Part shown: in pieces, positions 1-40,563 of the stretch
How positions within the stretch are numbered: position 1 is the stretch's first letter
How the letters are laid out: each line of letters starts with the position of its first letter
IMG/VR virus record: IMGVR_UViG_3300006738_000023
Location: 1-40,563 of that record
DNA: 40,563 bases
Origin: a virus
Direction: 5' to 3' (one strand)
Made by a program: the position numbers and the translations under genes
Notes under the pieces: model-generated
What the model saw: the letters and a program-made list of their open reading frames with translations, nothing else
Database searches by the model: none
Told to the model about the DNA's origin: nothing

Positions 1-63
1 CGCCGCTGCCGCGCCAGCAGCTGCGCTGCCAGCAAAGCCGGTATACGTGCCGGTGGCAGCAGC
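1..63. repeat. 63-bp exact terminal overlap with 40501..40563 (circular assembly overlap)
   Basis: Bases 1-63 are identical to 40501-40563. The overlap lies in frame inside a single minus-strand ORF, so it is an assembly closure artefact and not a biological terminal repeat. Unique molecule is 40,500 bp. Confidence 0.9.
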
Positions 64-3000
64 AGCACCAAAGCCGCTTGCATAACCAATCGGTGCGGCG
101 GCTGAGGCACCAAAGCCCAACGCACTACCAATGCCGCCAATGGCATCGCCCACGTAGGGCAGCTTTTTAGCGCCGTTGTATAGCGAGCTAATGCCGTTAA
201 GGTTGAAGCCACCACCAGCGCCCCCTTGGCCACCCACCCCCGGAATACCCAGCGCGCCGCCCATCTGCTGCGTGAACTCCACGACGATGGGCTTTAGGGT
301 GGCTTGGTAGGCCAGCTCGGCTAGCAGGCGCTTAAAGCCGTCTAGCAGCTGGTCGGTAAAATCATCGAACGAATCGAACGCGCCAGCGAAGGCGTCGGCA
401 AAGGTTTCATCAATGCGGTTGCTGGCCTCTTCCCATGCCCGCGCCATTTCCTGCGCTGCCGGGTCGGCATCGATCGCTAGCTGCTGCATTTCTTCGCGCA
501 CCGCGCCCATCATGCGGGTGTACTTGTTACCGTCAATTTCACCGGCCTGGTACAAGTCGTTAATCTGAGCAATGGCGGCGGTTAGCTGCTCCGCTTTCTG
601 CCGATGGCTGTCGTACTTGCCCACCAGGGCGGCGGTCTGCTTTTCGTACTCTTCGGCACCCGTGGCGGCGCGCTGGTACTGCTCAGCGCTCCAGCGCACC
701 GCTTCGCCATAGGCTTCTTCGCTAATGGTGCCTTCGGCCAAGGCGCGATCCAGCACCGCTAGGCGCTCGATGTATTCCGCATGGTCAGCCAGTAGTGGGT
801 CCATCTCCTGCTGAACGCCTACCAGGGCTTTGGCTTGGGCCTCTGCTGACTGCTGGGCGGCCTGGGCTTGGCGTTGCGCGGTGCGCTCGGCCTCCTCGGC
901 AGCGCGGCGTGCCTCTGCGGCGGCTTCCTGCTGGGCTTTGCGCTGGTCTTTCAGCGCTTCATCCTGCACCGACAGAAACACGCTATAGCCGCGCATGATG
1001 TTGTTCACATCATCGCCCATGCCATCTAGGGCGCGGTTGGCCGCGCCCATGGCTGAGCCGCCGTCTCGGGTCGCGGCGATGCTTTCGCGCAAGCGGTCGT
1101 TGTACTTGGCCCACGCGTCCAAGGTGGTGGCTGAGGGTGCGCCACCGTTGACGGCTTGGCCGCTATTCTCGGCACCTTGAGCCACATCGTTAAACGCTGT
1201 TTCAAGCGTTTGCAGCAGCCCGCCCAGCTCTTCTACCGTTACGCTGCCTTCGCTGTACTCTGCCGCCCACAAGCGAATTTGACGCATAGCACTATCAGGA
1301 ATGCTCAGCTGGTCCTGCAAGCCGTTCAGCATTTCATCTAGGCTTTGCGCGCCGCTCTCTACCGCCTCAAATCCGGCGTTCACTTCATCAAAAAACGCCC
1401 GCGCTTCGGCACCGCTGGCATCCTCAAAGCCGATGCTTAACACCTCTTCGCGGATTTTAGACAGCGCGCTCCGGGCTTTTTCGACTTCCTCTTGGTAGCG
1501 GTCGCCCCACTTGATCATTGCCGCTCGTTGGCTTTCAACGCTCAGCTCTTTGAAGTCCGCAATCACGCTTTCAAGCGGCGCGTTCATATCGGTTAGCGAG
1601 CTGCTAACGTCGTCGCTGCTATCGCGGAACAGGAAAAACGCCGAAGCGGCCAAAGTAGCCACGCCAAGGGGACCGCCCACTAACGCCATCGCGCCAGCAG
1701 CACCACGGCTTACCGCCGTTAGCGTTCGCTGGGCAGCCGTGTTCGCGGCCACCGCTGCCGTGTTGGCTGTCGCGGCGGCAGTGGTGGCGGTGGTGGCCCG
1801 CGCCAGATCCACCTTAGCAGCGGATAGCGTGCGGGCACTGGCGGCGCTTTGCACTTCGGCAGCGTTCAAGGCGCGCTGGGCAGCGGCAGACTGGGTAGTT
1901 AACGCCATTTCAGTACGGCGAATTTCCGCTAACCGCGTGAGCGATTGCTGCCGCCCGGTCGCGCTAATCTGTGCTTGCAGGCGCTGGGTTTCCAGCACGC
2001 GCTCTGCGGCCATTTGCTGCTGTGTGAGCTGGATAGAGCGCAGCTGAGAAGCAGCCTCAACCTGCGCGGCCTGCGCACGCTGTGCCGCATTCGCGGCGCT
2101 ATTCAATGCCGCGACGCGCTCCGCTTCTGCACGGCGGGCCGTGGCCAACGCCGCCCCGGTTTCACGCTCAGCGGTAATACCTGCTTGAATGGCTACGGCT
2201 CTATCAGCTTGGGCCTTTTTAACGGCGGCTACTGACGCCGCGCCAAGCGCGCCTACCATGCGTCCTGCAAGCGTACCGCTTAACAGAAGCGTAAAATCAG
2301 TAACGTTGTCTACTACCTCGCCCATACCGCCTAGTGTTTGGGTGAGGTCTTTTGCAACATCTGCAACAAAAATAATGCCGGGCGCCCACTCAGAAGCCAC
2401 CGCATTAGCAAAAGCAGTGCCCAGCGCCGTCAGCTCATTAAGCGCTTGCGATGCTCGCTCTATGCTGTCAACGTCGCTTTGAGGCAGGGCAACGCCCAGC
2501 TGATCGGCAAGGGAGATTTGATCCCGTAGCGCGGCGGCGTTGTTTTCTAACAGCGGCAGCAGGCGGCTAGCGTCGTTGGCCAACGACTCCATGAAAAAGA
2601 TTTTTTCGCCCTGGGTGGCCACCCCGTCGAGCGCTTCGCCAATGGCGATCAACTGCTGATCGGGGCGCATCGCCATCAGCGTATTGATATCGAGGTTCAG
2701 ACGCTCGAAAAGGTCGGCAGCCTCACCACCGCCGGTCGATACAAAATCACCAATCTTCTCGCTGGTGTCTTTGAAAATATCGCCCATCTTGCCAGCGCCA
2801 AGATTGACACTTTGAGCGGCAAACTCCCATTGCTGCAACGTTTGAACGCTAACACCCACCGAACGCGCCAGCGCGGCCTGTTCAGCCACAACACGGGTCT
2901 GAGCTACTGCCATCGTACCCATAGCAACGGTAACGGCAGCGCTAACGGTAGCCAGCCTACGCGCATACACGCTAACACTTTCAAAGCTGGATGCTGTTTC

Positions 3001-3132
3001 CTCGCTTTGACGCTGGGCGCGCTGCATTTCACGGGCCATATCCGCGTTGGCTTCTTGCAGCTCACGGGTGGCCTTTACGCCGCTAGAACTGTCGCCCTTA
3101 ATGACAAACTCAGTGGTATATTGCTTTGACGA
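1..3132 (-). CDS. Tail tape-measure protein, N-terminal 1044 codons (continues across the circular junction into 37594..40500)
   Basis: Absent from the supplied ORF track because it runs off the left edge. ATG at 3132..3130 with GAGGT 9 nt upstream. Manual translation gave no stop down to base 1 (MSSKQYTTEFVIKGDSS...FKDTSEKIGDFVSTGGGEAADLFERLNL..., Ala/Gln-rich coiled coil, then a Gly-rich hydrophobic segment). Lowest codon coordinates are 1 mod 3 on both sides of the junction, so the frame is continuous. Confidence 0.85.
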
Positions 3133-3161
3133 CATAGCGGTTTACCTCAAATTTCAGGCAT

Positions 3162-3185
3162 AAAAAAACCCGCCGAGGCGGGTTT
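3162..3185 (-). terminator. Rho-independent terminator after the lipoprotein moron, just upstream of the tape-measure start
   Basis: Minus strand reads AAACCCGCC-TC-GGCGGGTTTTTTTAT: a GC stem followed by a T7 run. Confidence 0.7.
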
Positions 3186-3218
3186 ATTGAGTCCTTAGAA
3201 AGGATTTACCAAATACGA

Positions 3219-3581
3219 CTATCTATCATACGGTGCGCAGAAGGCGTCCCATGCCTCTTGAAAGCCCGGTGTTTCGCCTTCCAAGCCTACAACGTCACCG
3301 CCTCCGCTAACGTACCTCTTAAAACCTGTATAGCCACCAAAGGTGTTTTTGGAGTTTACCTCTCCGCAACCAATGGCATTCCCGTTAGACTGGCCGGGAA
3401 AAAACCCTCTAAATTCTGCTGAGTCAGGGTCTTTCAAAACTCCTCTAACAGACTGCTCTACCAATGATTTAACCTCAAAATAACGATTACCTGCAGAAGG
3501 CTTAGCATCATCGTCATCGGTGATACACCCCTTAATCGTCATTATGAAAACCACCAGTAGGATTAACCCTAATACCTGCAT
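3219..3581 (-). CDS. Moron: secreted lipoprotein (superinfection-exclusion candidate)
   Basis: Signal peptide plus lipobox (MQVLGLILLVVFIMTIKGC). Strong SD (AAGGAGG) 6 nt upstream. G+C visibly lower than flanks. Contains LKDPDSAEF and GEVNSKNTFGGYTGF motifs typical of small bacterial lipoproteins. Inserted between the GT chaperone and the tape measure. Confidence 0.7.
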   Translation of the reverse strand: MQVLGLILLVVFIMTIKGCITDDDDAKPSAGNRYFEVKSLVEQSVRGVLKDPDSAEFRGFFPGQSNGNAIGCGEVNSKNTFGGYTGFKRYVSGGGDVVGLEGETPGFQEAWDAFCAPYDR

Positions 3582-3646
3582 ACTAAGCCTCCTTATGTTT
3601 TTTCAGTAAAGAAACTTAGCTTAATTATCCGGCATTTCCTAGCACT

Positions 3647-3703
3647 ACCGCCGCATCACCTCAAGCGCCACGCATCGATATGCTGGATTTTGCTCAGCGT
3701 GCC
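3647..3703 (-). repeat. Frameshifted remnant copy of the 3' end of the tail chaperone T segment (direct repeat of 4175..4232)
   Basis: About 90 percent identical to 4175..4232 with a 1-nt deletion. Minus strand translates GTLSKIQHIDAW..., versus GTLRKIQHIEAGALEVMRR* in the intact copy. Confidence 0.8.
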
Positions 3704-3726
3704 TTTTCAATTATGGAAATTAGCAA

Positions 3727-4095
3727 TTAATTTTTACCGATACTCTCGGTTCTGCTTACTTGCTCTTCTATACGCCTTTGCTTTTCTGACTCTTTTTCCT
3801 CTCGCCTTCTCTTTTGATCAGCATTCGCCTTTTCTATCTGGCGGTGTATATCATTGTCGCTATAGCTCGCACGCCTACTGTGGCTTGAATTAAAAACGGA
3901 CAACCAAACACCAAATGCAGCAATGGCGATTGCTGCTGCAAATCCTCCCATGACCGTTGGCCAGCCATAGATGCCCGCCGCCACAAACAACAGAATACAG
4001 GCAAAAAAACCTGAAATGACTTTCATCACTCCAGGCAGTAGCCCGGTGGCATACAGCAGCACCACCAAGATTAGAAACAGCAGCAACACCACCAT
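3727..4095 (-). CDS. Moron: small membrane protein (about 3 TM segments plus a charged C-terminal coil)
   Basis: 122-aa ORF. Hydrophobic N-terminal 70 aa, then a Lys/Arg/Glu-rich tail (QKRRREEKESEKQRRIEEQ). Low G+C. Bounded by the 57/58-bp direct repeats. Confidence 0.65.
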   Translation of the reverse strand: MVVLLLFLILVVLLYATGLLPGVMKVISGFFACILLFVAAGIYGWPTVMGGFAAAIAIAAFGVWLSVFNSSHSRRASYSDNDIHRQIEKANADQKRRREEKESEKQRRIEEQVSRTESIGKN

Positions 4096-4172
4096 GACAG
4101 CCCCCTAGCGTTATTTATTGGCAGGTATCCAATATCAAATTAACGCAGTTAATGGGGCTTGGGTAGAGGCCA

Positions 4173-4852
4173 TCACCGCCGCATCACCTCAAGCGCCCCC
4201 GCCTCGATATGCTGGATTTTGCGCAGCGTGCCACGCATATCGTCCACACCCAGCATGCGCAGGGTGCTTTCTAGCTGGGTGCGTTCGATGCCCATGGGCA
4301 CGGGCTTGCCCATGGGTGGGGTCAGGTAGCGCCACTGGCTGGCACAATCGCGGAATACATCAAACGCGGTGGCGTTACCCGGCCATATCACGATGCGTTC
4401 AGGCGTTTTATAACGCTCGGGGATGGTGATGCCCCAAGCGTCTACGTCGCTTTTCAGCTCGTTTTTCGTACCACCTTGAGCGCCCGCCCAAGCGCGCCCA
4501 AGGTCGTTTAGTTTTTTGCGGTTAACTCCGGCATGCCCTGCTGCACTTGGTTCCAGGCGCGCACGCAGCCCATCAGTACATAGGGGTCTTTCAGCAGCTT
4601 CTCTTTCAGCTCGTCGGTAACGTCCATCGGCTTGCCGTTTTTGTCGGCAAAGCCGCTAAGGCTTACTACGTCCTCTTTCACGTGGTCGAAGCCTTTAGCT
4701 TCGCCGCTCTGCTGCTTTTGATGCAGGGCGTCTTGCTCGTCTAAATCGCGAACGCGAATTTCTGCGGTGAACTCTTCCTCTTCGCGGCCTGGGCGCTTAA
4801 TGGCAACGGTTTTAAATACAGTGGCAAGGCCAATCACAAATGCTGCAGCCAT
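4173..4852 (-). CDS. Tail assembly chaperone frameshift product (gpGT-like), -1 shift at 4511..4517
   Basis: After a -1 slip on A-AAA-AAC, the reading frame is open for 112 more codons (KLNDLGRAWAGAQGGTKNELKSDVDAWGITIPERYKTPERIVIWPGNATAF...EVMRR*). It runs into the 4173..4391 ORF listed in the track. Confidence 0.75.
4175..4232 (-). repeat. Intact copy of the repeated T 3' end (partner of 3647..3703)
   Basis: Encodes the last 19 codons of the T frame. See 3647..3703. Confidence 0.8.
4508..4852 (-). CDS. Tail assembly chaperone (lambda gpG-like)
   Basis: 114-aa acidic ORF located between the tail tube and tape-measure genes. Ends ...ACC GCA AAA AAC TAA, which contains a slippery heptamer. 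Confidence 0.75.
   Translation of the reverse strand: MAAAFVIGLATVFKTVAIKRPGREEEEFTAEIRVRDLDEQDALHQKQQSGEAKGFDHVKEDVVSLSGFADKNGKPMDVTDELKEKLLKDPYVLMGCVRAWNQVQQGMPELTAKN
4511..4517 (-). promoter_or_regulatory. Programmed -1 ribosomal frameshift slippery heptamer A-AAA-AAC
   Basis: Plus strand gtttttt equals minus strand A AAA AAC in the X-XXY-YYZ phase of the G frame, 1 codon before the G stop. Confidence 0.75.
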
Positions 4853-4971
4853 GGGGTAATTCTCCTGGGGTTCAGTTTTGAAACGCTAGAAACGACGACG
4901 CCCGCATTTAGCGGGCGTGGCGTCGTTATTTTTTAACGTGAACTTGTCACGCTAACTTGTCATGCAATGGG

Positions 4972-5934
4972 TTACTTGAAGTACAGCACCAGCTCGTCAT
5001 CACCGTCTAACGGCAAGAATCGGGCATCGCACTGGTAGTGGGTAATGCCGTCGCTGTCCTGCTCGCTCATACCGGCTAGCTGCACCTTAGGGGCGCGCAG
5101 GCCAACGATGTTGCCGGGCACCGTGCCATGCTCAAACGATACTGCCCCAGTGGTCACCACTTCGTGGGACTCTACCTTCTGGTAAACATCAAACTCGGCA
5201 ATACGCGGTGCCTGAAACGCTACCTGCCCAGTGGGCTGGCTGTCGGTAATATGCACGCCCTCGTAGTTGGGCAAGTTGCGGTAGGTGACGGTGTTAGCCA
5301 GGTCAAAATTAAGATTTTGACCAATCGCCTCATAGCCAAGCACGGTAAAGGTGCTGGTGTTTTGGAAATTCACCGGCACTTCATCGGCTTGGTTTTCGGT
5401 CGTCAGCGTGATGGGCGCAACGGCGGTGGGCCGCTCATATAGCCCGGTCATGGTGAACGATAGCGTGGGCAACCCTGCCGACTGCCCTGCACCGGTGACC
5501 GTCCCGCGCACGCCTTTGATGAGCTGCTGCTGGCCATCGTGCAGGTAGTAAATAGTGACGGAATCGCCTTCTTCACTGGTGCGGGTGTAGGTCACCTCGC
5601 CTGCGTCCAGGTCTTCCACTTCCTGCATTTGGCAGGCGCGCAATAGCAGGCCAAGCGCCGGGGCGGTGGCAGACGTACCAATCACCGGGGCGGTACCGCT
5701 GCCGCTCCACGGCACGGTGAGCTGTAGCTGCGTGTTGGGGCCGGTGTTGATTTGTGCAAACCCGCCCAGCTCTGGGCGCATCCGGGTACGCTCTACCGTG
5801 TTGCCTTGGTAGGGCGTAGGGGTTAGCTCGGTTACCAGCATCAACACGCCCTCTGAGATTGGGGGCGCGACGCCGTAGGTGGTTTCTAGGCACACCACGG
5901 CGGCTTTCTTACGCGTCAGTAGCGGCGTTGACAT
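4972..5934 (-). CDS. Major tail (tube) protein, gpV position
   Basis: 320-aa ORF between the tail-completion genes and the chaperone. ATG at 5934 (MSTPLLTRKK) has AAAGG upstream; the track start at 5943 is a GTG. Assignment is mainly by synteny. Confidence 0.6.
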   Translation of the reverse strand: MSTPLLTRKKAAVVCLETTYGVAPPISEGVLMLVTELTPTPYQGNTVERTRMRPELGGFAQINTGPNTQLQLTVPWSGSGTAPVIGTSATAPALGLLLRACQMQEVEDLDAGEVTYTRTSEEGDSVTIYYLHDGQQQLIKGVRGTVTGAGQSAGLPTLSFTMTGLYERPTAVAPITLTTENQADEVPVNFQNTSTFTVLGYEAIGQNLNFDLANTVTYRNLPNYEGVHITDSQPTGQVAFQAPRIAEFDVYQKVESHEVVTTGAVSFEHGTVPGNIVGLRAPKVQLAGMSEQDSDGITHYQCDARFLPLDGDDELVLYFK

Positions 5935-6139
5935 CGCTATCACCTTTCACGGGGGCTTTGGTTTTCGCGCTGCCAGGGGCGACGGCAGGCGCGGCGGTGG
6001 GGGCTACGGCAGTGCGCTGAGCGTCTACCGTGCTGGGATGGGCATCGTGTGCGCCGTAGCGCTGCTGTTTGGCTGGCTCGCTCACGCGCTCCAGCTTGCC
6101 GTTTTGGCGGCGAAACTTGCCGCCCTGCTTTGTGGCCAT
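5909..6139 (-). CDS. Small basic Ala/Pro-rich protein, unknown function
   Basis: GGAGGA lies 5 nt before the ATG at 6139 (MATKQGGKFRRQNGK...). High GC3. Overlaps the tail tube start by 26 nt. Confidence 0.5.
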   Translation of the reverse strand: MATKQGGKFRRQNGKLERVSEPAKQQRYGAHDAHPSTVDAQRTAVAPTAAPAVAPGSAKTKAPVKGDSDVNAATDA

Positions 6140-6155
6140 ATTTCCTCCGGGCATT

Positions 6156-6178
6156 AAAAAACCCGCACGGTGGCGGGG
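6156..6178 (-). terminator. Rho-independent terminator inside the tail operon
   Basis: Minus strand reads CCCGC-CACCGT-GCGGG followed by TTTTTT, directly after the stop at 6191. Confidence 0.6.
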
Positions 6179-6190
6179 CTTGGTGTGGGG

Positions 6191-6619
6191 TTAGATGGTG
6201 ACGGTGCGCTGCCGCCCTGCGGTGAGGGCGTTAGGCGTGGTGAGCTTCCAGTATTCCCGCCACCAGACGTAGCGCCCGCGTATCTCTACCATTTGCCCCG
6301 TGTGAAACGACATCACCCCGCTGCTGCCGGGGGGCTGCCAGCCAAACAGGGCGTTGCGCACCTCTTGGCGTTGGGCGCGGAACGTGTCGCCCACTTCGCA
6401 AATGATGAACACGCCGTAAACCTGCGTTGCGGCTTGGCGCTGGCTTAGCTCGTTGACGCCTTCGCCCGCATCCTCCGCTAGGTAGGGGTAGGCGGCGGGG
6501 GTTTCTGCGCTGTAGTCGTCGATTGGCTCGCTAAACCACGCTTCGTCTACCGTGGCAAAACCAGGGCACAGCGCCCTAATGCGCTCTTCCAGCGCTAGGG
6601 TTATGTCGTAGTCCTGCAT
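6191..6619 (-). CDS. Tail terminator / tail completion protein (gpU position)
   Basis: 142-aa ORF immediately after the gpZ-like gene. Synteny-based call. Confidence 0.5.
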   Translation of the reverse strand: MQDYDITLALEERIRALCPGFATVDEAWFSEPIDDYSAETPAAYPYLAEDAGEGVNELSQRQAATQVYGVFIICEVGDTFRAQRQEVRNALFGWQPPGSSGVMSFHTGQMVEIRGRYVWWREYWKLTTPNALTAGRQRTVTI

Positions 6620-6626
6620 GGGTGCC

Positions 6627-7208
6627 TCACTTTTTCTGTCCTAGCAGGTAATCCATACGCCCGCTGAACTGCCGGGGCAGATCCTCACGCACCATTTCTT
6701 GCGCGCTATTGATCACGCTTTCATTGGCCACCATGCCGGGGATTGAGGGGCCGAACTGTATGCGCGGGTCACTGGCGTTATCCGCTTTATCGGCCCGGCG
6801 CAAAATGCGGCCCTTGGCGTACCAGCCGCCCTTGACCAGCTGCCGCCCGGTGTCTTTACGCACTAGCACGCTGGCACCACGCCGCCGGGTTTTGAACTGC
6901 TTACCCCGGCGGCTGGTGGCCACCACCACGCGAGCGCGGGTGGTTTTGGGCTTGAACTGATCCAACGGCAAGCGCCGCCCCACGTACAGCAGCGAGCGCG
7001 ACGCATCCCGCCGCGCTCGGTCGATCTTGAGGCGCTTTTTAATCTCCCCCGCCGTAATGTAGTAGTCGTCGCGCACTTCGCGTGAAATGAACGTGGCAGC
7101 TTTAGCCTGGGTGCGGTCTAACGCTTGGCTAAACGCCTTTTCCACTAGCTTGGGGTCATAGCGATTCTTGAGCGCCTGTAGCTGGTTAATGTCGTATTCG
7201 TAGCGCAT
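6627..7208 (-). CDS. Minor tail protein Z-like (tail completion)
   Basis: 193 aa, the same size as lambda gpZ. Shares the basic core pattern (RARVVVATSRRGKQFKTRRRGASVLV...KGGWYAKGRILRR...EDLPRQF versus lambda RVVLSRRRRRKKGQRSSLKGGGSVLV...NGRWHVMQR...ERLPKEL). Confidence 0.65.
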   Translation of the reverse strand: MRYEYDINQLQALKNRYDPKLVEKAFSQALDRTQAKAATFISREVRDDYYITAGEIKKRLKIDRARRDASRSLLYVGRRLPLDQFKPKTTRARVVVATSRRGKQFKTRRRGASVLVRKDTGRQLVKGGWYAKGRILRRADKADNASDPRIQFGPSIPGMVANESVINSAQEMVREDLPRQFSGRMDYLLGQKK

Positions 7209-7513
7209 TACACCACCTCGATACGCACAAACGCGCCGTCGTCCTCCACCGGCCCGTTATATCGCCAGCGTTTGCCCGCTACGGTGAACTCAGCGCGCCG
7301 GTCTACATCGCCCACCATGGCCACCGGCAGCAGCAGGGTTTTCACCCTACGGCCTATGCCGTTCTCGTCGATTACTTCAAACTCGTTATCGAACTGATAG
7401 GGAACGTCGGGCACGACCGGCCCGGTGCCGGGGTGGTAGGTGCAAAGGCCATCGCTGAGGTGCTTCACAACCGCCTCATTGAGACGGTTGGCGTACTGGT
7501 CAAAGAAGGCCAT
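7208..7513 (-). CDS. Head-tail joining protein (gpFII position)
   Basis: 101-aa ORF between the capsid and Z-like genes. ATGA-type coupling to the next gene. Synteny-based call. Confidence 0.5.
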   Translation of the reverse strand: MAFFDQYANRLNEAVVKHLSDGLCTYHPGTGPVVPDVPYQFDNEFEVIDENGIGRRVKTLLLPVAMVGDVDRRAEFTVAGKRWRYNGPVEDDGAFVRIEVV

Positions 7514-7523
7514 GGGGCACCCG

Positions 7524-8528
7524 TTAGACGGTCGCGCCAGACACCAGCTTGATACTGGCTTTCGGGCGGGTGTTGAGGTGCGCCGGGTTAGACTGCGCCT
7601 CCAGCTCTACCCCCTTATCATGGTCAAGCAGCTTGGAAGAACTGTAGAACGGTAGCCCCAGCGTGTTGACCGTTGCACCATAGTCACCCGGTGCGAAGCG
7701 GCTCAAGAACAGCTCTTCGCTACCCATCGGGAACGCGTAGGCTTCTTCATCGGCAACAAACTTAGTGGTGCCTACCGTACCCCGGTAGCGCTCCCACATC
7801 AGCCCGCCAAACGGGAAGGCTTCGCGGCCATCCGCCCGCAAACGTGAGCCGTTTTCCCAGCGTTCATAGGCAGTTTTAACCGCCTTGTGGGTGATAAATT
7901 TGCGCCAGAAATTCTTACCACACAGCACCGTCGCGCCATCAAAGAACAGGTCGCCCAGCCCCAGCTCCATAGCCTCTAAAATATCCAAGCACTTACCCTG
8001 CAGCTCGGTAGCGGCGGTACCCAAATCCATCGGCACCACGGTTTGGGTCATCCCGAAGGCTTGGAACAGGTCATAAAGCACTGTGCCGTTGGCATCGATC
8101 ACTTGCCCTTTCACAGCGCCTACCCGGTGGAACTCATGGGTAACGTCAATACGGCGGGCCATCATGGCCAAGCGGTTATTGATCACTACCTGCAGTTGCT
8201 CGGCACTATCCTGAGAACCAAAGGCGCGGACGTTCTGCACCTCATCGGCCAGGATGGTGGCCGTCGTTGGCAGGTGCGCCGTCATAAACGGCACCCCTGT
8301 ACGCTTGGTGCCCGCCACGACTTGGCCCACGCCACCGCGCGGCTTATTTTCTACCAGCGCCAGCTTGTCGCCATCCTTCTCAATAACGACTTGCGTAGTG
8401 GTAATGCCCTGGGCGTCAAATACGCCCATCTCGCCAAGGCGGCGGGGGGCGTATTCCACTTCGTTAATGGATGCGGTTAGGGATTTAAGGCTAAACGCAT
8501 CGCTTTCAAAAATGCTATTTCCAGACAT
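7524..8528 (-). CDS. Major capsid protein, lambda gpE family
   Basis: 334 aa counted from the ATG at 8528 (GAGAGAGG upstream). Size and position match lambda gpE (341 aa), directly after a gpD-like gene. Confidence 0.8.
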   Translation of the reverse strand: MSGNSIFESDAFSLKSLTASINEVEYAPRRLGEMGVFDAQGITTTQVVIEKDGDKLALVENKPRGGVGQVVAGTKRTGVPFMTAHLPTTATILADEVQNVRAFGSQDSAEQLQVVINNRLAMMARRIDVTHEFHRVGAVKGQVIDANGTVLYDLFQAFGMTQTVVPMDLGTAATELQGKCLDILEAMELGLGDLFFDGATVLCGKNFWRKFITHKAVKTAYERWENGSRLRADGREAFPFGGLMWERYRGTVGTTKFVADEEAYAFPMGSEELFLSRFAPGDYGATVNTLGLPFYSSSKLLDHDKGVELEAQSNPAHLNTRPKASIKLVSGATV

Positions 8529-8581
8529 GGGGTGCCTCTCTCTCAATAAGGGGTATACGGGTGGCTCAGCAGGGCGGGGTG

Positions 8582-8947
8582 TTAATCGCGGACGATCACG
8601 CCACGGCTTACCAGATCGTTAGTGCCAGCGGTAATGGCGGCCTCGTCGGCACCCTCTGGCCAGCCCAGCAGCGCGCCGTGAACCTCGCAGGCGCGCACAT
8701 GCACGGTAATCGGCTGCGGGGCTTCGCTGGCATCGGCTGCCCCGTAAAGCACGGCTTTAGCTACCTCTGTACCATCGACGGCGGCAGGCGCTAGCGGCAC
8801 GTAGTTGCCTGCGCCGTTGAGCGCCAGCACAGCACCCGCTGGCAGGTTGCCACTGGCCAGGGTGCCCACTTCACGGGAACGGGCACCATTGGCTTCTGAT
8901 AAAACGTGTTCACCCGTACGGGTGCCTTCGGTGTAGGTCGTTGGCAT
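8582..8947 (-). CDS. Head decoration protein, lambda gpD-like
   Basis: 121-aa ORF between the protease/scaffold and capsid genes. Gly/Ala-rich with a gpD-like C-terminal pattern. Confidence 0.7.
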   Translation of the reverse strand: MPTTYTEGTRTGEHVLSEANGARSREVGTLASGNLPAGAVLALNGAGNYVPLAPAAVDGTEVAKAVLYGAADASEAPQPITVHVRACEVHGALLGWPEGADEAAITAGTNDLVSRGVIVRD

Positions 8948-8984
8948 GGGAATGCTCCAAGGTTGGGGTTACACCATCACAGGC

Positions 8985-10136
8985 TTACGCCTTGGCTGGC
9001 TTGCGGTTAAAACGGGCGTAGGCGTTGGCATAGTTAACGTTCGCCTGTTTCGCTTGCCCGCCTTCGGGGGAGTGGCTGTTGTGAATGTGCTGGCCTTCGC
9101 CGTGGGCGGCGGCAACGTCGAACACGTAGCCGGCGGCCTGATCGGTATCCATGCCGTTGCTAATCAGCTTTTCCATTAGCTGGGGTTGGCCGGTGGTCTG
9201 GCAGGCTTTGATGATGCTGTTCACGCGGGTACGCTCGGCGGCTACCGCTTCTTGAACAGAGTTATCAATCTGAATTTTCCCCGGCCCCATCGCCTTGATC
9301 TCATCAAGTAGGGCTTGCGGCACATCTTCGATTTTGGCGATTGGCGTAGAGGCTTGCTGCCGTAGCGCGATAATCTGATCACCTAAATCAGCGGCTTGGG
9401 CTTCGGCCTCTTCGGGGGTTAAATCAAACGCTAGGGCGAGGGCATCGGCGGCGCTCATGGTGGTTTGCTGCCCGGCTAGCTGGGCACGCAGGTTAATCAG
9501 CTCGCCATGCTCTTCTAGCTGCTTTTTGAACTTGGACATATCAGCACAGGCCACCGCCTGCAGTTGGGCATCTTTAGCGGTGGCAATGCCCCACGCCAGC
9601 GCCTCATCCGCGCCCATTACCGTGTCGCCCTGATCCAGCAAGCCGTTAATCTCTTCGGCGGTCTTGCCGGTCACCCCTACGAACACATCAACGATGGCAT
9701 CATCAAATTTCGTGAGGTTGGCGGCGGTTTCCTGCATTTCCTTGGCGTTGTAGAAACCCACCATCAGCGAGCTGGCCCGGTGGGTCATTACCGTGGTGCC
9801 CACGCCCATGGTGCGGGTATCACCCGCCATCATGATCGTTACCGCGATACTGGCCGCCATGCCGGTTACTTTGGTGTGCACCTTGGCCCGGTGATTTTTG
9901 AGGTAGTTGTAAATGCGAACGCCGCTGGCCACATCGCCGCCAGGGCAATTCAGCTCTACATGGATCTCGTCTAGCTCGCCAAGCGCATCAATCGCGGCGA
10001 TTAACTCACGGGCGGGCTTTTCGCCGGTAAAATCGCTAATCCAATCCGGTGCCCAATCCGAGCCAATCGGGTTATCAATAGCGATATGTGCAATACGCGG
10101 ATTTTCCGCCATTGCTTGAGCTGTAAACCAAGGCAT
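8985..10136 (-). CDS. Prohead protease (ClpP/S49-like) fused to a C-terminal scaffold domain (gpC/Nu3 arrangement)
   Basis: INCPGGDVASGVRIYNYL...TGMAASIAVTIMMAGD...MTHRAS matches the ClpP-type core (INSPGG...GxAAS...H). The C-terminal 180 aa is helical and acidic, like a scaffold. Confidence 0.8.
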   Translation of the reverse strand: MPWFTAQAMAENPRIAHIAIDNPIGSDWAPDWISDFTGEKPARELIAAIDALGELDEIHVELNCPGGDVASGVRIYNYLKNHRAKVHTKVTGMAASIAVTIMMAGDTRTMGVGTTVMTHRASSLMVGFYNAKEMQETAANLTKFDDAIVDVFVGVTGKTAEEINGLLDQGDTVMGADEALAWGIATAKDAQLQAVACADMSKFKKQLEEHGELINLRAQLAGQQTTMSAADALALAFDLTPEEAEAQAADLGDQIIALRQQASTPIAKIEDVPQALLDEIKAMGPGKIQIDNSVQEAVAAERTRVNSIIKACQTTGQPQLMEKLISNGMDTDQAAGYVFDVAAAHGEGQHIHNSHSPEGGQAKQANVNYANAYARFNRKPAKA

Positions 10137-10138
10137 GG

Positions 10139-11635
10139 TTAGTCGTCCTCGTTATCTTCGTCGGTGGTGGCCAGGGCTTCAAGGGCTTTTTGAAGCGCCC
10201 CGTTTTTGGCGGTAATGCGCGGGTCTGAATCCAGCGCCAGCCCGTGTTGGTCGGCGCTTCGGTTGCCCTTGGCAATCTCGGCATCCAGCAGGTCGAGCGA
10301 CCAGCCGCGCTCTCCGGCTTTCTCGCTGCGTGGGGCAAAACCGGCGCGCACTTCCAGTAGGTCGGCGCTGACTTCTTTCAGCGGGTCCACCCAGCTCCAC
10401 TTCGGCGCAATCCAGTCGATGGCCAGCAGCTCTTTACGCCGCTGCCAGTAACCGGGAATGAGTAGCGCCCCGCTGGTCACGGCCACATCTAGCCATTTAG
10501 CCGCCACGCGGCGGCACCACTGGTGAACCATCAGCGAGGCTTGCAGCATTTCAGCCCGGCGGCGGAACTCTAAAAGCCCGGCCCGTATTGAGCTGTAGTT
10601 GACGCCTTTTAGGTCGCCGGTCATCTGCTCGTAGGTCAGGCCAGCGCCCGCGCCCACCGCTAACAGCTCGGTACGCAGCCACTCGGTGTATTGCCCTTGA
10701 ATATCGGGCGGCGTTGAGAACGTGACCTCTTCGTCATCTTCCAGGTAGTGGACGCCGCCGGGGGTGAACTCTTCAAAGCGGTCAACTTCACCGGGCACTT
10801 TCACAAGCTCGCCAAACGATGGGCCCTCCTCTTCGGGGTCTTGGTTTGTCTTACGTTTGACAAACGCGCCGAACAGCTGCGCCAGCTTTTGCCGGGCTAG
10901 CGTGGCGTCCTGCATTTCGTCAATTTCGTACAGCCGCACGATAACGCTGGTTAGCTCAGGCACCCCGCGCAGCTGGCCGGGCCGGGTCCGGCGGTACATG
11001 TGAATAACGTTATCCGCTGGCACCGGCACCCGTTCGTTATACGCGGCGGTGAGCTGTTCGTTGGGGTGATAGCGCCATAGGTGGTAAGCGGTACGCTGGC
11101 CGATGCCGTTAAACTCGATGCCCATCTTGATCAAGCGGCCATCAAAGCCACGTGAGTAGGCAGAGTCGAGGTGCTCCGATTCCACTACCTGCAGCTGCAG
11201 GGGTACGCTTAGGCCGTCGCTTGTGCGCCGGTAACGAAAGCGCCCTAGCACCTCCCCGGCTTCAAACTGTGCGCCAGCGGCTAACGCCTGTTGGCCGTAG
11301 AAATTGTCTACGCCGTCCGCGTCGCTTTCCTCTACCCACTGATCCCAAAGCGCCTGTATGACCGGGTTGCCCCACTGGGGCTTAATGCCGGTGCCCACTA
11401 GGTTGGAGACGTATTTCTCTTTGGCACTGGCGGCGTAGGCGTTGTTTCTAATGGCGTAGTGGCTGCGCGCCTGCAGGATGGGCAGCGAGTTTTCAATAGG
11501 CCCGTTGGGGCCGGTAACCATCGTTCCTTTGCCTGCCATACGGCGGCGGGTGCTGCCGCCCTCGTAGTAGGCGCGCACAGGCACTTGCCGCCCATCCCGC
11601 ACGGTCATACGGATTCGGGGCTTATTGGCGATCAT
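10139..11635 (-). CDS. Portal protein, lambda gpB family
   Basis: 498-aa ORF between gpW-like and protease genes. Acidic C-terminus (TTDEDNEDD). Confidence 0.8.
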   Translation of the reverse strand: MIANKPRIRMTVRDGRQVPVRAYYEGGSTRRRMAGKGTMVTGPNGPIENSLPILQARSHYAIRNNAYAASAKEKYVSNLVGTGIKPQWGNPVIQALWDQWVEESDADGVDNFYGQQALAAGAQFEAGEVLGRFRYRRTSDGLSVPLQLQVVESEHLDSAYSRGFDGRLIKMGIEFNGIGQRTAYHLWRYHPNEQLTAAYNERVPVPADNVIHMYRRTRPGQLRGVPELTSVIVRLYEIDEMQDATLARQKLAQLFGAFVKRKTNQDPEEEGPSFGELVKVPGEVDRFEEFTPGGVHYLEDDEEVTFSTPPDIQGQYTEWLRTELLAVGAGAGLTYEQMTGDLKGVNYSSIRAGLLEFRRRAEMLQASLMVHQWCRRVAAKWLDVAVTSGALLIPGYWQRRKELLAIDWIAPKWSWVDPLKEVSADLLEVRAGFAPRSEKAGERGWSLDLLDAEIAKGNRSADQHGLALDSDPRITAKNGALQKALEALATTDEDNEDD

Positions 11636-11636
11636 G

Positions 11637-11864
11637 TCAAAGCCCCTTGTTGGTCATCACTAGGCGGGTACGGCTACGGCGGCGCTTGCTGAGCGCCTGC
11701 AGGCGTTCGGCTATCTGATTTTCCAGCGACTGCAGCGCGGGTAAGTCGGCCTGAGCAAACTGCACTTGCCGCCCATTCTGGTTAATGGAGACGACGCGTT
11801 TACCCGTTGCCAGGTCTACGATGGCTTGGCGAACCTCGGCCAGCTGTTCGGGAGTGTTGGCCAT
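11637..11864 (-). CDS. Head-tail joining protein gpW-like
   Basis: 75 aa. EQLAEVRQAIVDLATGKRVVSINQNGRQVQF aligns with lambda gpW [31 protein letters not shown]. Confidence 0.8.
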   Translation of the reverse strand: MANTPEQLAEVRQAIVDLATGKRVVSINQNGRQVQFAQADLPALQSLENQIAERLQALSKRRRSRTRLVMTNKGL

Positions 11865-11875
11865 GGGTGGGCCTC

Positions 11876-13957
11876 CTAAATTCGGGGCTTAACAACGCGA
11901 CGGCGGCGGCGCGCTTGAGGCGCGGGTTGTGCCTGGGGTGGTGGTTGGCTTGCCTCGCTGCCCGTGGTGGGCGCGCTTAGCAGCAGGTTGGCATCCCAGT
12001 GGTCGGCCCACGTGGGCGGGGCTTGCCAGTTGATCTTCTCGCCCCCCAACAGAATGAAAATGGCGAGGTTGTAAACGAACAGGTCGAACGCTTCGTTTGG
12101 CTTACTGCCAGGGCGCGCCCATTTGCCGGTGGCGGGGTCGCGTACTTCGTAGGTCAGCTCATCAAACCACCACATGCCTAGCCAATCAGGGGTGTGCATG
12201 TAGCCCGCGCCGGGCTGTTCGCGGTCGATCATCGCCGCTACGGTGTCTTTCAGCAGGTCGGTGCCCAGTAGGTACAACGGCACATCGCCCCGCGCCCCAC
12301 TGCTGCGGCTTTTGCGCTTGGTGTTGTCAGGCTCGGTTTTACGGATGCGGCTGTTGGTTTTGCTACTGCCACCTTTCAACAGGTACACGCGGCCTTGCAG
12401 CCCATCGCCCCCGGCTCTTAACCGGCGGTGATATTCGTACGCCTGCGAGGTCACGCTTTCGGTGCCTTTACCCTCCCCACCGGTATCCACGCCCATAGCG
12501 AGAATCGGCATACGCCGCCCGCTACCATCGCCTAGCTTGTAGGTGCGCTTTAGCACGTCGCGGGTCAGCAAGTCCCAATCTTCGGGCTGCGTCATGGGGT
12601 TAATCTGCCGGGGTGGCTGGTCACCCTCGGGACCGCGATCCTCTTTGATGTTGAAGCGATCCACTAGCCACGTTTCGCGGTTCGGCCCCCAGCCATGCAC
12701 CTGCACCACAAACCGGCGGTTTTTGCCGCCCTGCACGTCTACCGCTGCCGTGAGGAAACGCACCCCGTGGGGCACGGTGCGATGCTGGTAGGCTTCACCC
12801 CGGTCTTTCAGGCGCTGGCCTGAGCGCTTCTCCCCCGGCGTGCGGTTCACGTAAGGGCGGCCCCAGTCAACGTTGGTGACTGACTGCAAATCCTTTTGGT
12901 TGCCGGTGGCTTGGAATGTCTCTTCGGCAGCGCGTAGCTTGCTTACCAGCGATTGCCATGTTTGATCCGATGCCGCCGGGCCTTCCATCCAGAAGGACGC
13001 AATGCGCGTTTCACGCGGGGTGCCTATCAGCTCACCCTCTAACGTCAGCTCGCAGCCTTCGGGCACCCAGCGGCCACGCTCGTTTAACTCGCGTTTAACT
13101 CGCTGGTCTACCTCAGCGCCACAGTGCGGGCAAAACACACACCCGCTTTCCATGCTGAAATTCTCTTGAATCGGCTGAAACCAGCGGCGGCAGGCGCTCT
13201 CTGGGCACTGCCAGTACAAGCGGCGGCGGTCGCCTTGGTTGTAGAGATCCAGTATCCCAGTCGTAGGCGGTGACCGGTGGGGCTCGCCTTCGGGCTGCTG
13301 CCAATCGGCATCTAACACGGGCCTGCCGGGGGAACTCTCCACCAGCGTCATGCCGGTACTACCAAACGTTTGGGTACGCTTGCTAGCCAGTACCCAGCCG
13401 GAACCCTCACCGCCTACGTTTTCCGTCATGCGGTCGTAGTCGGTCAGTAGCACAAACTGGTAGTCAGACGATGCAAAGACGTTCTTTGACGGGTGCTTAA
13501 TCGCCAGCATGTTGCCAGCGCGAAAAATGATGTCGTGAACGTTGTTATCGTGGCCACGCGGGCTTAACCGCTTGGCAATTTCGGGCGAGGCGTTGAAGCT
13601 ACGGCGCAAGCGTTTTTTGCTGTACTCCGCTGCTTTGGCCTCGGTAATTTGTACTACCAGCCCATCACCGGGGTCGTTAATGATCTTGTAGCAAATGAAG
13701 CCATCAACTAAGCCGATGGTTTTACCTGTTCGCGCCGGGCCTACAAAAATCACCGCGTCGTATTTGCGGGAACCCATGCAGTCCATGGGCTCAATCATGT
13801 AGGGGGTTTTGTCGGGCTTCCAAAGCGTCTTAGTGCCGTTGCCGTGTACGACATACATCGACTCGGCCACCGCTTCGCTCACGCGCACCCGGCGCGGCGG
13901 GCGTAACAGCGTGGCTATGTCATGGCGAATGGCGGCAGCGTTAGCGGTGTTAGCCAT
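11876..13957 (-). CDS. Terminase large subunit, GpA family
   Basis: 693 aa. Walker A-like GPARTGKT. Internal zinc ribbon (CPESACRRW...CPHCGAEV) typical of GpA-type terminases. Overlaps terS by 8 nt. Confidence 0.85.
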   Translation of the reverse strand: MANTANAAAIRHDIATLLRPPRRVRVSEAVAESMYVVHGNGTKTLWKPDKTPYMIEPMDCMGSRKYDAVIFVGPARTGKTIGLVDGFICYKIINDPGDGLVVQITEAKAAEYSKKRLRRSFNASPEIAKRLSPRGHDNNVHDIIFRAGNMLAIKHPSKNVFASSDYQFVLLTDYDRMTENVGGEGSGWVLASKRTQTFGSTGMTLVESSPGRPVLDADWQQPEGEPHRSPPTTGILDLYNQGDRRRLYWQCPESACRRWFQPIQENFSMESGCVFCPHCGAEVDQRVKRELNERGRWVPEGCELTLEGELIGTPRETRIASFWMEGPAASDQTWQSLVSKLRAAEETFQATGNQKDLQSVTNVDWGRPYVNRTPGEKRSGQRLKDRGEAYQHRTVPHGVRFLTAAVDVQGGKNRRFVVQVHGWGPNRETWLVDRFNIKEDRGPEGDQPPRQINPMTQPEDWDLLTRDVLKRTYKLGDGSGRRMPILAMGVDTGGEGKGTESVTSQAYEYHRRLRAGGDGLQGRVYLLKGGSSKTNSRIRKTEPDNTKRKSRSSGARGDVPLYLLGTDLLKDTVAAMIDREQPGAGYMHTPDWLGMWWFDELTYEVRDPATGKWARPGSKPNEAFDLFVYNLAIFILLGGEKINWQAPPTWADHWDANLLLSAPTTGSEASQPPPQAQPAPQARRRRRVVKPRI

Positions 13958-14450
13958 TGTCTGGGCTCTCCATATCCGCTGTTGCCGCTTGGTACATCTG
14001 CTCGCGTAACGCGTCGATCACGTGCTGCACGCGTTCGATGGCGTCAGGGTCTAGCCCGGCGTCACGCTCCAACGCATCGGGCAATGAATCCAAGCCCGCC
14101 GCTACCGTCTTAGCTAGGGTGCTTAACTCGCGGGCAAACTCATGCGCCGGTATCAGCTGCTTTATGGCCACCTCAAATTTAAGGCGCTCGTTTTCCGACT
14201 GATACCAAGCCTTTCGCGCATCGGGGAACTGGTCTAAATCTAACCCGCCCGCGATAGGCGTCTTTTCACCGAACAGCGCCGGGCCAACATCTGAAAGCGC
14301 GTAGGTGGGGTTACCGCGACGCGTGCCAGAGGGCATGACGCCATGCTCTTGCAGCCGCTTAGCCACGGTGCGGCGGTCTAATCCAAACGCTTGGCCAATC
14401 CTGCTAACCGACCAGTTATAGGCATCTTTGCTCTCTATCACTTCACCCAT
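13950..14450 (-). CDS. Terminase small subunit, Nu1-like
   Basis: The N-terminal winged HTH (SVSRIGQAFGLDRRTVAKRLQEHGVMP...GNPTYALSDV) parallels lambda Nu1 (NKKQLADIFGASIRTIQNWQEQGMPV...GNEVLYDSAAV). Confidence 0.75.
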   Translation of the reverse strand: MGEVIESKDAYNWSVSRIGQAFGLDRRTVAKRLQEHGVMPSGTRRGNPTYALSDVGPALFGEKTPIAGGLDLDQFPDARKAWYQSENERLKFEVAIKQLIPAHEFARELSTLAKTVAAGLDSLPDALERDAGLDPDAIERVQHVIDALREQMYQAATADMESPDNG

Positions 14451-14487
14451 AGATGCCCACCTCTTGCGGCGCTGATAACCCCCGCTC

Positions 14488-14620
14488 AGCTGTACATGAT
14501 TCGATTAAAAACAAGCTGCTCGATGTACAACTTGCACAGTTAACGCGCTGGGCAACCATGCGGGATTGTTACCACCTGCGGTGGTACATCCTGAAAACCC
14601 GAAAATTTCCCGAAATCCGG
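14488..14620 (-). other. Candidate cos region (cosN-like palindrome plus TerS-binding repeats)
   Basis: Non-coding gap upstream of the Nu1-like gene. GTACAT-containing repeats at 14491..14497 (+), 14523..14529 (inverted) and 14584..14590 (+). 7-3-7 palindrome TACCACC-TGC-GGTGGTA at 14570..14586. Tandem CCCGAAA(A)T at 14598..14617. Confidence 0.4.
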
Positions 14621-14691
14621 GACTGCCTGCCCCCGTGGTCTGGGCATCACTTGCTGGGAAGGACCCGCGTTTTTTGCACCGCGTTGGTGCA

Positions 14692-14967
14692 TTATTCAGC
14701 CTGCCGATTACGGAAGATAAGCGCGACGGCTCGGCGGTCGGCGTTGAAGCGGATGCGCAGGGCTTCGTAGTCGGCTAGCAGCTGCAGCAGGTCGCGGTTA
14801 GTGTGGATCTCTCGAACGGGCGCGGGGCGTGGATCAATCAGGAACCACGGCAGCGCTTGGGGTGTCGGCTCCGCTGGTGTCGGGGCGGGTGAGGCGGCGC
14901 ACCCAATCAGCAACGCCGATAGGCACAGGCTGGCCAGCCCACGCCCTAGAATCTGAATCCGCATCAT
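14692..14967 (-). CDS. o-spanin (Rz1-like outer-membrane lipoprotein)
   Basis: Lipobox LLIGC after a signal peptide, followed by a Pro-rich mature part. Starts inside the Rz frame and extends past its stop (overlapped architecture). Confidence 0.75.
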   Translation of the reverse strand: MMRIQILGRGLASLCLSALLIGCAASPAPTPAEPTPQALPWFLIDPRPAPVREIHTNRDLLQLLADYEALRIRFNADRRAVALIFRNRQAE

Positions 14968-15256
14968 CCACCCCCATAGCTTCGGCCTGGGCGCGCAGTC
15001 GGTCGATGCGCTGCGCGCCGTCGTTTAATTCACGTTCGCGCACATCTAACGCTTCAACTAACAGCCGGTTACGCTCTACCTGCACCGCCAACGTCGCGGC
15101 GGTCACATCGAGCGCGACTTGTGCTTTCGCGTGCTGCTGCTGGGCCTGCTCCAACTCAGCCCGTAATCCACTGAGTCGCCACATCAAACCAATGCCAACG
15201 ACCAGCGCTATCACCAGCGCCCACGGAATCAGCTTCGTTAGCAGCCTGCTCAGCAT
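14834..15256 (-). CDS. i-spanin (Rz-like)
   Basis: N-terminal TM (LIPWALVIALVVGIGLMW) followed by coiled-coil sequence. Lies directly after the endolysin. Confidence 0.75.
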   Translation of the reverse strand: MLSRLLTKLIPWALVIALVVGIGLMWRLSGLRAELEQAQQQHAKAQVALDVTAATLAVQVERNRLLVEALDVRERELNDGAQRIDRLRAQAEAMGVDDADSDSRAWAGQPVPIGVADWVRRLTRPDTSGADTPSAAVVPD

Positions 15257-15722
15257 CCCGCACCCCCTCTAAACACATTTCACGTTCAGCGGCGCGGCGT
15301 CTTACCAGCCCACGCAACCGCTCACCCCCGGCATACACCCAACGGGAAAGCTCATTACACGCGCCCTCAAGATCCCCGGCGTTCGCCTTACGTGCCAGCG
15401 TCGAGCGCTGCAGCTTGCCCGCACCAAGGTTGAACGTGAACGACACGAACGCGGCGCGGGTAGCGTCAGGCATCGGCACGGTAATGATGCGGTCCACCGC
15501 GTTCAGCGCCTCACGCATGTCCTGCTCTAGCAACTCGTCACACTGCGCCGGGGTGAGCGTTTGGCCTGGGGCTGCCGTGGCCGTGTGCCCAGTGCATACC
15601 GTCCACACGCCCACAGCGTCGCGGTAGCTCTCCAGCTTGGTGCCCTCGAACGGCACAATGATGCTTGCGGCTATCGCCATTACCGCGCCCACCCCGGCGC
15701 TAATCGCTCGTTTGTTAGCCAT
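15156..15722 (-). CDS. SAR endolysin, GH24 lysozyme
   Basis: Catalytic E-x8-D-x5-T (FEGTKLESYRDAVGVWT). Weakly hydrophobic Gly/Ala-rich N-terminal segment (AISAGVGAVMAIAASIIV) typical of signal-anchor-release domains. Start chosen at ATG 15722. Confidence 0.8.
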   Translation of the reverse strand: MANKRAISAGVGAVMAIAASIIVPFEGTKLESYRDAVGVWTVCTGHTATAAPGQTLTPAQCDELLEQDMREALNAVDRIITVPMPDATRAAFVSFTFNLGAGKLQRSTLARKANAGDLEGACNELSRWVYAGGERLRGLVRRRAAEREMCLEGVRDAEQAANEADSVGAGDSAGRWHWFDVATQWITG

Positions 15723-15993
15723 TGCGCCCACCCCGCCGGTTGTCAAAGTGCTTCCAAATATCGAACGCCAAGCGCAGCCCGACGAACACCAAGCCGCCCA
15801 CGCTCACCACATCAGCCGTCACCACGTGAACGCCTCCCATCTCAATCAGCGGCATGTTCAGCAGCGACACCACCTCACCGGGCGAGGGTGAAATATCCAT
15901 GACGGCGGCCGCGCTGGCCTTAGACGTTTGCGACACAGCAGACACGCCACTACCGCCCACGTACGCAATCACACGGCCAGCGTCGACTTTCAT
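15715..15993 (-). CDS. Holin / pinholin candidate
   Basis: First gene of the lysis cassette. ATG at 15993 has GGTGA upstream. C-terminal TM (VVSVGGLVFVGLRLAF) followed by a charged tail. Overlaps the endolysin start. Confidence 0.5.
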   Translation of the reverse strand: MKVDAGRVIAYVGGSGVSAVSQTSKASAAAVMDISPSPGEVVSLLNMPLIEMGGVHVVTADVVSVGGLVFVGLRLAFDIWKHFDNRRGGRNG

Positions 15994-16012
15994 AAGCAAT
16001 CACCAAATCGCA

Positions 16013-16048
16013 GACATAAAAAAACCGCCCGGTGAGGGGCGGCATGTC
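16013..16048 (-). terminator. Rho-independent terminator between integrase and lysis cassette
   Basis: Minus strand reads GACATGCCGCCC-CTCACC-GGGCGG followed by TTTTTTT. Confidence 0.75.
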
Positions 16049-16140
16049 TAAACACGGAACATTAAAGGGCTTGCTGCGGGGCTAAGGGAACGTAAATACC
16101 CCACATGCCATAAACGATAGATCAAACTATCACTGATTGC

Positions 16141-16155
16141 AACACGTAACGTGTT
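16141..16155. promoter_or_regulatory. ACAC-N5-GTGT operator-like palindrome downstream of int
   Basis: AACAC-GTAAC-GTGTT has the same half-sites and spacing as the cI/cro operators. Confidence 0.4.
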
Positions 16156-16240
16156 AAATGCCCCTCAAGAGTGTTACACACCAGCATGCCAACCACCATC
16201 ACGGCACGTGCTGGATACTCTTAACAGATAGGTTTGCTCA

Positions 16241-17509
16241 TTACCCCGCCGCCCCTTGCCACCACTGGGGCCGGTCGCTGTTGTGATAAAACGACGATCT
16301 TGGTTCTGTCTCGGTCAGAAACACGCTAAAACCACGCTCACACAGCCATTTATGCCAGCGCTCCAACGCGTCGAGAATCTGCCGCTCTGCGTAGGTGTGA
16401 ATGTAAGTACGATCTAGTTTTGTTAGGGCGTGATTTAACAGCAGCTCACCGGCTAGATACTCGACCCCGAGGTCAGCCCATGTAGTCCTGGCGAGCTTAC
16501 GCAGATCGTGAGAATGCCACCGCGCACCGCTGGCACTCACCACCAGATCAAACACAGCTGAACGGGATAACGGCTTACCCTTCGATGCACCAGGAAACAG
16601 ATACACGCCCCGGTAACCGTTCGCCTGCTGATATGCTCGGTAACGGGTCAACAGCGTGACAGCCATGGGCGTTAACGGCAGGCGGTGTTGTCGTTTGGAT
16701 TTTGTATTGTCGGTGGGGATAGTCCACGTGCGCGCGTCGAGATCGAACTGCCCCCACTTGGCTAGCCGCGTCTCACTGATACGGGTGCCGAACAGCAGCA
16801 TCAATAACAGCAGAAAACACCCCGGCGGCTCGCACGAACGCAGGGCGCGTATCACCTCGGGCACATCGGCAGCGGTCAGCGCACCCGCTTTAGCTGGGGT
16901 TTTCGCGTCGATGAAGTCGCCCACATTCACCCCGGCGAACGGGTCAGCATCCAACAGGTTCAGCTTACGGGCTTGCTTGAACGCGGCCTTGATCACCCCA
17001 AAAATCAGGCGCACATAGGCCACGGAATAATGCTCCTGTAGCGGCCACACCAACCCGCTATCGATAGACGCGGGCGTAATGCCCGCCAGCGGCTGGCCAC
17101 CGAACAGGGGCAATAGGTGCCGATTCACGGCGGTTTTGATCGATGATTTTCGAGTAGCGGATAACCGGCCATGGGATGCCGAACGGTCACGATACCAACA
17201 CAGCAGGTCGGCCACGGTTTCCCACGCATCGACGCCCACCGGCCCGGCAGGGTCAAGCGCCAGCTTGGCTTGAATCTCCGGCAAGCGCGCCAGCAAAGCG
17301 CGGGTGGTCAGCTCCGGGTAATTGCCCACCCGGTGCCAGTGGTCACGCCCACCGGCATAGCGCACCACGTACCAGCTCGCCCGCTCACGGCACGCATGAA
17401 AACGCACCCGCACCGGGTAGCGCGGGTCGCGTAACTGAGTAATCGAAGGGTCTTGTATGTGACGCTTGATAGCCGCGTCAGAGAGAGTAACCGCGAGGGT
17501 TTTGGGCAT
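16241..17509 (-). CDS. int: Tyrosine integrase, P4-like
   Basis: 422 aa. Catalytic signature: GTRISE (Arg), HDLRK (His-x-x-Arg), LLNH, and RTYIHTY (Tyr). N-terminal arm-binding-like domain. Confidence 0.9.
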   Translation of the reverse strand: MPKTLAVTLSDAAIKRHIQDPSITQLRDPRYPVRVRFHACRERASWYVVRYAGGRDHWHRVGNYPELTTRALLARLPEIQAKLALDPAGPVGVDAWETVADLLCWYRDRSASHGRLSATRKSSIKTAVNRHLLPLFGGQPLAGITPASIDSGLVWPLQEHYSVAYVRLIFGVIKAAFKQARKLNLLDADPFAGVNVGDFIDAKTPAKAGALTAADVPEVIRALRSCEPPGCFLLLLMLLFGTRISETRLAKWGQFDLDARTWTIPTDNTKSKRQHRLPLTPMAVTLLTRYRAYQQANGYRGVYLFPGASKGKPLSRSAVFDLVVSASGARWHSHDLRKLARTTWADLGVEYLAGELLLNHALTKLDRTYIHTYAERQILDALERWHKWLCERGFSVFLTETEPRSSFYHNSDRPQWWQGAAG

Positions 17510-17571
17510 GGGCTCAAACTCCGAGACAGCAACGCCCCCGCCTGGGGGTCAATGCGCCGGGCTGAGCCGTT

Positions 17572-17609
17572 GCGTTATTGCGTTATATCACGCTAGCGTT
17601 ATAGCGTTC
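17572..17609. repeat. Five GCGTTA/TCACGC boxes in 8-bp register, upstream of int
   Basis: GCGTTA at 17572, GCGTTA at 17580, TCACGC at 17588, GCGTTA at 17596, GCGTTC at 17604. Box starts are exactly 8 bp apart. Confidence 0.8.
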
Positions 17610-17821
17610 TAATTAGTGATAGGGGTTACTCGATGCGCCGGAACGTAGCGAATGCGTGACTTATGCTCCATATCCCTCCAATTCCGGTCACCAAACACCT
17701 TTAGCTTTAAGCGACCATCCGGCATTTCCTTCAAGACGTGACAACGCATGTGATAACGCTTCACCCATCGGCAGCAGTGATAACACTCTAGTAAGTGAGT
17801 AGCGTTTTCAGATGTCAGCAT
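17609..17821 (-). CDS. Cys/His-rich small protein, unknown function
   Basis: 70-aa ORF (CYHCCRWVKRYHMRCH) in a visibly lower-GC patch. Confidence 0.5.
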   Translation of the reverse strand: MLTSENATHLLECYHCCRWVKRYHMRCHVLKEMPDGRLKLKVFGDRNWRDMEHKSRIRYVPAHRVTPITN

Positions 17822-17858
17822 TCTAGGCTCCCGACAGGAAAATCAAGGAATAAGGATT

Positions 17859-17872
17859 GCGTTATTTAACGC
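17859..17872. repeat. Two-box unit GCGTTA-TT-TAACGC upstream of ORF 17609..17821
   Basis: Same boxes and the same 8-bp spacing as the other arrays. Confidence 0.6.
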
Positions 17873-17885
17873 CAGTGTTACACCC

Positions 17886-18083
17886 TCAAGGCGGGCCGAT
17901 AGCCTGCCCAATCAACCAGACAAGCAACGCGATACACGCCGCTACAACCCCGGAAAGAAAACCAGCAGCTAAAAAGCTTTCAGCACTCCAAAGCCAATCC
18001 GGCGGCGGATCTTTACTGACAAAGGCATAAAACAGCGCATACCACAGCGCCACAAGCACAGCGCGGGCAAAGTGCTTTTTCAT
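17886..18083 (-). CDS. Small membrane protein (2 TM)
   Basis: 65-aa ORF with two hydrophobic helices. ATGA overlap with the upstream gene. Confidence 0.55.
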   Translation of the reverse strand: MKKHFARAVLVALWYALFYAFVSKDPPPDWLWSAESFLAAGFLSGVVAACIALLVWLIGQAIGPP

Positions 18084-18466
18084 AAGCCGTCACGCTCCCG
18101 CGTGCGATCTTTCAGCGCCTCTAACGCCCGCTCGATACCCTGCAGCGCCTCGGCGTTGTACAAATCGGCATGCGGCCCATCTTGGAACCGCTCCAGGCGG
18201 TCGGCACACGTCGCCAGCACCGCTTCCAGCGTCACGCCGTTGGGGCCAACCTCCTGCGGGTTACCGTCCTGAAAGCTGATACACCCCAGCACCTGCCCCC
18301 GGCCTTCCAGCAGCTCAGCCTCAGCGCCCACGCCAATGATGTAATGGTTTTGTGCGCCACCTGGGGAGTATGGCCCGTGAGCGATCACCGCTTGGCCCAT
18401 GTCACCGCGACCGTTAGGGGTGACGGCATGCCCGGTCACTAACCGGGGCTGATTGAGATTAGGCAT
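18080..18466 (-). CDS. Hypothetical protein
   Basis: ATG at 18466 overlaps the upstream stop (ATGCCTAA). The C-terminal segment (ISFQDGNPQEVGPNGVTLEAVLATCADRLERFQDG...ALEALKDRTRER) recalls a widespread small phage protein family whose function I cannot assign. Confidence 0.5.
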   Translation of the reverse strand: MPNLNQPRLVTGHAVTPNGRGDMGQAVIAHGPYSPGGAQNHYIIGVGAEAELLEGRGQVLGCISFQDGNPQEVGPNGVTLEAVLATCADRLERFQDGPHADLYNAEALQGIERALEALKDRTRERDGL

Positions 18467-19154
18467 TAGCAGACGCCTCCCGGTTATGCTCAATGGCTTT
18501 GCTAGGGTCTACGGTTCTCCAGTCTGGCCAATCGCGCTGCTCATTCTTTGCCAACTTACCGGCTAACGCGCCAGCAATAGCGGCTGAGCTATGGCCAGCC
18601 CGCCAAGCGCCATCGAGCGCCAGCAGGACAATATCGATCCACTCGGAAAGATCCTCCGGGGCAGCGGCCACCTCGGCCAGCTCTTTTCTAATGTGGTCGC
18701 TAATCCCCTCAGCGCGGGCACCAGGGCCAAAGGCTTTAACCGAAAAGGCCCGTTGCCGATCAAGATGCGCCACCAAGTCGTAAGCACATGAGCTGGCAGG
18801 AACCGCCCACAGCTGAAACGGCCCATCTTCCGTATCATGAATAGAAAGCAGCACAGCATCAGGGCTAGGCGGCGCTAGCTCCCAACTTGCAAAAGTGTTT
18901 TCAAGATTCACGTACTCTTCAAAAGCGGGCGTTCCTTCATCTACCGTATTTTCAAACGAAACATGCTCCAACTTGCAGCGGTTCGCGTTCTCGAAAAGAT
19001 CCACAAAATATGTCGGGATAATCTCGCCATCACCAAGAGAGACACAAAACTTTTGCCACTCAGGGTGCGTAAAACTACCATCCTTCTCTCTGACCACCTC
19101 AACGGCTTCAATCATGGCCGTAACTCCTACTGTCGGTTTTGAATAGCGCGCCAA
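18459..19154 (-). CDS. Two-domain protein with a C-terminal DUF550/MazG-like nucleotide pyrophosphohydrolase domain
   Basis: HIRKELAEVAAAPEDLSEWIDIVLLALDGAWRAGHS...KLAKNEQRDWPDW matches the DUF550 pattern (E..P.DL.EW.D...L.LDG..R.G...K...N..R.WP). Confidence 0.65.
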   Translation of the reverse strand: MARYSKPTVGVTAMIEAVEVVREKDGSFTHPEWQKFCVSLGDGEIIPTYFVDLFENANRCKLEHVSFENTVDEGTPAFEEYVNLENTFASWELAPPSPDAVLLSIHDTEDGPFQLWAVPASSCAYDLVAHLDRQRAFSVKAFGPGARAEGISDHIRKELAEVAAAPEDLSEWIDIVLLALDGAWRAGHSSAAIAGALAGKLAKNEQRDWPDWRTVDPSKAIEHNREASANA

Positions 19155-19172
19155 CGCTCATTGCCATTTACT

Positions 19173-19202
19173 GCGTTATAGCGTGCTAGCGTTATTTCAC
19201 GC
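19173..19202 (-). repeat. 30-bp four-box cassette (minus orientation), 19 nt upstream of the DUF550 gene
   Basis: Reverse complement is GCGTGAAATAACGCTAGCACGCTATAACGC. Confidence 0.85.
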
Positions 19203-19349
19203 TCACCACTCGATGCGCCCCAAAGCGGGCGATAACGCTTGTTTTTGCTGCCTTCTTGGTCGTGCTGGCAGGCACCACCATCGAAAACGTCTTAGGCTCT
19301 TTGCCTTCCAAAACGGTCACGCGGAATACACGGTTAACCGCTTTGGAAG

Positions 19350-19775
19350 TCACAGCCCTAGCGCCTGTTCAACGTGCGCCCGCGCCCGCGCCAACCGGCG
19401 GCGGTAGGTGGCCACCCCCACTTCCAGCGCGTGGGCCTTCTGCAGTTGGCCAATATTGCGATGGTCATAGCCTCGCAGCTGTCGGCGGCTCACCACCCGT
19501 GCCACGCCCGCGTTGTACTCCAGGCGCAACACGTCGGCGGTCAACAGATCCTCACGCGCCAGCGATACCACCGCATACTCGATGCGCTCTTCGAGCGGGT
19601 ACGACTCCGCGCCCATGGGGGCCGACCCGCCCACGGTCGAACGGCTCACCACCCCGCCGTTATCGATCAACACGCCCAGCAGCGACGTGCCCAACGCAGC
19701 ACCGCCACCCTGCAGGCACCAGCGCGCCCAGCGCTCCAGCATCACGTCCAGATCATTCGCCGCCCGACGCCCCAC
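19350..19775 (-). CDS. Late-gene antiterminator Q-like (QuuD/phage 82 type)
   Basis: MLERWARW matches the VLERWGAW signature near the N-terminus of this Q family. GTG at 19775 has GGAGG 7 nt upstream; an alternative ATG is at 19742. The track start at 19871 overlaps the preceding gene. Confidence 0.65.
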   Translation of the reverse strand: MGRRAANDLDVMLERWARWCLQGGGAALGTSLLGVLIDNGGVVSRSTVGGSAPMGAESYPLEERIEYAVVSLAREDLLTADVLRLEYNAGVARVVSRRQLRGYDHRNIGQLQKAHALEVGVATYRRRLARARAHVEQALGL

Positions 19776-19777
19776 CG

Positions 19778-20110
19778 CTACGCCTCCACAATCGTCAGCG
19801 GGTACAGCTCTTCGACCTGCCGCTTTTTCAGCTTGTATATATCGGTACGCATGCCCTTCACGTCGATCCATTCGACCGTGCCGTCAGCGCGGAACACGAC
19901 AAAATCAATGACGTATTTCACCCCGCCCGGCAGGGCGATAGGCACTTGCATCAGAAACATCGTTACGCGGTCGGCCTGCTGTTCGCTCAGCAGGTAGAGG
20001 TAATAATTCGCCTCTTTTTTCGAGTCGAACGTATGCCCGTGAATGGTCACCTTCTTGTTGTTGTACTTAGCCGCATTGGGCGCACGGCGGCGCATGTTAT
20101 GCCGTTGCAT
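19778..20110 (-). CDS. DUF1064 protein (restriction-endonuclease-fold, resolvase-like)
   Basis: KYNNKKVTIHGHTFDSKKEANYYLYL...KYVIDFVVFRADGTVEWIDVKG...YKLKKRQ matches the DUF1064 signature. Confidence 0.75.
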   Translation of the reverse strand: MQRHNMRRRAPNAAKYNNKKVTIHGHTFDSKKEANYYLYLLSEQQADRVTMFLMQVPIALPGGVKYVIDFVVFRADGTVEWIDVKGMRTDIYKLKKRQVEELYPLTIVEA

Positions 20111-20336
20111 GACGCGCCCCCAACCAATCGTTAAACCGCTCCACCAGCGCCAGGTATTCGCGCCCGGCCTGCTCGTTACCATCTAGCTCGCGGCGGCTTA
20201 GCACCCCACACGCCAGCCGCACCTCTGCCGCCGCCGTGGCGGCATCCGGCACCCTGCGCCCGGTGGTAGCCGTGAGATAGTCACGAAATAGGGGGTTATT
20301 GCACAGCATCGCCGCGCCTTTTGCGTAACGGCTCAC
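20097..20336 (-). CDS. Hypothetical protein
   Basis: 79-aa ORF, translationally coupled on both sides. Confidence 0.5.
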   Translation of the reverse strand: MSRYAKGAAMLCNNPLFRDYLTATTGRRVPDAATAAAEVRLACGVLSRRELDGNEQAGREYLALVERFNDWLGARHATA

Positions 20337-20644
20337 GCTTCCCCCTTAGCTACTGGCAACTTAAAGCGCTGAGGCGGGCCAAGATAATCATAAGGCGGCA
20401 TCGCCTGCAGGCCGTGAGTGTCAGCAAGTCGGATTAAAATCGCCCCGATCTCACAGCCCGACAAATCAACGTCAACAAGCTGCAAGTAGGCATGAATCGT
20501 GCTGATCGTGTGACATTCACCGTCGGACAGAACCTCCACCACCTCGGCAATCCCTACGGCGTCAGGTTCAGCAGCATCTAGGCCGAACAGCTCCGCAAGG
20601 CTGCCATCGGCTTTCTCTTCCTCCATGAGCTTATGAATACTCAC
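20333..20644 (-). CDS. Hypothetical acidic protein
   Basis: 103-aa ORF with ATGA-type overlaps at both ends. Confidence 0.5.
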   Translation of the reverse strand: MSIHKLMEEEKADGSLAELFGLDAAEPDAVGIAEVVEVLSDGECHTISTIHAYLQLVDVDLSGCEIGAILIRLADTHGLQAMPPYDYLGPPQRFKLPVAKGEA

Positions 20645-21051
20645 GCCACACCCCGCTTAGCCCACAGCTCAGACAGTGCCGCCTCACCATCGATAAAATG
20701 GCGGTGGCCATCCTTGGTGGCGGTGGCCAGCAGATCCCCGCGCACAATGGGCACCTCGTCGCTGGGCACGCCTTCCACATGCACCACGTGCCCGCCCAGC
20801 TTACGGATGCGCTCGGCCTCTACCCGATGCACCACGTGGGCCACCACCAAGCACTCCGCCCCCTTGGCCGGGGTCGCGCTAATCATCCCCTCAAGGCGCT
20901 GCATGCGGCGGGCCACTTCGGCATGAGCGCCAAAGCGCTGCGCGGGCGCATCGGTGTAGACCGACACGGTACAAATCTGCGCATCACGCATTGCCCGCGC
21001 CACGCGCTCGCGTGCCGTCGCGTTAGCGCCAGCAATTCCAATCAATAGCAT
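20641..21051 (-). CDS. Hypothetical protein with a degenerate P-loop-like N-terminus
   Basis: ATG at 21051 (MLLIGIAGANATARERVA). The track start at 21189 overlaps the upstream gene by 148 nt. Confidence 0.5.
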   Translation of the reverse strand: MLLIGIAGANATARERVARAMRDAQICTVSVYTDAPAQRFGAHAEVARRMQRLEGMISATPAKGAECLVVAHVVHRVEAERIRKLGGHVVHVEGVPSDEVPIVRGDLLATATKDGHRHFIDGEAALSELWAKRGVA

Positions 21052-21608
21052 TCGACGGCCTCTCTGAGTCGTTGGGCGCGGTGCGCCTGCAAAATGTCGT
21101 GCAACACGGTCACCGTGGCCGCATCGCCCTGGCCTAGCGCCGCCTCGACCGCCGCGCTCATATCCCCCACAGTCACGCGGGAAACGCACCAGCGGGCGAA
21201 ATAGCGCAGATTATCGGGGTGGTTCGCCACCTGGGGCGGGTAGGCCAGATCATTGATAAACCACGCCGCCCACTGCTCGGCGCGGTGGTAAAGGGTGTCG
21301 TCGTTGGGTGCCTGGGCAGGGTCTACGCGCTCAAGCGTGGGGCAATGCACGGTGAGTGATTCGCCATCGTCCTCGACGATCAACAACCCCTGCGCTTGGT
21401 AAAACGCCATGAACTCACGGGCGCTATCGTCGTCGGCCTGCATCAAATCGCCCCACGCCACGTAGGTTTTAGCCACCGGGCCGGGGGTCGCTGCCAGCGC
21501 CTCCAGCACCAACAAATAGCGGGCATAGCCAATCAACCCATACTCAGCCGCCACGGTGGCCACGCCCTCGCTCTGCGCCAACCCGGCAGGATGAACGAAC
21601 GCGCTCAC
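21042..21608 (-). CDS. Hypothetical early protein (possible replisome-organizer-like N-terminus)
   Basis: 188-aa ORF, second gene of the cro-side operon. AEYGLIGYARYLLVLEAL weakly recalls DUF4373/DnaD-like N-terminal domains. Confidence 0.35.
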   Translation of the reverse strand: MSAFVHPAGLAQSEGVATVAAEYGLIGYARYLLVLEALAATPGPVAKTYVAWGDLMQADDDSAREFMAFYQAQGLLIVEDDGESLTVHCPTLERVDPAQAPNDDTLYHRAEQWAAWFINDLAYPPQVANHPDNLRYFARWCVSRVTVGDMSAAVEAALGQGDAATVTVLHDILQAHRAQRLREAVECY

Positions 21609-21829
21609 GCCGCCACCCCATCGCGCTCAGCCAGCACCGCCGCCCAAGGGCCATAGATGCCGTTATAATCCACCGCACCAGCGGTCAACCGCACGATGCG
21701 CCCAGCGGTGCGTAAACTCGGCGCACGATCAAAGCGATACCAGCTCATCACCGTACGGGGCTTCTCGCTGAGTAGCGCGCCCGCACAGTCCGGCCCGCCC
21801 ACTTGATCAATCCAATCATTTAGCAACAC
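21605..21829 (-). CDS. Cro/YdaS-like HTH protein
   Basis: HTH pattern GGPDCAGALLSEKPRTVMSWYRFDRAPSLRTAGRIVRLTAGAV. The track ORF start (21967) lies upstream of the operators, so the start was moved to the GTG at 21829. The exact start is uncertain. Confidence 0.55.
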   Translation of the reverse strand: MLLNDWIDQVGGPDCAGALLSEKPRTVMSWYRFDRAPSLRTAGRIVRLTAGAVDYNGIYGPWAAVLAERDGVAA

Positions 21830-21842
21830 TTTAGCGCACCAT

Positions 21843-21925
21843 TTAACACGAAGTGTGTTAAGCCTAGCGCGAAGATTGCCCACGTACAAAGGTTTTTTTA
21901 TTCCACACTTACACGCTTTGTGTAT
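21843..21925. promoter_or_regulatory. Divergent cI/cro control region with two ACAC-N5-GTGT operators
   Basis: TTAACAC-GAAGT-GTGTTAA at 21843..21861 (perfect 7-bp arms). TTACAC-GCTTT-GTGTAT at 21909..21925. Confidence 0.7.
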
Positions 21926-22020
21926 TACTATTGCCTGAGAGGTAATATTTACCCGAAAATTAATCACCGAAGGCGCACACGGACGGCATCAACGGCGGGA
22001 TAGATAACGGGAAGCGGAAA

Positions 22021-22674
22021 ATGTCACAGCAAAGCGACAGGCAGGACAAAAAAGAGCTAATCGCACAGCGGCTAGTGGAAGTGCGCACCCACTTAGGGTG
22101 GTCGATCCGCGACGCAGTCGAAGCGCTCGGCTACGTGCGTTCTCGTTATACCAACTGGGAACTCGGCATTCGCATGCCCGGCTATCAGGAATTGGAAGAC
22201 ATCGGCAACGTAACTGGCTGCAATCCCGGCTATTTTGTCGGCTGGACAAACCGCATGATCGACAGCAGCTACGTCGTACTAGACCGCACCACGGTTAAAA
22301 CCCGCGTTGGCTCGATCACCGTGCAAAACGCCACCGATGTAGCCGCCTACCGCGACGACTACCTCGCCGAAAAAGGGCTAAAGCCCAGCAGCATTATCAC
22401 CGTCAAAGCCGAAGATGACGCCATGGAAGGCGTAATTAGCAAGGGCGATTTAGCCCTAATCGACATGAGCCGCAAACCCGATGCCGTGCGCGACCTGTTC
22501 GCTATCCTCGTGGGTGACCGCATTTGGCTACGCTGGATACGCCCGGAAATCAACGGCAGCTACACCATGAGCGCCGAAAACAGCCACCAATACCCCGATG
22601 AAACCCTCACCACCGGGCAGCTACAACAGCTCAACATCATCGGCCGCGTCGCCATCATCGAGCACGAACGCTAA
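22021..22674 (+). CDS. CI-like repressor (XRE HTH plus S24 LexA-like fold) with a degenerate catalytic dyad
   Basis: N-terminal HTH (LIAQRLVEVRTHLGWSIRDAVEALGYVRSRYTNWELG). The C-terminal domain aligns with lambda CI (GDRIWLRWIRPEINGSYTMSAENSHQYP versus [26 protein letters not shown]). However it has DDAMEG where GxSM is expected, and no Lys at the FKKL position. Confidence 0.8.
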   Translation: MSQQSDRQDKKELIAQRLVEVRTHLGWSIRDAVEALGYVRSRYTNWELGIRMPGYQELEDIGNVTGCNPGYFVGWTNRMIDSSYVVLDRTTVKTRVGSITVQNATDVAAYRDDYLAEKGLKPSSIITVKAEDDAMEGVISKGDLALIDMSRKPDAVRDLFAILVGDRIWLRWIRPEINGSYTMSAENSHQYPDETLTTGQLQQLNIIGRVAIIEHER

Positions 22675-22710
22675 GCGCCAGCCCAGCGGAAAAACACCCC
22701 ACTCCTAGAA

Positions 22711-22736
22711 CGGCACCCACAAAGTGCCGTTTTTTT
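22711..22736 (+). terminator. Rho-independent terminator after the repressor gene
   Basis: CGGCAC-CCACAAA-GTGCCG followed by TTTTTTT. Confidence 0.8.
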
Positions 22737-22747
22737 GGCTTGCCGAA

Positions 22748-22784
22748 TAACACAATTAGTGTCACTCTTACACAGACTGTGTAA
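22748..22784. promoter_or_regulatory. Two ACAC-N5-GTGT operators upstream of the plus-strand early operon
   Basis: TAACAC-AATTA-GTGTCA at 22748..22764. TTACAC-AGACT-GTGTAA at 22768..22784 (perfect 6-bp arms). Confidence 0.65.
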
Positions 22785-22801
22785 TCAAGAGGGTTTCACT
22801 A

Positions 22802-23059
22802 ATGACCACGCACCCGATAGCCACCGTTACCGCCTCGCCCCCCATCGCCTGCACCCCGCAAGCGCTGCACCAAGCCCTGCGCGAAAGCGTCGCTATCGCG
22901 TGCGGGCTCGAAAAAATGGCCCAATGCGCCCTGGATGAAGGCGAGTACCCAGCGGAAGAACTCGACAACCTGTTTGCTCTCATTAACCGCCACCGACGCG
23001 ATTTAGAAGAGATCAAAGCCGCGCTGGCCGAACTCGCCACGGGTGTCCACCATGACTAA
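22802..23059 (+). CDS. Hypothetical protein, first gene of the early operon
   Basis: 85-aa ORF directly after the operator pair. Confidence 0.55.
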   Translation: MTTHPIATVTASPPIACTPQALHQALRESVAIACGLEKMAQCALDEGEYPAEELDNLFALINRHRRDLEEIKAALAELATGVHHD

Positions 23060-23462
23060 CCCCACCCAGCGCCAGCCATGGCGCGACGACGACGCCCTAG
23101 CCCAACCCGGCCAAGCCCTCAGCGAGCAAGAGCTAGCCCACCTGCTCGCCCTCGCCAACGGCAACGCCCCCAGCGCCATCACCGCCATCAACGGCACCAG
23201 CCGCGCCCAACAGCAGCAGCTCGAAAGCAGCCTGCGGGCCAAGCTCGGCGCGTTCAGCAAAGCGCACATCATCACCCGCGCGTTCGTGCTGGGCGTGCTG
23301 CTACCTCGCTGCCTCACCGTGCTACTGATCGTCGCCACACTCGGTAATGGCGCCCAACAAGATGCCATCGCCCAGCGCCTACCCCGCCGCCCCACGCAAA
23401 CCGCCAGCGCCCGCCTAATGCGTACTCAGCGGGGCAGTAGCGCAGGGGGTCGCCGCACATGA
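23052..23462 (+). CDS. LuxR/GerE-type HTH protein
   Basis: LSEQELAHLLALANGNAPSAITAINGTSRAQQQQLESSLRAKLGAFSKAHIITRAFVLGVL fits the GerE HTH pattern (L..rE...L.l.a.G....I......S...v......i..KLg.......). ATG at 23052 overlaps the upstream stop. Confidence 0.5.
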   Translation: MTNPTQRQPWRDDDALAQPGQALSEQELAHLLALANGNAPSAITAINGTSRAQQQQLESSLRAKLGAFSKAHIITRAFVLGVLLPRCLTVLLIVATLGNGAQQDAIAQRLPRRPTQTASARLMRTQRGSSAGGRRT

Positions 23463-23761
23463 AACCGCACATCCTCACAGGCCCGCGCCGTAGGCACTGC
23501 CGCTGCCGCGTCTGCCGTGGGCGGCAGGTCAAGGCCAAGCACCCGAACGACTACACCCGCCGCATCCGCTGCAAACACTGCGGCCAATTCAACACGCTGG
23601 TAGTCGACAAATGGGCCGATAACCGGGGCTGGCGAAAGTACACGTGCTATTGCGACGGCTACCACTTCCCGCACCGCATCCGCTCGGAATTTTGTTTTGA
23701 AAACCCAAACTACGGCGAACAAGAAGAACGCCGGTTAATGGCCTACGGGGTGATGGCATGA
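23459..23761 (+). CDS. Cys-rich zinc-ribbon protein
   Basis: CRCRVC...CKHC...CYCDGYHFPHR cysteine/histidine clusters. ATGA coupling. Confidence 0.55.
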   Translation: MKPHILTGPRRRHCRCRVCRGRQVKAKHPNDYTRRIRCKHCGQFNTLVVDKWADNRGWRKYTCYCDGYHFPHRIRSEFCFENPNYGEQEERRLMAYGVMA

Positions 23762-24273
23762 AGATTATGGCGACCGACCTACCGCTAAAACACTGGCAGC
23801 GCATCGCAGAGCAAAACGGCATTCAGCGCAGAACGTTTCTCTATCGCCTGAAAACCATGGACGCGAAAAAAGCCGCCACCAAGCCACTCAAAAAAGGCGG
23901 CATAAAGCCAATCGCCACCAGCAAGCGCCAAAAAAGCCTAGCCGCCGGGCTAGATGAATGCGCCCTAAGCCGCTACCGCCGCGAACACCCCGAAAGCCAG
24001 CTAAGCGACGAAGCCGCCCTCGCCTTTCTGCAAGCGCGCAAAGCCAAACTGCAAAACACCCTACGCGAACGCGCCCTTGCAGCAGGGCTAAGCCCCCAGC
24101 TGGTGTATCACCGCATTAGCCGCAACTGGCCGCTAGATAAAGCACTCAACACCCCGCCCATGCCCACCAGCCACGCGGCCCGCATCGGCGGTAAAGCCCG
24201 CGCCCAGCAAAAGCGCGAACGCCGCCAGCAGCGGCTCCAGCAAGCAGCGTTAAAAAACGCTAGCACGCAATAA
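23758..24273 (+). CDS. Basic protein with repeated HTH-like segments
   Basis: 171-aa ORF. Repeats of A..GI/L....Y.R motifs (IAEQNGIQRRTFLYRL; ALAAGLSPQLVYHRI). Confidence 0.5.
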   Translation: MKIMATDLPLKHWQRIAEQNGIQRRTFLYRLKTMDAKKAATKPLKKGGIKPIATSKRQKSLAAGLDECALSRYRREHPESQLSDEAALAFLQARKAKLQNTLRERALAAGLSPQLVYHRISRNWPLDKALNTPPMPTSHAARIGGKARAQQKRERRQQRLQQAALKNASTQ

Positions 24274-24276
24274 CGC
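24247..24276 (+). repeat. 30-bp four-box cassette upstream of rdgC
   Basis: GCGTTAAAAAACGCTAGCACGCAATAACGC. Overlaps the last codons of the preceding gene. Confidence 0.85.
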
Positions 24277-24304
24277 AAACAAAACCGACACAGGAAGCCC
24301 CGCC

Positions 24305-25471
24305 ATGTGGTTTACCAATATTACCGTTTACCAGCTCCACAACGCCCCAACGATCGACAGCATAACGCTGCATGAAACGCTGCAAGCAGAAGCCGCCAAG
24401 CCGTTAGGCAATACCGATGCCAAGCGCCACGGCTGGACACCCCCAGCAGGCCGCGCCAGCAACGCCTATCTGCACGAAAGCCAAGGCCACCGCCTGCTCA
24501 GCATGCTCAAACAGCAGCGCATGCTGCCGCCCAAGGTCGTCAAAGCAGCGGTCGAGGAAAAGGTCGCGGAAGTCGAAGTCAACGAAGGCCGCAAGGTCAC
24601 GCGCAAAGAAAAAACCGACTTCAAAGAACAGATCACCGAGGAGCTGCTACCCCGCGCCTTTATCGATAGCATCAAAATCGACGCATGGTGGGACGTAGAA
24701 AAAAACCGCATCATCATCAACAGCGGCAGCCGCGCCCGCTGCGAAGAGCTGTTAGACCTGCTACGCGAAACCCTCGGCAGCCTCAAAGCCACCCCGCTCA
24801 GCACCCAAACGCTACCCATCCGCGCCATGACCACCTGGGTAAGCGACGCCCAAAGCCGCCCCGCCAACCTGCAGCTAGGCGACAAAGCCACGCTCAAAGC
24901 CAAAGGCGACGACGGCAAAATAGCCGCCACGCAAGTGGATCTCGACAGCGACGAAATACAGCAGCTACTCGAAAGCGGGCGGCAAGCCACCAACCTCGCC
25001 ATCACCATTGATGAGCGCGTCAGCGGCGTACTCACCGACAGCCTGCAGCTCAAAAGCCTGCGCTTTAGCGACCAGCTGATCGAGCAAGCCGACATGACCG
25101 AAACAAAGAGCGACGATGGCGACGACCCCATAGCGCGCATAGAAGCCGATTTTTTCCTTATGGCCAACGCCCTAAGCGACACGCTGGATAGCCTCGTTCA
25201 CATGCTGGGCGATGAAACCGTGCGTGAAGTAGCCGAAGAAAAAGGCACCCGCCCCGACGACAGCCACCCCGGCGAACAGATCGGGGGCTTTGAGCCCAAC
25301 GACGCCCTCACACCCGCCGCCATCCAGCTCAGCAAAACCGAGAACGGCAACATCACCGTGACCCGCCTGCAGCGCCACTTCAAAATCGGCTACAACCGCG
25401 CCCAGCGCCTGCAAGAGTACCTAATCAGCAAAGGCCACATTCCCAACCCCTACGGGCAGCCAGCCCCATGA
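24305..25471 (+). CDS. rdgC: RdgC-like recombination-associated protein with a C-terminal FtsK-gamma-like winged helix
   Basis: MWFTNITVYQL...GWTPP...LLPRAF...LLDLLRETLGSL parallels E. coli RdgC (MLWFKNLMVYRL...GWVPP...LLPRAF...LALLRKSLGSL). The last 40 aa (TRLQRHFKIGYNRAQRLQEYLISKGHI) match the FtsK gamma motif (lQRrlrIGYnRAarl...lE..Gi). Confidence 0.8.
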   Translation: MWFTNITVYQLHNAPTIDSITLHETLQAEAAKPLGNTDAKRHGWTPPAGRASNAYLHESQGHRLLSMLKQQRMLPPKVVKAAVEEKVAEVEVNEGRKVTRKEKTDFKEQITEELLPRAFIDSIKIDAWWDVEKNRIIINSGSRARCEELLDLLRETLGSLKATPLSTQTLPIRAMTTWVSDAQSRPANLQLGDKATLKAKGDDGKIAATQVDLDSDEIQQLLESGRQATNLAITIDERVSGVLTDSLQLKSLRFSDQLIEQADMTETKSDDGDDPIARIEADFFLMANALSDTLDSLVHMLGDETVREVAEEKGTRPDDSHPGEQIGGFEPNDALTPAAIQLSKTENGNITVTRLQRHFKIGYNRAQRLQEYLISKGHIPNPYGQPAP

Positions 25472-25617
25472 ACGCCACCAACTACCGCTGCTACAACCCC
25501 AAATGCAACCAGGGCAACACCCCCGGCTGGATGCTGGGCGCTAACCCCATTTGCCCAAAGTGCGGCCACTGGCTCACCCGCCAGCCCAACGAAAACGCCA
25601 GCGTTAAAAAACGCTAG
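25468..25617 (+). CDS. 49-aa zinc-ribbon protein (below the ORF-track size cut-off)
   Basis: ATGA overlap with the rdgC stop. MNATNYRCYNPKCNQG...ICPKCGHW has two Cys pairs. Confidence 0.5.
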   Translation: MNATNYRCYNPKCNQGNTPGWMLGANPICPKCGHWLTRQPNENASVKKR

Positions 25618-25630
25618 CACGCTATAACGC
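25601..25630 (+). repeat. 30-bp four-box cassette abutting the SD of the next ORF
   Basis: GCGTTAAAAAACGCTAGCACGCTATAACGC is followed immediately by AGGAG and the ATG at 25646. Confidence 0.85.
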
Positions 25631-25645
25631 AGGAGACACAGCCCC

Positions 25646-25777
25646 ATGCCCACCCCGCTAATACTACTCATCGGCCTAGCCGTTGCCGCCGTCGCCTACG
25701 CCGGGTGGCAGTGCAAATGCGAAATCGAACAGCTCGACCAGAACGGCGACCCCATCGAGAAGGACGAACAGCCATGA
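25646..25777 (+). CDS. 43-aa single-TM protein (not in the ORF track)
   Basis: AGGAG 9 nt upstream. MPTPLILLIGLAVAAVAYAGW then an acidic tail. ATGA coupling to the next ORF. Confidence 0.55.
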   Translation: MPTPLILLIGLAVAAVAYAGWQCKCEIEQLDQNGDPIEKDEQP

Positions 25778-26019
25778 TCATCGACAACAGCGCCAAAAAC
25801 GCCCAGCGCATTCCCTGCAAAGAGTTTCGCGGTGAATGCCGCATGTGCCAAAGCGGGTTTATTGCCCGCAGCGGGGTATGCTCGGGCGTCAACCCTGACA
25901 CCGCCAGCCCGCCCGACTGCCTGCGAGACGAACTGCCAGAACACCTCTGCCATCCCAACGGCCTACCCCTGGGATGGGGCCAATTCACGCAGGACAGCGC
26001 CAGCGAGGCCGCCCAATGA
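25774..26019 (+). CDS. 81-aa Cys-rich protein
   Basis: Start moved to the ATG at 25774 (ATGA overlap). MIIDNSAKNAQRIPCKEFRGECRMCQSGF... Confidence 0.5.
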   Translation: MIIDNSAKNAQRIPCKEFRGECRMCQSGFIARSGVCSGVNPDTASPPDCLRDELPEHLCHPNGLPLGWGQFTQDSASEAAQ

Positions 26020-26252
26020 TATTCATCACCCTAAGCGGCATCGCCATCGGCATCGCCGTAGTGGGCCTAGTGTTCATGCACACGCGGCCCATATCGCCTC
26101 ACATCATGCGCGCCTGCCACATCATGCACGCCATCACCCTGACGATAAGCACCGCCACCATTACCGCCGCCCTCGCCCACCTGGGCGAGCCGCAAGCGTG
26201 CTGGTTGGCGGTGGATCTCCTGGGGGTAGTCATTGACGCTTGCACGCCCTAG
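26016..26252 (+). CDS. 78-aa membrane protein
   Basis: Start moved to the ATG at 26016 (ATGA overlap). MIFITLSGIAIGIAVVGLVFM plus further hydrophobic helices. Confidence 0.5.
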   Translation: MIFITLSGIAIGIAVVGLVFMHTRPISPHIMRACHIMHAITLTISTATITAALAHLGEPQACWLAVDLLGVVIDACTP

Positions 26253-26505
26253 CGCTACTCTGCCCGTGTCGCTGCAAAATCAGCGACCGGGTTTAGCAGC
26301 TCGCAACTCTTTCAGGCGCACAGCGCCCCGTTTCATCGTGTAGGCGTTTTTTTACGCCCGCAGGATGCACTATGGCGGGCCGTGCGTGGGGCACCTTCGG
26401 GTGCGCCGGTGTTCCTGAAGAGCCGGTCTGCTAACCCGCGTACGGTTCGCCACCATTGATTAGCAGCATAGTGGCGAACTCCAAACATCTTCAGGAGTTA
26501 CCGCA

Positions 26506-27288
26506 ATGTCTATACCTACCATTTCCGTTTCTGGTGTTTCCCTTCCCTATATCGAATACCAGGGCCAACCAGCTGTAACCTTCGCCATGATCGACGCAGC
26601 ACACCAGCGACCGCAAGGCACAGCAAAACGTAACTTTAGATCGAACAAACGCCACCTTATTGAAGGTGAAGACTTCTATGTTGCTGATTCTAAAAGCTTG
26701 GACGAAATTCGTCCCAGCTATCCGGGCCTATTCCCAGCGATGGCCACAAGCATGTTTTTCTTCACCGAAACCGGCTACCTCATGCTGGTCAAATCGTTTA
26801 CCGACGACCTCGCTTGGCAAGTACAGCGCCAGCTAGTGAAAAGCTATTTCCGCGTAAAAGGGGCGATGCAGCCCACCGCCGCCGAACCCATCCCCGCGCC
26901 CATCGACCACCGCCAGCGGGAACAGCTTACCAACGCCGCCAACGCCGTGTTTCGCAATTTCGGCGGCATGCGCCAAAGCGCCACCGGCTGGTTTTATAAC
27001 GGCGTCCGCACGGACTACTGCCTAAAGCGCATCGAAGATTTAAGCCAAGACGACTTCCCGGCAGTCATGGAACGCCTGCAAGCCCTACGCCCCAAGGTGC
27101 GCCAATACGAAGATTTTAGGTATGACTTCCAACAGTCGTTTTTAAAAGAGGTCGTAGGCGAAGGCCAGCCCTACACGGCATGGATCAGCAAGCTAGCCGG
27201 TGGCCAACACCACATCGGCCAGCGCCCCAACTGGAAAGCCATCGCCAAGCAGGTGCTAATCCACAACGGCCTGCTCACCAAACAGTAA
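26506..27288 (+). CDS. ORF6N/KilA-N-type DNA-binding domain protein (antirepressor-like)
   Basis: The N-terminal 120 aa (QPAVTFAMIDAAHQRPQGTAKRNFRSNKRHLIEGEDFYV...FTETGYLMLVKSFTDDLAWQVQRQLVKSYF) fits the ORF6N/Ant N-terminal pattern. AGGAG 8 nt upstream of the ATG. Confidence 0.6.
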   Translation: MSIPTISVSGVSLPYIEYQGQPAVTFAMIDAAHQRPQGTAKRNFRSNKRHLIEGEDFYVADSKSLDEIRPSYPGLFPAMATSMFFFTETGYLMLVKSFTDDLAWQVQRQLVKSYFRVKGAMQPTAAEPIPAPIDHRQREQLTNAANAVFRNFGGMRQSATGWFYNGVRTDYCLKRIEDLSQDDFPAVMERLQALRPKVRQYEDFRYDFQQSFLKEVVGEGQPYTAWISKLAGGQHHIGQRPNWKAIAKQVLIHNGLLTKQ

Positions 27289-27310
27289 GCCCATCCGCGC
27301 CAGCAAGCCC

Positions 27311-27336
27311 AAGCCCGCCACCGTGCGGGCTTTTTG
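27311..27336 (+). terminator. Rho-independent terminator
   Basis: AAGCCCGC-CACCGT-GCGGGCTT followed by TTTTG. Confidence 0.75.
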
Positions 27337-27350
27337 CTGCCTGAACGCCT

Positions 27351-27468
27351 GCGTTATAAAACGCTAGCGTTTTAGCGTTTTATCTTGCACCCCTAGCAGC
27401 GCTTTTCTATACTAGCGTTATTGCGTGCTAGCGTTATTTAACGCTGTAACGCCAGCGCGCAATAACGC
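27351..27468. repeat. 118-bp array of GCGTTA/TAACGC hexamer boxes in unbroken 8-bp register (candidate centromere/operator of the par operon)
   Basis: Box starts at 27351, 27359, 27367, 27375, 27415, 27423, 27431, 27439, 27447 and 27463 all fall on one 8-bp lattice of 15 slots. Orientation is mixed. Positions 27415..27444 are an inverted copy of the 30-bp cassette. The array ends 25 nt before the parA ATG. Confidence 0.8.
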
Positions 27469-27492
27469 AACGTTAGCCAAGGGGAAACACCA

Positions 27493-28137
27493 ATGGGATA
27501 CAAGATTGCCTTCGTGAGCCAAAAGGGCGGCGTCAGCAAAAGCACCCTAAGCCGGGCGCTGGGCACCACCTACGCCGCCGCTGGCTGGAATGTGAAAATA
27601 GCCGACCTCGACATCAACCAGTCTACCTCGTTTACGTGGCTGCAGCGCCGCCTTAAAAGTGGCGCATCGCCGGAAGTCGCGGTTGAAACCTTCGGCACGG
27701 TGGCCAGCGCTCTAAAGGTAGCTGACACCTACGACCTAATGATTTTCGACGGCGCGCCCCACGCCACCAAAGCCACCGCCGAAGTGGCCCGGCTTGCGGA
27801 TCTCGTCGTTCTACCCACCGCGCTAAGCGTTGACGACCTTGAACCCACCGTAAGGCTGGCCAACACACTCACCGGCCAAGAAGGCGTGCCCATCGACCGT
27901 ATCGCTATTGCGCTGAGCAAAGTGGGCAAGAGTAAAACGCAGCTGCAGGATGCCCGCGCCTACCTCGCCCATACGCCCTATTTTGTACTCGATGGCCAAG
28001 TACCCGAGCGCGACGCGTTTGTATTAGCCCAAGACAAGGGGCTGTCGATTGTTGAAACCCCCTTCAAAGGCCCGAAGGCCCAAGCGGATGAACTGATACA
28101 AAACATCATCAACCGCTTTGAATCACTTGTTAATTAA
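27493..28137 (+). CDS. parA: ParA-family partition ATPase (small, type Ib)
   Basis: Deviant Walker A SQKGGVSKST, A' IADLD, Walker B LMIFDGAP. 214 aa with no N-terminal HTH. Confidence 0.9.
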   Translation: MGYKIAFVSQKGGVSKSTLSRALGTTYAAAGWNVKIADLDINQSTSFTWLQRRLKSGASPEVAVETFGTVASALKVADTYDLMIFDGAPHATKATAEVARLADLVVLPTALSVDDLEPTVRLANTLTGQEGVPIDRIAIALSKVGKSKTQLQDARAYLAHTPYFVLDGQVPERDAFVLAQDKGLSIVETPFKGPKAQADELIQNIINRFESLVN

Positions 28138-28167
28138 GCGTTATATAACGCTAGCACGCTAAAACGC
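28138..28167 (+). repeat. 30-bp four-box cassette between parA and the RHH gene
   Basis: GCGTTATATAACGCTAGCACGCTAAAACGC starts at the base after the parA stop and is followed by AGGAG. Confidence 0.85.
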
Positions 28168-28180
28168 AGGAGCTAACACC

Positions 28181-28423
28181 ATGGCAAAGCCAAGCATGAA
28201 ACCCAGCAGCAAAGGCGCACCGCCCACAGCAGCCACCCCCGGCCCGGTGGTAGGCAACAACACCAGCAAGCCGGAAAGCGGCGAAAAGGTGCCGCTTAAT
28301 TTCCGCGTTGATCCTGAAATGCGCCGGGAGTTTAAAGCGTTTGCCGTAGATCATGACATGCAAATGGTGGACGTACTCAAGGAAGCCTGGGCAGCGTACA
28401 AGCGGGAAAAAGGGAAGGGCTAG
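28181..28423 (+). CDS. Ribbon-helix-helix ParG-like centromere-binding protein
   Basis: 80 aa. Disordered basic/Pro-rich N-terminal tail, then an RHH pattern (KVPLNFRVDPEMRREFKAFAVDHDMQMVDVLKEAWAAY). Immediately downstream of a type Ib parA. Confidence 0.7.
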   Translation: MAKPSMKPSSKGAPPTAATPGPVVGNNTSKPESGEKVPLNFRVDPEMRREFKAFAVDHDMQMVDVLKEAWAAYKREKGKG

Positions 28424-28425
28424 CC

Positions 28426-28776
28426 GTGAATAATGAGATCCAGCAGTTTGACCGCCTGATACCTAGCTATGAGCTGGCACTGTGCGCCATTGCTGAGCTT
28501 ATGTCGCACCACTATAAGAGCGTGCTAGAAAGCACCTCGATAGGCCCATGCGAGGGCGGCTATGCCGTCGCGGTCGCTTGCGACACCGGCCCCGCCCTAG
28601 TGGGATTCACCCTGCAGGAAACGCCGTACAACAGCTATCGAGACGCGTTAAGCGCCTTCGGCGTCATGCTGGACGACATCACCGCTCGCCAGGAAGGGCG
28701 CGCAGAATGGAAGAGTGAGGCGTGGTGGGAACAGCACCACGACGACCTGAAAGCCCGCTATGGCTTCGAGCTATAG
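28426..28776 (+). CDS. Hypothetical protein
   Basis: 116-aa ORF with a GTG start 2 nt after the preceding stop. Confidence 0.5.
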   Translation: MNNEIQQFDRLIPSYELALCAIAELMSHHYKSVLESTSIGPCEGGYAVAVACDTGPALVGFTLQETPYNSYRDALSAFGVMLDDITARQEGRAEWKSEAWWEQHHDDLKARYGFEL

Positions 28777-28854
28777 CGCACACTAAAACGCCCACCCGGT
28801 GGCCAGACCGGGCGGGCGTTACGCAACGACATAATACCAATGGGGATTACTATC

Positions 28855-29010
28855 ATGTCAGCAACAGAATATACCACGATTGCGCGCACACCGTTAAACC
28901 AGCTGCATACGCTGCCGCTGCACCTGCTGTGCGCCTACCTATACCAATGCCCAGCCATCAGCCGCCGTGCGCTAGAACGCATCGTGCGTATCCATGAGGA
29001 GGTCGTATGA
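28855..29010 (+). CDS. 51-aa hypothetical protein (not in the ORF track)
   Basis: ATG at 28855 with GGGGA upstream. MSATEYTTIARTPLNQLHTLPLHLLCAYLYQCPAISRRALERIVRIHEEVV. ATGA coupling to the next gene. The 28722..28997 track ORF is in another frame. Confidence 0.45.
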   Translation: MSATEYTTIARTPLNQLHTLPLHLLCAYLYQCPAISRRALERIVRIHEEVV

Positions 29011-29306
29011 TTAATTACTTCCAAGACAACCCAATGGAGGCGCTAACGCGCCTCATTAAAGCGGCCCAAGGAGACAGCCACCAAAGCCACCACGTGCGTC
29101 GATTCCTGCTTGGTTTGTACAACGCTGAAGAATGGCCCTTTGAAATGAATCGCCTCAGGGCGCTGGATCGTCAGCTGCAAATGGCCTGCTTTCGGGTGTT
29201 AGAGCTTGATGTCGTGACATGTGAGCGTGATATACACGAGTACCTGGAAAATGGCGGCACTATTTTTCAGCAATTCTGGCAGCAGGAAAGCGCCAGCAGT
29301 GATTGA
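29007..29306 (+). CDS. Hypothetical protein
   Basis: 99-aa ORF with GAGGAGG upstream. Confidence 0.55.
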   Translation: MINYFQDNPMEALTRLIKAAQGDSHQSHHVRRFLLGLYNAEEWPFEMNRLRALDRQLQMACFRVLELDVVTCERDIHEYLENGGTIFQQFWQQESASSD

Positions 29307-29325
29307 CCTTTTAGCGGCAAGCAAT

Positions 29326-29351
29326 AGCCCGGCCAATGAGCCGGGCTTTTT
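29326..29351 (+). terminator. Rho-independent terminator ending the plus-strand operon
   Basis: AGCCCGGC-CAATGA-GCCGGGCT followed by TTTTT. Confidence 0.8.
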
Positions 29352-29438
29352 CGTCGCAATCAATCAGGTTAATGACCTGGCTGTTATCCGAAGGATTTAT
29401 ATAACGGTATATAAATAACCTGCAACACTGAATGTATA

Positions 29439-29495
29439 AAATTCAAGATAATGACAATAATCTTGAATTTATCACAATAAGCGGGAATTTATCAC
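29439..29495. repeat. AT-rich non-coding block with an 11-bp inverted repeat and two GAATTTATCAC direct repeats
   Basis: AAATTCAAGAT (29439..29449) and ATCTTGAATTT (29460..29470). GAATTTATCAC at 29465..29475 and 29485..29495, 20 bp apart. Lies between convergent transcription units. Confidence 0.7.
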
Positions 29496-29523
29496 GCTTA
29501 TGTACCTGCAAGGCTAACCATCA

Positions 29524-29804
29524 TTAGCCAAGCGATGACGCACGTGAACGCCGCTTTCTTACCCGGCCTTGCAGCCTTTCCCACCATTCGCCGGGTAGCC
29601 AGATCGACACCCAGCGCAATAGCAATTCAGCCCGGCGTGTGTCCGGGTAATCGTCGGGGTAGTGGGTAAAGTCGCTGGCCAGCGCCAGCAGTTGGGCCTT
29701 GCCTTGCTGTTGCACGGCATGGTGGGCGGGGTCAAACGCGGCATCCAGCAGCACGGCCAACCACGTGGCCACTTCATCGGCGTTCATTTTGCGGGGGCGG
29801 GGCA
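29524..29804 (-). CDS. Hypothetical protein
   Basis: ATG at 29804 with AGGTG 6 nt upstream. 93 aa. Confidence 0.5.
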
Positions 29805-29849
29805 TCGCGGGCACCTATTAGCGTGACATATTCCCCACTATAGCAGCCG

Positions 29850-30134
29850 CTAATCGCCCCGGAAATTGTTTTTGAGTATCCAGTTATCCGGCGTGCCGGT
29901 GTTTTGACGCCGGGCGTGGGCCGCTGCCTGCTGTGATCGGGTACGGGCAATCACGCCAATGGCCAAGCGATCTAACCGGCGGCTGCCTGGGTGCTGCACA
30001 TAACCCACCTCGGCACACGCAGCGCATGGGAAGCGGTGAAAAAGCCCATGCGTAAAGCCGTGGCCGTTGCAGTGCGTGCAAGTGGTGGCCTGCAGTTGGG
30101 CAAGCGTGCGGGGAAGGGAAGGCGGTAGCGTCAT
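29850..30134 (-). CDS. Small protein with a DnaJ-type zinc-finger motif
   Basis: CTHCNGHG (CxxCxGxG) plus CAACAEVG. Confidence 0.5.
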   Translation of the reverse strand: MTLPPSLPRTLAQLQATTCTHCNGHGFTHGLFHRFPCAACAEVGYVQHPGSRRLDRLAIGVIARTRSQQAAAHARRQNTGTPDNWILKNNFRGD

Positions 30135-30350
30135 GCGCTTAGTTTACCGGGGGTTGGGGGTTATGTCGCGCTAGCGACATGCAAGCCGCCCACTGAACTA
30201 TAAGCAGGCATTATAGGTGCGCGGCGAACGGGCGTTAGCCCGCCCAACTATGCGGAACCCCTTGCCACTGCTAAACGGGGTTTGGGGTTTAGCGGGGTCC
30301 AGGGGTGCAACCCTTGGGACAACCAGCCCGGCAGGGCTGGGCGTCAGTGT

Positions 30351-30560
30351 AGAGCGTTTCTGCGCTTGCGCAGGCATTTAAAGCCCTTGACCTTGTGCTC
30401 TTAAGAGAGTTTCCGCGCTTGCGCGGGCATTGTGGATAAACCCCACGCTAGTGGGGGTTAGCTGAACCTATTTAATTACATAAGAAGAGCATATTAACGG
30501 TGTACAGCTAATTTATTGCCATATCACCTAACTTTTATTTCAAATCACTTAATTTTACAT
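30351..30560. other. Candidate plasmid-type origin of replication (downstream of repA)
   Basis: Two 27-bp direct repeats, each with a GCGC-TT-GCGC palindrome (30352..30378 and 30405..30431, 24/27 identical, 53 bp apart). Perfect DnaA box at 30431..30439. AT-rich stretch with ATCACYTAAYTTT repeats at 30523 and 30544, 21 bp apart. Confidence 0.55.
30431..30439 (-). promoter_or_regulatory. DnaA box (TTATCCACA on the minus strand)
   Basis: Plus strand TGTGGATAA is a perfect 9/9 match to the consensus. Confidence 0.6.
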
Positions 30561-30751
30561 CTTTAAAGGGGATTGGAATCAGCGGCGGGGATCGGGCGTT
30601 TCGGGGTCGGTTTCGGGCGTAGATCGAAGGGATTTTGCGCCAGCGGGGCGCTAAAACAGGCAGGGAAACGGGGCAAGGGTAGCACCCAGCCACGGGCTAA
30701 GCGCCCGGCGTGGGGCGCTGCGTGGCATTCTGGGGTGGGGTTAGCGGCGGG

Positions 30752-31717
30752 CTAGTGTCGTCGCTGCCGGTCTAACCACTCTTCATACGGCGGGTATTTG
30801 ATGCGTACCAGCTTGTTAACCTCGGCATAGCTGGCACCGGGGTTATCGCGCACCACCTGGGCAAAGTAGGCGTTTGCCTCTTGGTTATAGCGGCGCTGCA
30901 GTTCTTTTTCATCGTTGGCGTCGGGTAGATCCTTCTTACCCCGGCGCTGCTTCTGCATCGCTCTGGGGCCGCTGCCTGCCATCGCTAGGCGGCTACGGGC
31001 CTGGGCGGCGTCGTACGCCTTGGGGTGCTGCTCGCGGTGCTTACGGCGGGCTTTCTTAATGCGGTTGCTGCACCAGTCGCGGAACTCCTTAAACTTCTGG
31101 TAGCCCACACGCCCCAGCGCCAGCAGAAAATCCGGGTTGAGTAGCTTCACAGCAGGCCGGGCGCGCTTAGTACCGTCGGCTTTCACCTCATGCTGCAAAT
31201 GCACGGTGAACGCGCCAGCGAGCTTCAAGCGCCGGAAGGCGCGCCAAAAGCGTTGGCTAGGCTCTGGGGCTTCGGGGGTGCTGCCGGGTGCCAGCAGGCC
31301 CGCCACGCGGGCAATTTCCGCACAGCTGCGGTGCTTGAAACCGCCATCGGGCAGGGGGGTGCCCACACGCAGACTGGCGAACTCGGTAAACTGGATAATG
31401 GCAGAAAGTACCAGCGACTCAGCAGCGCGGGCCTCGGATCGGTTACAACGGGGGTTACCATCGGCGTTCGCCTTACCGTTCAAATTCGCCAGGGTGGGCA
31501 ATAGGCCGGGGCTGTTGTAATAGGCTTTGGCACCGTCCACCAGCGCTTGCAGGGTGGCGGGTAGCCGCCCCTTTTTCAGCGGTTGGCAATAGCGGTCAAA
31601 TTCCCCTTTAGCAGGGTCGTGGCCACACCGGTTACCGGTTCCCCAGTATTTGCCGGGGTGTTCGTACGGCACGCGCCCCCACTTGCGGGGCTGCGCGTTC
31701 TCTGCTGCAGCATCCAT
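30752..31717 (-). CDS. repA: Plasmid-type replication initiator, IncFII RepA-like
   Basis: ATG at 31717 (the track start at 31723 is TTG). The central region (RSCAEIARVAGLL...SQRFWRAFRRLKLAGAFTV...ARPAVKLLNPDFLLALG) parallels R100 RepA (ITTLAIECGLA...ITRATRALTFLSELGLITY...YIPTDITFTSALFAALD). Basic C-terminus. The replicon context also supports the call. Confidence 0.55.
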   Translation of the reverse strand: MDAAAENAQPRKWGRVPYEHPGKYWGTGNRCGHDPAKGEFDRYCQPLKKGRLPATLQALVDGAKAYYNSPGLLPTLANLNGKANADGNPRCNRSEARAAESLVLSAIIQFTEFASLRVGTPLPDGGFKHRSCAEIARVAGLLAPGSTPEAPEPSQRFWRAFRRLKLAGAFTVHLQHEVKADGTKRARPAVKLLNPDFLLALGRVGYQKFKEFRDWCSNRIKKARRKHREQHPKAYDAAQARSRLAMAGSGPRAMQKQRRGKKDLPDANDEKELQRRYNQEANAYFAQVVRDNPGASYAEVNKLVRIKYPPYEEWLDRQRRH

Positions 31718-31773
31718 TCGCAAAATCTCGCTTGAGACTTGCCCGCGTCTTGTGCAGCAGTTAAACTCTGAGG

Positions 31774-31854
31774 AGTCGGTTTTGTGCCCCAGCCTTTAAG
31801 GTTTGCTGCCCAAAACATCCGAGAAGCCCCAGCGCCAACTGGGGCTTTTCTTTT
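31774..31854 (+). ncRNA. Candidate countertranscript (CopA-like antisense RNA) against the repA leader
   Basis: Plus-strand TTGCCC (31739..31744), 17 nt, TAAACT (31762..31767). Plus-strand terminator AAGCCCCAG-CGCCAA-CTGGGGCTT followed by TTCTTTT at 31824..31854. The predicted RNA is about 80 nt and fully complementary to the repA 5' leader. Confidence 0.4.
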
Positions 31855-31960
31855 GGGTGTCTATCTAGTTAATTTGTATGTCTTTTTTGCCTTCTAACCA
31901 ACGCCGCCCGGCGCTGGTCATCAACTCACTGTTTGCCAATCCTAGCATTACAAAAGCGTT

Positions 31961-31979
31961 TTGACACGAACTGTGTTAA
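31961..31979. promoter_or_regulatory. ACAC-N5-GTGT operator upstream of the repA leader
   Basis: TTGACAC-GAACT-GTGTTAA has 6/7 symmetric arms and the same architecture as the cI/cro operators. Confidence 0.5.
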
Positions 31980-32005
31980 AAAAATTTGCTCAAAACGCTC
32001 TGGGC

Positions 32006-32233
32006 CTAGGTGAATGCGGGGCTAGTGGGGCCGTGTTTGCCCGCGCGCTGCAGCTCATGCCCCAGCGCATCGCGCACCATGGCTAGAATCATGTGGCTGC
32101 CCGCGTGCGACTCTTCGCCGGTCACCTGCATAAATTCCATCATCACATCAATGTTCTGCAGCGTATCGCGCTGGTTAATGCCTACCAGTACGTTAGTGTT
32201 ATATCGCTGCGTCGTTCCCTGCTGCTCGCTCAT
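32006..32233 (-). CDS. 75-aa protein upstream of repA (CopB-position gene; SOS-controlled antirepressor candidate)
   Basis: ATG at 32233 with GGAGG 8 nt upstream (MSEQQGTTQRYNTNVLVGINQRD...). A LexA box lies 41 nt upstream. Confidence 0.55.
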   Translation of the reverse strand: MSEQQGTTQRYNTNVLVGINQRDTLQNIDVMMEFMQVTGEESHAGSHMILAMVRDALGHELQRAGKHGPTSPAFT

Positions 32234-32273
32234 TGTGTCGCCTCCCCTGCGCGCGTTTGCGCACACCTAAAAA

Positions 32274-32289
32274 CTGTTTATACATACAG
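32274..32289. promoter_or_regulatory. LexA (SOS) box CTGT-N8-ACAG
   Basis: CTGTTTATACATACAG has perfect CTGT/ACAG arms and an AT-rich 8-nt spacer. It is the only such site I found in the window. It overlaps candidate -10 elements (TATAAA, TATGAT) on the minus strand. Confidence 0.65.
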
Positions 32290-32542
32290 CATCATACTAC
32301 ACCGCATGACGCTAATGGAAAATTGCTAAGCGGGTTTATGCGCCTAAGCGATATGCTCAAGGGTTAGTTTACAGAGTTGCGCCATTTGCCAAAATTAAAG
32401 GCAGCGGCGCACTACTACCCCTATCAAAGCACGTTTTTCAGGCAGCGCAAGAAAAATCCAACCTTATGAATTTATTGATATTCTTTAATAATTTAATGAA
32501 CAACTAGCAGACACCTAAACGACACTTAATCGCCGTGGCAGC

Positions 32543-32570
32543 GATAGCCCCGGCAAGTGCCGGGGCTATC
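32543..32570 (-). terminator. Stem-loop ending the tail operon
   Basis: Perfect 12-bp stem GATAGCCCCGGC-AAGT-GCCGGGGCTATC, 22 nt after the last tail ORF. No clean T-run on either side, so termination efficiency is uncertain. Confidence 0.5.
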
Positions 32571-32591
32571 TTCGGGCACAAAAAAACCACC

Positions 32592-32783
32592 CTACGGCGG
32601 TGCGATGCCTTCCCAAAACTGGTCGCTTTCCCACTCCAGCTCCTGCAGTGCCCACGTGCGGGCGTCGCGCACTAGCACCCATTGGCCGCTGATCCGTTCC
32701 CAGCGGGAGGCGGCGCGCCACTGGCCATCGACGCGCACGCACTCTTCGGTATAGCGCCATTGATCGTCGATGCGTACGTACAT
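32592..32783 (-). CDS. Small Trp-rich protein with three xD(D/G)QW(R) repeats
   Basis: IDDQWRY, VDGQWRA and ISGQWVL are spaced 11-13 aa apart. Last gene of the tail module. Confidence 0.5.
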   Translation of the reverse strand: MYVRIDDQWRYTEECVRVDGQWRAASRWERISGQWVLVRDARTWALQELEWESDQFWEGIAPP

Positions 32784-32784
32784 G

Positions 32785-33153
32785 CTAGCTCCAGTGCTGT
32801 AGCCATATATCGCCGTCTTGGCCTATCGCGTCGTCGGGGGGCTGCGCCGAGATATAGACATTGCGGTTGGCCATGCTGCCCACGTTGGCGAGCTTGGTTT
32901 TTTCCTGCTGGGTGTAGCTTCTCTCTGACAAGCCCATGCCTTCCACGGCATCGACCTTGCCGTTTAGGGCTTCGTCGATTTCTTCTTGAGTGTAGTGGTC
33001 GGTAATGTCTTTGATGACCTCGCCAAAGCGGGCGAAGATGCGCCGGTCAGCCAGGTTAAACGCTAGCTGCCCCTCCCCTATCTGGGCAGCGGTGGGCACC
33101 GCGCCGGGCTGGCGGCTTATGCGCAGCCCGACGCTTTCTTGATAAGTGCTCAT
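32785..33153 (-). CDS. Small tail-fibre-like protein
   Basis: GEGQLAFNLADRRIFARF resembles the GELA.N..D..L motif of many phage fibre N-termini. Confidence 0.45.
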   Translation of the reverse strand: MSTYQESVGLRISRQPGAVPTAAQIGEGQLAFNLADRRIFARFGEVIKDITDHYTQEEIDEALNGKVDAVEGMGLSERSYTQQEKTKLANVGSMANRNVYISAQPPDDAIGQDGDIWLQHWS

Positions 33154-33764
33154 AGCGTGGCCGCTTCGATAAACAGGCTATCCACGCCCGCTTGATCCAG
33201 CCCCAGCGCGGCATACAGCGTATTGACCCACTCGGCCCGCCGCTCGATGCTCGTCGCGTATTCCCACTCGATCTCAGCCACTTGCCGTTGCTGCTCGTCG
33301 TCTATCGCAGCAATGGCATCACTCACGCTAGCCAGCAAACCATGCTTGGCCAGCACTAGCCGGGCTTGCCGTGGGGTAATGTCGCTCGGCACCGGCAGCG
33401 CGCTTTCTGCCAGCATGCCAAACTTAAACGGCGGCGTGACGGTCACGGTGCCGCCTTCGCCGTCGTCGATCTCGCGGGGCGTGGTGTCGTACACCGATGT
33501 ATACAGGGTAAGCGCGGCGGGGTCGTCTTGTAGCTGCTGATAAACGCGCTCAGCCGTGCCGGTGCCTGAATAAGCGGCTTCGGCTAGCACGGTGGCATAG
33601 GGTCGCCACTCGGCTAGATGCTCGGCAGTCAGGCGCACGTAGTGCAGGCGGTCGCCTGCGGCGTTGTGGGCTTGTGGGTCGCTGAGGGCGGGGCTTCCGT
33701 TGTCGTCGGTGAGGTGGGTGGGCAGCTCTGCGTTAGTGGGCAGGTGTAAAATGGCGTCGATCAT
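33150..33764 (-). CDS. Tail-associated protein (fibre assembly/accessory candidate)
   Basis: 204-aa ORF with ATGA coupling on both sides. Call is by position only. Confidence 0.4.
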   Translation of the reverse strand: MIDAILHLPTNAELPTHLTDDNGSPALSDPQAHNAAGDRLHYVRLTAEHLAEWRPYATVLAEAAYSGTGTAERVYQQLQDDPAALTLYTSVYDTTPREIDDGEGGTVTVTPPFKFGMLAESALPVPSDITPRQARLVLAKHGLLASVSDAIAAIDDEQQRQVAEIEWEYATSIERRAEWVNTLYAALGLDQAGVDSLFIEAATL

Positions 33765-35248
33765 AGTGCGGTTAGCTCCTCTAACTCAGCGTTGGTTAAC
33801 GCTCTTGGCAAATACGCGTTGCCGAACATAGGCCCTTGATGCATACCAAACGCTCCCGATTGAGAGCTGTGCGAGCGACCAATCCACAACTTGGGTGCTA
33901 ACGATACATCTAACTCGGTTAATGATGTTTTCACTACAGCGCCATTAATTGCGTATGTCACAGTTTTACCTCCTTCCTGATAAGACACAGCAACCCTATG
34001 CCGCCCACCTCCTCCATGGCTGACATTAGTTCCAAAGAAATTAAAGAAACTCGCATTATAATACGACACTAACAACCGTTCAGAATCACTACCCAGTGAA
34101 AAGAAAAAACGGTTTTCTTTGGGATCTTCGATTTCAAAATCAAAAAATAAAGTACCTTCAAATGCATTAAATTCATCACCTAGCAAGCGATATACTGAAT
34201 CAGCAGAACGCGTTGCAGAGGCGCTGGTGGTCGGAATGTAACTGGATGCAGACGTTGCTGCCTCCAATTGAGCGCCCCAAATATATAACGCTGACTCTCC
34301 ATCACCGGCATAACCAATGCTGACGCCGTTATACATAGAGAATTTCACCTGCCCAATGCTTGAATCATCGTCGCTTGGGCATGTGAACCAGCACCGATAC
34401 CAGCCATTGCCTAGTTTTTCAGTGCCCGCAGAAATGCCGTTATGAGAAATAACAGCACCGTCCTCTAGGGAAAACAGGGCCGTGTAATTAACGCCAGAAA
34501 CGCCTTTCTGCCTGATAACCGCATCCCTAACACCGTAAGCTCTTTTGAAATAAGCAGACGCGGTGTGGTTGACTCCGTTACTCACAGGTACGCTAAGCAC
34601 CCTAATACCATGCTCTCCATTTCCTGTGGTTTCTATCACCTTGTCCGCAGTGAGTAGACCGCGTGGCGAAGCCGACGCATTCGCTAGTATTTCGCAATTT
34701 TCCTTTCCCCAGTACGCATTATCCAGCGCCTCACTCCACTGAATAATATTGGTTCGCTGCTCTTCAATCAGAACCCCCTGGGGTTTTCCTAATCTCCAAT
34801 GCCTTGCAATCGTGTCTATCGGAAATTCATGTAATAGGCCATCTGGGCCTATTACCCATTTAGGGGAAGCACGCTGAACGCTTAAAATATCAGTAGCGGT
34901 TATCGTTTCTTGCAACTGGCCCGTATCACACAGATATTTTCCTCTTGAAAAATTGTTGCTTAACGTAGCTTGCTGGTTATATGCCTCCCATATATTAACC
35001 TTATAGGCATCAGCCACCGCCTCAACATACCCTTTAGCATCCTCCGCTTTATCCGCATTCGCCGCCGCGCCATCAATAGCCTGGGCGTACTGACTGACAT
35101 AACCAGCAGCGGCCACCGTATCCGCCAGCATGGGGAAAAAGTTGATACGGTGGCCGCCATTAAACACTCCCGTTTGTGGGTTGGCATCGCTAGTGAACGT
35201 CTTACCTGAACCACCGATTGATGGTGGAAAGCGGACTGAATCAACCAT
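33761..35248 (-). CDS. Tail fibre / receptor-binding protein with lectin-like (ConA/LamG-type) C-terminal domains
   Basis: High-GC N-terminal 85 aa, then a visibly low-GC body. Motifs NGWYRCWF, LYIWGAQLE...SSYIPTT and a C-terminal LamG-like end (RHRVAVSY...INGAVV...LWIGRS...ALTNAELEELTAL). Confidence 0.6.
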   Translation of the reverse strand: MVDSVRFPPSIGGSGKTFTSDANPQTGVFNGGHRINFFPMLADTVAAAGYVSQYAQAIDGAAANADKAEDAKGYVEAVADAYKVNIWEAYNQQATLSNNFSRGKYLCDTGQLQETITATDILSVQRASPKWVIGPDGLLHEFPIDTIARHWRLGKPQGVLIEEQRTNIIQWSEALDNAYWGKENCEILANASASPRGLLTADKVIETTGNGEHGIRVLSVPVSNGVNHTASAYFKRAYGVRDAVIRQKGVSGVNYTALFSLEDGAVISHNGISAGTEKLGNGWYRCWFTCPSDDDSSIGQVKFSMYNGVSIGYAGDGESALYIWGAQLEAATSASSYIPTTSASATRSADSVYRLLGDEFNAFEGTLFFDFEIEDPKENRFFFSLGSDSERLLVSYYNASFFNFFGTNVSHGGGGRHRVAVSYQEGGKTVTYAINGAVVKTSLTELDVSLAPKLWIGRSHSSQSGAFGMHQGPMFGNAYLPRALTNAELEELTAL

Positions 35249-36118
35249 TTATAGAATCTCCCGTAGGGCGTAGGAATTGGCGTAGGTGCCAAAGTAGGGG
35301 TGGCTCAGTGGGTTTACCTGCACTTGCCGCGCTAGGATCGTGGTTGCAAAACTCTCTGCCGTGACCTGAGTGCTTTCGGCGTAAAGAATTTCACCGTGTA
35401 GGCCAATCTTGCGTTGGGCGGCCAAGGCCCGCCGGAACCCTTCTTCTCGGTCTAAATGCTCTAACGCAAACGATACGGTGCGCTTGGGGGTGGCGGGGTC
35501 GGCGTACTCGGTGCGGTTGGCATCGCCTGCGGTTTCAAACTGCGTATCAATGTCGTAGCCCCACTGGCAGCCGTAGCTCATGTTGTAAGTGGGTTGCCAT
35601 ACATCCGAGATAAACACCCGGCCTAGGCTGATAAAGCCCGCCGGGTTGCTGCTGTCGTCAAACTCCACGCGAACGGCGCGGGCTATTTGCACTGTGGGCA
35701 AAAACAGCGTGGCCAGCGGCGTGAATGAAGCGCGGTCTTCGTCGTCAAATTCGCCGCCCCAAAAATTGTCGTATTCCCACTCCAGCTCGCTGGTGGAATA
35801 CACCGGGGGCCACACCCGTAGCCAGTCGCTTTGCCACGCTACTTGCGTGGCGGCATCGTCGAAGTAGACGGTAATCCGCCATGTGGCCACGGCGCTTAGG
35901 TTGTGCGCGGCCACCGCCACCACGCCCACTGGCAGGAAGCGCGGCAGGGTAATCAGCACCTGCGTATTCGCGGGGTTGAGCCCATTAGAACGGGCCTGCT
36001 CGGCTAGCGTGGGGTCTAGCAGTTTGCTAGCGGGTAGCGCCGGTTCCCAGCCCCCACCGCTCACCGCCGCGCCGTTGGCGTGGTTGGGCCAACACAGGAT
36101 GATTTTTCCCTCTTCCAT
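35249..36118 (-). CDS. Tail tip/baseplate protein
   Basis: 289-aa ORF in the distal tail block. Call is by position only. Confidence 0.45.
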   Translation of the reverse strand: MEEGKIILCWPNHANGAAVSGGGWEPALPASKLLDPTLAEQARSNGLNPANTQVLITLPRFLPVGVVAVAAHNLSAVATWRITVYFDDAATQVAWQSDWLRVWPPVYSTSELEWEYDNFWGGEFDDEDRASFTPLATLFLPTVQIARAVRVEFDDSSNPAGFISLGRVFISDVWQPTYNMSYGCQWGYDIDTQFETAGDANRTEYADPATPKRTVSFALEHLDREEGFRRALAAQRKIGLHGEILYAESTQVTAESFATTILARQVQVNPLSHPYFGTYANSYALREIL

Positions 36119-36121
36119 TGA

Positions 36122-37597
36122 TTAACCCCATAGTGTGAGTGATACCCGGTTGCGCGACGCGTCCACTTCGCGCCCCACCACCAGCAGGTTGCGTCCGGCG
36201 GTGTACCCTAGCCGGGGTGTAACCACGCGAACTGTTTGTTGAATCTGCAAACCGCCTGCATCCACCACGCGGGCGACCACCGTTAGCCGGTCGCGCCGGG
36301 GGGATAGCAGCGCTAACACATCGTTGGCCGTGGTTTGGGCGTGGCTGCGGCTAGCAAGGTCGCTGGCCACCGTCACGGCATCTGCCAACGGGTGCCGTGC
36401 AAGCGTGGCAGCTGAGACGGCCACCGCATCGCGGTAGGCGTTGGCCAGCCGGGCGCGGCGGGATTCCGTCACCGCCCCGGCAAGGTCGGCTTGAACGGTT
36501 TCGATACGGTCGGCTTGCCATGTCACGCGACCCACCGGCAAGCCGTTACTGCCCGCCCCTGCTGAGTCTCGGTCGATAGTGATAATTTGGTGATCGTTGA
36601 GCGTGAGAACAGCCGCACCGGGCGGCATTAACAGCCCGGCTACCAGCGTTTGGCCGCCGGTAATGCGGTAGAACCCCGCACACGACGCAATCAAACGATC
36701 TAACAGCGCGGCGGTGGTGGTTTCTTCCGTCAGCCATAGCCGCACCGCGCCCCGACTATTGAGCGCCCCGGCACTCTCCAGCGTTACCCCGGCCTCACTG
36801 GCAACTTGCGCCACCACATCACCCGCGTTCACCGCCGGGGCGTTGGCGTCACACGTGAGCTGGCCAGTGGGGGCCACCCCCACGCGGATATACCCCTGAT
36901 AACGCCGCCACTTGCCGCGTGGTGGTTCCCAATCGCTCCATTCACCCGTGGCCGGGGCCACGCTTTGCAGCTCGGTTAGCGAGGCGTAATCACCGTCATA
37001 CGTTAGCGGTATGCCGTTGTCGTATACCGCCGTGACGGTGCAGGGCTGGTCGCTCACTTGGTAAATCAGCGTTGACGTATTCACCGCTACGGGCTGGGCA
37101 TTGCGCACCTGCCCGTAAACGCGGGGCTTGATGTTGCCGCCTATATCGTCGTCGGTGCCCTCTACACCGTTGGGTGCTACGTTGGTGCCCGCATAGCGGG
37201 CTTGGGGGTGGGGCTGCTGCAGGATCTCCACCGGGTCGCGCAGCTTGATCGACACCAGCGCATTGCTAAACGACACGCGGGCCACGGTGCCCTCTAACAC
37301 CGTGGTAAGGCCGCTGGCATCGGCATATTGCAGCGTGGCTTGACGGCCATCGGTGGCGTAGTCCACCAGCCAATCTAGCCCGCCGTCGATGTTGATAAGC
37401 GTGGTTTCGCCGTAGCCGCTGCGGTCGACGTTGATTAGCTCCCCCGCAAACAAACCAGCCCGGTATAAACCGGGCTGCTTGATGCGTGGCATCCATGCCA
37501 CGGGGGCCGGGTCCATGTACCCCGGCGTGCTAAATCGCAGCGTTTCGGCGTTTCCTTCGCTATCGAGCGCTTCGACCGTTAACAACCAATAGCTCAT
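36122..37597 (-). CDS. Distal tail / tail tip protein
   Basis: 491-aa ORF with ATGA overlap to the tape-measure stop. N-terminus MSYWLLTVEALDSEGNAETLRFSTPGY. Confidence 0.5.
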   Translation of the reverse strand: MSYWLLTVEALDSEGNAETLRFSTPGYMDPAPVAWMPRIKQPGLYRAGLFAGELINVDRSGYGETTLINIDGGLDWLVDYATDGRQATLQYADASGLTTVLEGTVARVSFSNALVSIKLRDPVEILQQPHPQARYAGTNVAPNGVEGTDDDIGGNIKPRVYGQVRNAQPVAVNTSTLIYQVSDQPCTVTAVYDNGIPLTYDGDYASLTELQSVAPATGEWSDWEPPRGKWRRYQGYIRVGVAPTGQLTCDANAPAVNAGDVVAQVASEAGVTLESAGALNSRGAVRLWLTEETTTAALLDRLIASCAGFYRITGGQTLVAGLLMPPGAAVLTLNDHQIITIDRDSAGAGSNGLPVGRVTWQADRIETVQADLAGAVTESRRARLANAYRDAVAVSAATLARHPLADAVTVASDLASRSHAQTTANDVLALLSPRRDRLTVVARVVDAGGLQIQQTVRVVTPRLGYTAGRNLLVVGREVDASRNRVSLTLWG

Positions 37598-40563
37598 CGT
37601 GACGCCTCCAGGCGCGCGGCTGCACTCATATCATCAAGCGCGGCATTGCTCTTTTTCAGCTCGCTAATTTGCTGCTTGGCCGCTTCCTGCTGAACGGCCA
37701 CCCCCGCCGCGCCGTGCTGCTCAATTCTCTTGAGTAGCGCGGTTAGCTCTTTACGAAGGGTTTTGTTTTCGTTCAGCAGGTCGCGCACTACATCGTGCTG
37801 ATCGTTGCGGTTGAGTAGCGGGTAGTTGGGCAGTGCAGGCATGGGCAGCTCACGGCTCGGCAACTCGCGCAACCGGCCTGCCGTTTGCGCGGGCACGACC
37901 ATTTCATCCCGGTGAAGCTCTGCGATGTAGTTATCAAACGGCACGTTCCAAAGCCCTGTCGCGTGGCTGCCGTTCACAAAAAACGAATTAGGCGAGTATT
38001 GGTGGCCAGCCACCTCTTTCTCCCAATCCCCAATTTGGGACTCTCGAAGCATCGTCGCCGCCCGGTGCAGGATGTAGTCCCGCGCATCACTCGACAGGTT
38101 TTGATTATTTAGAACGTTGCCTCTAATGCGCTGCCAGTCCTCTTGATCCATAGCCCCCGTAGAGCCCTGGGCCGCATTGTTTGTGACAAACCGGTCATAC
38201 ACCGCTTGCTGCTGAGCGCTGAGTTGATCACTTGCACGGGCGATAATGCCTGCGCTTCTTTCGATCTCGCTCATCATCCATTGGGCACTCGACTGCCGAG
38301 CGCTGAAGTATTGCAGCTGGGCAATTTCGTCCTGTGTTTCCTTCATCCTTCTCAGCGTGCCGTCGAGAGACACAATGCTTTGATTTAATGTCACAAACTG
38401 GCCGGTCGAACGGGTCATTTCCGAGACTAACCCGCCCAGCTCTTGCAGCTGATCACGGGCGCGCTCTTCCAGATTTTGCGTGTTGCCCTCAGTGCCTTGG
38501 CTGCTACGGTTCAGCGCCTCCAAGCGGCTAATGGTGCCGCTGCCGTCTTCATCCAGCTGCTTGAAGATACGGCGCAACTCGGCATCACTGGCCAGCCCTT
38601 GAAACGCGCCGTAAAACTCGCCCCAATCAATCAGGCCGCTTGCGTCTAAGTCGATGCTGTCGAACATCGGTTTGAGGGTTGAGCCGATGCCGCTAGCCAG
38701 CCCGTTCAGCCGTAGGTTTGCTAGCTCCTGCTGAGTGATGATGCCGTCGCCGTTGGCGTCTACCTCACGAATGAGGCGGCTAATTTCGGCATCGGTGGCG
38801 TGAGGTGCCAAGGCGCTACGCACCTGGGCGGCTGTCAGCTGGTTAGCATCCAGGCGGGTCAGCTCGCGGCTTAGCTCTACCGCTAGCCGTTCGTCGGTAG
38901 GCATCGCTGAAATAACCACCGACTGCAGCGCGTCGCGGATCTCTTGCGCCAGATACTCCTCTGCCGTTATCTGATCGGGCAAATCTTTCAACGCGTCTAA
39001 CACATCGCCTTGAATGCGCTGGAACGCGCCACCACTGGCGTACATTGCTTCCCCGGCAGCCAGGTATTGCTCTGCGTACTGGGTAATGCTCTGTAGCGCG
39101 TTGCGGTCGCCTGATTGGGCAAGCACCAGCTGCCGGGCGAACTGGTCGCCTGCTTCGGTCAGGTTCATGCCGGGGGTGCCAGCGGTCGCGCTTTGCTGGT
39201 CTACCCACTGGCTAATGCCGTTAAACGTGCTGCTGAGCTGGTCGTTCACCTGGGCGAGCGAACGGGCATACTCCTGCCCAGCCCGCGTGGCCGCTTGCTG
39301 CGCGGCGGCTTCGTCCTCCATGGCCCAAATGCGGCGCTGGGTTTCCTGTAGCAGCGGGTCGATGCCTTGCAGCTCTCGCTCACGCTGCAGGGCCAACGCA
39401 GCTTGCTCGTCGCCCATCAGGCCCAAGAGCTGTAGCTGCTGGTCGAATGACTGCTTTTCAAACGCGGCGTAGGCGTTACGCACCTCGTTTTCTAGCGTGC
39501 TGATCTCGCCGTTTAGCTGGCTGAGGCGGTCAGCAAACACATCAACGCCGTTGCCAGTTTGCTCAAGCAGGGTTTGCAACCGGTCGAACGGGCCCGCTAG
39601 CTGCAGCAGCTGCACATAGTTACGCTGACCCGACTCGGTTAAGCGGTTTTGCTGCTCCACCAGCTGCCGGAAACCCTCATTGGTAGACGGCAGCGCTAGG
39701 CCCATGGCACGCAGGCTAGCGGCAACGTCCTGCTGTAAATCAGCGGCGCGCTCGGCATCGCTGAAAAACGCCGTGTAATAGCTGTTCTGCAAGCTGGCGA
39801 GCTGATCCACGCCGCCAGCCATCTGCGCGATGCTATCAGCGGCGCGCAATGCGCCAGCGGCTGAGGCGTCAAACTGCAGGTTGAGGCGGTCGCTACTGGC
39901 ATCTAACAACTGCATGGCGTTAGCTGCCTGCACCACACGACCGGTCAACTGTTCGGCATCCAGCCCTAGCCCGCGTAGGGAAGCGGAAAAATCACCATCT
40001 AACACATCGACCACGGCAAGCGTGCGAGTAGCAAGCTGGTTCGCGATCCCGGCGGCATCGCCTGCGTTTAAACGCACAGCCTGGGCGGCGCTGGCCATGG
40101 CCTGCGTTTTCTCTGCGCCGTTGTCTAGGTTGGCGACCGCCCCCACCATGGCGTTATCTAGCGCGGTGATGCCGTCTAAAAACGCCTTGGCGTTATCAAA
40201 GCCGTCGAAGGTTTCTTCTAAGCGGGCCGTGTTAGGGTCATAAAACCCTACGGTGCCCAGCGCCCCACGGCTGTAAACACCCTCCCCGTAGTTTTCAAAC
40301 AGGCCGCGACGCCCTGGGTCTACGTCCTGACCTACGGTGGCTAGCTCGAATTTAGGGGCGGTTTTGCCGCCACCAAACAGGCTGCTAATACCCTTAACGA
40401 TGCCGTCAGTAATGCCCAGACCTAGCACGTTATCGACCAGCAACGCGCCACCTACCCACGGCATGGCGGCGCTGGCGGCACCCATCAGGCCACCACCGCC
40501 CGCCGCTGCCGCGCCAGCAGCTGCGCTGCCAGCAAAGCCGGTATACGTGCCGGTGGCAGCAGC
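37594..40563 (-). CDS. Tail tape-measure protein, C-terminal part (968 codons to 40500; 40501..40563 duplicates 1..63)
   Basis: The track ORF starts at Met 40485, but the frame stays open upstream (GGC GGT GGT GGC CTG ATG) and joins 1..3132. The C-terminal motif NGSHATGLWNVPFDNYIAELHRDEMVVP is typical of tape measures. Combined length is 6039 nt, or 2012 aa. Confidence 0.85.
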   Translation of the reverse strand, partial: AAATGTYTGFAGSAAAGAAAAGGGGLMGAASAAMPWVGGALLVDNVLGLGITDGIVKGISSLFGGGKTAPKFELATVGQDVDPGRRGLFENYGEGVYSRGALGTVGFYDPNTARLEETFDGFDNAKAFLDGITALDNAMVGAVANLDNGAEKTQAMASAAQAVRLNAGDAAGIANQLATRTLAVVDVLDGDFSASLRGLGLDAEQLTGRVVQAANAMQLLDASSDRLNLQFDASAAGALRAADSIAQMAGGVDQLASLQNSYYTAFFSDAERAADLQQDVAASLRAMGLALPSTNEGFRQLVEQQNRLTESGQRNYVQLLQLAGPFDRLQTLLEQTGNGVDVFADRLSQLNGEISTLENEVRNAYAAFEKQSFDQQLQLLGLMGDEQAALALQRERELQGIDPLLQETQRRIWAMEDEAAAQQAATRAGQEYARSLAQVNDQLSSTFNGISQWVDQQSATAGTPGMNLTEAGDQFARQLVLAQSGDRNALQSITQYAEQYLAAGEAMYASGGAFQRIQGDVLDALKDLPDQITAEEYLAQEIRDALQSVVISAMPTDERLAVELSRELTRLDANQLTAAQVRSALAPHATDAEISRLIREVDANGDGIITQQELANLRLNGLASGIGSTLKPMFDSIDLDASGLIDWGEFYGAFQGLASDAELRRIFKQLDEDGSGTISRLEALNRSSQGTEGNTQNLEERARDQLQELGGLVSEMTRSTGQFVTLNQSIVSLDGTLRRMKETQDEIAQLQYFSARQSSAQWMMSEIERSAGIIARASDQLSAQQQAVYDRFVTNNAAQGSTGAMDQEDWQRIRGNVLNNQNLSSDARDYILHRAATMLRESQIGDWEKEVAGHQYSPNSFFVNGSHATGLWNVPFDNYIAELHRDEMVVPAQTAGRLRELPSRELPMPALPNYPLLNRNDQHDVVRDLLNENKTLRKELTALLKRIEQHGAAGVAVQQEAAKQQISELKKSNAALDDMSAAARLEASR
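40501..40563. repeat. Second copy of the 63-bp assembly overlap
   Basis: Identical to 1..63. Confidence 0.9.

Follow-up and report, generated by a model that had tools for sequence, protein, structure and literature searches.

One of the closest described counterparts of the locus studied here is the ParF-ParG-parH/OF partition system of TP228, in which a small Walker-type ParA is followed by a protein of about 76-80 aa with a disordered tail and a ribbon-helix-helix (RHH) domain. Its 4-bp ACTC boxes are separated by 4-bp AT-rich spacers, have a period of 8 bp and occur as direct as well as inverted copies, and the par promoter is overlain by the arrays, which function in autoregulation and as centromere (PMC3130281). 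Four boxes provide about half of the centromere activity (PMC3130281). With pSM19035, the ParA ATPase is fully activated only by four or more contiguous repeats (PMC9499535).

We analysed a stretch of viral DNA of 40,563 nucleotides from a Halomonas phage-plasmid (IMG/VR record IMGVR_UViG_3300006738_000023), in the following called the window. It contains a 30-bp motif, repeated between genes, whose copies most likely serve as landing pads for the element's own 80-aa RHH partition protein. Gene order, protein architecture and box layout are those of TP228, with ACGC in place of ACTC, and arrays again cover the par promoter, for which the same two roles are predicted. The RHH protein is not significantly similar to ParG in sequence (24% identity and E 0.9 in Foldseek), and the box sequence differs. 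While the 20 boxes of TP228 form one clustered locus, four-box units in the window are also scattered over 10 kb between phage cistrons.

Box arrays in the window

Five near-identical 30-bp cassettes are found in the window (24247, 25601 and 28138 on the plus strand, 19173 and 27415 on the minus strand), all matching GCGTTAWWWAACGCTAGCACGCWAWAACGC with zero or one mismatch. In 100 dinucleotide-preserving shuffles no match to GCGTTAWWWAACGCTAGCACGCWAWAACGC occurred. The first-pass annotation had listed these five at an identity of at least 26/30, together with related arrays at 17572..17609 (five boxes) and 17859..17872, and every one of them is present. Each cassette consists of four MACGC boxes, of which one is inverted and three are direct, spaced in exact 8-bp register. 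Runs of at least four boxes in this register occur seven times in the window and not once in 200 shuffles. The box core is ACGC within the consensus T-A-t-M-A-C-G-C-w-a; although the box scan demanded just MACG, ACGC was invariant in 32 of 32 boxes of 7 arrays. Throughout, the boxes keep AT-rich 4-bp spacers and a single 8-bp register, and they occur in both orientations. The arrays and the par genes are as follows:

17572..17609, minus strand: array of five boxes (>> < >> in minus-strand reading), located 62 nt before the int ATG (17509)
17859..17872, no strand assigned: two-box palindrome GCGTTATTTAACGC, 37 nt upstream of a 70-aa ORF (17609-17821, minus strand)
19173..19202, minus strand: cassette of four boxes (<>>> in minus-strand reading) preceding the DUF550 gene; one mismatch, conserved in relatives
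24247..24276, plus strand: four-box cassette containing the stop codon of ORF 23758-24273, ending 28 nt before rdgC
25594..25630, plus strand: cassette 25601-25630 with an extra fifth box at 25594, containing the TAG stop of a Zn-ribbon ORF
27344..27379, no strand assigned: distal par array of five boxes (><><<), ending just before the -35 hexamer
27385..27413, plus strand: putative par promoter, TTGCAC-17 nt-TATACT, read by hand
27415..27470, no strand assigned: putative proximal par operator, in which an inverted cassette (27415-27444) overlaps with a degenerate forward one (27431-27468)
27493..28137, plus strand: parA, 214-aa Walker-type partition ATPase of type Ib size (Pfam CbiA/ParA/MipZ)
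28138..28167, plus strand: four-box cassette starting right after the parA stop codon and adjoining the AGGAG of the RHH gene
28181..28423, plus strand: parB-like gene, 80 aa, predicted centromere-binding protein (Pfam RHH_10, E 0.003)

The palindrome at 17859..17872 is, having only two boxes, the weakest member of the set. Arrays span only 17.5-28.2 kb, and the late genes of the window are not silenced by them; in a Vibrio phage, unlike in the window, arrays are present in the late region.

Position of the cassettes relative to genes

The cassettes upstream of rdgC, the 43-aa membrane ORF and the RHH gene end 28, 15 and 13 nt before the respective start codons. For these three genes this agrees with the initial description, according to which four of the five cassettes are co-oriented with the downstream gene and end 14-29 nt before its start. 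It probably does not hold for the fourth, the DUF550 gene (Pfam PF04447 match; dATP/dGTP pyrophosphohydrolase), which more plausibly starts at ATG 19115, with an AGGAG Shine-Dalgarno sequence and 57 nt from the cassette, than at TTG 19154 at 18 nt. The 27415 copy had been described as inverted and about 48 nt from parA. The distance to the parA start is indeed 48 nt, but the copy is one half of a palindromic pair, whose degenerate forward cassette faces parA. At 25601 and 28138 the last box runs directly into AGGAG, as noted before; at 25601 this is the AGGAG of the 43-aa membrane ORF (start 25646). All copies in the window that are close to a Shine-Dalgarno sequence are co-oriented with the downstream gene, and for arrays with unambiguous orientation relative to the downstream ORF we counted 24 co-oriented cases versus 2 that were not.

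Two cassettes overlap the end of an upstream gene in different reading frames, frame 1 for ORF 23758-24273 (C-terminus ALKNASTQ) and frame 3 for the Zn-ribbon ORF (C-terminus NASVKKR). In relatives with 85-95% identity, box changes almost always remain within MACGC while the flanks diverge. The suggestion that the motif and not the encoded protein is under selection is supported at the DNA level. Placed in forward orientation, and only then, a cassette puts a stop codon into each of the three frames; a Shine-Dalgarno sequence comes next, such that the cassette works as a frame-independent gene junction. Proximity to the ribosome-binding site may be partly geometric, since any 30-bp insert placed in a short gap between genes necessarily comes to lie next to the Shine-Dalgarno sequence. 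This proximity, and possibly also the orientation rule, could therefore be by-products of short gaps and forward-only three-frame stops.

Co-orientation with the downstream gene and contact with the Shine-Dalgarno sequence would also suit a transcribed element in which a 5-6 bp hairpin of GCGUUAnnnnAACGC acts as translational operator, processing site or stabiliser. We consider this alternative, which the first-pass annotation had raised, very unlikely. Cassette RNA folds at about -5 kcal/mol with a z-score of about 0 compared to shuffles, and an Rfam search gave no match at any cassette. The frequent GCGTG variant breaks a stem pair yet is a legal box (CGTG being CACG inverted), and the arrays of Vibrio, Aeromonas and Aliivibrio are pure direct repeats without any palindrome. 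Boxes in both orientations are also found upstream of the par promoter, outside the stretch transcribed with the gene.

Promoters, or activator sites, that start transcription just before each downstream gene could likewise account for a fixed position 13-28 nt before start codons in gene direction and for TATAAC-like hexamers in the AT-rich spacers. A scan for sigma-70-like sites, however, found none overlapping any dispersed cassette; inspected by hand, the TATAAC hexamers lack the -7 T and have no -35 element at 16-18 nt. The cassette at parA sits downstream of the promoter, as an operator would, and no RNA polymerase or sigma factor gene was detected in the element. A role as promoters or activator sites is therefore highly improbable.

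The par locus and its RHH protein

At par, arrays flank TTGCAC-17-TATACT and occupy the gap between parA and the parB-like gene. The proximal operator extends from 2 nt past the -10 hexamer to 22 nt before the ATG of parA. A strict consensus promoter scan did not call the promoter at 27385..27413; it is conserved in the Halomonas qaidamensis plasmid L022, and TTGCCA-17-TATCCT and TTGCGC-17-TATCCT are found at the same place in Aeromonas, Edwardsiella and Pseudomonas relatives. The flanking and gap-filling design recurs in Halomonas, Aeromonas, Edwardsiella, Vibrio and Pseudomonas relatives, with the parA-parB gap filled by box arrays in most of them.

The nearest solved structures to ParA are those of TP228 ParA/ParF (5u1g and 4dzz). 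In the 80-aa protein a disordered N-terminal tail with conserved KGxPP and VVGNNT motifs precedes the RHH domain with the beta-strand PLNFRV. Its AF2 model contains helices at 45-57 and 62-77, and the top Foldseek matches of this model are almost all RHH proteins, including ParG (1p94), at E of 0.2 or more. These predictions support an RHH fold with a disordered tail, though the statistics are weak (pLDDT 64, Foldseek E at least 0.2, Pfam score under the gathering threshold).

Three observations connect this protein to the boxes. Firstly, the ordinary Halomonas plasmids pZM3H1 and pTHAF12_c share with the window only parA and the RHH gene, and nevertheless have its TAACGC arrays. Secondly, among about 28 related loci a residue of the RHH beta-strand covaries with box base 6, Arg occurring with C and Lys with A, in counts that ignore phylogeny and include about three independent Arg lineages. 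In particular, the residue after N-[FL] is Arg where base 6 is C (window, L022-L024, L034, L038 with box TAAAGC, and L060). Of the 18 Lys loci, 16 have 11 boxes or more, with A at base 6 in 75-100% of them; another has just three boxes, each with A, and L046 departs from the rule. Ser is found where base 6 is mixed. Thirdly, the dispersed arrays of each genome carry the same box as its own par operator, be it AACGC, AACGA/ACGAA or TAAAG. Joint travel, covariation and use of the genome's own par box strongly support the RHH protein as the binder, as had been proposed, as well as the reading of the dispersed copies as its sites. The proposed parallel to the dispersed centromere- or operator-like sites of omega, KorB and N15 gains from the same evidence, with a dual role in partition and transcription being conceivable.

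An array directly upstream of int in several lineages, and a replication module that was not recognised in the element, might instead point to arm-type binding by the integrase, or to an excisionase, CI/Cro, a replication initiator with iterons or a host factor. Such a binder is very unlikely: the boxes accompany parA and the RHH gene into plasmids otherwise unlike the phage, and it is with the RHH strand that they covary. CI-type operators have other sequences here, namely ACAC...GTGT repeats at 21825-21935 and 22745-22790, and pZM3H1 encodes a RepA of its own, with ori repeats that are unrelated (PMC3606827).

Dispersed arrays in relatives and at module junctions

Among 45 related loci with a periodic par box (IMG/VR viral contigs), 34 have at least one array more than 400 bp away from par. 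Such arrays almost always point in the direction of the downstream gene; the 19173 cassette itself is conserved in relatives. Outside par we found about 8 arrays in VPHZ6, 4 in H905 and 3 each in Aeromonas and Edwardsiella; the number expected by chance is close to zero. An array just upstream of a gene for an integrase of about 420 aa is also present in L022, in Aeromonas and Edwardsiella plasmids and in Aliivibrio phage H905. Equivalent sites, for example those upstream of the integrase gene and downstream of the tape-measure gene, recur in lineages with fully diverged boxes (AACGC, AACGA, TAAAG). That many related phage-plasmids place the same kind of site before genes hints that the partition protein may also control phage genes.

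Homology breakpoints fall at arrays in 6 of 34 cases, compared to 5% expected (P = 0.006). One relative (L012) has lost rdgC by an exact cassette-to-cassette deletion, and other relatives contain a 1.8-kb module with arrays at both sides, the insertion point of which is the distal par array 27344..27379. Homology to relatives also breaks at 25631, and the gene downstream of the 25601-type cassette varies among them. As judged from these comparisons, the dispersed cassettes mark module junctions. Spacers are identical between copies inside one genome and shift in concert between lineages (CTAGCACGC versus CTTTAACGC), which is equally compatible with recent spread or gene conversion and with selection on binding.

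Breakpoint enrichment, cassette-to-cassette deletion, the array-flanked module, exchange of downstream genes, concerted spacers and three-frame stops next to a Shine-Dalgarno sequence would all agree with neutral junction modules. The dispersed cassettes would then be copies of the par leader (operator, stops and ribosome-binding site) that were spread or homogenised by recombination or gene conversion as handy frame-independent junctions; ParB may bind them without a selected role, and the real consequence would be modular gene shuffling. Lambdoid phages, with their boundary or linker sequences, and T4-type phages, with their PeSL cassettes, offer comparable cases. We regard neutral junction modules as a rather unlikely explanation. 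Recurrence of equivalent array sites despite completely diverged boxes speaks against it, since this recurrence would require either that selection continued or that the sites were re-created again and again as ParB specificity changed. Moreover, box cores are kept while flanks diverge, and array size clusters at 3-5 boxes, the number that RHH ParBs need for function.

Proposed role of the arrays

From the observed anatomy of the arrays, their conservation, their association with parAB and the protein-DNA covariation we infer binding, centromere activity and an effect on transcription. We think it probable that the cassette is a binding array for the type Ib centromere-binding RHH protein of the element, with the par arrays as main centromere and operator and the dispersed copies as extra ParB pads, minimal centromeres and/or oriented transcription blocks. 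One RHH dimer would bind each box, as for ParG of TP228. The two larger arrays bracketing the par promoter would form the main centromere and the autoregulatory operator, while cassettes and arrays before int, the DUF550 gene, rdgC, the 43-aa ORF and the RHH gene would provide extra landing pads in short gaps between cistrons, the four-box unit serving as a minimal additional centromere. The dispersed copies may thus be extra centromere units, oriented transcription blocks or both.

Classical operator action is unlikely at the dispersed cassettes because no promoter is detectable there. Small RHH dimers may instead act as a transcription roadblock: in the plasmid-prophage state an occupied cassette would damp read-through into the next cistron, similar to the oriented stoperators of L5, so that the ParB level would set how strongly int and early genes are expressed. 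As a side effect, recombination between cassettes would add or remove gene modules.

Comparison with known systems

Omega of pSM19035/inc18 is an RHH ParB that binds arrays of short asymmetric repeats at several loci, which are both centromeres and regulatory sites, and we propose the same design here. Its sites are 7-bp heptads (WATCACW) rather than 8-bp units and overlap the copS, delta and omega promoters, whereas the dispersed cassettes lie inside operons beside ribosome-binding sites, with no detectable promoter. Its host is a plasmid of Gram-positive bacteria and not a phage.

The stoperators of L5 and other Cluster A mycobacteriophages are likewise many asymmetric protein-binding sites across a temperate phage genome, binding being predicted in our case. 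They are, however, single 13-bp sites for the immunity repressor, an HTH protein, while the window has multi-box arrays whose proposed cognate is a partition protein. The CI-like repressor of the window uses operators other than the boxes, and blockage of elongation is proposed by analogy with L5.

Scattered sites of centromere-binding proteins are also represented by the KorB OB sites of RK2, and Ravin, Rech and Lane (2008; cited in PMC11652158) reportedly linked the dispersed SopB sites of N15 to phage gene expression. N15 SopB and RK2 KorB are large type Ia HTH ParBs that bind single palindromes and spread, different from an 80-aa RHH protein on oriented direct-repeat arrays. As in the window, the SopB sites IR1-IR4 are scattered and not clustered (PMC7205306).

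A true homologue is found in orf34-orf35 of pZM3H1, where ParA is 68% and the 80-aa protein about 55% identical. The same TAACGC boxes surround its par promoter and occur between parA and parB; besides these there is a single weak site of three boxes. There, 7-bp imperfect inverted repeats near the promoter were proposed in 2013 as parS and orf35 as ParB, as a prediction only (PMC3606827). The motif as such, which the first-pass annotation had taken as undescribed, was therefore partly known from its par-proximal repeats. The 8-bp register, the predicted RHH fold and the dispersal, as described here for the window, are additions to that description (PMC3606827); only the dispersal of the arrays and their orientation rule appear to be new.

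The element and its relatives

Bases 1-63 of the window are identical to bases 40501-40563 (63 bp), which implies a circularly closed contig of 40,500 bp that probably represents a complete phage-plasmid genome. Its gene content is that of a temperate phage (integrase, CI-like repressor, terminase and other phage genes), to which parA and an 80-aa gene behind it are added. A ParA that is 94% identical to that of the window is encoded on a 45.9-kb circular H. qaidamensis plasmid full of phage genes, such that we assign the window to the Halomonas phage-plasmids. Plasmid NZ_CP080628 of H. qaidamensis XH36 is a close relative in a cultured host. A megablast search of positions 17000-29000 against the INPHARED phages gave no match. 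In its tail-fibre region (24753-27319) NZ_CP080628 carries a reverse transcriptase/maturase-family gene with small neighbour genes, absent from the window; they could represent a diversity-generating retroelement or a defence module.

Anatomy of the cassettes

The first-pass annotation had described five copies of a 30-bp cassette and two related arrays. A scan with the pattern GCGTTAWWWAACGCTAGCACGCWAWAACGC recovered all five copies with at most one mismatch each, compared to none in 100 dinucleotide-preserving shuffles, and both arrays are present.

Box-containing elements and associated genes in the window
17572-17609, related array
17859-17872, related array
18459-19154, DUF550 (dATP/dGTP pyrophosphohydrolase) gene region
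19173 (-), cassette
24247 (+), cassette
25601 (+), cassette
27344-27379, larger array upstream of parA
27415-27470, larger array upstream of parA
27415 (-), cassette
28138 (+), cassette

Read in register, the cassette consists of the four tetramer boxes CGTT, AACG, CACG and AACG at an exact spacing of 8 bp, one of them inverted and three direct. The larger arrays keep the identical register regardless of the orientation of the individual boxes. Seven runs of at least four boxes were found in the window, compared to none in 200 shuffles. The consensus of 32 boxes was T-A-t-M-A-C-G-C-w-a with AT-rich 4-bp spacers, and ACGC was invariant among them though the scan had demanded only MACG. As the 8-bp spacing is not divisible by 3, a row of three boxes with TAA places a stop codon in every forward frame; on the reverse strand of the cassette one frame always stays open.

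Two runs of three boxes were discarded. The run at 4396-4415 lies inside coding sequence, has no AT-rich spacers and is probably due to chance. The run at 26329-26348 is a false positive, as it sits in a c4/ant leader recognized by Rfam, with the a1b1 targets on one side and the C4 RNA on the other. In this region Rfam scores a C4 antisense RNA at 78.7 bits and its a1/b1 target sites at 58.2 bits (26255-26307 and 26368-26457), just upstream of an ORF6N-domain gene (26506-27288). Judged by sequence, it is a P1/P7/N15-type immI anti-immunity module in a Halomonas element, whose small RNA would control an antirepressor.

With respect to the neighbouring genes the previous description largely held. 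AGGAG directly follows two of the copies, and two cassettes overlap the ends of the upstream ORFs in different frames (ending in ALKNASTQ and NASVKKR). The distances between cassette and start codon were also as described, except for the DUF550 gene: its start is probably the ATG at 19115, preceded by a good Shine-Dalgarno sequence (AGGAG), rather than the TTG at 19154, such that the cassette lies 57 nt upstream instead of 18. The copy at 27415 is inverted relative to parA as had been noted, but it belongs to a palindromic pair, the other half of which is degenerate, runs forward and faces parA.

The par locus and its proteins

ParA of the window comprises 214 aa with Pfam matches to CbiA, ParA and MipZ, and corresponds to the small Walker-type ParA proteins without N-terminal HTH (~200-220 aa) of type Ib systems. 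The solved structures nearest to it are TP228 ParA (5u1g) and ParF (4dzz), with full-length alignment. The 80-aa protein, encoded directly after parA, matched Pfam RHH_10 with an E-value of 0.003, which is under the gathering score. In a profile search of PDB sequences its top three matches were all RHH proteins (E 0.1-0.5). The AF2 model shows no secondary structure for residues 1-44, followed by two helices, and nearly all top Foldseek matches were RHH proteins, ParG among them (TMt up to 0.78). Each of these lines is statistically weak, yet they agree on a predicted RHH fold with a flexible N-terminal tail. Taking together the RHH_10 match, the AF2 model, the Foldseek matches and the nearness of ParA to TP228 ParA and ParF, we identify the pair as a predicted type Ib partition module. 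The likeness of the 80-aa protein to ParG is structural only (1p94, 24% identity, E 0.9), and ParG was absent from the PDB-sequence profile search at E-values up to 10. The protein would work like ParG but is not a demonstrable member of the ParG family.

By hand we identified a promoter, TTGCAC-17-TATACT (27385-27413), which is bracketed by the two larger arrays upstream of parA: one stops at the -35 hexamer and the other begins 2 nt past the -10 hexamer. Repeat arrays that flank or overlap the parA promoter are a further type Ib characteristic, and the layout is conserved in relatives.

The probable binder of the boxes

Three independent lines of evidence suggest that the boxes are bound by the RHH protein, hereafter ParB. 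First, boxes and protein occur together. The ordinary Halomonas plasmids pZM3H1 and pTHAF12_c have only parA and the RHH gene in common with the window, and their TAACGC boxes recur every 8 bp, both around the par promoter and between parA and parB. Second, in distant phage-plasmids the par boxes differ, and arrays elsewhere in a genome always match the par box of that same genome. A word-based protein search with the RHH protein returned no more than 17 close relatives, with identities of 62% or higher; the distant ones were reached via ParA.

Par box by replicon
Aeromonas and Edwardsiella plasmids, TAACGA
Vibrio phage VPHZ6, (A/C)ACGAA
Aliivibrio phage H905, TAAAGA
a Pseudomonas plasmid, TAGCGA

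Third, the residue that follows N-[FL] in the beta-strand and the base at box position 6 covary over about 28 loci. Arg occurs with C in the Halomonas phages and plasmids and at two further loci, L038 (box TAAAGC) and L060. Lys occurs with A: of the 18 Lys loci, 16 carry 11 or more boxes, of which 75-100% have A; one other has just three boxes (all A), and L046 breaks the rule. Where the residue is Ser, the bases at position 6 are mixed. The Arg/Lys-C/A covariation is the pattern expected if the beta-sheet reads box base 6 directly. From the sequences we infer that ParB probably binds the boxes. Int, Xis, CI or the replication initiator would each be an unlikely binder, since the boxes accompany parA and the RHH gene into plasmids that share nothing else with the window, since the box sequence follows a residue of the RHH protein and since the CI-type repeats are distinct from the boxes. 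These AACAC...GTGTT-type repeats, presumably CI/Cro operators, flank the CI-like gene at 21825-21935 and 22745-22790. They have a related 35-nt inverted-repeat partner at 16141-16175, downstream of int and remote from the immunity region.

Dispersal and orientation across the family

The dispersal of arrays is a trait of the family and not a peculiarity of the genome of the window. In an unbiased scan for 8-bp-periodic pentamers the par box was the top motif in every replicon examined. The scan placed additional arrays in front of the capsid, tail-sheath and exonuclease genes of VPHZ6, behind its tape-measure gene and at other sites. In the Aeromonas and Edwardsiella plasmids such arrays precede the integrase gene and follow the tape-measure gene; in H905 they precede the integrase gene and occur at other sites as well. 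Searching IMG/VR with a ParA alignment yielded 80 loci. A periodic box was present at par in 45 of them, and 34 of these 45 had one or more arrays over 400 bp from par within the 10-kb flanks. The two ordinary plasmids carry arrays of the strict kind at par only. The exact cassette pattern had no match among 185,579 representative genomes, such that this form is restricted to a narrow group of Halomonas phage-plasmids. Three viral contigs of 110-118 kb, L074 (IMGVR_UViG_2821091796_000001, 118 kb), L080 and L094, have 8-bp-periodic ACGAA-type arrays at 2-7 places outside par while their ParA is only 36-42% identical, so dispersal may extend beyond the 40-kb phage-plasmid family.

In the window, every copy close to a Shine-Dalgarno sequence points in the direction of the gene that follows. 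Among the IMG/VR relatives the array was co-oriented with the ORF starting just downstream in 24 of 26 unambiguous cases, a census limited by naive ORF calling, which left most arrays ambiguous (ORFs possible on both strands). In the two opposing cases the forward direction was mis-assigned or the array lay at a contig edge. Inspection of annotated genomes by hand gave 21 of 22. The one clear exception to the rule is in H905 (522-566), where a six-box reverse array with a hairpin behind it precedes the gene at 613.

Conservation, concerted change and module junctions

Contigs that are 85-95% identical to the window have cassettes at the same junctions. While the flanks diverge, changes inside the boxes keep to the degenerate consensus (e.g. 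T to G giving CGTG, or C to A giving AACG), with a lone exception in the contig L014, where box 3 reads CGCGC. All copies in more distant relatives share another spacer and third box (CTTTAACGC versus CTAGCACGC in the window), which indicates that the copies within a genome evolve in concert. All copies of the window carry ...AACGCTAGCACGC..., whereas nearly all copies in the relatives L018, L019 and L021 carry ...AACGCTTTAACGC...; the RHH protein of these three is 63-74% identical, with the beta-strand PMNLRV instead of PLNFRV. Concerted evolution could result from gene conversion, recent spread or co-evolution with the RHH protein.

Breaks in homology between the window and its relatives are enriched at arrays, with 6 of 34 breakpoints falling in 5% of the sequence (P = 0.006). 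The contig L012 lacks rdgC and the Zn-ribbon ORF by an exact cassette-to-cassette deletion, in which one hybrid cassette (L012:4040-4140) joins the upstream flank of 24247 to the downstream flank of 25601. The RdgC homologue of the window (24305-25471) has a C-terminal FtsK-gamma (KOPS-binding winged-helix) domain according to Pfam, and the same fusion is annotated in L021. A module of ~1.8 kb, not found in the window, lies between the ORF6N gene and parA, inside the distal par array, in L006, L012, L013 and NZ_CP080628; in L006 (2230-4180) it comprises three ORFs with box arrays on both sides. Homology to six further relatives (L003, L008, L009, L010, L015 and L017) stops at 18467 and resumes at 19124, so that the DUF550 sequence of the window is missing there. 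The most serious rival explanation of the dispersed copies is neutral: copies of the par leader would have spread as convenient gene junctions, with ParB binding being incidental. Lineages whose boxes are entirely different nevertheless have arrays in corresponding positions, which makes pure neutrality less likely.

A role of the cassettes in the RNA, considered in the first-pass annotation because of a possible hairpin, is not supported. The fold of the cassette RNA has about -5 kcal/mol, with a z-score of about 0 relative to shuffles, and Rfam gave no family match at any cassette. The common GCGTG variant weakens the stem yet stays a legal box, the palindrome is missing from distant arrays, and upstream of the par promoter the boxes occur in both orientations. 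A promoter role is not supported either: a sigma-70-like consensus scan together with reading by hand revealed no promoter overlapping the dispersed cassettes.

Proposed function and comparison with known systems

In the mechanism that we propose, ParB dimers would coat each array. The arrays around the promoter would autoregulate parAB and make up the main centromere, and the four-box units elsewhere would be minimal extra centromere units. For the layout of the boxes TP228 ParG offers a precedent, with one dimer per ACTC box, 4-bp AT-rich spacers and boxes in either orientation, and four boxes keep about half of the centromere activity (PMC3130281). For pSM19035, at least four contiguous repeats are required for full ParA activation (PMC9499535). 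By analogy, it is an even question whether the dispersed units contribute to centromere function. They might also act as oriented obstacles to read-through transcription, like the stoperators of mycobacteriophage L5; that they affect transcription is a tentative analogy that we hold a little short of evenly balanced.

One far-reaching reading, which we regard as rather unlikely, is that the small RHH partition protein has a second role as a transcription blocker, acting genome-wide and depending on orientation, in a widespread family of gammaproteobacterial phage-plasmids (Halomonas, Vibrio, Aliivibrio, Aeromonas, Edwardsiella). RBS-adjacent arrays would then be stoperator-like, and ParB occupancy would govern the expression of int and early genes and, in some members, that of capsid and tail genes. 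Occupancy would depend on plasmid copy number, since the protein is titrated by extra sites, such that partition status would feed into the lysis-lysogeny programme. The cassettes would at the same time be portable junctions that drive module exchange.

Phage-plasmids have to bring their maintenance as plasmids into line with the control of their phage genes. If the sites are deliberately placed before many phage genes, they would couple phage gene expression to copy number or segregation by simple physical means. Among type Ib RHH systems, the small omega regulon is the only documented case of such a coupling known to us. With an 80-aa protein and a 30-bp site the test system is small, and the Arg/Lys-C/A covariation predicts that a single residue swaps the specificity. 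The box rule offers a means to predict the centromeres of many uncharacterised par systems, and oriented four-box units with built-in stops and a Shine-Dalgarno sequence are possible synthetic intercistronic control modules.

Type Ib RHH systems, the omega regulon and dispersed N15 SopB and KorB sites are known. The motif and its layout had been taken as undescribed, which stands for the layout: in the searchable literature we found no description of an RHH partition protein with scattered, transcription-co-oriented box arrays before RBSs across a phage-plasmid family. It does not stand for the par-proximal repeats, which were proposed as parS in 2013 for the homologous module of pZM3H1 (PMC3606827). 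L5 stoperators are repressor sites outside promoters that are oriented with transcription (PMC6550527). The arrays described here share with them the many asymmetric, non-promoter sites oriented with transcription. Stoperators are, however, bound by the immunity repressor, whereas here the CI-like region has other repeats and the boxes track the par protein. In the omega regulon of pSM19035 each site overlaps a repressed promoter, which here would apply at parA only, and the omega heptads are 7-bp WATCACW repeats, in contrast to the 8-bp period and ACGC core of the boxes.

Follow-up and report, generated by a model that had tools for sequence, protein, structure and literature searches.

Within the window, by which we mean the whole stretch of 40,563 nucleotides that was analysed (virus record IMGVR_UViG_3300006738_000023), a repressor gene lies at 22021..22674 on the plus strand. 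Its 217-aa product was found in the ORF list and, from Pfam matches, an AlphaFold2 model (pLDDT 87.4) and Foldseek searches, combines an XRE-type helix-turn-helix (HTH) domain with a degenerate S24-like C-terminal domain. The HTH DNA-binding domain spans residues 15–72 (22063..22236, plus strand; Pfam HTH_31/HTH_19/HTH_3), and its profile matches among PDB proteins are the N-terminal domains of ImmR, P22 C2 and the 434 repressor. The second domain, an S24-like pseudo-peptidase domain at residues 93–210 (22297..22650, plus strand), matches Peptidase_S24 (PF00717) with 38.4 bits at a cut-off of 23.3 and superposes on the C-terminal domains of LexA, UmuD' and lambda CI with a TM of ~0.7; the Foldseek structure matches of the repressor comprise 186 CI, LexA, lambda CI and UmuD'.

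The repressor is thus an S24 homologue both by profile and by fold. The initial annotation had gone further and described the C-terminal domain as aligning well with lambda CI and LexA, which overstates the similarity: the relationship itself is secure, but through Pfam and fold only. When the repressor was searched with phmmer against PDB sequences, HTH proteins alone were returned and S24 proteins were absent; the HTH again dominated the PDB matches of a full-length family profile, and a profile restricted to the C-terminal domain reached LexA and UmuD at just E ~1, an alignment that we used for register and not as proof. Since sequence similarity to S24 proteins of the PDB is this weak, we relied on Pfam, fold and bridging relatives. 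The C-terminal domain derives from the self-cleaving domain of S24 proteins and has kept their fold, which presumably serves dimerisation and cooperativity.

The element as a whole is a circular, ~40.5-kb phage-plasmid of a Halomonas-like host. The ends of the window overlap by 63 nt, and the circular-looking replicon carries a tyrosine integrase, a full virion module (terminase, portal and tail ORFs) and, as a hallmark of plasmid prophages, a ParA-type partition ATPase (27493..28137, plus strand; Pfam, PHROG); neither a protelomerase nor icd was detected in the window, and none of its ORFs was recognised as a replication protein. Its relatives occur as plasmids: the closest record is a plasmid of H. 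qaidamensis, and homologous repressors were found in 16 plasmid records, all typed as non-mobilizable and 12 of them sized 36–46 kb.

Catalytic and cleavage-site positions of the repressor

Residue correspondence was taken from an alignment to lambda CI bridged by catalytic relatives, with the lambda residues verified by numbering, and a HMMER alignment to M. tuberculosis LexA agreed in register (DDsM/GDSM and vwvR/ATVK). Where lambda CI has the Ser nucleophile S149, the repressor has Ala134 (codon GCC, 22420..22422, plus strand) within EDDAMEG, as had been claimed from the sequence at first reading; the motif is D-D-A-M in place of G-[DN]-S-M, with Asp132 replacing the Gly of GDSM. The Lys that serves as general base (K156 in LexA, K192 in lambda) is replaced by Arg171 (CGC, 22531..22533, plus strand), which is invariant in the family and aligns with the Lys of 72 catalytic relatives. 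The initial annotation had reported that the segment equivalent to lambda FKKL contains no lysine, and there is indeed none between residues 153 and 217; its account can be refined in that the Lys position corresponds to this Arg, not to a hydrophobic residue, residues 170–172 reading L-R-W (22528..22536).

The scissile bond has changed as well. Val96-Gly97 (22306..22311, plus strand) aligns with lambda A111-G112 and with the V.ASAG.G of catalytic relatives, so that the Ala-Gly/Cys-Gly column of the cleavage-site hairpin reads Val-Gly; the absence of Ala-Gly noted earlier for the linker extends to the whole 217-aa protein, which contains neither Ala-Gly nor Cys-Gly. Another stretch, VAAY (residues 107–110), was considered as a relic of VAAG and rejected, because catalytic relatives too read A-[FY] there, while their SAG motif lies upstream and aligns with VKTRVG.

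Comparison of the best 154 relatives of the repressor separated 72 with Lys at the general-base position (Lys class) from 82 with Arg (Arg class). Ser is present in every Lys-class member (72/72), 70/72 have the Gly of GDSM, and the cleavage column reads AG or CG in 59/72; of the Arg class, 41/82 retain Ser, 75/82 have Asp for Gly and 5/82 still read AG at the scissile position (Ser retention among these 154, Fisher p = 1e-14). As judged from these alignments, the loss of catalytic residues is a signature of the clade and not a private mutation. Moreover, in close relatives (47–80% identical) the nucleophile column holds S, A, V or T, a drift that indicates no selection for catalysis. Because half of the Arg class keep Ser and one repressor, that of E. 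ictaluri, keeps GDSM, residual chemistry may exist in some Arg-class relatives. The class is large: clustering of the nearest relatives at 50% identity gives at least 82 clusters that belong to it, from phage-plasmids of Halomonas, Vibrio, Pseudomonas, Aeromonas, Edwardsiella and Delftia.

With all three sequence requirements for self-cleavage missing (Ser to Ala, Lys to Arg and Ala-Gly to Val-Gly) and the loss coherent across a clade, RecA-stimulated autocleavage appears very unlikely, in agreement with the first reading of the locus, and we infer a non-cleaving repressor.

Predicted operators and the C4–ant module

A pattern scan of the window for the palindrome TWACAC-N5-GTGTWA found 6 sites, against 0.21 expected. 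Four of these predicted 17-bp operators surround the repressor gene: one reading TAACAC-N5-GTGTTA to its left (21844..21860), one in the divergent promoter region (21909..21925), one to its right (22748..22764) and, at a spacing of 20 bp from the latter, a perfect palindrome just upstream of the rightward operon that begins with the ORF at 22802 (22768..22784; also read in the sequence). The other two are at promoter-like sites elsewhere, namely in the stretch that separates the integrase gene from the ORF at 15715..15999 (16140..16156), and between a small ORF under putative SOS control and a rep-like gene (31962..31978), where the sequence of the site is conserved in the H. qaidamensis plasmid. 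The repressor gene itself is followed by a hairpin and T-run resembling an intrinsic terminator (22707..22733, plus strand; terminator scan and sequence read). Divergent from it lies a Cro-like regulator (21605..21967, minus strand), the first gene of the leftward lytic operon, which matches phrog_409 'transcriptional regulator' with E 0.002; this assignment follows mainly from position, and the true start is probably internal. Immunity-region DNA compared with phage genomes gave just short, irrelevant matches to Synechococcus phages, and the ORFs that were scanned against Pfam and PHROGs included no ImmA/IrrE-type or other peptidase that could cleave the repressor in trans.

A second immunity-related locus is encoded at 26255..27288 on the plus strand. 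It consists of an a1/b1 target of C4 antisense RNA (26255..26307; Rfam RF03163, 58.2 bits, gathering 46.7), a C4-type antisense RNA (26368..26457; RF01695, 78.7 bits, gathering 45), which is conserved in the H. qaidamensis plasmid, and an ORF6N-type Ant antirepressor homologue (26506..27288). The latter matches Pfam ORF6N and several PHROG 'anti-repressor' families, the best being phrog_4608 at 2e-39, and is similar to N15 gp30 Ant (BLASTP E 6e-5). The Shine-Dalgarno (SD) sequence of ant (caggag) falls within a b2-like 'cttcagg' target, and a2/b2-like repeats overlap the ant ribosome-binding site.

This layout, with a C4-type RNA and a/b targets upstream of ant, is that of P1/P7 immI and N15 immA, both Rfam elements of the window scoring above gathering. 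It differs from immI in that no icd-like ORF is coupled to ant, the 48 nt between the end of C4 (26457) and ant (26506) containing no ORF. To our knowledge, the primary repressor C1 of P1 is unrelated to S24 proteins. Among related elements, no Rfam C4 match was obtained in Pseudomonas phage PARCL1pr or Vibrio phage PhiPS02, and no annotated ant-type gene is present in these two or in the Edwardsiella, P. aeruginosa and V. alginolyticus plasmids.

A LexA box upstream of a syntenic small ORF

At 10 kb from the repressor gene, a perfect LexA box (CTGTATGTATAAACAG, minus-strand reading; 32274..32289) abuts a TATGAT −10-like hexamer, which is followed by an SD sequence and the ATG of a 75-aa ORF (32006..32233, minus strand). 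From its sequence the box would be expected to bind LexA, making this ORF a candidate SOS-induced antirepressor. The only other perfect CTGT-N8-ACAG of the window (35692..35707) lies within a tail gene and was treated as chance. Downstream of the 75-aa ORF, and separated from it by an intrinsic-terminator-like hairpin and the repressor operator at 31962..31978, is a gene for a 323-aa protein (30752..31723, minus strand) that matches phrog_20951 ('function unknown'); we call it rep-like by position only, and it is syntenic in all related elements. A location upstream of such a gene may also allow other roles for the 75-aa protein, such as SOS-boosted replication or copy-number control.

AlphaFold2 predicts the 75-aa protein as two helices forming a helical hairpin, with a core pLDDT of 80–88. 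It has five close homologues, none with a name, and matched neither Pfam nor PHROG families, nor phages in a tblastn search. BLASTP against the corresponding ORF of PARCL1pr was not significant either; hhalign against the syntenic ORFs of other genera, however, gave a probability of 81.6% and E 1.1e-5, homology among these small proteins being visible only profile-to-profile.

We compared seven elements: the window, the H. qaidamensis plasmid, PARCL1pr, PhiPS02, E. ictaluri pEI-2083-2, P. aeruginosa pPAC1.3b and a V. alginolyticus plasmid. For the H. qaidamensis plasmid 20 kb were read; the other six were taken whole. A LexA box and an ORF of 67–78 aa, flanked by the tail module and the rep-like gene, were found in 7/7, covering five genera, and the box is the single perfect one in four of the six whole elements (PARCL1pr, PhiPS02 and the E. 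ictaluri and V. alginolyticus plasmids), with two further boxes in pPAC1.3b and one further in the window. All seven repressors read W[LIV]RW[IV] with Arg. Because the seven elements share one backbone, this co-occurrence partly reflects inheritance. A search for a control, in the form of a Lys-class repressor carried by this backbone, was unsuccessful; the weakest plasmid match that was fetched, that of V. alginolyticus, again combines an Arg-class repressor with the LexA-box ORF.

Comparison with known circuits and possible routes of induction

The arrangement most resembles that of coliphage N15, also a plasmid prophage with ParA. Its primary repressor CB has an HTH and a Pfam S24 match of 35.9 bits but reads GNQI/IQRL, and is described as non-proteolytic (PMC10432266). 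According to Mardanov & Ravin (2007), as cited in PMC3121763 and PMC4488713, CB is inactivated by the LexA-controlled AntC. In the N15 sequence, a 75-aa ORF that matches phrog_10889 'anti-repressor' has a LexA box upstream, at a distance of 24 nt (13 nt if counted to a TTG start), and these citations together with the PHROG match are our grounds for regarding this ORF as antC. The window shares with N15 an HTH plus S24-like primary repressor without the Ser/Lys dyad, a putative LexA box directly upstream of a small ORF of about 75 aa far outside the immunity region, and a repressor operator before the replication gene (in the N15 annotation), to which the site at 31962..31978 would correspond. 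Both also have a secondary immunity locus with a C4-type RNA and Ant, in N15 the immA locus with CA RNA, antA, icd and antB. There are also differences. The dyad is replaced by Gln/Gln in N15 and by Ala/Arg in the window, which indicates that it decayed independently; the two small proteins are not significantly similar (hhalign E 0.19, probability 0.3%), and the one in the window lacks the PHROG match of its N15 counterpart. Unlike N15, the window appears circular, carries a tyrosine integrase with no protelomerase or icd detected, and belongs to a Halomonas-like host instead of E. coli.

Phage 186 offers a second parallel, in that 186 CI is inactivated by an antirepressor which is under LexA control and whose gene lies outside the switch region (PMC3121763). 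Structures of 186 CI head the Foldseek list for the full-length window model (7jvt and 2fjr; E 2e-7 to 4e-6), although the global TM is only ~0.4 and identity to the window repressor 9–11%. We know of no detectable S24 sequence signature in 186 CI. Its antirepressor, Tum, has 146 aa and a DinI-like half, whereas the small protein of the window has 75 aa and no family match. The same logic of an uncleaved repressor and a small LexA-repressed antirepressor is found in the Salmonella phages Gifsy-1, -2 and -3, whose repressors are countered by GfoA, GftA and GfhA, encoded in LexA-repressed units distant from the immunity region (PMC3121763). The Gifsy repressors, of ~136 aa, lack the C-terminal domain altogether (PMC3121763), in contrast to the window repressor, which retains the whole S24-like domain in a form predicted to be inactive. 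With lambda CI, P22 C2, LexA and UmuD it has in common the two-domain architecture, the S24 fold and the cleavage-site hairpin, but Ser, Lys, the Gly of G-D/N-S-M and Ala-Gly are all replaced.

Taken with the LexA-box ORF in 7/7 elements, the C4–ant module and the dyad-less N15 CB, this context lends support to the suggestion of the initial annotation that induction would proceed through an antirepressor, as in 186, Gifsy and N15. The reading that we favour, and consider fairly probable, is an N15-like design in which a non-cleaving repressor is combined with DNA-damage sensing via a LexA-controlled small protein. The repressor would act as maintenance repressor, its HTH binding the 17-bp TWACAC-N5-GTGTWA operators that flank its gene as well as two further sites, one of them before the rep-like gene; with a catalytically dead S24-like domain, it could not read RecA* directly. 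Host LexA would sit on the consensus box overlapping the promoter of the helical-hairpin protein, whose gene (32006..32233, minus strand) has the tail genes on one side and the rep-like gene on the other. Upon SOS induction LexA would be cleaved and the 75-aa protein made, which would then bind the repressor and take it off its operators, opening the leftward lytic and rightward early operons. A second, SOS-independent anti-immunity route would be controlled by the C4 antisense RNA, which would block translation of Ant. The weakest step of this scheme is the proposal that the 75-aa protein acts as antirepressor of this particular repressor.

The Ant homologue could instead be the real inactivator of the non-cleavable repressor, with the 75-aa protein serving transcription into the rep-like gene, copy number, or a DinI-like modulation of RecA or of cell division. 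The 'anti-repressor' and ORF6N matches of Ant, its weak similarity to N15 gp30 and the complete C4/a1b1/a2b2-like layout speak for this, as do the location of the 75-aa ORF directly upstream of the rep-like gene and its lack of a known family. Yet five Arg-class elements have no annotated ant-type gene while all seven have the LexA-box ORF, and the terminator-like hairpin and repressor operator separate that ORF from the rep-like gene; the C4- or CA-controlled Ant of P1 and N15, moreover, has an anti-immunity function and is not an SOS sensor. We regard this alternative as rather unlikely. An account in which SOS does not act through the repressor at all, host proteases (compare Mu c and ClpXP), dilution or some unknown signal relieving repression and the LexA box controlling an unrelated moron, seems rather unlikely to us as well. 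It can draw on the poor inducibility of many phage-plasmids and on the hypothetical nature of the contact between repressor and small protein; it would leave unexplained why the box keeps one syntenic position across five genera despite diverged surrounding intergenic sequence, why the small-protein family co-occurs with Arg-class repressors, and why the arrangement so closely parallels N15.

Slow self-cleavage through Arg171 and another nucleophile, with RecA*-dependent induction persisting, we judge to be highly improbable. The modelled fold and cleavage-site hairpin are kept, Arg is basic and Ser is often retained in relatives. Set against this are the Ala at the nucleophile position, the Val-Gly at the scissile position and a nucleophile column that varies among S, A, V and T in relatives of 47–80% identity. 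S119A and K156A reportedly abolish LexA cleavage (Slilaty & Little 1987), and Arg, whose pKa exceeds 12, serves poorly as a general base; a literature search on K156R in LexA gave no usable result.

The pipeline labels 'S24 family peptidase' and 'LexA family transcriptional regulator' invite the assumption of lambda-like, RecA-triggered self-cleavage. The presumably non-cleaving clade can be recognised by a simple sequence rule (Lys replaced by Arg, G-D-S-M reading D-D-x-M, and Ala-Gly absent) and is linked to a specific, unannotated small gene under putative LexA control, making the induction circuit of widespread marine and clinical phage-plasmids directly testable. The design of a non-cleaving repressor with an SOS antirepressor was already known from coliphage N15, and as this concept is established the gain is incremental; the novelty lies in a family of candidate SOS antirepressors that had not been annotated, beside Tum, AntC and the Gifsy proteins.

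Within the favoured LexA-dependent design, the Arg-class S24 domain might be a repurposed sensor, its former active-site cleft, now filled by the co-varying Asp132–Arg171 pair, docking a new family of SOS-induced helical-hairpin proteins while the pseudo-substrate hairpin may still be in place; we put this forward tentatively and hold it to be doubtful. If it were true, a large clade would have converted a sensor that responds to RecA* in cis to one that works in trans and depends on LexA, and members that keep Ser or GDSM may be intermediates using both routes.

Catalytic positions of the repressor

The predicted repressor gene (22021..22674, plus strand) encodes 217 residues, in which Pfam recognises HTH_3/19/31 over residues 15–72 and Peptidase_S24 over residues 93–210 (38.4 bits, cut-off 23.3). 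A phmmer search of solved proteins with the repressor matched no S24 protein, and a profile of its C-terminal domain scored no better than E about 1 against LexA and UmuD; at the sequence level the relationship to solved S24 proteins is remote. The AlphaFold2 model is confident (pLDDT 87.4), and its Foldseek matches include 186 CI, T. maritima LexA, M. tuberculosis LexA, lambda CI and UmuD', the C-terminal domains superposing at TM about 0.7.

Residue correspondence was read from an alignment of close homologues with the best 150 of 4817 proteins matched at E <= 1e-3 by the C-terminal-domain profile (HMMER, 1.84 billion representative proteins); lambda CI and N15 CB were added afterwards, and A111, G112, S149 and K192 of lambda CI were checked by numbering before use as reference. 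Lambda S149 aligns with Ala134 (codon 22420..22422, GCC, in the setting A-E-D-D-A-M-E-G), confirming the loss of the nucleophilic serine proposed in the initial annotation. The segment in which it found no lysine (22531..22536) encodes R171-W172, within L-R-W at residues 170–172 (22528..22536), with the refinement that Arg171, aligned with lambda K192, is an invariant arginine holding the position; lysine is absent from the repressor beyond residue 152. Its report of a missing Ala-Gly cleavage site extends to the entire protein, which contains neither Ala-Gly nor Cys-Gly, and Val96-Gly97 occupies the scissile column of lambda A111-G112. Among 17 close homologues, R171 is invariant while the nucleophile column holds S, A, V or T.

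When the aligned relatives are divided by whether Lys or Arg occupies the general-base position (Lys class and Arg class), Ser is found at the nucleophile column in 72/72 Lys-class and 41/82 Arg-class sequences, a difference for which Fisher p = 1e-14 overstates independence because the sequences are mutually related. The following Met is present in 72/72 and 62/82, respectively; the Gly of GDSM is kept in 70/72 of the Lys class, Asp taking its place in 75/82 of the Arg class; and the cleavage column reads AG or CG in 59/72 of the former and AG in five of the 82 latter. Catalytic loss thus appears to be the signature of a clade, not a lesion private to this repressor, and with Lys replaced, the Ser and the scissile bond would have been freed from selection. 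From this pattern across both classes, we conclude that the Arg class is probably non-catalytic. Gly-to-Asp also co-varies almost perfectly with Lys-to-Arg, which suggests that an Asp-Arg pair fills the former active site. The repressor is shown to keep the S24 fold with nucleophile, base and scissile bond gone, and it is very probably non-cleaving.

Operators around the repressor gene

The gene product appears, from its surroundings, to behave as a prophage repressor with cognate putative operators. A Cro-like ORF (21605..21967; weak PHROG match) lies divergent from the repressor gene, which is followed by a terminator-like hairpin of its own (22707..22733). The 17-bp palindrome TWACAC-N5-GTGTWA occurs at six sites in the window against 0.21 expected, and no shuffle gave six: two sites lie left of the gene (21844 and 21909), two right of it, 20 bp apart (22748 and 22768), and further copies are at 16140 and 31962. 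The isolated copy CAACACGTAACGTGTTA (16140..16156), between the integrase gene and ORF 15715..15999, suggests that the repressor may directly control a late or lysis transcription unit. The rightward early operon includes a small sigma-factor-like/LuxR-like regulator (23043..23462, plus strand; phrog_3282) and an RdgC homologue fused to an FtsK-gamma-like tail (24305..25471, plus strand).

A small gene behind a putative LexA box

Perfect CTGT-N8-ACAG occurs twice in the window. One site (35692..35707) lies within a tail gene (35249..36118) and is probably a chance match; at least two matches arose in 9/100 shuffles. The other (32274..32289) is intergenic, in AT-rich DNA; read along the minus strand, it comes right after a TATGAT -10-like hexamer, and downstream of it is the GGGGAGG-N8-ATG of a 75-aa ORF (32006..32233, minus strand). 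The order of tail module, perfect box, 67–78-aa ORF and 280–335-aa gene recurs in six other elements: a Halomonas qaidamensis plasmid, Pseudomonas phage PARCL1pr, Vibrio phage PhiPS02, E. ictaluri pEI-2083-2, P. aeruginosa pPAC1.3b and a V. alginolyticus plasmid. The box is the sole perfect one genome-wide in four of these elements (PARCL1pr, PhiPS02, and the plasmids of E. ictaluri and V. alginolyticus), pPAC1.3b has two besides the syntenic one, and the count for the H. qaidamensis plasmid covers the 20 kb read. The intergenic DNA around the box has diverged between genera, and all seven elements with box and small ORF (7/7) carry an Arg-class repressor.

The small proteins share N-x-L-[IV]...[DC]-T-[ILV] and a central HxG, and profile-profile comparison links the Halomonas group with the others (probability 81.6%, E 1.1e-5); a two-helix hairpin is predicted (core pLDDT 80–88). 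Neither Pfam nor PHROG includes the family, which is unnamed in all sources searched.

Downstream of the small ORF, an operator and a hairpin precede a 323-aa gene of no assigned function (30752..31723, minus strand; phrog_20951), syntenic in all related phage-plasmids. Its product matched no Pfam family and is, by position, the leading candidate for initiating replication in the lineage. The hairpin aaaagccc..gggcttctcgg (about 31820..31990, minus strand) is kept in Halomonas, Pseudomonas and Vibrio elements (H. qaidamensis plasmid, L006 10230..10410; a Pseudomonas element, L003 3480..3560; PhiPS02, L004 16400..16440), with more conserved blocks beside it in the Halomonas elements; it matches no Rfam family and may act as a terminator/attenuator or a regulatory RNA, or belong to an origin.

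A C4 antisense RNA (26368..26457; RF01695, 78.7 bits) and its a1b1 target (26255..26307; RF03163, 58.2 bits) lie directly upstream of the gene for a 260-aa ORF6N-type Ant homologue (26506..27288; phrog_4608, 2e-39). The region from C4 to the ant start holds the a2/b2-like repeats 'ttagcag' and 'cttcagg', which overlap the ant Shine-Dalgarno; the module contains no icd-like ORF. C4/a1b1 is a translational control element of P1/P7/N15 type. The H. qaidamensis plasmid keeps the module. Because PARCL1pr and PhiPS02 gave no C4 match in Rfam, we regard it as accessory rather than as the partner conserved with the Arg-class repressor.

In the mechanism we propose, the repressor C-terminal domain would be left with oligomerisation alone and LexA would repress the small gene; upon DNA damage the small protein would bind the repressor and lift repression, while Ant, restrained by C4 RNA, would provide a separate anti-immunity route. 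We consider this chain as a whole fairly probable. That induction uses an antirepressor in place of autocleavage, as initially suggested, is supported by the residue loss, the LexA-box small ORF and the parallel with N15.

Comparison with N15 and the phage-plasmid lineage

The closest known system is N15 (NC_001901), whose CB repressor (gene 38) likewise combines HTH_3 with Peptidase_S24 (35.9 bits). At the Ser position CB reads GNQI and at the Lys position IQRL, replacements that differ from ours, and the protein has been described as non-proteolytic (PMC10432266). For induction, N15 reportedly depends on AntC, an antirepressor under LexA control (Mardanov & Ravin 2007, as related in PMC3121763 and PMC4488713). 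As in the window, a LexA box (39564..39579) stands directly upstream of a 75–79-aa ORF (39592..39831), unannotated in RefSeq, which matches phrog_10889 'anti-repressor' and is presumably antC; its product has no significant similarity to our small protein. N15 also has a CA-RNA/ant immA locus, the counterpart of the C4/ant module, and a CB operator before repA. By analogy, the tripartite logic of N15 appears to be reproduced here, in a different host group and on a circular, integrase-encoding genome in which no protelomerase was detected. The logic is also that of phage 186 (CI/Tum) and the Gifsy prophages, whose repressors are built differently (PMC3121763).

Since an uncleaved repressor with an SOS antirepressor is an established design and N15 CB shows the same domain decay, we count this system among a known kind. 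What is new is a recognisable Arg-class signature for non-cleaving 'S24' repressors, labelled in databases as peptidases or LexA-family regulators, and a conserved, unannotated small-protein family under a putative LexA box, which offers a concrete candidate for the antirepressor of a widespread phage-plasmid lineage.

The window belongs to that lineage. Its ends are identical over 63 nt (1..63 and 40501..40563), so the assembly closes into a circle of about 40.5 kb, as would fit a phage-plasmid or a phage genome that is circularly permuted. The head and tail module is complete, and ParA (27493..28137, plus strand), a tyrosine integrase (16241..17509) and RdgC are also encoded. The closest record is the 45.9-kb H. 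qaidamensis plasmid (CP080628), with a 92.6% identical repressor and about 81% nucleotide identity over 61% of the 20–33 kb segment. Homologous repressors are carried by 16 plasmid records, all typed non-mobilizable (12 of 36–46 kb, the largest 82 kb), from Pseudomonas, Aeromonas, Edwardsiella, Vibrio, Delftia and other genera, and by isolated phages including PARCL1pr, PhiPS02 and many Vibrio K-phages. A diversity-generating retroelement (bAvd and reverse transcriptase, 7081..8762) adjoins the tail-fibre genes of CP080628; in the window, a reverse transcriptase gene was not noticed. The annotated 'cI repressor protein' CDS of PhiPS02 (8196..8684) appears 5'-truncated, the tblastn match and HTH domain starting at about 8058.

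Follow-up and report, generated by a model that had tools for sequence, protein, structure and literature searches.

Two characterised type Ib partition systems provide the closest parallels to the locus analysed here. In TP228, the parH and OF regions contain about 20 boxes in an 8-bp register, each unit being a 4-bp box plus a 4-bp spacer, and these direct and inverted boxes, located upstream of the operon, overlap the promoter (PMC3130281). One ParG dimer binds each box, inversion of a box is tolerated, and parH and OF each work as a centromere (PMC3130281). On pSM19035, the mixed-orientation repeat arrays of the omega system overlap several promoters and double as parS (PMC9499535). At least four contiguous pSM19035 repeats are needed for ParA activation, and the ribbon-helix-helix (RHH) ParB of that system is unable to spread (PMC9499535). 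A third locus, orf34/orf35 of plasmid pZM3H1 from Halomonas sp. ZM3, has been described in silico: orf35 was predicted to encode ParB, and a set of "7-bp imperfect inverted repeats" was predicted to be parS (PMC3606827).

Here we describe a stretch of 40,563 nucleotides from a virus (IMG/VR record IMGVR_UViG_3300006738_000023), referred to as the window, in which GCGTTA and TAACGC boxes recur around a parA gene. As in TP228, a small Walker ParA is followed by a protein of 76-80 aa with a flexible tail and a C-terminal RHH domain, and the array shares with TP228 its 8-bp register, its mixed orientation and its location around the par promoter. In contrast, the box here is GCGTTA with a 2-bp TA spacer, whereas that of TP228 is ACTC with a 4-bp AT spacer. 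The tail also differs from that of TP228 ParG, because residues 1-36 contain no arginine (and hence no arginine-finger) and carry conserved lysines and a K-G-x-P-P motif instead. A tail lysine could take the arginine-finger role. A further difference from TP228 is that arrays are found here at five or more other sites.

In this last respect the locus resembles pSM19035, since the dispersed modules described below reach the minimum of four contiguous repeats. However, the pSM19035 repeats are 7-bp heptads (WATCACW) rather than 8-bp units, and the box sequences are unrelated. Several modules here also lie inside operons beside Shine-Dalgarno sequences and have no visible promoter, which again differs from pSM19035. 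A promoter is recognisable only at the par array and, in relatives, at cargo cassettes; the window holds seven arrays of at least four boxes. Partition-protein sites scattered over a replicon are likewise found in the N15 Sop and RK2 KorB systems, although these rely on HTH, CTP-dependent type Ia ParB proteins acting on palindromic single sites, as opposed to an RHH protein on box arrays. Both the N15 sites and RK2's 12 KorB operators have effects on gene expression as well. N15, a prophage-plasmid, has four natural IR centromere sites at separate places on its replicon (PMC7205306).

The pZM3H1 genes orf34 and orf35 are true homologs of the genes studied here (ParA 68% and RHH protein 57% identical), and TAACGC boxes occupy the same two places, upstream of parA and in the parA-RHH gap. 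The host replicon differs, in that pZM3H1 is a mobilisable heavy-metal (mercury-resistance) plasmid and not a phage-plasmid. An initial sequence-only reading of the window had stated that the box matches no known centromere. This statement needs correction, because the homologous pZM3H1 module with its TAACGC repeats had already been proposed as parS in silico (PMC3606827). The par-proximal array is therefore not presented as a new type of site: it is an expected feature of a type Ib locus and belongs to a known kind of system. Absent from the description of pZM3H1 (PMC3606827) are the extra arrays, the 8-bp register, the assignment of the protein as RHH/ParG-like and any indication of how large its family is. 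That description likewise contains nothing on the tendency for box and RHH strand to vary in concert, or on dispersed phage-plasmid modules with four or more boxes.

A ParF-like ATPase and an RHH-like protein are encoded beside the array

A 45.8-kb circular plasmid from Halomonas qaidamensis is largely collinear with the window; among its products are capsid, portal, terminase, tail, holin and integrase proteins and a CI-like S24 repressor. The presence of phage genes on a collinear circular plasmid indicates a phage-plasmid, and the window probably represents most of such an element of the Halomonas type. Nucleotide searches gave only one match to plasmids, and megablast of positions 24000-32000 against a phage collection gave no match. 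Thirteen loci were fetched whose RHH proteins are 53-99% identical. Eleven of them (L001, L003-L008 and L010-L013, with RHH proteins 68-99% identical) carry GCGT boxes and are called GCGT-box loci below.

The parA gene (27493..28137, plus strand) encodes a protein of 214 aa with the deviant Walker A motif KGGVSKS at residues 11-17. The protein has no N-terminal DNA-binding domain, which places it in type Ib. It matches the Pfam families CbiA, AAA_31 and MipZ, is assigned to PHROG 164 (ParA-like partition protein), and aligns end to end with its closest solved structures, TP228 ParA (5u1g) and ParF (4dzz). Its match to the NCBIfam model ParA_partition (E 5e-28) reaches 98 bits, below the curated cutoff of 180 bits.

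The gene for a predicted ParG-like centromere-binding protein of 80 aa (28181..28423, plus strand) starts 43 bp past the end of parA. Its product consists of a disordered tail (residues 1-36), a strand VPLNFRV (37-43) and two helices (45-57 and 62-77). Among close homologs, the tail motifs K11-G-x-P-P and VVGNNT-x-KP are invariant, with K7, K11, K30 and G12-x-P14-P15 as fixed residues, and so are N40 and R42 of the strand.

An exhaustive profile search recovered 548 relatives of the RHH protein at E <= 1e-3. When a profile built from 67 relatives was compared with the PDB, it matched the RHH protein 56B (E 0.0016) and ParG (1p94; E 0.0037). The latter alignment pairs residues 28-73 with ParG residues 29-74 and covers the whole RHH domain at the equivalent position, while matches of the family profile to CopG and omega are weak (omega E 0.4-0.6). 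Taken individually, 25 of the 67 family members match Pfam RHH_10, nine match Antitox_RHH and one matches ParG (E 0.0015). As a single sequence, the 80-aa protein gives a sub-threshold Pfam match to RHH_10 (E 0.003; 18 bits against a cutoff of 27) and no match to the Pfam ParG model PF09274. The sole match of the single-sequence PDB search, Avs4, was dismissed as chance.

The AF2 monomer model of the 80-aa protein shows the disordered stretch 1-36 and the two helices; its confidence is low (pLDDT 64), and the monomer by itself has no strand. Nearly all top Foldseek matches obtained with this model are RHH proteins, with probabilities of up to 0.99 and with ParG at rank 7. In PHROGs the protein belongs to phrog_6024, a group of unknown function. 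The sequence-only reading had placed a type Ib parA and an RHH gene directly after the array, and both assignments hold, the first as a ParF-like ATPase and the second, on the basis of the family profile and Foldseek, as an RHH-like product.

Boxes in an 8-bp register flank the par promoter

The 8-bp-spaced GCGTTA/TAACGC boxes are real. All ten hexamers originally listed upstream of parA (starting at 27351, 27359, 27367, 27375, 27415, 27423, 27431, 27439, 27447 and 27463) are exact and lie on one 8-bp lattice. An eleventh box in the same phase, GAACGC, begins at 27343, and slot 27455 holds a degenerate twelfth box, GCGCGC, which reads GCACGC or GAACGC in relatives. With these additions, 12 of the 16 slots over 27343-27470 are filled, and the four empty ones (27383-27414) correspond to the promoter core.

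Defining a box for statistics as GCGTnn or nnACGC, we found that the lattice far exceeds chance expectation, as had been supposed. The best 15-slot 8-bp lattice in the window is the one upstream of parA, with 10 boxes, whereas 300 dinucleotide shuffles of the window gave maxima of 3-5. Lattices of 15 slots in the window with any other period from 5 to 13 hold at most five boxes. The phase itself also withstood comparison with shuffled sequence: all 11 boxes in 27343-27478 share one phase, and more than four did so in none of 2000 local shuffles.

After correction for orientation, the consensus unit is T-A/T-GCGT-T-A-T-A, which corresponds to a GCGTTA hexamer plus a 2-bp spacer that is mostly TA. 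The window contains 17 forward (F) and 18 reverse (R) copies of this unit. Since forward and reverse boxes start at the same lattice position, the fixed point of the register is the centre of the hexamer.

The lattice is made up of two arrays, with five boxes upstream of the -35 element and seven slots downstream of the -10 element. The upstream array (27343..27382, unstranded) comprises five 8-bp units in the order R F R F F (GAACGCCT GCGTTATA AAACGCTA GCGTTTTA GCGTTTTA) and stops 2 bp short of the -35 element. The downstream array (27415..27470, unstranded) comprises seven 8-bp slots in the order F F F R R x R and is palindromic about 27438/27439. It begins 1 bp past the -10 element, the TATACT of which ends at 27413, and thus lies within the parA 5' UTR.

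The slots of the gap at 27383-27414 read TCTTGCAC CCCTAGCA GCGCTTTT CTATACTA and contain a putative sigma-70 promoter for the par operon (27385..27413, plus strand), with TTGCAC at 27385-27390, a 17-bp spacer and TATACT at 27408-27413. Both hexamers are identical in nine loci and the sequence of the 17-bp spacer differs; this conservation of the hexamers while the spacer drifts is a promoter signature. Variant forms are TTGATC-17-TATACT in L010 and TTGCAC-16-TATACT in L012 and L013, and boxes adjoin both promoter hexamers in all close relatives examined. The par promoter is absent from the output of a consensus promoter scan because its -35 element is weak, with three of six matches to TTGACA.

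A terminator-like hairpin read from the sequence (27313..27335, plus strand; GCCCGC-CACCGT-GCGGGC followed by TTTTT) lies at the end of the upstream ORF6N (ant-like) gene and at the boundary of the par control region, and is kept in L001. Two "terminators" called by a scan, at 27412-27431 on the plus strand and at 25620-25595 on the minus strand, were rejected as by-products of the box palindromes.

A single phase over 118 bp had been given particular weight at the outset. This phase is present in the window, but it is partly a by-product of the promoter: both arrays are in phase because the promoter core is exactly 32 bp long. In L012 and L013, where the spacer is 16 bp, the arrays are 1 bp out of phase with each other, so the common phase across the promoter is a consequence of core length and not a requirement. 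As judged from these loci, each array appears to need its internal register, whereas a shared phase across the promoter seems not to be essential.

GCGTTA/TAACGC arrays flank the par promoter in 11 of 11 GCGT-box loci. When relatives are anchored on the promoter, four boxes of the upstream array are kept in place, and the downstream array, which varies from three to seven boxes, is always palindromic. Individual boxes flip orientation in place, such that slot 27367 is GCGTTTTA in the window and TAACGCTA in L001, and slot 27439 is TAACGCTG in the window and GCGTTAAA in L001. Orientation flips without a shift are what would be expected from selection on a protein-binding lattice.

In our assessment, the 27343-27470 lattice is likely to be the binding array of the element's own ParG-like RHH protein, predicted to serve both as centromere and as a switch for the par promoter. 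The ParG/omega-style centromere-operator interpretation offered by the sequence-only reading thus gains support from the ParF-like ParA, the RHH-like protein, the TP228-like array and the comparative data on box and protein presented below.

Dispersed modules of at least four boxes

Boxes are not confined to the par site. Strictly contiguous runs of at least four boxes at period 8 occur seven times in the window, and 499 of 500 shuffles contained none. No run of at least four boxes was found in the window at periods 6, 7, 9, 10 or 11. Beyond the two par-promoter arrays, five further intergenic sites carry runs of four or five boxes, and each of these dispersed modules has at least four contiguous boxes.

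The module closest to the par promoter (28138..28167, plus strand) has four boxes in the order F R R R (GCGTTATA TAACGCTA GCACGCTA AAACGC), fills the gap between parA and the RHH gene, and is followed by a Shine-Dalgarno sequence, AGGAG. A module is present at this position in L001, L003-L007 and L010-L012 (9 of 11 GCGT-box loci) and was undetected in L008 and L013. The parA-RHH gap also holds a module, with altered boxes, in pZM3H1, in the P. aeruginosa, P. coronafaciens and Edwardsiella elements, and in an Aliivibrio phage. The end of a 49-aa ORF falls within the next module (25593..25630, plus strand; five boxes, R F R R R), which adjoins the Shine-Dalgarno sequence of the following gene (ATG at 25646). 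This module is kept in L001 and L003-L008, and homology with L001 and L007 breaks at 25631. A four-box F R R R module (24247..24276, plus strand) situated 28 nt upstream of the rdgC-ftsK-gamma gene (ATG at 24305) is kept in L003-L008 and decayed in L001.

Two modules are found on the minus strand. A four-box F R R R module (19173..19202) lies upstream of the minus-strand gene 18459..19154 and is kept in L001, L005 and L006. A five-box module (17572..17609) precedes the integrase gene (16241..17509, minus strand) by 63 nt and is kept in L001 and L005. Overall, the non-par sites persist in most loci that cover them. Every site falls in a short gap between genes of the early and maintenance region, and the late structural genes have none except a doubtful three-box run, F F R (4395..4416, unstranded). 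This run is possibly due to chance, as three-box runs occur in about 12% of shuffles.

The recurrent 32-bp F R R R module can be written as GCGTkAwA TAACGCTA GCACGCwA TAACGC. Outside the par promoter region the module has four copies, each in the same orientation as the gene that follows. In those cases where a start codon could be located, the last box precedes it by 13-28 nt and often reaches as far as the Shine-Dalgarno sequence. Genes downstream of modules include those for integrase, a dATP/dGTP pyrophosphohydrolase-like protein, rdgC, the small ORF at 25646 and the RHH gene. No convincing promoter emerged when the internal F R R R modules and the sequence immediately preceding them were searched, and because none is visible beside them, a regulatory role for these internal modules is speculative. 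As a set, the dispersed sites suggest a distributed centromere, a regulon like that of omega, or a combination of the two.

These arrangements might also arise if the arrays were operators only, with the RHH protein repressing several operons and the true centromere residing elsewhere or not existing at all. Consistent with this possibility, boxes flank a promoter at the par site, and in relatives the cargo cassettes inserted between the ORF6N gene and parA themselves carry an array of 4-5 boxes, which precedes a promoter-like TTGCAA-17-TATAGT/TATATT sequence by about 30 bp. Moreover, pZM3H1 has two extra arrays just upstream of a RelE/ParE toxin-antitoxin operon. However, in characterised type Ib systems the operator arrays double as centromeres (TP228, PMC3130281; pSM19035, PMC9499535), no other repeat family is found beside parA here, and the internal modules are the very ones at which no promoter is visible. 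We consider a purely operator function unlikely.

Box sequence tends to change with the RHH strand

In the plasmids and phages of distant family members, the 8-bp register is found around parA throughout, and the box sequence is different. Strands of the form xPxNxRV occur with TAACGC or TGACGC boxes (the window, pZM3H1 and P. coronafaciens), whereas xPxNFK strands occur with TAACGA, GCACGA or TGACGA (two Vibrio elements, Edwardsiella and Aeromonas phage Ahp2). VDxNFKV is paired with TAGCGA in P. aeruginosa pPAC1.3b and Y. pestis pTP33, and APLNFKP, in which the Asn is kept, with TAAAGA in an Aliivibrio phage. Variation falls at residues 38 and 42, which alternate with invariant N40 and would therefore share the DNA-facing side of the RHH strand with it.

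A strict recognition rule, in which arginine specifies C and lysine specifies A, was rejected and is kept as a tendency. The rule fails in Xanthomonas pAG1 and in Defluviicoccus, both of which have an NFRV strand yet carry GCACGC boxes mixed with GCACGA. The Aliivibrio phage, with its retained Asn and TAAAGA boxes, likewise shows that box and strand are not strictly paired. Three matches found by tblastn in Novosphingobium, Agrobacterium and Mesorhizobium are RHH genes beside N6-methylases without parA, and these were excluded from the box comparison.

Whole-replicon scans revealed dispersed arrays solely of the replicon's own par-proximal box type in every replicon scanned. Seven control cores gave no arrays in the same scans, save one stray three-box GCGC run in L001. 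When the window is compared with the whole 31-kb pZM3H1, parA and the RHH gene are the only genes in common, and TAACGC arrays are present in both. In the distant Edwardsiella phage-plasmid, the integrase gene is closely preceded by an array of that element's own TCGTTA type, an arrangement also seen in the window. A link between the boxes and the RHH protein is supported by these comparative data.

Another protein, either a host factor or a different regulator of the phage-plasmid, might nevertheless bind the boxes in place of the RHH product. The window and pZM3H1 both belong to Halomonas-group hosts, and this comparison alone leaves room for a host factor. Against such a binder, the box changes with the RHH strand residues in hosts from Vibrio to Pseudomonas, the arrays always flank parA and fill the parA-RHH gap, and the only genes that the window and pZM3H1 share are the two par genes. 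Furthermore, the CI-like S24 repressor has no boxes in its own region. The ORF downstream of the RHH gene (28426..28776) was also considered as a binder and rejected, since it has no homolog in L001 despite the identical boxes there. Binding by a protein other than the RHH product is thus very unlikely.

Possible roles as RNA structures or iterons

As RNA, the downstream array would form a hairpin in the parA leader with a folding energy of -38.8 kcal/mol (z = -6.2). This hairpin raises the possibility that the elements act mainly as RNA, in the form of 5' UTR structures that control translation or mRNA stability. A role of this kind would explain why the four F R R R modules share the orientation of the gene downstream of them and reach close to its start, in contact with the Shine-Dalgarno sequence. 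However, the upstream array is outside the transcript, boxes flip between relatives without loss of register, and folding of the internal modules is weak (z = -0.2 to -2.2). No Rfam family matches these elements, and a 6-bp box that occurs in either orientation while keeping to a strict 8-bp register is a signature of double-stranded DNA. We regard a primary function at the RNA level as highly improbable.

Although they are short repeats in a plasmid, there is next to no likelihood that the boxes are replication-origin iterons. The arrays go with parA and the RHH gene rather than with the putative rep gene (30752..31723), near which there are no boxes but a separate set of 28-nt direct repeats. 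In pZM3H1 the boxes are at par, and the repeats of its predicted oriV differ from them in sequence and lie in another place (PMC3606827). An 8-bp period with mixed orientation is, moreover, not iteron-like. An array bound by the RHH protein accounts better than any of these alternatives for the register, the flips, the location of boxes upstream of the promoter and the covariation.

Proposed mechanism

From the computed arrays and their statistics, the promoter signature, the protein families, the conservation of arrays and the covariation of box and protein, we infer a model of how the RHH protein would bind and with what stoichiometry, how it would repress transcription and act at a centromere, and what the dispersed modules would do. 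One RHH dimer would bind each GCGTTA hexamer, with the centre of the dimer on the centre of the hexamer. Such centring would account for the occurrence of both orientations in one register. Neighbouring dimers would touch across the 2-bp TA spacer and build a cooperative coat on the DNA. By covering both flanks of TTGCAC-17-TATACT, the coat would switch off transcription of parA and the RHH gene and thereby provide autoregulation.

The same autoregulatory nucleoprotein complex would double as the partition complex. In this complex, the flexible N-terminal tails, with their K-G-x-P-P motif, would recruit the type Ib ParA and stimulate its ATPase. The RHH protein would also load on the 4-5-box runs at 17572, 19173, 24247, 25593 and 28138. 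These runs may be mini-centromeres for a ParB that does not spread, roadblock operators for the integrase, rdgC, cargo and RHH genes, or both.

A broader and tentative extension of this model is that the scattered minimal four-box modules at cassette junctions form a distributed centromere that offsets the lack of spreading. The modules might also be roadblock operators, which would make the partition protein a master regulator of prophage maintenance genes (integrase, rdgC-ftsK-gamma, cargo and par), and might act as joints for cassette exchange. In addition, the two DNA-facing strand residues might set the box in a re-programmable code across at least 548 clusters. Taken as a whole, this extension is possible but doubtful.

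These findings offer a predicted function for a widespread family, phrog_6024, whose members are annotated as "hypothetical" in every record examined. They also provide predicted cis sites for this family on many plasmids and phage-plasmids from Halomonas, Vibrio, Aeromonas, Edwardsiella, Yersinia pestis, Pseudomonas and Xanthomonas. The modules of at least four boxes bear on a question posed by pSM19035, namely how a non-spreading RHH ParB builds a partition complex that is large enough. The correlation between box and strand residues is a basis for a simple specificity swap.

Two smaller observations concern the box units themselves. The convergent pair GCGTTAwwwAACGC occurs once in each array, and a lone copy of this palindrome (GCGTTAttTAACGC; 17859..17872, unstranded), the function of which is uncertain, is also present in the window. 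Among 2.9 million viral contigs (IMG/VR), the 22-nt core of the module is confined to this element family.

Box modules and cassette boundaries

Comparison of the window with related loci suggests that the box modules, runs of GCGTTA/TAACGC hexamers in 8-bp register, look like joints of mosaic exchange. Homology to locus L001 ends at 17615, 24247, 25631 and 27379, in each case only a few bp from the edge of a box module, and homology to locus L007 also ends at 25631. Furthermore, cassettes that lack homology adjoin the modules. One is an extra gene (18459..19154, minus strand) with a dATP/dGTP pyrophosphohydrolase domain (Pfam PF04447, E = 2e-24), which is present in the window and absent from L001; its insertion point lies directly downstream of the 19173-19202 module. 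Another is the cargo that separates parA from the ORF6N gene in both L001 and L004.

A box module also precedes a gene (24305-25471, plus strand) encoding an RdgC fusion with a C-terminal FtsK-gamma-like domain (sequence ...LQRHFKIGYNRAQRLQEYLISKGHI). Pfam records for homologs of its product list both RdgC and FtsK_gamma, and NCBIfam gives a weak FtsK match at residues 327-378. It is possible that this fusion is tied to Xer-type or integrase-mediated dimer resolution.

Candidate immunity and replication regions

Two Rfam matches above gathering score, an a1/b1 targets RNA (RF03163, 26255-26307, plus strand, 58 bits) and a C4 antisense RNA (RF01695, 26368-26457, plus strand, 79 bits), lie a short distance upstream of the ant-like ORF6N gene (26506..27288). 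This arrangement looks like an immI immunity module of the P1/P7 type in a Halomonas phage-plasmid.

A candidate Rep and origin region is formed by a conserved gene (30752..31723, minus strand) and an adjoining pair of 28-nt direct repeats (30351-30378 and 30404-30431; 53 bp spacing) that are 89% identical to each other. The 323-aa product, which is 89% identical in L001, belongs to phrog_20951, of unknown function, and matched no Pfam family.

Features of the parA-RHH locus

The palindromic layout of the downstream array allows the parA 5′ UTR (27414-27495, plus strand) to fold into a long predicted hairpin (-38.8 kcal/mol, z = -6.2), through which parA expression could additionally be influenced at the RNA level.

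The tail of the ParG-like RHH protein (residues 1-36; 28181-28288) is supposedly disordered yet unusually conserved. Its motifs K11-G-x-P-P and VVGNNT-x-KP do not vary among close homologs, and K-G-x-P-P recurs across this protein's wider family. Residues 1-36 contain no arginine. We consider this conserved tail a candidate ParA-activating lysine motif.

Arrays and RHH proteins in other replicons

The Halomonas plasmid pZM3H1 carries extra TAACGC/GCGTTA arrays (21693-21730 and 21968-21989) just upstream of a RelE/ParE toxin-antitoxin operon, a placement that echoes the control of epsilon/zeta by omega, the RHH ParB of pSM19035. In the Aliivibrio phage vB_Alvi_H905, roughly 130-175 bp ahead of parA, there are five perfect tandem units, TTCTTTAT, and a sixth unit, TTCTTTAC; three copies of TAAAGAAT plus TAAAGATA occupy the parA-RHH gap before the RHH gene. 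The 8-bp register of these arrays is identical to that in the window, whereas the box is completely different.

The family of the window's RHH protein evidently also has a use outside partition loci. In Novosphingobium, Agrobacterium and Mesorhizobium plasmids (L021, L022 and L024), distant members with no parA beside them lie directly upstream of large N6-DNA-methylase genes.

Follow-up and report, generated by a model that had tools for sequence, protein, structure and literature searches.

The question raised by this locus is whether the minus-strand segment 32335-30257 of a phage genome is a plasmid replicon and, if so, to which family it belongs. The window, i.e. the whole stretch of 40,563 nucleotides analysed, had in a preliminary description been read as a lambda-like phage carrying an IncFII-style basic replicon. 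We consider it very likely that the segment is the plasmid-maintenance replicon of a circular temperate phage-plasmid, with a Rep of the RepA-Pa lineage, an origin downstream of rep and control by a counter-transcript. This is backed by the features of the sequence, which are conserved and in part covary, by initiator homologues with experimental validation, by a circular contig and by a close relative that exists as a plasmid.

The window is a closed circle, the ends of the 40.5-kb contig overlapping by 63 bp. A terminally redundant virion genome would likewise yield a circular contig. It encodes a terminase, a portal, a protease, the major head protein and a tape measure protein; a tyrosine integrase, ParA and a CI-like repressor are present as well. 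The lambda-like head, integrase and ParA context described earlier was thereby recovered by family matches, and the reported lack of lambda O/P, helicase and primase genes was reproduced among the early-region ORFs tested, none of which matched these families. The integrase had been labelled P4-type, but PF00589 was its only match. The partition genes are located as follows:

27493..28423, plus strand: partition pair, consisting of a ParA ATPase (27493-28137) and an 80-aa partner (28181-28423)

ParA matched the ParA-like phrog_164 (5e-34) and Pfam CbiA/ParA. The sole match of the partner was phrog_6024, of unknown function, and the RHH label previously given to it found no family match. The closest relative of the element, here called XH36, is a circular 45,853-bp plasmid of Halomonas qaidamensis XH36 which carries terminase, portal and lysis genes, an integrase, ParA and the same replicon, and which is a separate circle in a complete isolate genome assembly. 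Homologues of Rep also occur on element-sized contigs (34-46 kb) of several genera, and elements of 35-46 kb resembling this one are known from Salinicola, Kushneria, Aeromonas, Pseudomonas and Edwardsiella. The phage-plasmid claim is thus sustained by the circular contig and the XH36 plasmid, while the combination, described as an unusual mosaic, is not unique, since XH36 shares the architecture and such contigs are found in several gammaproteobacterial genera. The 40.5-kb circle is a Halomonas-type phage with a plasmid replication module.

The protein at the centre of the segment is encoded here:

30752..31717, minus strand: rep, ORF of 321 aa for a replication initiator of the RepA-Pa family with a single winged helix

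A tblastn search with Rep matched 177-185 plasmid records, some annotated repA, including pAsa5, a 155-kb conjugative plasmid (rep at the record start; MOB-suite rep_cluster_1169), and pP27494_2 (rep_cluster_1024). The identity was 88% to the Rep of the XH36 plasmid, 47% over 94% of the length to that of pP27494_2, 32% to pRA2 RepA (E = 8e-11) and 30% to repP-11A of the IncP-11 plasmid RP1-1 (E = 4e-12). The homology to the latter two spans ~180-240 residues, and the C-terminal third is unrelated. The AF2 model (pLDDT 88) contains one winged-helix domain at residues ~94-193, and the motif GNRCGH(D/N)P at residues 28-35 is invariant. No match to Rep was found in Pfam, NCBIfam or the PDB. Replication has been experimentally demonstrated for the pRA2 and RP1-1 replicons; a mini-RP1-1 with repP-11A replicates in P. 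aeruginosa according to a preprint (bioRxiv 10.1101/2024.09.03.610885), and the pRA2 replicon requires the small gene, the stem-loops, repA and the downstream sequence (PMC5304414). The RepA-Pa family, defined by sequence and not by replication assays, takes its name from pP27494_2 (PMC5304414). Rep is a member of this RepA-Pa/pRA2/IncP-11 group of single-winged-helix initiators.

The RepA-like initiator of the preliminary description was thus confirmed as an ORF of 321 aa with homology to plasmid Rep proteins, but not as an IncFII RepA: the proposed hmmscan against PF02387 gave no match at E <= 1 for the Rep of the window or any of 45 close homologues. A sub-threshold match to PF02387 (E = 4e-4) was seen in 1 of 82 diverse members of the Rep family, and hhalign of the 82-member profile to R100 RepA aligned 137 columns, from the N-terminal helices through the winged helix, with E = 1.9e-4 and a probability of 48%. 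Homology to IncFII RepA would appear at best remote.

Many distant members of the family matched generic HTH families (HTH_Crp_2, MarR), and some distant homologues are chromosomal. Together with the missing curated family match of Rep, the integrase and the CI-like repressor, and with one chromosomal RepJ homologue that failed to replicate, this would suit a winged-helix transcription regulator of an integrative prophage, with no replicon at all and with the circle being packaged or induced phage DNA. Such a reading is, however, hardly credible in view of the validated Rep homologues and of the close homologues taken to be the rep genes of genuine plasmids, pAsa5 among them. It is further opposed by the adjacent ParA, by the separate XH36 plasmid, by a non-coding module downstream of rep that is more conserved than rep itself, and by a search for a tRNA or attP-like feature, which found none.

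The 288-nt leader between the small upstream ORF and rep contains the following elements:

31821..31858, plus strand: SaL1 hairpin and T run, predicted antisense RNA terminator (loop CGCCAA); read from the minus strand, in the rep mRNA, the hairpin is the predicted target stem-loop (loop UUGGCG)
31739..31767, plus strand: putative antisense promoter, -35 TTGCCC (31739-31744), 17 nt, -10 TAAACT (31762-31767)
31774..31858, plus strand: predicted antisense RNA of ~85 nt with putative ends, a small 5' stem-loop followed by the terminator stem-loop

The terminator in SaL1 (31821-31850, plus strand; 12 pairs, loop of 6, tail TTTTGGGTGT) was the best result of the terminator scan in the region, and no plus-strand gene that it might serve was found within 1.5 kb upstream. 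The hairpin is positioned at -135 to -100 from the rep start in 13 relatives with differing stem sequences. Across 12 distinct family hairpins, pRA2 included, the stems covary, with 2-3 pair types at most positions, and the loops are UUGGCG (6 of the 12, the window included) or related YUNR-type sequences; the R100 CopT loop contains UUUGGCG. The -35 and -10 hexamers of the antisense promoter, which on the sense strand read GCAAGC/GGGCAA and AGTnTA, are conserved in sequence and position in a leader alignment of 14 replicons. By consensus the promoter is weak, and a strict generic promoter scan made no call. The predicted antisense RNA folds with -35 kcal/mol (z = -3.2 versus shuffles); Rfam gave sub-threshold sRNA- or ctRNA-like matches only (31785-31862, plus strand), and the covariance model search found no CopA-like family. 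Both the leader of about 290 nt with its terminator and the antisense promoter of the preliminary description were in this way retained, the latter by its family-wide TTGCCC-17 nt-TAAACT.

From these features, an RNA of ~85 nt would be made from the conserved promoter inside the leader and end at SaL1, and its CGCCAA loop would pair with the UUGGCG loop in the leader of the rep mRNA, reducing the synthesis of Rep. The antisense RNA probably limits copy number in the manner of IncFII and REx-C. In the related REx-C modules, incompatibility maps to the stem-loop region of a putative antisense RNA (PMC5304414). No complement to the SaL1 loop was found near the ribosome-binding site. In Halomonadaceae relatives an ATG lies directly 3' of the target hairpin, and the ORF that starts right after SaL1 has 80 codons in the window, 56 in XH36 and 18 in Kushneria with differing end points; no tap-like coupled leader peptide is conserved among the relatives.

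Upstream of the leader the small ORF was present as described, with 75 aa, and the following features were noted there:

32006..32233, minus strand: small ORF of 75 aa, predicted two-helix hairpin, candidate copy-number accessory protein
32270..32335, minus strand: putative promoter region of the small ORF; the promoter scan made no call
31939..31999, minus strand: putative rep promoter, -35 GTGTCA (31962-31967), 17 nt, extended -10 TGCTAGGAT (31939-31947)
31990-31999 and 31955-31964, minus strand: candidate operator, inverted repeat AGCGTTTTGA / TCAAAACGCT overlapping the putative rep promoter
31964-31976, minus strand: candidate operator ACAC-N5-GTGT overlapping the putative rep promoter

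Conservation with the XH36 replicon ends upstream at 32270..32335, where TGCGGTGTAGTATGATGCTGTAT is a conserved stretch, and identity, ~45-55% farther upstream, reaches at least 75% below about 32315. The small ORF has homologues at the corresponding place ahead of rep in XH36, where the identity is 70%, and in Salinicola, Kushneria, Aeromonas, Pseudomonas and Pontibacterium. Its AF2 model (pLDDT 70), with one helix at 13-38 and another at 41-66, is only moderate, and the fold matches are non-specific. No family match was obtained in Pfam, PHROG or NCBIfam, and the proposed role as copB counterpart was contradicted by the absence of similarity to R100 CopB. The putative rep promoter region is about 100% conserved with XH36, and the ACAC-N-GTGT palindrome with a TG-extended -10 recurs at the matching place in the Salinicola, Kushneria, Aeromonas, Pseudomonas and Pontibacterium relatives, suggesting promoter and operator function. 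The 75-aa helical-hairpin protein may constitute a second, family-specific control component; it is a candidate repressor of the rep promoter or binder of the RNA complex, and would most likely repress the rep promoter via the palindromes overlapping the -35.

Downstream of rep, a long non-coding module was delimited on the minus strand:

30565..30751, minus strand: GC-rich spacer from the rep stop codon to the origin core, 63-69% GC
30459..30564, minus strand: AT-rich origin core, 33% GC versus a background of about 61%
30546-30552 (TTAAGTG), 30525-30531 (TTAGGTG) and 30505-30511 (TTAGCTG), minus strand: three phased 7-mer repeats in the AT-rich core
30431..30458, minus strand: GC hairpin CCCCCACTAGCGTGGGG and, after it, the perfect DnaA box TTATCCACA (30431-30439)
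30351..30431, minus strand: two units of AATGCC and a hairpin, stems CGCG/TGCG around GCAAGC (direct repeat family D1)
30257..30336, minus strand: additional conserved GC-rich stem-loops beyond the origin core (inverted repeat I3 and those next to it)

All the parts reported earlier for this region were found again, i.e. the spacer of about 190 bp (30751-30565), the AT-rich block (about 30564-30459), the perfect DnaA box and the two palindromic direct repeats, which are of 28 rather than 27 nt and 89% identical (30404-30431 and 30351-30378, spacing 53 nt, palindromic cores). The DnaA box is the only perfect one in the 40.5 kb of the window, with 0.14 expected by chance; it is identical in XH36, reads TTATCCCCA in the Salinicola and Kushneria relatives, and is reversed and ahead of the AT block in those from Aeromonas. 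The listed features exceed chance because they are conserved across relatives. A spacer of 170-220 nt after rep is kept in all relatives, the six relatives that were profiled have their AT block 150-250 nt past rep, and in 13 loci the distance from rep to the TTAAGTG core is 170-221 nt. The exact 11-mer TTAAGTGATTT is present in 13 loci, once in each, downstream of rep. Across 11 replicons a module of phased TTAAGTG-like repeats, a DnaA box and AATGCC-hairpins begins 170-220 nt past rep; TTAAGTG, AATGCC and the phased TTA triplets do not vary among them, and each has one or two copies of AATGCC with a hairpin behind it whose stems covary. Compared with XH36, the origin core forms the most conserved 180 nt of the locus (92-98% identical), above the rep coding sequence. 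The hairpin CCCAAGGG...CCCCTGGAC has counterparts in the Salinicola and Xylophilus loci, the Aeromonas loci have a comparable GC-rich hairpin there, and the stem-loops at 30257..30336 resemble the 'complex stem-loops 3' of rep' of REx-R modules. Even in relatives whose Rep is only 40-88% identical, the positions of the AT block, of the repeat/hairpin units and of the hairpin that terminates the predicted antisense RNA are unchanged.

The AT-rich core is the probable region of Rep binding and DNA unwinding, and the AATGCC-hairpin units may serve as a signal for single-strand priming or as a site for a Rep dimer. The origin on which Rep probably acts starts about 190 nt downstream of the rep stop codon; Rep would bind the phased TTAAGTG-like repeats in the AT block, the AATGCC-hairpin units or both, with host DnaA bound to the adjoining box and the AT-rich block melting. 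Because in the pRA2 and RP1-1 studies the iterons and an AT-rich oriV are assigned to the region ahead of the small gene, where the window has no conserved counterpart, the placement downstream of rep is an argument from conservation only. In pRA2, a DnaA-like box and then two TTAAGTGTCGGG (TTAAGTG) repeats 22 nt apart are present 150 nt after repA.

The conserved repeats, and the '12-bp repeats' and 'four potential iterons' described for the homologous RP1-1 and pRA2 replicons, might also speak for iteron control, in which the TTARSTG 7-mers and/or the 28-nt repeats titrate and handcuff Rep and the leader hairpin is a mere terminator or insulator; in pP27494_2, pRA2 and Pseudomonas sp. SJZ074 the hairpin is indeed a bidirectional terminator. 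We find this very unlikely. The sense-strand tail of SaL1 in the window is not T-rich, there are just two or three short repeats and in some relatives a single AATGCC hairpin, and the family-wide loop motif and antisense promoter with fixed 17-nt spacing are needed by no mere terminator; the REx-C incompatibility mapping cited above also favours the antisense RNA.

With counter-transcript control preferred, the resemblance to IncFII remains to be weighed. The layout of R100, with copB of 255 nt, a gap of 238 nt, tap/repA and then a 939-nt non-coding stretch, agrees with the segment in order and spacing of parts, and shared are also a leader hairpin with UUGGCG in its loop as target of a counter-transcript, predicted for the segment, a probable origin downstream of rep with DnaA box and AT-rich segment, and possibly a remotely homologous Rep core. 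In R1 oriR the DnaA box is next to repA, unlike the order AT block, DnaA box, hairpins seen here. A true IncFII member, with a diverged PF02387 RepA, CopB, CopA, tap-like coupling and cis action via CIS/oriR, would account for the part order and sizes, the two UUGGCG target loops, the hhalign result, the one distant PF02387 match and the ATG after the hairpin, and a recent survey puts both kinds of Rep among single-WH initiators; the spacer might by analogy be likened to CIS. We nonetheless judge it unlikely, with Rep outside PF02387, a small ORF unlike CopB, a post-hairpin ORF variable in length and end point, no CopA-like family, the differing origin order, and nearest sequences in pP27494_2, pRA2 and IncP-11 and not in IncF/I/B/L plasmids. 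Canonical IncFII RepA is itself almost absent from GenBank phage records, with three partial matches only. Of the proposed mirror of copB/copA/repA/CIS/oriR, the part order and the antisense leader stand, and PF02387 membership, CopB, the tap-like peptide and the oriR order do not. Its place is in a plasmid family of Pseudomonas and Aeromonas that has received little study, and not in IncFII proper.

Closest to the module is the RepA-Pa replicon of the type plasmid pP27494_2 from Pseudomonas antarctica with its REx-C control module (Bardaji et al. 2017, PMC5304414). Both have the SaL1 core GCCCCnG-UUGGCG-CnGGGGC flanked by A runs, a rep followed by complex stem-loops, and the origin core signature TTAAGTG ... 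AATGCC-hairpin. They differ in the distance from SaL1 to rep (about 120 nt in the window, about 200 nt in pP27494_2) and in the upstream small protein, a helical hairpin in the window and by eye a ribbon-helix-helix in pP27494_2. The latter is a mobilisable Pseudomonas plasmid, whereas the window is a Halomonadaceae phage-plasmid; the study of 2017 detected REx-C sequences in no genus other than Pseudomonas (PMC5304414). With pRA2 of Pseudomonas alcaligenes and RP1-1 the segment shares, besides a homologous initiator, a small upstream gene of ~80 codons, a stem-loop leader and a long non-coding stretch after rep, but the small proteins are dissimilar and the SaL1 loop of pRA2 is CUGGAA and not UUGGCG.

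Like P1, N15, SSU5 and the groups of Pfeifer et al. 2021 (PMC7969092), the element is a temperate phage with plasmid replication and partition genes and an extrachromosomal circle. It differs from these known phage-plasmids in its replicon type, its lambda-like head genes and the retained tyrosine integrase, and the main text of that census makes no mention of a RepA-Pa type under antisense control (PMC7969092). In such an element, ParA and its partner would segregate the plasmid copies, the tyrosine recombinase could resolve multimers or permit occasional integration, and the replicon may also be used in lytic growth.

The first and last 63 nucleotides of the window (1-63 and 40501-40563) were identical, and the sequence is therefore a closed circle of 40,500 bp with no host flanks. 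It contained phage genes for a terminase, a portal, a protease, a major head protein and a tape measure, and also encoded a tyrosine integrase, a CI-like repressor, an anti-repressor, an RdgC-like protein and ParA. No tRNA was found in the window, and no further replication protein families were found among the window ORFs tested. With phage structural and regulatory genes, a Rep and ParA on one replicon, the element is a phage-plasmid by gene content. Its nearest relative is NZ_CP080628.1, a circular 45,853-bp 'plasmid' from the completely sequenced isolate Halomonas qaidamensis XH36; the two elements agree in their phage genes, integrase, ParA and replicon, and their Reps are 88% identical. 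Contigs or plasmids of 34-46 kb that carry phage tail genes, from Salinicola, Kushneria, Aeromonas, Edwardsiella, Pseudomonas and Pontibacterium, also encode Rep homologues, and so do isolated Aeromonas and Pseudomonas phages.

The junction of the circle falls within the tape-measure gene. This gene therefore probably extends along the minus strand from near 3200 across the junction as far as 37594, and the ORFs called on the plus strand at 1511-3129 are likely to be spurious. The tyrosine recombinase ('integrase') at 16241-17509 is kept in the free circular plasmid of XH36 too, and no attP-like feature was found in the window; the enzyme may serve multimer resolution, the task of Cre in P1, rather than integration. 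Just upstream of the XH36 replicon (16577-18258 of locus L001, the XH36 plasmid), a reverse transcriptase/maturase-family gene is accompanied by a four-helix-bundle gene. This pair is absent from the window and is possibly a retron or other defence cargo.

The preliminary description had placed a basic replicon on the minus strand, and its order of parts and their coordinates were borne out. The parts, with two putative promoters, are as follows:

32233-32006, minus strand: small ORF of 75 aa
Directly after the small-ORF stop (31939-31999), minus strand: putative rep promoter, GTGTCA-17 nt-TGCTAGGAT
Between the small ORF and the Rep ORF, minus strand: rep leader of 288 nt
31739-31767, plus strand: putative antisense promoter, TTGCCC-17 nt-TAAACT, in conserved boxes
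31717-30752, minus strand: Rep ORF of 321 aa
Between the Rep ORF and the AT block, minus strand: GC-rich spacer
About 30564-30459: AT-rich block, 33% GC against a background of about 61%
30431-30439: perfect DnaA box
30404-30431 and 30351-30378: two 28-nt direct repeats with palindromic cores

The interpretation given to these parts was of the right kind, in that a phage-plasmid carries a basic plasmid replicon, with predicted control by a counter-transcript and a probable origin downstream of rep. The family assignment was wrong. The lineage is not IncFII; it is that of RepA-Pa, pRA2 and IncP-11, with a control module like REx-C, the module known from Pseudomonas replicons.

A search with the IncFII_repA model (PF02387), which the preliminary description had proposed as a check, gave no match at E ≤ 1 for the window Rep or for any of 45 close homologues, and among 82 diverse family members a single distant one matched (4e-4), below family significance. 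NCBIfam, Pfam and PDB sequence searches with Rep and its family profile identified no replication family; the sole library match of Rep was phrog_20951, of unknown function. By tblastn, the Rep was detected in 177-185 plasmid records, mainly of Pseudomonas and Aeromonas, some of them annotated 'plasmid replication protein repA', and the A. salmonicida plasmid pAsa5 carries a homologue at the start of its record. The Rep of P. antarctica plasmid pP27494_2, after which the RepA-Pa family was named (Bardaji et al. 2017, PMC5304414), was 46.7% identical to the window Rep (7e-80). Weaker, still significant matches were obtained for RepA of pRA2 (record NC_005909; 8e-11) and repP-11A of RP1-1 (4e-12). 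For the replicons of pRA2 and RP1-1, the latter the IncP-11 archetype, mini-replicon replication was demonstrated experimentally; published demonstrations that a minimal fragment replicates autonomously cover just the RP1-1, pRA2 and RepJ replicons. The literature on pAsa5 and pRAS4 yielded nothing on this rep. Against 1.8 billion representatives, the family profile matched 763 representative clusters at E ≤ 1e-3. Judged by sequence similarity, the window Rep is firmly placed among plasmid initiators.

A relation to IncFII RepA would be at most remote. Alignment by hhalign of the 82-member family profile to the single R100 RepA sequence gave a probability of 47.6% (E = 1.9e-4, 137 columns), and a shallower family profile gave 1.4%. 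The search for homologues of IncFII RepA returned only matches more than 83% identical, and plasmid tblastn returned at least 5000 near-identical records. A recent survey places IncFII_repA with other single-winged-helix initiators. Among phage records, tblastn with IncFII RepA gave three partial Yersinia-phage matches, and the canonical protein is thus almost absent there.

The AF2 model of Rep (pLDDT 88) consists of an N-terminal motif segment, one winged-helix domain at about residues 94-193 and a long helical C-terminus. Foldseek comparison of this model with PDB and BFVD returned nothing specific, only weak generic winged-helix, PadR, RTP and DnaD-like matches and one homologous viral protein, and a RepE/Pi-like identity was therefore ruled out. 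Membership of the double-winged-helix class of Rep_3, RepE, Pi and TrfA was rejected on the single winged-helix domain of the model and on finding no Rep_3, TrfA or PDB match by sequence or fold. The origin repeats are just two or three and short, where an iteron-type origin has at least four iterons. The primase-type class of ColE2 and RepA-PFP was likewise rejected, as Pfam gave no Primase (PF03090) or PriCT match for Rep, the 45 close homologues or the 82 diverse members. The N-terminus of Rep contains the invariant motif GNRCGH(D/N)P (residues 28-35, window 31615-31636). It is kept in the 82 family members down to 22% identity, with G, N, C and H each present in at least 90%. A motif of this type is uncommon among winged-helix initiators.

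An antisense promoter/terminator pair had been proposed in the rep leader, and computation agrees: the terminator was called by scan and a plausible promoter is conserved in the family. The top terminator-like site of the region was located on the plus strand at 31821-31850 (12 pairs and a T run), and ORF calls revealed no gene upstream on that strand for it to serve. The site belongs to the hairpin SaL1 (31821-31858), read on the plus strand as the putative terminator of the antisense RNA and on the minus strand as its predicted target stem-loop. Thirteen relatives have this hairpin at about −135 to −100 from the rep start, and in pP27494_2 and pAsa5 it is located farther upstream of rep. All 12 distinct versions of SaL1 folded stably (−14 to −28 kcal/mol), and at most stem positions the 12 sequences display two or three differing pair types; the stems therefore covary. 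Covariation was tallied by folding each sequence and counting pairs, since the combination of MAFFT and RNAalifold misaligned the hairpin and recovered only 6 pairs.

The mRNA-strand loop of SaL1 reads UUGGCG in half of the 12 sequences, namely those of the window, XH36, the Aeromonas phage-plasmids, Pontibacterium, Pseudomonas sp. SJZ074 and pP27494_2, and is of a related YUNR type in the remaining six. The target hairpin loop of R100 CopT contains UUUGGCG, compared with UUGGCG in the window, and the loop motif 5′-rUUGGCG-3′ is the known target of the ColIb-P9 Inc RNA (Asano et al. 1998). At the Kushneria pakistanensis locus (about 5850-5881) the loop is inverted, with CGCCAA on the rep mRNA and UUGGCG on the antisense RNA, and a U-turn-type loop is therefore possible on either partner.

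Downstream of SaL1, alignment of the leaders showed that the family conserves an AGTnTA box and a GCAAGC/GGGCAA box, and the antisense promoter made up of these boxes is plausible. The predicted antisense RNA would start from it, stop at the SaL1 terminator and be about 85 nt long (about 31774-31858, plus strand); its folding z-score was −3.2. Rfam searches returned no family at threshold and did not find CopA, of which the antisense RNA is no sequence homologue. These computed features point to a CopA-like counter-transcript complementary to the rep leader, in which the loop of the target hairpin carries UUGGCG.

In its predicted parts the window agrees with the REx-C module of Pseudomonas replicons: SaL1 would act as the antisense terminator, A/T runs flank it, and the final stem-loop ahead of rep holds the putative antisense promoter. 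Incompatibility in REx-C maps to the stem-loops (PMC5304414), and the authors reported no such module outside Pseudomonas. On their sequences, the window locus and its relatives from Aeromonas and Halomonadaceae extend the module beyond that genus.

Two other modes of control were considered. One is coupling through a leader peptide of the tap type, and in several relatives an ATG or GTG follows SaL1. The ORF that starts there overlaps rep by 140 nt in the window and by about 50 nt in XH36, stops 38 nt short of rep in Kushneria, and ends right where rep starts in Pseudomonas Au-Pse12; such coupling is therefore not conserved in the family. A pseudoknot of the IncI/IncB type was rejected, as inspection of the leaders showed nothing close to the ribosome-binding site of rep that could pair with the SaL1 loop.

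Homologues of the small ORF occupy the same position in the XH36, Salinicola, Kushneria, Aeromonas, Pseudomonas and Pontibacterium elements and share the pattern NPL..(R/G)DT...I......D.D..PG....L..V..A, and no family could be assigned. The likeness to CopB that had been suggested does not extend to sequence, as no similarity to R100 CopB was detected; the place is equivalent to that of CopB, with a conserved 75-aa ORF followed by a putative rep promoter that has a palindrome across its −35. The predicted fold (AF2) is a helical hairpin, and its Foldseek matches were all unspecific helical hairpins; Rop ranked 40th, short of significance. Because the promoter palindromes overlap the −35 and recur in relatives, a repressor is the favoured candidate role for the small protein. 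The upstream small gene of pP27494_2 and pRA2 encodes a protein different from that of the window.

Structured non-coding DNA was present 3′ of rep and strongly conserved. An AT-rich block is located 150-250 nt after the rep stop in every relative profiled, and an origin-like conserved module begins 170-220 nt after rep. In an alignment of 11 replicons, the invariant elements were TTAAGTG, two more TTA triplets spaced about 21 nt, and, about 120 nt further on, AATGCC followed by a hairpin, the stems of which vary in sequence among relatives with complementarity kept. The exact 11-mer TTAAGTGATTT has a single occurrence, at the origin site, in 13 loci. In pRA2 a DnaA-like box and two TTAAGTGTCGGG repeats are found 150 nt after repA. 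The non-coding stretch of the putative origin in the window is 92-98% identical to XH36, which exceeds the identity of the rep coding sequence. The DnaA box at 30431-30439 is the sole perfect one in the window (0.14 expected by chance); elements from Halomonadaceae have a DnaA box behind the AT block, and those from Aeromonas have one in front of it, in reverse orientation.

Of the two 27-bp repeats in the preliminary description, the two copies and their palindromic cores stand, with a length of 28 nt, and they are read here as AATGCC-hairpin units. Since the recognition helix of Rep is highly conserved, Rep would more likely bind the invariant TTAAGTG repeats than the hairpins; the latter could serve as dimer sites or as signals for single-strand priming. 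For pRA2 and RP1-1, the authors assigned both repeats and an AT-rich oriV to the stretch that precedes the small gene. An upstream origin in this style was rejected for the window, where the sequence ahead of the small ORF lacks conservation (43-55% identity to XH36).

The sequence GCAAGC (or GGGCAAG) is common to the centres of the origin hairpins (30362-30372 and 30415-30425) and the antisense −35 box (31739-31744) in all relatives, and could be a shared Rep site for autoregulation. The first gene past the origin (29850-30134) is preceded by a conserved TATAAT promoter and encodes a 94-aa protein (phrog_5085) with CxxC...CxxC zinc-ribbon motifs and weak DnaJ-CXXCXGXG and anti-TRAP-like matches; in the Salinicola and Kushneria loci, the start of a Cys/His-rich ORF likewise follows the origin.

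Among Aeromonas/Edwardsiella plasmids of 37-53 kb, A. caviae pACil-blaVCC-1 and two further loci (L003, L004) combine this replicon with tail genes of the P2 type. The plasmid pACil-blaVCC-1 is named for the carbapenemase gene blaVCC-1, and phage-plasmids of this replicon type are therefore evidently able to carry resistance genes. A distant Rep homologue of 311 aa, with the motif GNRCGHDP, was present in at least 15 copies on separate contigs of the gammaproteobacterial MAG CBDALO01 (loci L033-L048 and L066), the copies being about 90% identical over 1.25 kb. At the sole CBDALO01 locus inspected (L041), two ORFs resembling parA and parB precede the Rep gene. Such a pattern suggests either a genome divided into many replicons or a swarm of plasmids related to one another.

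A far-reaching reading, which we consider rather improbable as a whole, would make the replicon the sole replication system of the phage, serving both low-copy maintenance and lytic amplification with the antisense RNA and the 75-aa protein as the switch, would make Rep a distinct single-winged-helix branch linking IncFII RepA to the Pseudomonas REx replicons, and would have a cross-genus group of 35-46-kb phage-plasmids spread on it. If this were true, GNRCGH(D/N)P and the phased TTAAGTG sites would be features of the distinct initiator branch.

The points that are new here are modest: a control module found beyond Pseudomonas and in phages, an origin signature of the family, and a cross-genus set of phage-plasmids with a common replicon. 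A REx-type control module with a UUGGCG loop, as in IncFII/IncI plasmids, is now seen outside Pseudomonas and inside phages. Standard typing misses this replicon, which is without a Pfam or NCBIfam model and is often annotated 'hypothetical'. The order of TTAAGTG repeats, DnaA box and AATGCC-hairpins may be used for finding such replicons and for the design of minimal vectors for Halomonas, an industrial chassis. In clinical and veterinary settings the replicon is relevant for tracking, as pACil-blaVCC-1 and the large A. salmonicida virulence plasmids share the Rep family with it and at least one relative is named for a carbapenemase gene. For the phage-plasmids of Halomonadaceae, Aeromonas, Pseudomonas and Edwardsiella, the analysis identifies a module for replication and copy control.

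Follow-up and report, generated by a model that had tools for sequence, protein, structure and literature searches.

The locus described here raises the question of what a LexA-type operator governs when it stands in front of a small open reading frame (ORF) that immediately precedes the replication gene repA of a phage-plasmid: the way out of lysogeny, the copy number of the replicon, or both. To our knowledge, the exit of phage-plasmids from the plasmid state is barely known outside P1, N15 and VP882. The window, i.e. the whole stretch of 40,563 nucleotides that was analysed (IMG/VR record IMGVR_UViG_3300006738_000023), encodes a terminase, head and tail proteins, RdgC, a tyrosine integrase (16241-17509), an ORF6N 'anti-repressor' (26506-27288) and ParA (27493-28137), and the closest relative in the databases is a circular plasmid of Halomonas qaidamensis, 45.9 kb long. 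On account of this gene content and of this relative, the window is a circular phage-plasmid. Relatives of its RepA are found in 185 plasmid records, many of them annotated as 'plasmid replication protein repA'. Neither another initiator nor a helicase or primase was recognised in the window, in which several early ORFs are without assignment; judging from the gene content, RepA seems to be the sole replication initiator of the element. The genes and signals around the operator are the following.

30752-31717, minus strand: repA, 321 aa from ATG 31717, phrog_20951 (PHROG 20951)
32006-32233, minus strand: 75-aa acidic small protein (pI 5.7), the proposed LexA-controlled antirepressor, from ATG 32233 to the stop codon at 32006-32008
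32241-32247, minus strand: ribosome-binding site GGGGAGG, 7 nt ahead of ATG 32233
32274-32289, no strand assigned: LexA (SOS) box CTGTTTATACATACAG, a 16-bp palindrome CTGT-N8-ACAG with an A+T-rich spacer
32291-32299, minus strand: candidate -10 hexamers TAGTAT and TATGAT, read from the sequence, which abut the box
32579-32601, minus strand: intrinsic terminator closing the upstream tail-gene operon, predicted to insulate the LexA-controlled promoter from late transcription

In a 20-mer scan, the box CTGTTTATACATACAG matches 16 of the 20 positions of the extended LexA consensus, that of the gammaproteobacterial operator. An earlier note on this DNA had described it as unique. The motif CTGT-N8-ACAG actually occurs twice in the window (0.40 copies expected from shuffling), but the second copy, CTGTGGGCAAAAACAG at 35692-35707, is located within a tail gene, is G+C-rich in its spacer and does not pass the 20-mer consensus scan, so that the word is correct for good boxes. 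From the end of the box to ATG 32233 there are 40 nt on the minus strand. The same note had called the 75-aa ORF well initiated and co-oriented with repA, and both points are borne out by GGGGAGG with ATG 32233 and by the minus-strand location of the two genes. Besides the two candidate -10 hexamers, a further -10-like hexamer, TATAAA, is present inside the box, and the segment 32291-32299 is invariant in all Halomonas-type loci. No good -35 element was found for the LexA-controlled promoter, and the minus strand gave no promoter call in the consensus scan. Because the tail-gene operon is closed by the terminator at 32579-32601, the 75-aa ORF is predicted to be more than a simple extension of late transcription. 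Additional control of the LexA-controlled promoter by CI was considered and dropped, since a comparison of this promoter with the CI/cro region for a common operator gave only chance 8-mers.

Relatives of the locus were gathered via RepA, the small protein, CI and ParA. In 14 of the 14 loci collected first, exactly one CTGT-N8-ACAG is present, perfect and just 5' of the small ORF that precedes repA; these loci include P2-like Aeromonas and Edwardsiella phage-plasmids with unrelated flanking DNA. A perfect box is also found at the orthologous position in Delftia pHQS1 and in Pseudomonas phage PARCL1pr (CTGTTCATATATACAG), and it is kept in L021-L027 (Pseudomonas-type, with another tail module), in a Vibrio parahaemolyticus element (L030, CTGTGATTATATACAG) and in three more distant lineages (L097, L098 and L110). 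Altogether, about ten divergent lineages of phage-plasmids, sampled from Halomonas, Aeromonas/Edwardsiella, Vibrio, Pseudomonas, Delftia and metagenomes, have the orthologous box, which persists even where the flanks are unalignable. In three complete genomes, i.e. the window, PARCL1pr and Edwardsiella pEI-2083-2, it is the sole strong box. It is imperfect in two relatives, with one mismatch in L033 and one degenerate arm in L031, and no box was found at the small ORF of a third (L032). By our own estimate, about 0.002 boxes would be expected by chance per 150-nt upstream region, and chance does not account for a box conserved in about ten lineages. LexA control of the small ORF is thus very likely, and it is the safest inference to be drawn here because a 16-bp palindrome is held at one position in about ten lineages; phylogenetic footprinting thereby lends strong backing to what the earlier note had proposed from the window alone.

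The 75-aa protein has no match in Pfam (E-values up to 0.1), PHROG or NCBIfam, and the DinI domain of Pfam was not found in it at the same threshold. Word-indexed searches retrieved 32 relatives, and an exhaustive profile search gave 59 clusters at 50% identity, with lengths of 57 to 100 aa bar three longer partial matches (P0033, P0085 and P0086). All members that have a name are called 'hypothetical protein'; the contigs are mostly of about 35-45 kb, and Salmonella and Citrobacter are among the sources named for cluster members. With tblastn, nothing was found in the phage collection and, among plasmids, only that of H. qaidamensis. The family is characterized by the signature NPL[IV]..N..DT[IV] followed by two amphipathic helices. 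The AlphaFold model of the window protein is a helical hairpin (helices 21-38 and 46-66, mean pLDDT 75) preceded by an ordered extended segment. A fold search of this model against the PDB and BFVD returned non-specific helical hairpins only, besides A0A516KYL4, an unnamed viral protein with 97% identity. Members are acidic, with a median pI of 4.9 and a pI below 6 in 55 of the 59. The small ORF is a real gene, since its dN/dS against orthologues is 0.07-0.54, which corresponds to purifying selection. The family, which is not described in any database, is an unannotated, new protein family.

Every genomic context examined for this family is that of a phage-plasmid, with the order tail genes, small ORF, repA, and the tail modules located 5' of the small ORF are sipho-, P2- or Mu-like. 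Ordinary, non-phage plasmids whose RepA belongs to the same family do not have the small protein. Indeed, the slot upstream of repA is occupied by an unannotated ribbon-helix-helix-like ORF in an ordinary Pseudomonas antarctica plasmid and by unrelated small ORFs in ordinary Aeromonas plasmids, and no LexA box was found in this slot in the ordinary plasmids compared. The family and its box therefore appear to be a phage-plasmid speciality. The Aeromonas-type module was not found in complete genomes of E. coli. A search of the literature yielded no paper describing this module of LexA box, small ORF and repA.

If DNA damage is to end lysogeny in such an element, the properties of its repressor matter, and this gene is located as follows.

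22021-22674, plus strand: CI-type repressor with a helix-turn-helix (HTH) and a degenerate S24 domain, the proposed target of the small protein

The window CI combines an HTH with a match to Peptidase_S24. Its DDAM aligns with GMSM of LexA and GNSM of lambda CI, and its WLRW with VKRL of LexA, so that the catalytic Ser is replaced by Ala and the catalytic Lys by Arg; the description of this repressor as non-cleavable in the earlier note agrees with both replacements. Arg occupies the position of Lys156 in each of the 22 relatives whose sequence extends over the site (23 proteins if the window CI is counted), the catalytic Ser is kept in most of the relatives, and Ala is found in both Halomonas alleles. 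Ala-Gly is absent throughout at the aligned cleavage site, bar one member with AG. Members of this CI family are also encoded by the Aeromonas/Edwardsiella elements (38% identity) and by the Pseudomonas elements (34%). Self-cleavage of CI is, on these residues, unlikely, and SOS induction would therefore need another route.

The co-variation of the small protein and CI was followed in six related Halomonas-type elements, which fall into types A and B. The segment that distinguishes them at the small ORF is the following.

31886-32207, minus strand, approximate limits: allele-specific cassette swapped between types A and B, comprising the small ORF from about codon 10 and about 120 nt 3' of it

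Outside the cassette, the Halomonas-type elements are near-identical in the promoter, the box, the ribosome-binding site and the first nine codons, and repA is conserved too. Between two elements of type A, the small proteins are 69-100% identical and the CI proteins 93-100%; the pair of type B elements gives 87% and 90%, respectively (B alleles are those of L089 and L091), and comparisons of A with B give 41-49% for the small protein and 41-44% for CI. RepA is 81-97% identical in all pairs, over both allele types, and ParA (72-99%), whose gene is located between the small-protein and CI loci, has been reshuffled independently. The small protein gives a Pearson correlation of 0.93 with CI and 0.34 with ParA. 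The gene of the small protein lies about 10 kb from that of CI, and the fact that the two are paired over this distance despite recombination of the backbone suggests a specific partnership. The coupling is loose, since H. qaidamensis combines 70% identity of the small protein with 93% identity of CI, and the co-variation amounts to one allelic split (A versus B) in six related elements, hence to few independent events. Of the available arguments for an antirepressor, allele co-variation is the best, and it points to this function. The ORF6N 'anti-repressor' gene was also considered as the CI-specific partner and was rejected: with 86-88% identity to its window counterpart in elements of either type, it does not co-vary with CI, and it lacks a box.

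The region between the small ORF and repA has an anatomy of its own, in which the following elements were recognised.

31955-31999, minus strand: hairpin AGCGTTTTGA-N25-TCAAAACGCT followed by UUUUG, just 3' of the stop codon of the ORF
31939-31967, minus strand: candidate repA promoter GTGTCA-17-TAGGAT, read from the DNA alignment
31824-31847, minus strand: target stem-loop in the repA leader, AAGCCCCAG-UUGGCG-CUGGGGCUU, G+C-rich, with an A-run ahead
31739-31856, plus strand: predicted antisense (counter-transcribed) RNA gene, with the promoter TTGCCC (31739-31744), 17 nt, TAAACT (31762-31767)

The hairpin that follows the ORF differs between the alleles: type A, that of the window, has a long interrupted stem (z-score -1.95), and type B has, at the same place, a different, G+C-rich stem followed by U7 (z-score -3.85). 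The hairpin at 31955-31999 may act as a partial terminator or as an attenuator. In the candidate repA promoter, the spacer ends in TGc, which gives TGcTAGGAT, an extended -10, and the hexamers are kept in both alleles (GTG[T/G]CA, 17 nt, TAGGAT). On the opposite strand, a terminator scan located the intrinsic terminator of the antisense gene, a hairpin with a T-run, at 31821-31856. The antisense promoter (TTGCCC or TTGCTT, 17 nt, TAAACT or TACACT) lies about 60-70 nt from this hairpin, the predicted antisense RNA (31774-31856, plus strand) is about 80 nt long, and both the -10 (TAAACT/TACACT) and the hairpin are kept in all lineages. The target stems vary between lineages (GCCCCAG/CTGGGGC, CCCGAGG/CCTCGGG, GGCCAGCC/GGCTGGCC and, with one mismatch, CCCCGGGT/ACCCAGGG) by paired, compensating changes, according to a sequence-level reading. 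The UUGGCG loop is, we assume, typical of IncFII- and IncI-type targets. No good U-run follows the main sense-strand hairpin. Among the CopA-like and ctRNA families of Rfam, only sub-threshold matches were obtained (ctRNA_p42d, 20 bits for a gathering score of 50). As predicted from these elements, the anatomy of the repA leader is that of counter-transcribed RNA control. In two distant relatives (L030 and L033), the downstream Rep belongs to Pfam IncFII_repA (PF02387). The RepA of the window has no Pfam match, and hhalign gave no significant homology between it and the IncFII_repA-type relatives.

The best-supported reading is that the small protein is a LexA-repressed, CI-specific antirepressor, and we consider that this reading has slightly better than an even chance of being right. 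The chain of events that we infer comprises binding of LexA to the box, an interaction of the small protein with CI and read-through into repA. In the lysogen, host LexA bound to the box at 32274-32289 would shut the promoter whose first gene encodes the 75-aa protein. DNA damage would then lead to RecA-stimulated cleavage of LexA and to the opening of this promoter, and the small protein would bind and inactivate CI, which is predicted to be incapable of inactivating itself because its S24 domain is devoid of the catalytic Ser and Lys; the lytic genes would thereby be derepressed. Since the small ORF is located upstream of a repA gene under predicted antisense-RNA control, read-through would also raise the level of repA mRNA: transcription continuing past the hairpin 3' of the ORF would produce more of it and would run against the antisense promoter, and the sole replicon would escape its copy control. 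Such a boost of replication upon induction is attractive, as RepA seems to be the sole initiator. Read-through from the LexA-controlled promoter into repA may be partial, and a joint derepression of replication by the SOS response, which had also been suggested in the earlier note, appears possible but uncertain with a hairpin and U-run after the ORF and a separate candidate repA promoter 3' of it. Counting against an antirepressor, the small ORF is linked to repA in every lineage and is about 10 kb away from CI, which also fits a role in replication; the poor -35 and the two relatives without a good box count against this reading too. No homology of the small protein to known antirepressors was found, and the fold search was uninformative in this respect.

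The closest precedent is phage N15, a phage-plasmid with a non-proteolytic repressor and an antirepressor, AntC, that belongs to the SOS regulon. The CI-like repressor CB of N15 is non-proteolytic (PMC10432266), and induction of this phage begins with a small gene of the SOS regulon, that of the antirepressor AntC (PMC4488713, PMC11652158). A single good box, CTGTGTTTATATACAG, is present in the N15 genome at record position 39564; the ORF behind it, without annotation and about 75 aa long, is probably antC. Its product resembles the window protein in being of the same size class, acidic and helical. Homology between them was nevertheless rejected, as hhalign of the family profile against this probable AntC ORF gave a probability of 0.1%, and N15 CB matches the window CI only weakly and in the HTH region only. 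Furthermore, the probable antC stands alone, far from repA, whereas the window ORF precedes repA, and the RepA of N15 is a large multidomain protein and not an antisense-controlled IncFII-like initiator. In phage 186, the LexA-repressed gene tum encodes a protein that binds and inactivates a non-cleavable prophage repressor; Tum is about twice the size of the 75-aa protein of the window. The Gifsy antirepressors GfoA and GfhA are likewise described as LexA-repressed proteins that bind and inactivate a non-cleavable prophage repressor (PMC3121763). Tum, GfoA and GfhA are regarded here as functional analogues and, probably, as unrelated proteins; 186 and the Gifsy prophages, unlike the element of the window, are integrated and have no plasmid replicon. 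The proposal of an SOS-responsive antirepressor made in the earlier note thus gains support from the co-variation of the small-protein allele with the CI allele, whereas the resemblance to AntC and Tum is confined to function, there being no homology to the probable AntC ORF. Another parallel is offered by Qtip, smORF72 and smORF63 of linear plasmid-like vibriophages, small proteins encoded beside repA that inactivate cI in an allele-specific manner (PMC10432266). These modules do not depend on the SOS response but are under a dedicated transcription factor that drives them, and the cI of these phages is autoproteolytic (PMC10432266). Both cases involve small phage-plasmid proteins encoded beside repA, but in the window the predicted trigger is LexA and CI is degenerate.

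The constant association of the small ORF with repA lends itself to a different explanation, according to which the module is a replication switch only: the LexA-controlled promoter would boost repA after damage and override the antisense copy control, and the small protein would be an accessory, either an antagonist of the antisense RNA or a cofactor of RepA. In all lineages, including L030 and L033 with their Rep of the IncFII_repA type, the ORF is indeed found immediately 5' of repA; the antisense-RNA gene lies between the two, no initiator besides RepA was recognised in the window and the main sense-strand hairpin is without a good U-run. We consider this explanation unlikely, however, because the allele of the small protein tracks CI and not RepA, which stays at 81-97% identity across the swap, because both alleles have a hairpin and U-run behind the ORF, with a conserved candidate repA promoter further 3', and because the family is missing from ordinary plasmids that have the same RepA and antisense architecture. 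This last point also bears on a copy-number repressor of the CopB type. In plasmid R1, an upstream promoter and a small gene are followed by a second promoter, the antisense gene and repA, and CopB (RepA2) of the IncFII replicons R1 and R100 occupies the same slot as the window protein, i.e. that of a small ORF with its own promoter ahead of a second repA promoter, an antisense gene and repA. Such a small protein would bind DNA and repress the repA promoter. Its copB-like position relative to the antisense gene and repA is in favour of this, as is the inverted repeat at 31955-31999, which overlaps the candidate repA promoter and is included in the allele-specific cassette, so that the protein and its operator could have been swapped together. 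The protein itself speaks a different language from CopB: it is acidic (pI 5.7, family median 4.9), it has no Pfam match to DNA-binding or CopB-like families, its model is a plain two-helix hairpin, and a repressor that is itself repressed by LexA, hence absent at steady state, would make little regulatory sense. In addition, plasmid relatives hold a ribbon-helix-helix-like protein in this slot. The window protein thus differs from CopB in being acidic, in its predicted LexA control and in lacking a CopB-like or DNA-binding signature, the window RepA, unlike that of IncFII replicons, does not score as IncFII_repA, and a CopB-type function is improbable. The correspondence to CopB drawn in the earlier note is upheld for the slot, with an antisense-RNA gene between the ORF and repA and IncFII_repA in distant relatives, and not for the protein, which is acidic, is without a Pfam match and does not occur in ordinary plasmids whose RepA is of the same family.

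A role with no direct part in the lysis-lysogeny decision was also weighed, namely that of an SOS accessory directed at the host, such as a small toxin, an inhibitor of cell division or a modulator of RecA or LexA (as DinI, PsiB or GIL01 gp7). DinI is an example of an acidic, LexA-regulated protein of similar size, and SOS modulators are common on mobile elements. One of these, gp7 of GIL01, is described as acting via LexA (PMC4551915). The small protein has, however, no match to DinI or any other Pfam family, and neither its co-variation with the allele of the phage CI nor its restriction to one group of CI-bearing phage-plasmids would be expected of a host-directed factor, which makes an accessory of this kind rather unlikely. 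Finally, the box might be non-functional in the natural host, with the ORF being constitutive or expressed with the late genes. The weak -35, the absence of a promoter call by the scan and the two relatives without a good box (L031 and L032) would fit, but a 16-bp palindrome kept across about ten lineages with unalignable flanks, for about 0.002 expected per 150-nt region, and the terminators that part the ORF from the late operon make this very improbable.

The mechanism put forward for the antirepressor is of a known kind; it would be exerted by a new protein family located within a replicon under predicted antisense-RNA control, and the module is widespread in phage-plasmids. In a bolder version, which we regard as speculative and hold for unlikely in its full extent, a single LexA operator would be the master switch from plasmid to phage. 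The extended, conserved NPL[IV]..N..DT segment at the N-terminus would act as a pseudo-substrate in the dead S24 cleft of CI, so that binding would replace self-cleavage, and read-through into repA, against the antisense promoter, would lift the antisense copy control and shift the element to lytic amplification. The cassette of antirepressor and hairpin, together with CI, would then constitute an exchangeable immunity determinant of a broad marine and clinical group of phage-plasmids.

Such a module offers a testable route of SOS induction for circular phage-plasmids of Halomonas, Aeromonas, Edwardsiella, Vibrio, Pseudomonas and Delftia, and the natural A and B alleles are a ready-made specificity experiment. 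Since it sits inside the control region of the replicon, the module may couple DNA damage, including that caused by antibiotics, to lysis and to copy number. Phage-plasmids are common carriers of accessory genes; the Aeromonas plasmid pACil-blaVCC-1, which is among the relatives found here, is named for the VCC-1 beta-lactamase gene.

The 75-aa ORF situated behind the LexA box and upstream of repA, proposed to encode an antirepressor (small ORF, 32006-32233, minus strand), belongs to one of two alleles found among the Halomonas-type elements. Comparison with the two type B loci, L089 and L091, delimited a sharp recombination cassette (window ~31886-32207): type A and type B elements have in common the promoter, the LexA box and codons 1-9 of the small ORF, whereas beyond codon 9 the two types share ~45% protein identity, with a divergence reaching ~120 nt past the stop codon, and beyond the cassette near-identity resumes and continues through repA. 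In addition, the small ORF of the window carries a 1-nt deletion near its 3' end (32006-32030) with respect to its closest relatives, in which the protein is 70 aa long and ends in ...GKHGPH; the resulting frame shift gives a tail that is 5 aa longer (...GKHGPTSPAFT).

The CI-type repressor proposed as the target of the small protein (22021-22674, plus strand) still shows the signature of an S24 fold, although its catalytic residues are gone, with Ser replaced by Ala and Lys by Arg. Since this signature is retained and the Lys-to-Arg replacement is universal (22/22 relatives, from several genera), its sequence suggests a pseudo-protease domain kept for some other purpose. Three other genes of the window are:

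26506-27288, plus strand, ORF6N-domain protein of 260 aa (PHROGs class: anti-repressor)
16241-17509, minus strand, tyrosine integrase
27493-28137, plus strand, ParA partition system

The ORF6N gene lacks a LexA box, and its variation does not follow that of the CI allele. The tyrosine integrase, which may serve for integration or for dimer resolution, occurs together with ParA and a plasmid RepA, a combination also present in Pseudomonas phage PARCL1pr and the Edwardsiella phage-plasmid pEI-2083-2.

Two elements were predicted in the repA leader:

31739-31856, plus strand, antisense RNA gene of ~80 nt, with a promoter (TTGCCC-17-TAAACT) and a terminator hairpin
31824-31847, minus strand, sense-strand target stem-loop (loop UUGGCG)

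This antisense RNA gene, covered by no family in Rfam, is conserved not only in phage-plasmids but also in ordinary plasmids of the same RepA family from Aeromonas and Pseudomonas, and its stems show paired changes between lineages. In Pseudomonas antarctica pP27494_2 (locus L015, ~1300-1510), a ribbon-helix-helix-like ORF (MAVEDKHVLLGFMIDQQHKRRF...) absent from the record's annotation precedes both the antisense hairpin and repA, and is likely an overlooked CopB-type regulator.

In close relatives, namely the plasmid of H. qaidamensis and Halomonas sp. contig DPWA01000223, the interval that separates the tail fibre genes from the LexA box holds genes for a reverse transcriptase, a bAvd four-helix bundle and a DUF4376 protein:

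8954-10635 of L001 (H. qaidamensis plasmid)
7358-9543 of collected loci L021/L059

This set looks like a diversity-generating retroelement; only small ORFs (32592-33764) take its place in the window.

A second CTGT-N8-ACAG of the window, CTGTGGGCAAAAACAG (35692-35707), lies within a tail gene and is probably due to chance, given a G+C-rich spacer and a poor match to the consensus. The right arm of N15 has a single good LexA box, followed by a ~75-aa ORF (L034 17565-17832; record 39564-39831), which is unannotated in NC_001901 and is probably antC.

Follow-up and report, generated by a model that had tools for sequence, protein, structure and literature searches.

What is a set of putative calcium-binding loops doing near the end of a phage tape measure protein (TMP)? 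TMPs are known for carrying muralytic inserts, and the initial annotation of this locus drew attention to three EF-hand loops within one of them. We analysed the window, i.e. the whole 40,563-nt stretch of DNA, which consists of a circular 40,500-bp temperate siphovirus genome plus a 63-bp end overlap. The listed 963-aa ORF that holds the loops, whose frame is open as far as the window end, is only the C-terminal half of the TMP, because the circular-genome junction splits the gene; past the junction it continues into window 3135..1, giving a full-length TMP of 2013 aa. The gene and its surroundings are laid out as follows:

1..3135, minus strand: TMP gene, N-terminal part (full-length residues 1-1045; ATG at 3135)
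37594..40500, minus strand: TMP gene, C-terminal part (full-length residues 1046-2013, stop included)
40501..40563, no strand: terminal overlap of 63 bp, identical in sequence to window 1..63
40411..40500, minus strand: second part of a Gly/Ala-rich and hydrophobic TMP stretch (residues 1046-1075), the first part being window 1..138
4173..4852, minus strand: tail assembly chaperone genes (4508-4852 and 4173-4391), upstream of the TMP, from profile matches
36122..37597, minus strand: first tail-tip gene (491 aa), downstream of the TMP (phrog_8917, 1e-61)

We ruled out an assembly artefact as the origin of the junction-spanning TMP, as the homologue P0005 runs straight across the junction and contains the overlap peptide just once, and the homologues P0077 and P0063 are collinear with the window TMP across its entire length (P0063 with 66% identity over residues 1-968).

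That the EF-hand protein is a TMP, as initially annotated, was borne out by PHROG matches, by the domains of its homologues and by its position after the chaperones. Its N-terminal part matches 11 PHROG 'tail length tape measure protein' families (best phrog_2854, 6e-47), and its C-terminal part also matches PHROG TMP families (1.6e-12). A Pfam scan of the N-terminal 1045 aa returned no family and no TMP domain, so that it was PHROGs that identified this part; the homologues carry Pfam TMP_3, TMP_2 or PhageMin_Tail domains. On the circular map the gene order runs terminase, portal, protease, capsid, tube, chaperones, TMP and tail-tip genes, with the TMP being the longest gene and lying between the chaperones and the tail-tip genes, a synteny kept in related loci. 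The first chaperone ORF has a weak Phage_TAC_4 match together with phrog_569, and the second matches DUF1799 (2.6e-10). The start of the 491-aa tail-tip gene overlaps the TMP stop codon, and this gene is syntenic with the TMP in most of the related loci that have EF-hands.

Within this protein, the three canonical EF loops were found exactly where the initial annotation had placed them, on the minus strand and with all consensus positions occupied, and their start-to-start spacing of 36 and 33 residues and their flanking sequences were likewise as first described. The original count of three hands needs to be extended, since a fourth, degenerate hand lies upstream of the canonical three and brings the total to four:

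38824..38859, minus strand: degenerate first EF loop, TRLDANQLTAAQ, predicted by AlphaFold2 as helix-loop-strand-helix
38725..38760, minus strand: EF loop 1, DANGDGIITQQE, canonical (from residue 576 of the 963-aa ORF, 1626 full-length)
38617..38652, minus strand: EF loop 2, DLDASGLIDWGE, canonical (from residue 612 of the 963-aa ORF, 1662 full-length)
38518..38553, minus strand: EF loop 3, DEDGSGTISRLE, canonical (from residue 645 of the 963-aa ORF, 1695 full-length)
38497..38898, minus strand: predicted four-EF-hand (calmodulin-like) module of ~135-150 residues (residues ~1580-1713), from AlphaFold2, Foldseek and a PDB profile search

Loops 1-3 show throughout the features by which we defined an EF loop, namely oxygen ligands at positions 1, 3, 5, 9 and 12, a glycine at position 6 and a hydrophobic side chain at position 8, and the upstream degenerate loop departs from them. 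This loop, TRLDANQLTAAQ, is unlikely to bind Ca2+; the window's subclade has a 6-residue deletion here, and more distant homologues have a canonical loop at the same position, for example DGNLDGLLTFDE. Under the strict PROSITE pattern PS00018, loops 1 and 2 match and loop 3 fails at the extra 13th position alone (Ala), with no further matches in the six frames of the window. Shuffling the full protein 20,000 times produced at least two PS00018 matches with a frequency of 1.5e-4.

The initial annotation had proposed profile searches and structure prediction as checks, and both came out in favour of EF-hands. Five Pfam models of the EF_hand clan (PF00036, PF13499, PF13202, PF13405 and PF13833) exceeded their curated cut-offs on the 963-aa ORF: EF-hand_1 with 49.5 bits over three stretches (cut-off 25.4), EF-hand_7 with 47.5 (30), EF-hand_5 with 43.8 (25.9), EF-hand_6 with 43.5 (25) and EF-hand_8 with 34.7 (28). 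The five models again passed on a 154-aa segment, where EF-hand_7 reached 61 bits (cut-off 30), and a PDB sequence-profile search with the module gave E = 1.8e-12, with calmodulin, centrin and troponin C at the top. AlphaFold2, run on an alignment of 30 sequences, predicted four helix-loop-helix motifs with helices flanking the loops, at moderate confidence (pLDDT 72.7; helices at segment residues 10-24, 32-39, 45-55, 65-91, 101-108, 114-124 and 134-143). In two runs all four hands had entering and exiting helices, and the short strands predicted in every hand sit at loop positions 7-9, where a beta bridge would pair the hands.

Searching the PDB with this model by Foldseek, we obtained 193 matches at E <= 1e-3, of which the top ones were all four-hand proteins, with calmodulin, centrin and troponin C the best; the topology agrees over ~140/150 residues (rmsd 7-14 A, the first hand being degenerate). 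The module shares with these proteins the 12-residue loop chemistry, a predicted beta bridge at 7-9 and a predicted arrangement of four hands in ~140 residues, but it differs from them in being embedded in a 2013-aa virion protein and in its degenerate first hand. Sequence identity is ~20-25%, and global TM-scores reach just 0.34-0.42, because the relative placement of the two lobes is unmatched. Among viral predicted structures (BFVD), Foldseek found none at E <= 1e-3, and the weak matches were giant-virus EF-hand proteins, not phage TMPs.

Three more specific identities were considered and dropped. Dockerin type I (PF00404), which also calls for a duplicated 22-residue F-hand segment, scored 12.5 bits on the segment (threshold 22.9; E = 0.17), none of its stretches passing alone, and a SPARC calcium-binding identity was at E = 0.023. 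The type III effector family XopAW (NF041410), though the best NCBIfam match, stayed far below its cut-off of 120 bits with a score of 40.9, and we read the match as generic EF-hand similarity; XopAW is alike in being an EF-hand protein that passes a needle-like conduit, but the window protein is not a member. We have hardly any doubt that what lies here is a modular, predicted calcium-binding four-EF-hand unit in one copy (three hands canonical and one decayed), set into a siphovirus TMP of 2013 aa ~300 residues before its C-terminus and downstream of a Gly-rich hydrophobic stretch. A composition and Kyte-Doolittle scan delimits the latter, with G+A of at least 60% across TMP residues 1000-1074 and hydrophobic windows at 1049-1075, and the EF module lies C-terminal of it.

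EF-hand TMPs, sought by exhaustive HMM search among other means, were found in Halomonadaceae prophages, IMG/VR contigs, Methylobacterium/Methylorubrum and EBPR siphovirus 2; the hosts span Gamma- and Alphaproteobacteria, an activated-sludge phage joins them, and the close relatives are all from Halomonadaceae. We had considered a link to halophilic, high-calcium habitats and dropped it, since Methylobacterium/Methylorubrum and the activated-sludge phage also have EF-hand TMPs; leaf and sludge bacteria are among the hosts besides halophiles. About 60 top HMM matches without TMP homology were set aside, the seven scanned with Pfam being generic EF-hand repeat proteins, some of them eukaryote-like. 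A word-indexed protein search with a 180-aa segment gave a single match, a 138-aa fragment in a decayed Halomonas elongata prophage, and the 50,697 GenBank phage records contained no megablast match to one half of the window. In the same 50,697 records, three EF-hand TMP queries found one match alone, the metagenomic EBPR siphovirus 2 gp77 (JF412297, 'similar to tail protein'). This protein has a homologous EF-hand pair, including loop 2, at the same place in a TMP C-terminal fragment; it differs in having two hands, and it comes from a partial metagenome-assembled record whose misc_feature annotation makes no mention of EF-hands. The feature has escaped phage biology since none of the three queries matched an isolated phage in GenBank.

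The suggestion that EF-hands in TMPs were new held for the literature searched, but the feature is widespread among prophages and metagenomic sequences, and databases annotate it automatically. Full-text searches returned no description of EF-hands in TMPs, nor did we find in the literature any description of a metal-sensing or metal-folding TMP insert. In the paper on phage TP-84, EF-hands were sought in the structural proteins and none were found. The sole phage protein with a described EF-hand-like Ca2+ site in the literature searched is the staphylococcal phage lysin LysGH15 (CHAP domain; PMC4022735), where it is a single EF-hand-like loop in an endolysin enzyme domain, neither a virion tail protein nor a canonical paired array.

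Whether homologues retain the loops, another of the checks first proposed, has a divided answer: the Ca2+-ligand columns are conserved in 30 diverged modules, but some close homologues lack the module or have it in degenerate form. Only D1 and E12 of the three loops and one Ala are invariant across these 30 modules (29-83% identity), with N3, D5 and G6 of loop 1 and G6 and I8 of loop 3 conserved in at least 90%. Column entropy was 0.48 bits at ligand positions vs 1.8-1.9 bits elsewhere (Mann-Whitney p = 7e-6). Using a pattern that allows D or E at position 12, we collected 463 loops from 85 TMP clusters, and 99% of them have E there. Judged from these alignments, the predicted Ca2+-ligand positions are under selection.

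The architecture around the loops combines a constant position with a variable copy number. EF loops, 2-35 in number, are found in at least 85 diverse TMP clusters, and the hands recur in TMPs that have three different, unrelated N-terminal TMP domains. The distance from the last loop to the C-terminus has a median of 294 residues (IQR 243-341) in 101 full-length EF-hand TMPs of 1400-3300 aa. Loop count ranges from 2 to 14 in relatives and up to 35 in more distant TMPs, and each extra loop adds ~39 residues of TMP length without compensation (slope 39, r = 0.63, p = 4e-4, n = 27). Among the type strains whose prophages were counted, Vreelandella nanhaiensis JCM 18142 has 2 loops, V. andesensis DSM 19434 has 3, Halomonas halocynthiae DSM 14573 has 7, H. 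caseinilytica JCM 14802 has 10 and H. eurihalina DSM 5720 has 14. Near-identical TMPs differ by whole EF pairs, as in L014, which has a 78-aa pair more. Two close homologues (P0009 and P0029) keep a degenerate module remnant only, and two others (P0005 and P0007) have another C-terminal half, with DUF4214; the module is therefore an accessory one, dispensable for basic TMP function.

The closest precedents are the C-terminal metallopeptidase of T5 pb2 and the motif 3/Rpf-like motifs of TM4 gp17, which are likewise non-essential sequences of globular-domain type, distal in a long helical TMP (PMC10038345, PMC1796659), and which share with the EF module a place in the part that reaches the envelope first, and gain or loss among relatives. 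Those domains, however, are peptidoglycan hydrolases, whereas the EF module has no catalytic motif and appears from its sequence to be a metal-binding-type helix-loop-helix array that can expand in tandem (2-35 hands).

How might such an array act? We tentatively prefer, as a quite possible mechanism, a Ca2+-driven refolding in the periplasm of the TMP segment that is ejected first. The tail would be assembled in the cytoplasm with its hands empty and pliable, because free Ca2+ is sub-micromolar there, and the empty segment would be packed into the narrow tail lumen, stretched and metastable like the remaining TMP. During infection the TMP would leave with its C-terminus ahead and enter the periplasm, a compartment far richer in Ca2+, and the hands would there load Ca2+ and collapse to compact pairs. 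Such compaction could make the exit irreversible, as a folding ratchet, and/or provide a stiffer part of the TMP for building a periplasm-spanning conduit. Hand copy number (2 to 35 in relatives) would tune the effect, with TMP length changing as a side effect.

Besides the ligand conservation, the fixed address and the recurrence described above, several published findings speak for this mechanism. The TMP C-terminus is located in the tail tip according to the literature, and lambda gpH* builds a periplasmic channel (PMC12617516). When an enzymatic motif of 114 aa is deleted from the TMP of TM4, the tail becomes ~20 nm shorter (PMC1796659), and embedded domains therefore count as extended length. 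RTX proteins are ratcheted out of type I secretion ducts by Ca2+-driven C-to-N folding (PMC6891781). The RTX beta-roll is an analogy of working only, having in common Ca2+-binding tandem repeats, C-terminus-first passage from low to high Ca2+ and a folding ratchet (PMC6891781); its nonapeptide repeats have a wholly different fold from the helix-loop-helix of the module, with no homology.

Several points speak against the refolding model. The structure prediction is of moderate confidence and its TM-scores to calmodulin are low, some close homologues have just a remnant of the module or another C-terminal half, and the range of hosts gives no habitat link to high calcium. Ions may enter the tail lumen, so that the hands could be Ca-loaded already in the virion, and a spacer role fits the copy-number variation equally well. 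If folded and Ca-loaded in the lumen, EF units could serve as a structural spacer or brace, i.e. as length-setting or stabilising beads, with selection on their number acting through tail length or environmental virion stability rather than through ejection. We regard this as somewhat unlikely, although the uncompensated growth of the TMP by ~39 residues per added loop, the whole EF pairs by which near-identical TMPs differ (the 78-aa pair of L014) and the span of loop numbers (2-14 in relatives, up to 35 in distant TMPs) are all what it would predict, and tandem repeats are a known route of TMP length change (Belcaid et al. 2011, as cited in PMC7296036). A pure spacer has no need of Ca2+ ligands, which is at odds with the invariance of positions 1 and 12; the TM4 result suggests that embedded domains are extended within the tube; and the lumen is narrow (3-4 nm in the lambda trans-envelope channel) in a tube that holds three or six TMP copies, which therefore leaves little room for side-by-side folded EF pairs.

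Another candidate is a calmodulin-like sensor or effector, in which Ca2+ loading would bare hydrophobic clefts that clamp a target helix, whether in the TMP or tail tip, as in the Ca2+-gated trigger that the initial annotation put forward, or, once delivered, in a protein of the host envelope or cytoplasm. Calmodulin, centrin and troponin C, which match the module best in structure, are indeed four-hand sensors with target helices to bind, the module keeps a constant place ~300 residues before the tip end, and the best NCBIfam match is an EF-hand effector family of type III secretion, although its 40.9 bits fall far below the cut-off of 120. In addition, a meeting report found ~42% of screened P. 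aeruginosa phages to be Ca2+-dependent, and these had more Ca-binding domains (PMC12908700). However, no candidate target emerged, some close relatives are without the module, and large tandem expansions (10-35 hands) are atypical of a specific sensor, which together make this reading quite improbable. Finally, whole-unit indels between close relatives, the decayed first hand of the window and the decayed remnants in P0009 and P0029 could point to a functionless cassette that was gained by recombination and spreads by repeat expansion in a tolerant TMP region. We consider such a neutral passenger very improbable, since ligand positions are strongly conserved in modules down to 29% identity, the module recurs with three unrelated TMP N-terminal domains, and its distance to the C-terminus is constant.

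Taken to its full extent, the refolding mechanism would make EF-hand arrays in TMPs a calcium-powered refolding device, stored stretched and empty, loaded with Ca2+ at the periplasm, and using its folding energy both to ratchet the TMP out and to assemble a trans-periplasmic DNA conduit. This bolder proposal is speculative and, in our estimate, unlikely. If true, it would be a previously unrecognised molecular basis on which a broad class of siphoviruses depends on calcium for DNA entry, with a logic convergent with that of RTX/type I secretion.

To our knowledge, many phages require calcium for infection, with the step and the protein responsible mostly unknown. The TMP opens the way for DNA, and a canonical, conserved EF-hand array placed at a constant interval from its tip end offers a concrete, mutable handle on this requirement, and it is a testable one, as prophages of culturable type strains (Vreelandella, Halomonas, Salinicola and Methylobacterium) have EF-hand TMPs. 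EF-hand arrays also bear on how a TMP is stored in a metastable state and refolds after ejection, and they indicate that TMP length, and probably tail length too, can shift in EF-hand steps of ~35 aa.

Re-examination of the window places a canonical EF-hand array in its tape measure protein (TMP). The three loop peptides of the initial annotation were recovered at exactly its coordinates on the minus strand, and the loop spacing of 36 and 33 residues and the flanking sequences that it quoted were reproduced in the minus-strand translation. The features discussed here are:

38725-38760, minus strand: EF loop 1, DANGDGIITQQE, canonical
38617-38652, minus strand: EF loop 2, DLDASGLIDWGE, canonical
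38518-38553, minus strand: EF loop 3, DEDGSGTISRLE, canonical
38824-38859, minus strand: degenerate first EF unit, TRLDANQLTAAQ, ligands lost
ATG at 3135 to 1, then 40500 to 37594, minus strand: full TMP gene, across the joined ends

All five Pfam EF-hand models scored above their curated cut-offs on the listed 963-residue ORF (49.5 bits versus 25.4 for EF-hand_1; 47.5 versus 30 for EF-hand_7), and scores were higher still on an isolated 154-residue segment. Loops 1 and 2 match the strict PROSITE pattern PS00018 and are its sole matches across the six frames of the 40.5-kb window, while loop 3 fails solely at the extra 13th position. Two or more such matches arose at a frequency of 1.5e-4 in 20,000 shuffles of the protein, and the presence of EF-hand loops well beyond chance expectation is confirmed.

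We compared 30 modules sharing 29-83% identity with that of the window, and found that the invariant columns were Asp at position 1 and Glu at position 12 of the three loops, together with a single Ala. At least 90% conservation was seen at N3, D5 and G6 of loop 1 and at G6 and I8 of loop 3. Column entropy was 0.48 bits at ligand positions versus 1.8-1.9 bits elsewhere in the loops and helices (p = 7e-6). The distal third of the TMP holds a canonical EF-hand array whose predicted calcium ligands are under purifying selection.

Structure prediction with AlphaFold2 gave a low-confidence model from a 9-sequence alignment (pLDDT 59.6) and a better one from 30 sequences (pLDDT 72.7, pTM 0.54). Both contain four helix-loop-helix units, one for every hand, each with a three-residue strand at loop positions 7-9 that corresponds to the beta bridge typical of EF-hands. 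The first unit has a canonical loop in more distant homologues and a 6-residue deletion in the window's subclade. A Foldseek search of the PDB gave 193 matches at E <= 1e-3. Four-hand proteins (calmodulin, centrin, troponin C and CML18) took all the top ranks, with alignments covering about 140 of 150 residues; their TM-scores were low (0.34-0.42), indicating that the relative arrangement of the lobes is either not matched or not well predicted. At the sequence level, the module profile matches calmodulins and the calmodulin-like domains of CDPKs (1e-12 to 1e-9). The identity of the module as an EF-hand array is near certain. Dockerin, SPARC and the XopAW effector family, considered as alternative identities, each fell under their thresholds.

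Positions 1-63 of the window are identical to 40501-40563 (63 bp), and no stop codon interrupts the reading frame between the listed ATG (40485) and the window end. Joining the ends yields a 40,500-bp circle with a single uninterrupted ORF of 2013 residues, which places the first residues of the loops at 1626, 1662 and 1695. The join is real, since the homologue P0005 reads continuously across the junction with the overlap peptide in one copy, two others (P0077 and P0063) align collinearly along both TMP halves, and PHROG TMP families match both parts: eleven 'tail length tape measure protein' families in the N-terminal 1045 residues (best 6e-47) and three further families in the C-terminal part. 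The window is therefore a circularly closed phage genome cut inside the TMP gene, so that ORF lists give half of it. The initial assignment of the loop-bearing protein as a TMP holds, but the gene reaches beyond the ORF listed for it.

The circular map runs integrase, small and large terminase, portal, protease, major capsid, neck, tube, chaperones, TMP and tail-tip genes, an order typical of a temperate lambda-like siphovirus. The tyrosine integrase gene (16241-17509, minus), which marks the phage as temperate, lies just upstream of the small terminase gene (13950-14450, minus) on the same strand. Two chaperone-like ORFs (4508-4852, weak match to Phage_TAC_4, and 4173-4391, DUF1799; both minus) lie about 115 bases apart without overlap, so the customary layout for a G/GT programmed frameshift is not obvious. 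Between these and the TMP start are two small ORFs (3219-3581 and 3727-4095, both minus), one with a lipoprotein-like signal MQVLGLILLVVFIMTIKGC and a match to phrog_2320 of unknown function, the other with a charged tail and membrane helices by prediction. Being found in few related loci, they look like morons, in a position reminiscent of the HK97 gp15 superinfection-exclusion gene. Within the TMP, a mid-protein stretch (residues 1000-1075; window 1-138 and 40411-40500, minus) is rich in Gly and Ala (G+A at least 60%) and includes hydrophobic windows; at the sequence level it resembles the Gly-rich or hydrophobic regions beside cleavage sites in lambda gpH and T5 pb2. A second membrane-like segment (residues 478-504) lies N-terminal of it, and the EF-hand module lies C-terminal.

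EF units have been gained and lost among relatives. One IMG/VR contig (L014) has near-identical flanks and, directly upstream, a further EF pair of 78 residues, absent from the window and from a third locus (L015), and two homologues (P0009 and P0029) retain a decayed remnant alone within the same conserved flanks. Loop numbers in relatives range from 2 to 14, the pattern of 66/36/33-residue spacing occurring one to three times, and TMPs lengthen by about 39 residues with each loop (r = 0.63, p = 4e-4). In P0005 and P0007, which are near-identical to the window TMP through the Gly-rich region, the C-terminal halves differ and bear a DUF4214 domain in place of EF-hands, so this TMP family is mosaic in its C-terminal third.

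An initial homology search gave 52 TMP homologues, 7 with precomputed EF-hand Pfam hits and others with DUF4214 or nothing in the EF region. Searching 1.84 billion cluster representatives exhaustively with a module-profile HMM gave 138 hits at E <= 1e-30, and 85 of 145 new top representatives showed homology to the window TMP outside the EF region. These 85 EF-hand TMPs are 1500-3300 residues long with 2 to 35 loops. The arrays are coupled to three different N-terminal TMP domains (TMP_3, TMP_2 and PhageMin_Tail), and named examples include a Methylobacterium protein, described below, and Methylorubrum proteins. All seven Pfam-scanned top hits lacking TMP homology were generic EF-hand repeat proteins. 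Close module relatives occur at 21 places on 20 IMG/VR viral contigs and in 11 species genomes, Halomonadaceae without exception, so the host is probably a Halomonas-like bacterium. In Halomonas elongata (CP142770.1; positions 9155-10945 of locus L002), a decayed prophage remnant near smpB holds short ORFs that are EF-hand TMP fragments (251 and 138 residues, and others) beside a HicB antitoxin gene. Three different EF-hand-TMP queries of 50,697 GenBank phage records found nothing beyond metagenomic EBPR siphovirus 2, in which an unannotated fragment, listed as 'similar to tail protein', carries a pair of EF-hands in the same position.

The last loop keeps a fixed address across 101 full-length proteins: the distance from its end to the C-terminus has a median of 294 residues (IQR 243-341), despite a more than two-fold variation in total length. 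In T5, the TMP C-terminus lies in the tip, and within the lumen the protein is metastable; it is expelled first into the periplasm, where it may need refolding (PMC10038345). Lambda gpH* builds a periplasm-spanning channel (PMC12617516). In TM4 a 114-residue enzymatic TMP motif accounts for about 20 nm of tail length, as it would in an extended form (PMC1796659), and in RTX proteins Ca2+-driven C-to-N folding acts as a ratchet out of type I ducts (PMC6891781). We tentatively favor a model in which the hands would be empty and pliable during cytoplasmic assembly and would bind Ca2+ no earlier than emergence of the segment, their folding making exit irreversible and/or stiffening the conduit.

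A folded, Ca-stabilized spacer setting tail length or virion stability seems somewhat unlikely. A calmodulin-like sensor or effector clamping a target, which takes in the calcium-dependent trigger initially proposed, is a rather improbable reading. That the module is a neutral passenger we regard as very improbable.

Both EF-hands and TMP inserts are familiar on their own. The initial annotation knew of no EF-hand TMPs, and full-text searching across 8 million papers and preprints turned up no account of them, the nearest published item being an EF-hand-like site in the lysin LysGH15; databases nevertheless auto-annotate the combination, as an 'EF-hand domain-containing protein' (Vreelandella venusta) or, by NCBI, as a 'tape measure protein' (WP_232629166.1, Methylobacterium sp. 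Leaf118). The latter (P0054; 3318 residues, TMP_3 domain) has the largest array among the TMPs found here, 35 loops, spaced 36 and 41 residues apart, in 77-residue repeats. The EF-hand module in TMPs is real, widespread and experimentally testable, and the P0054 array, if extended in the tail, would imply an unusually long tail.
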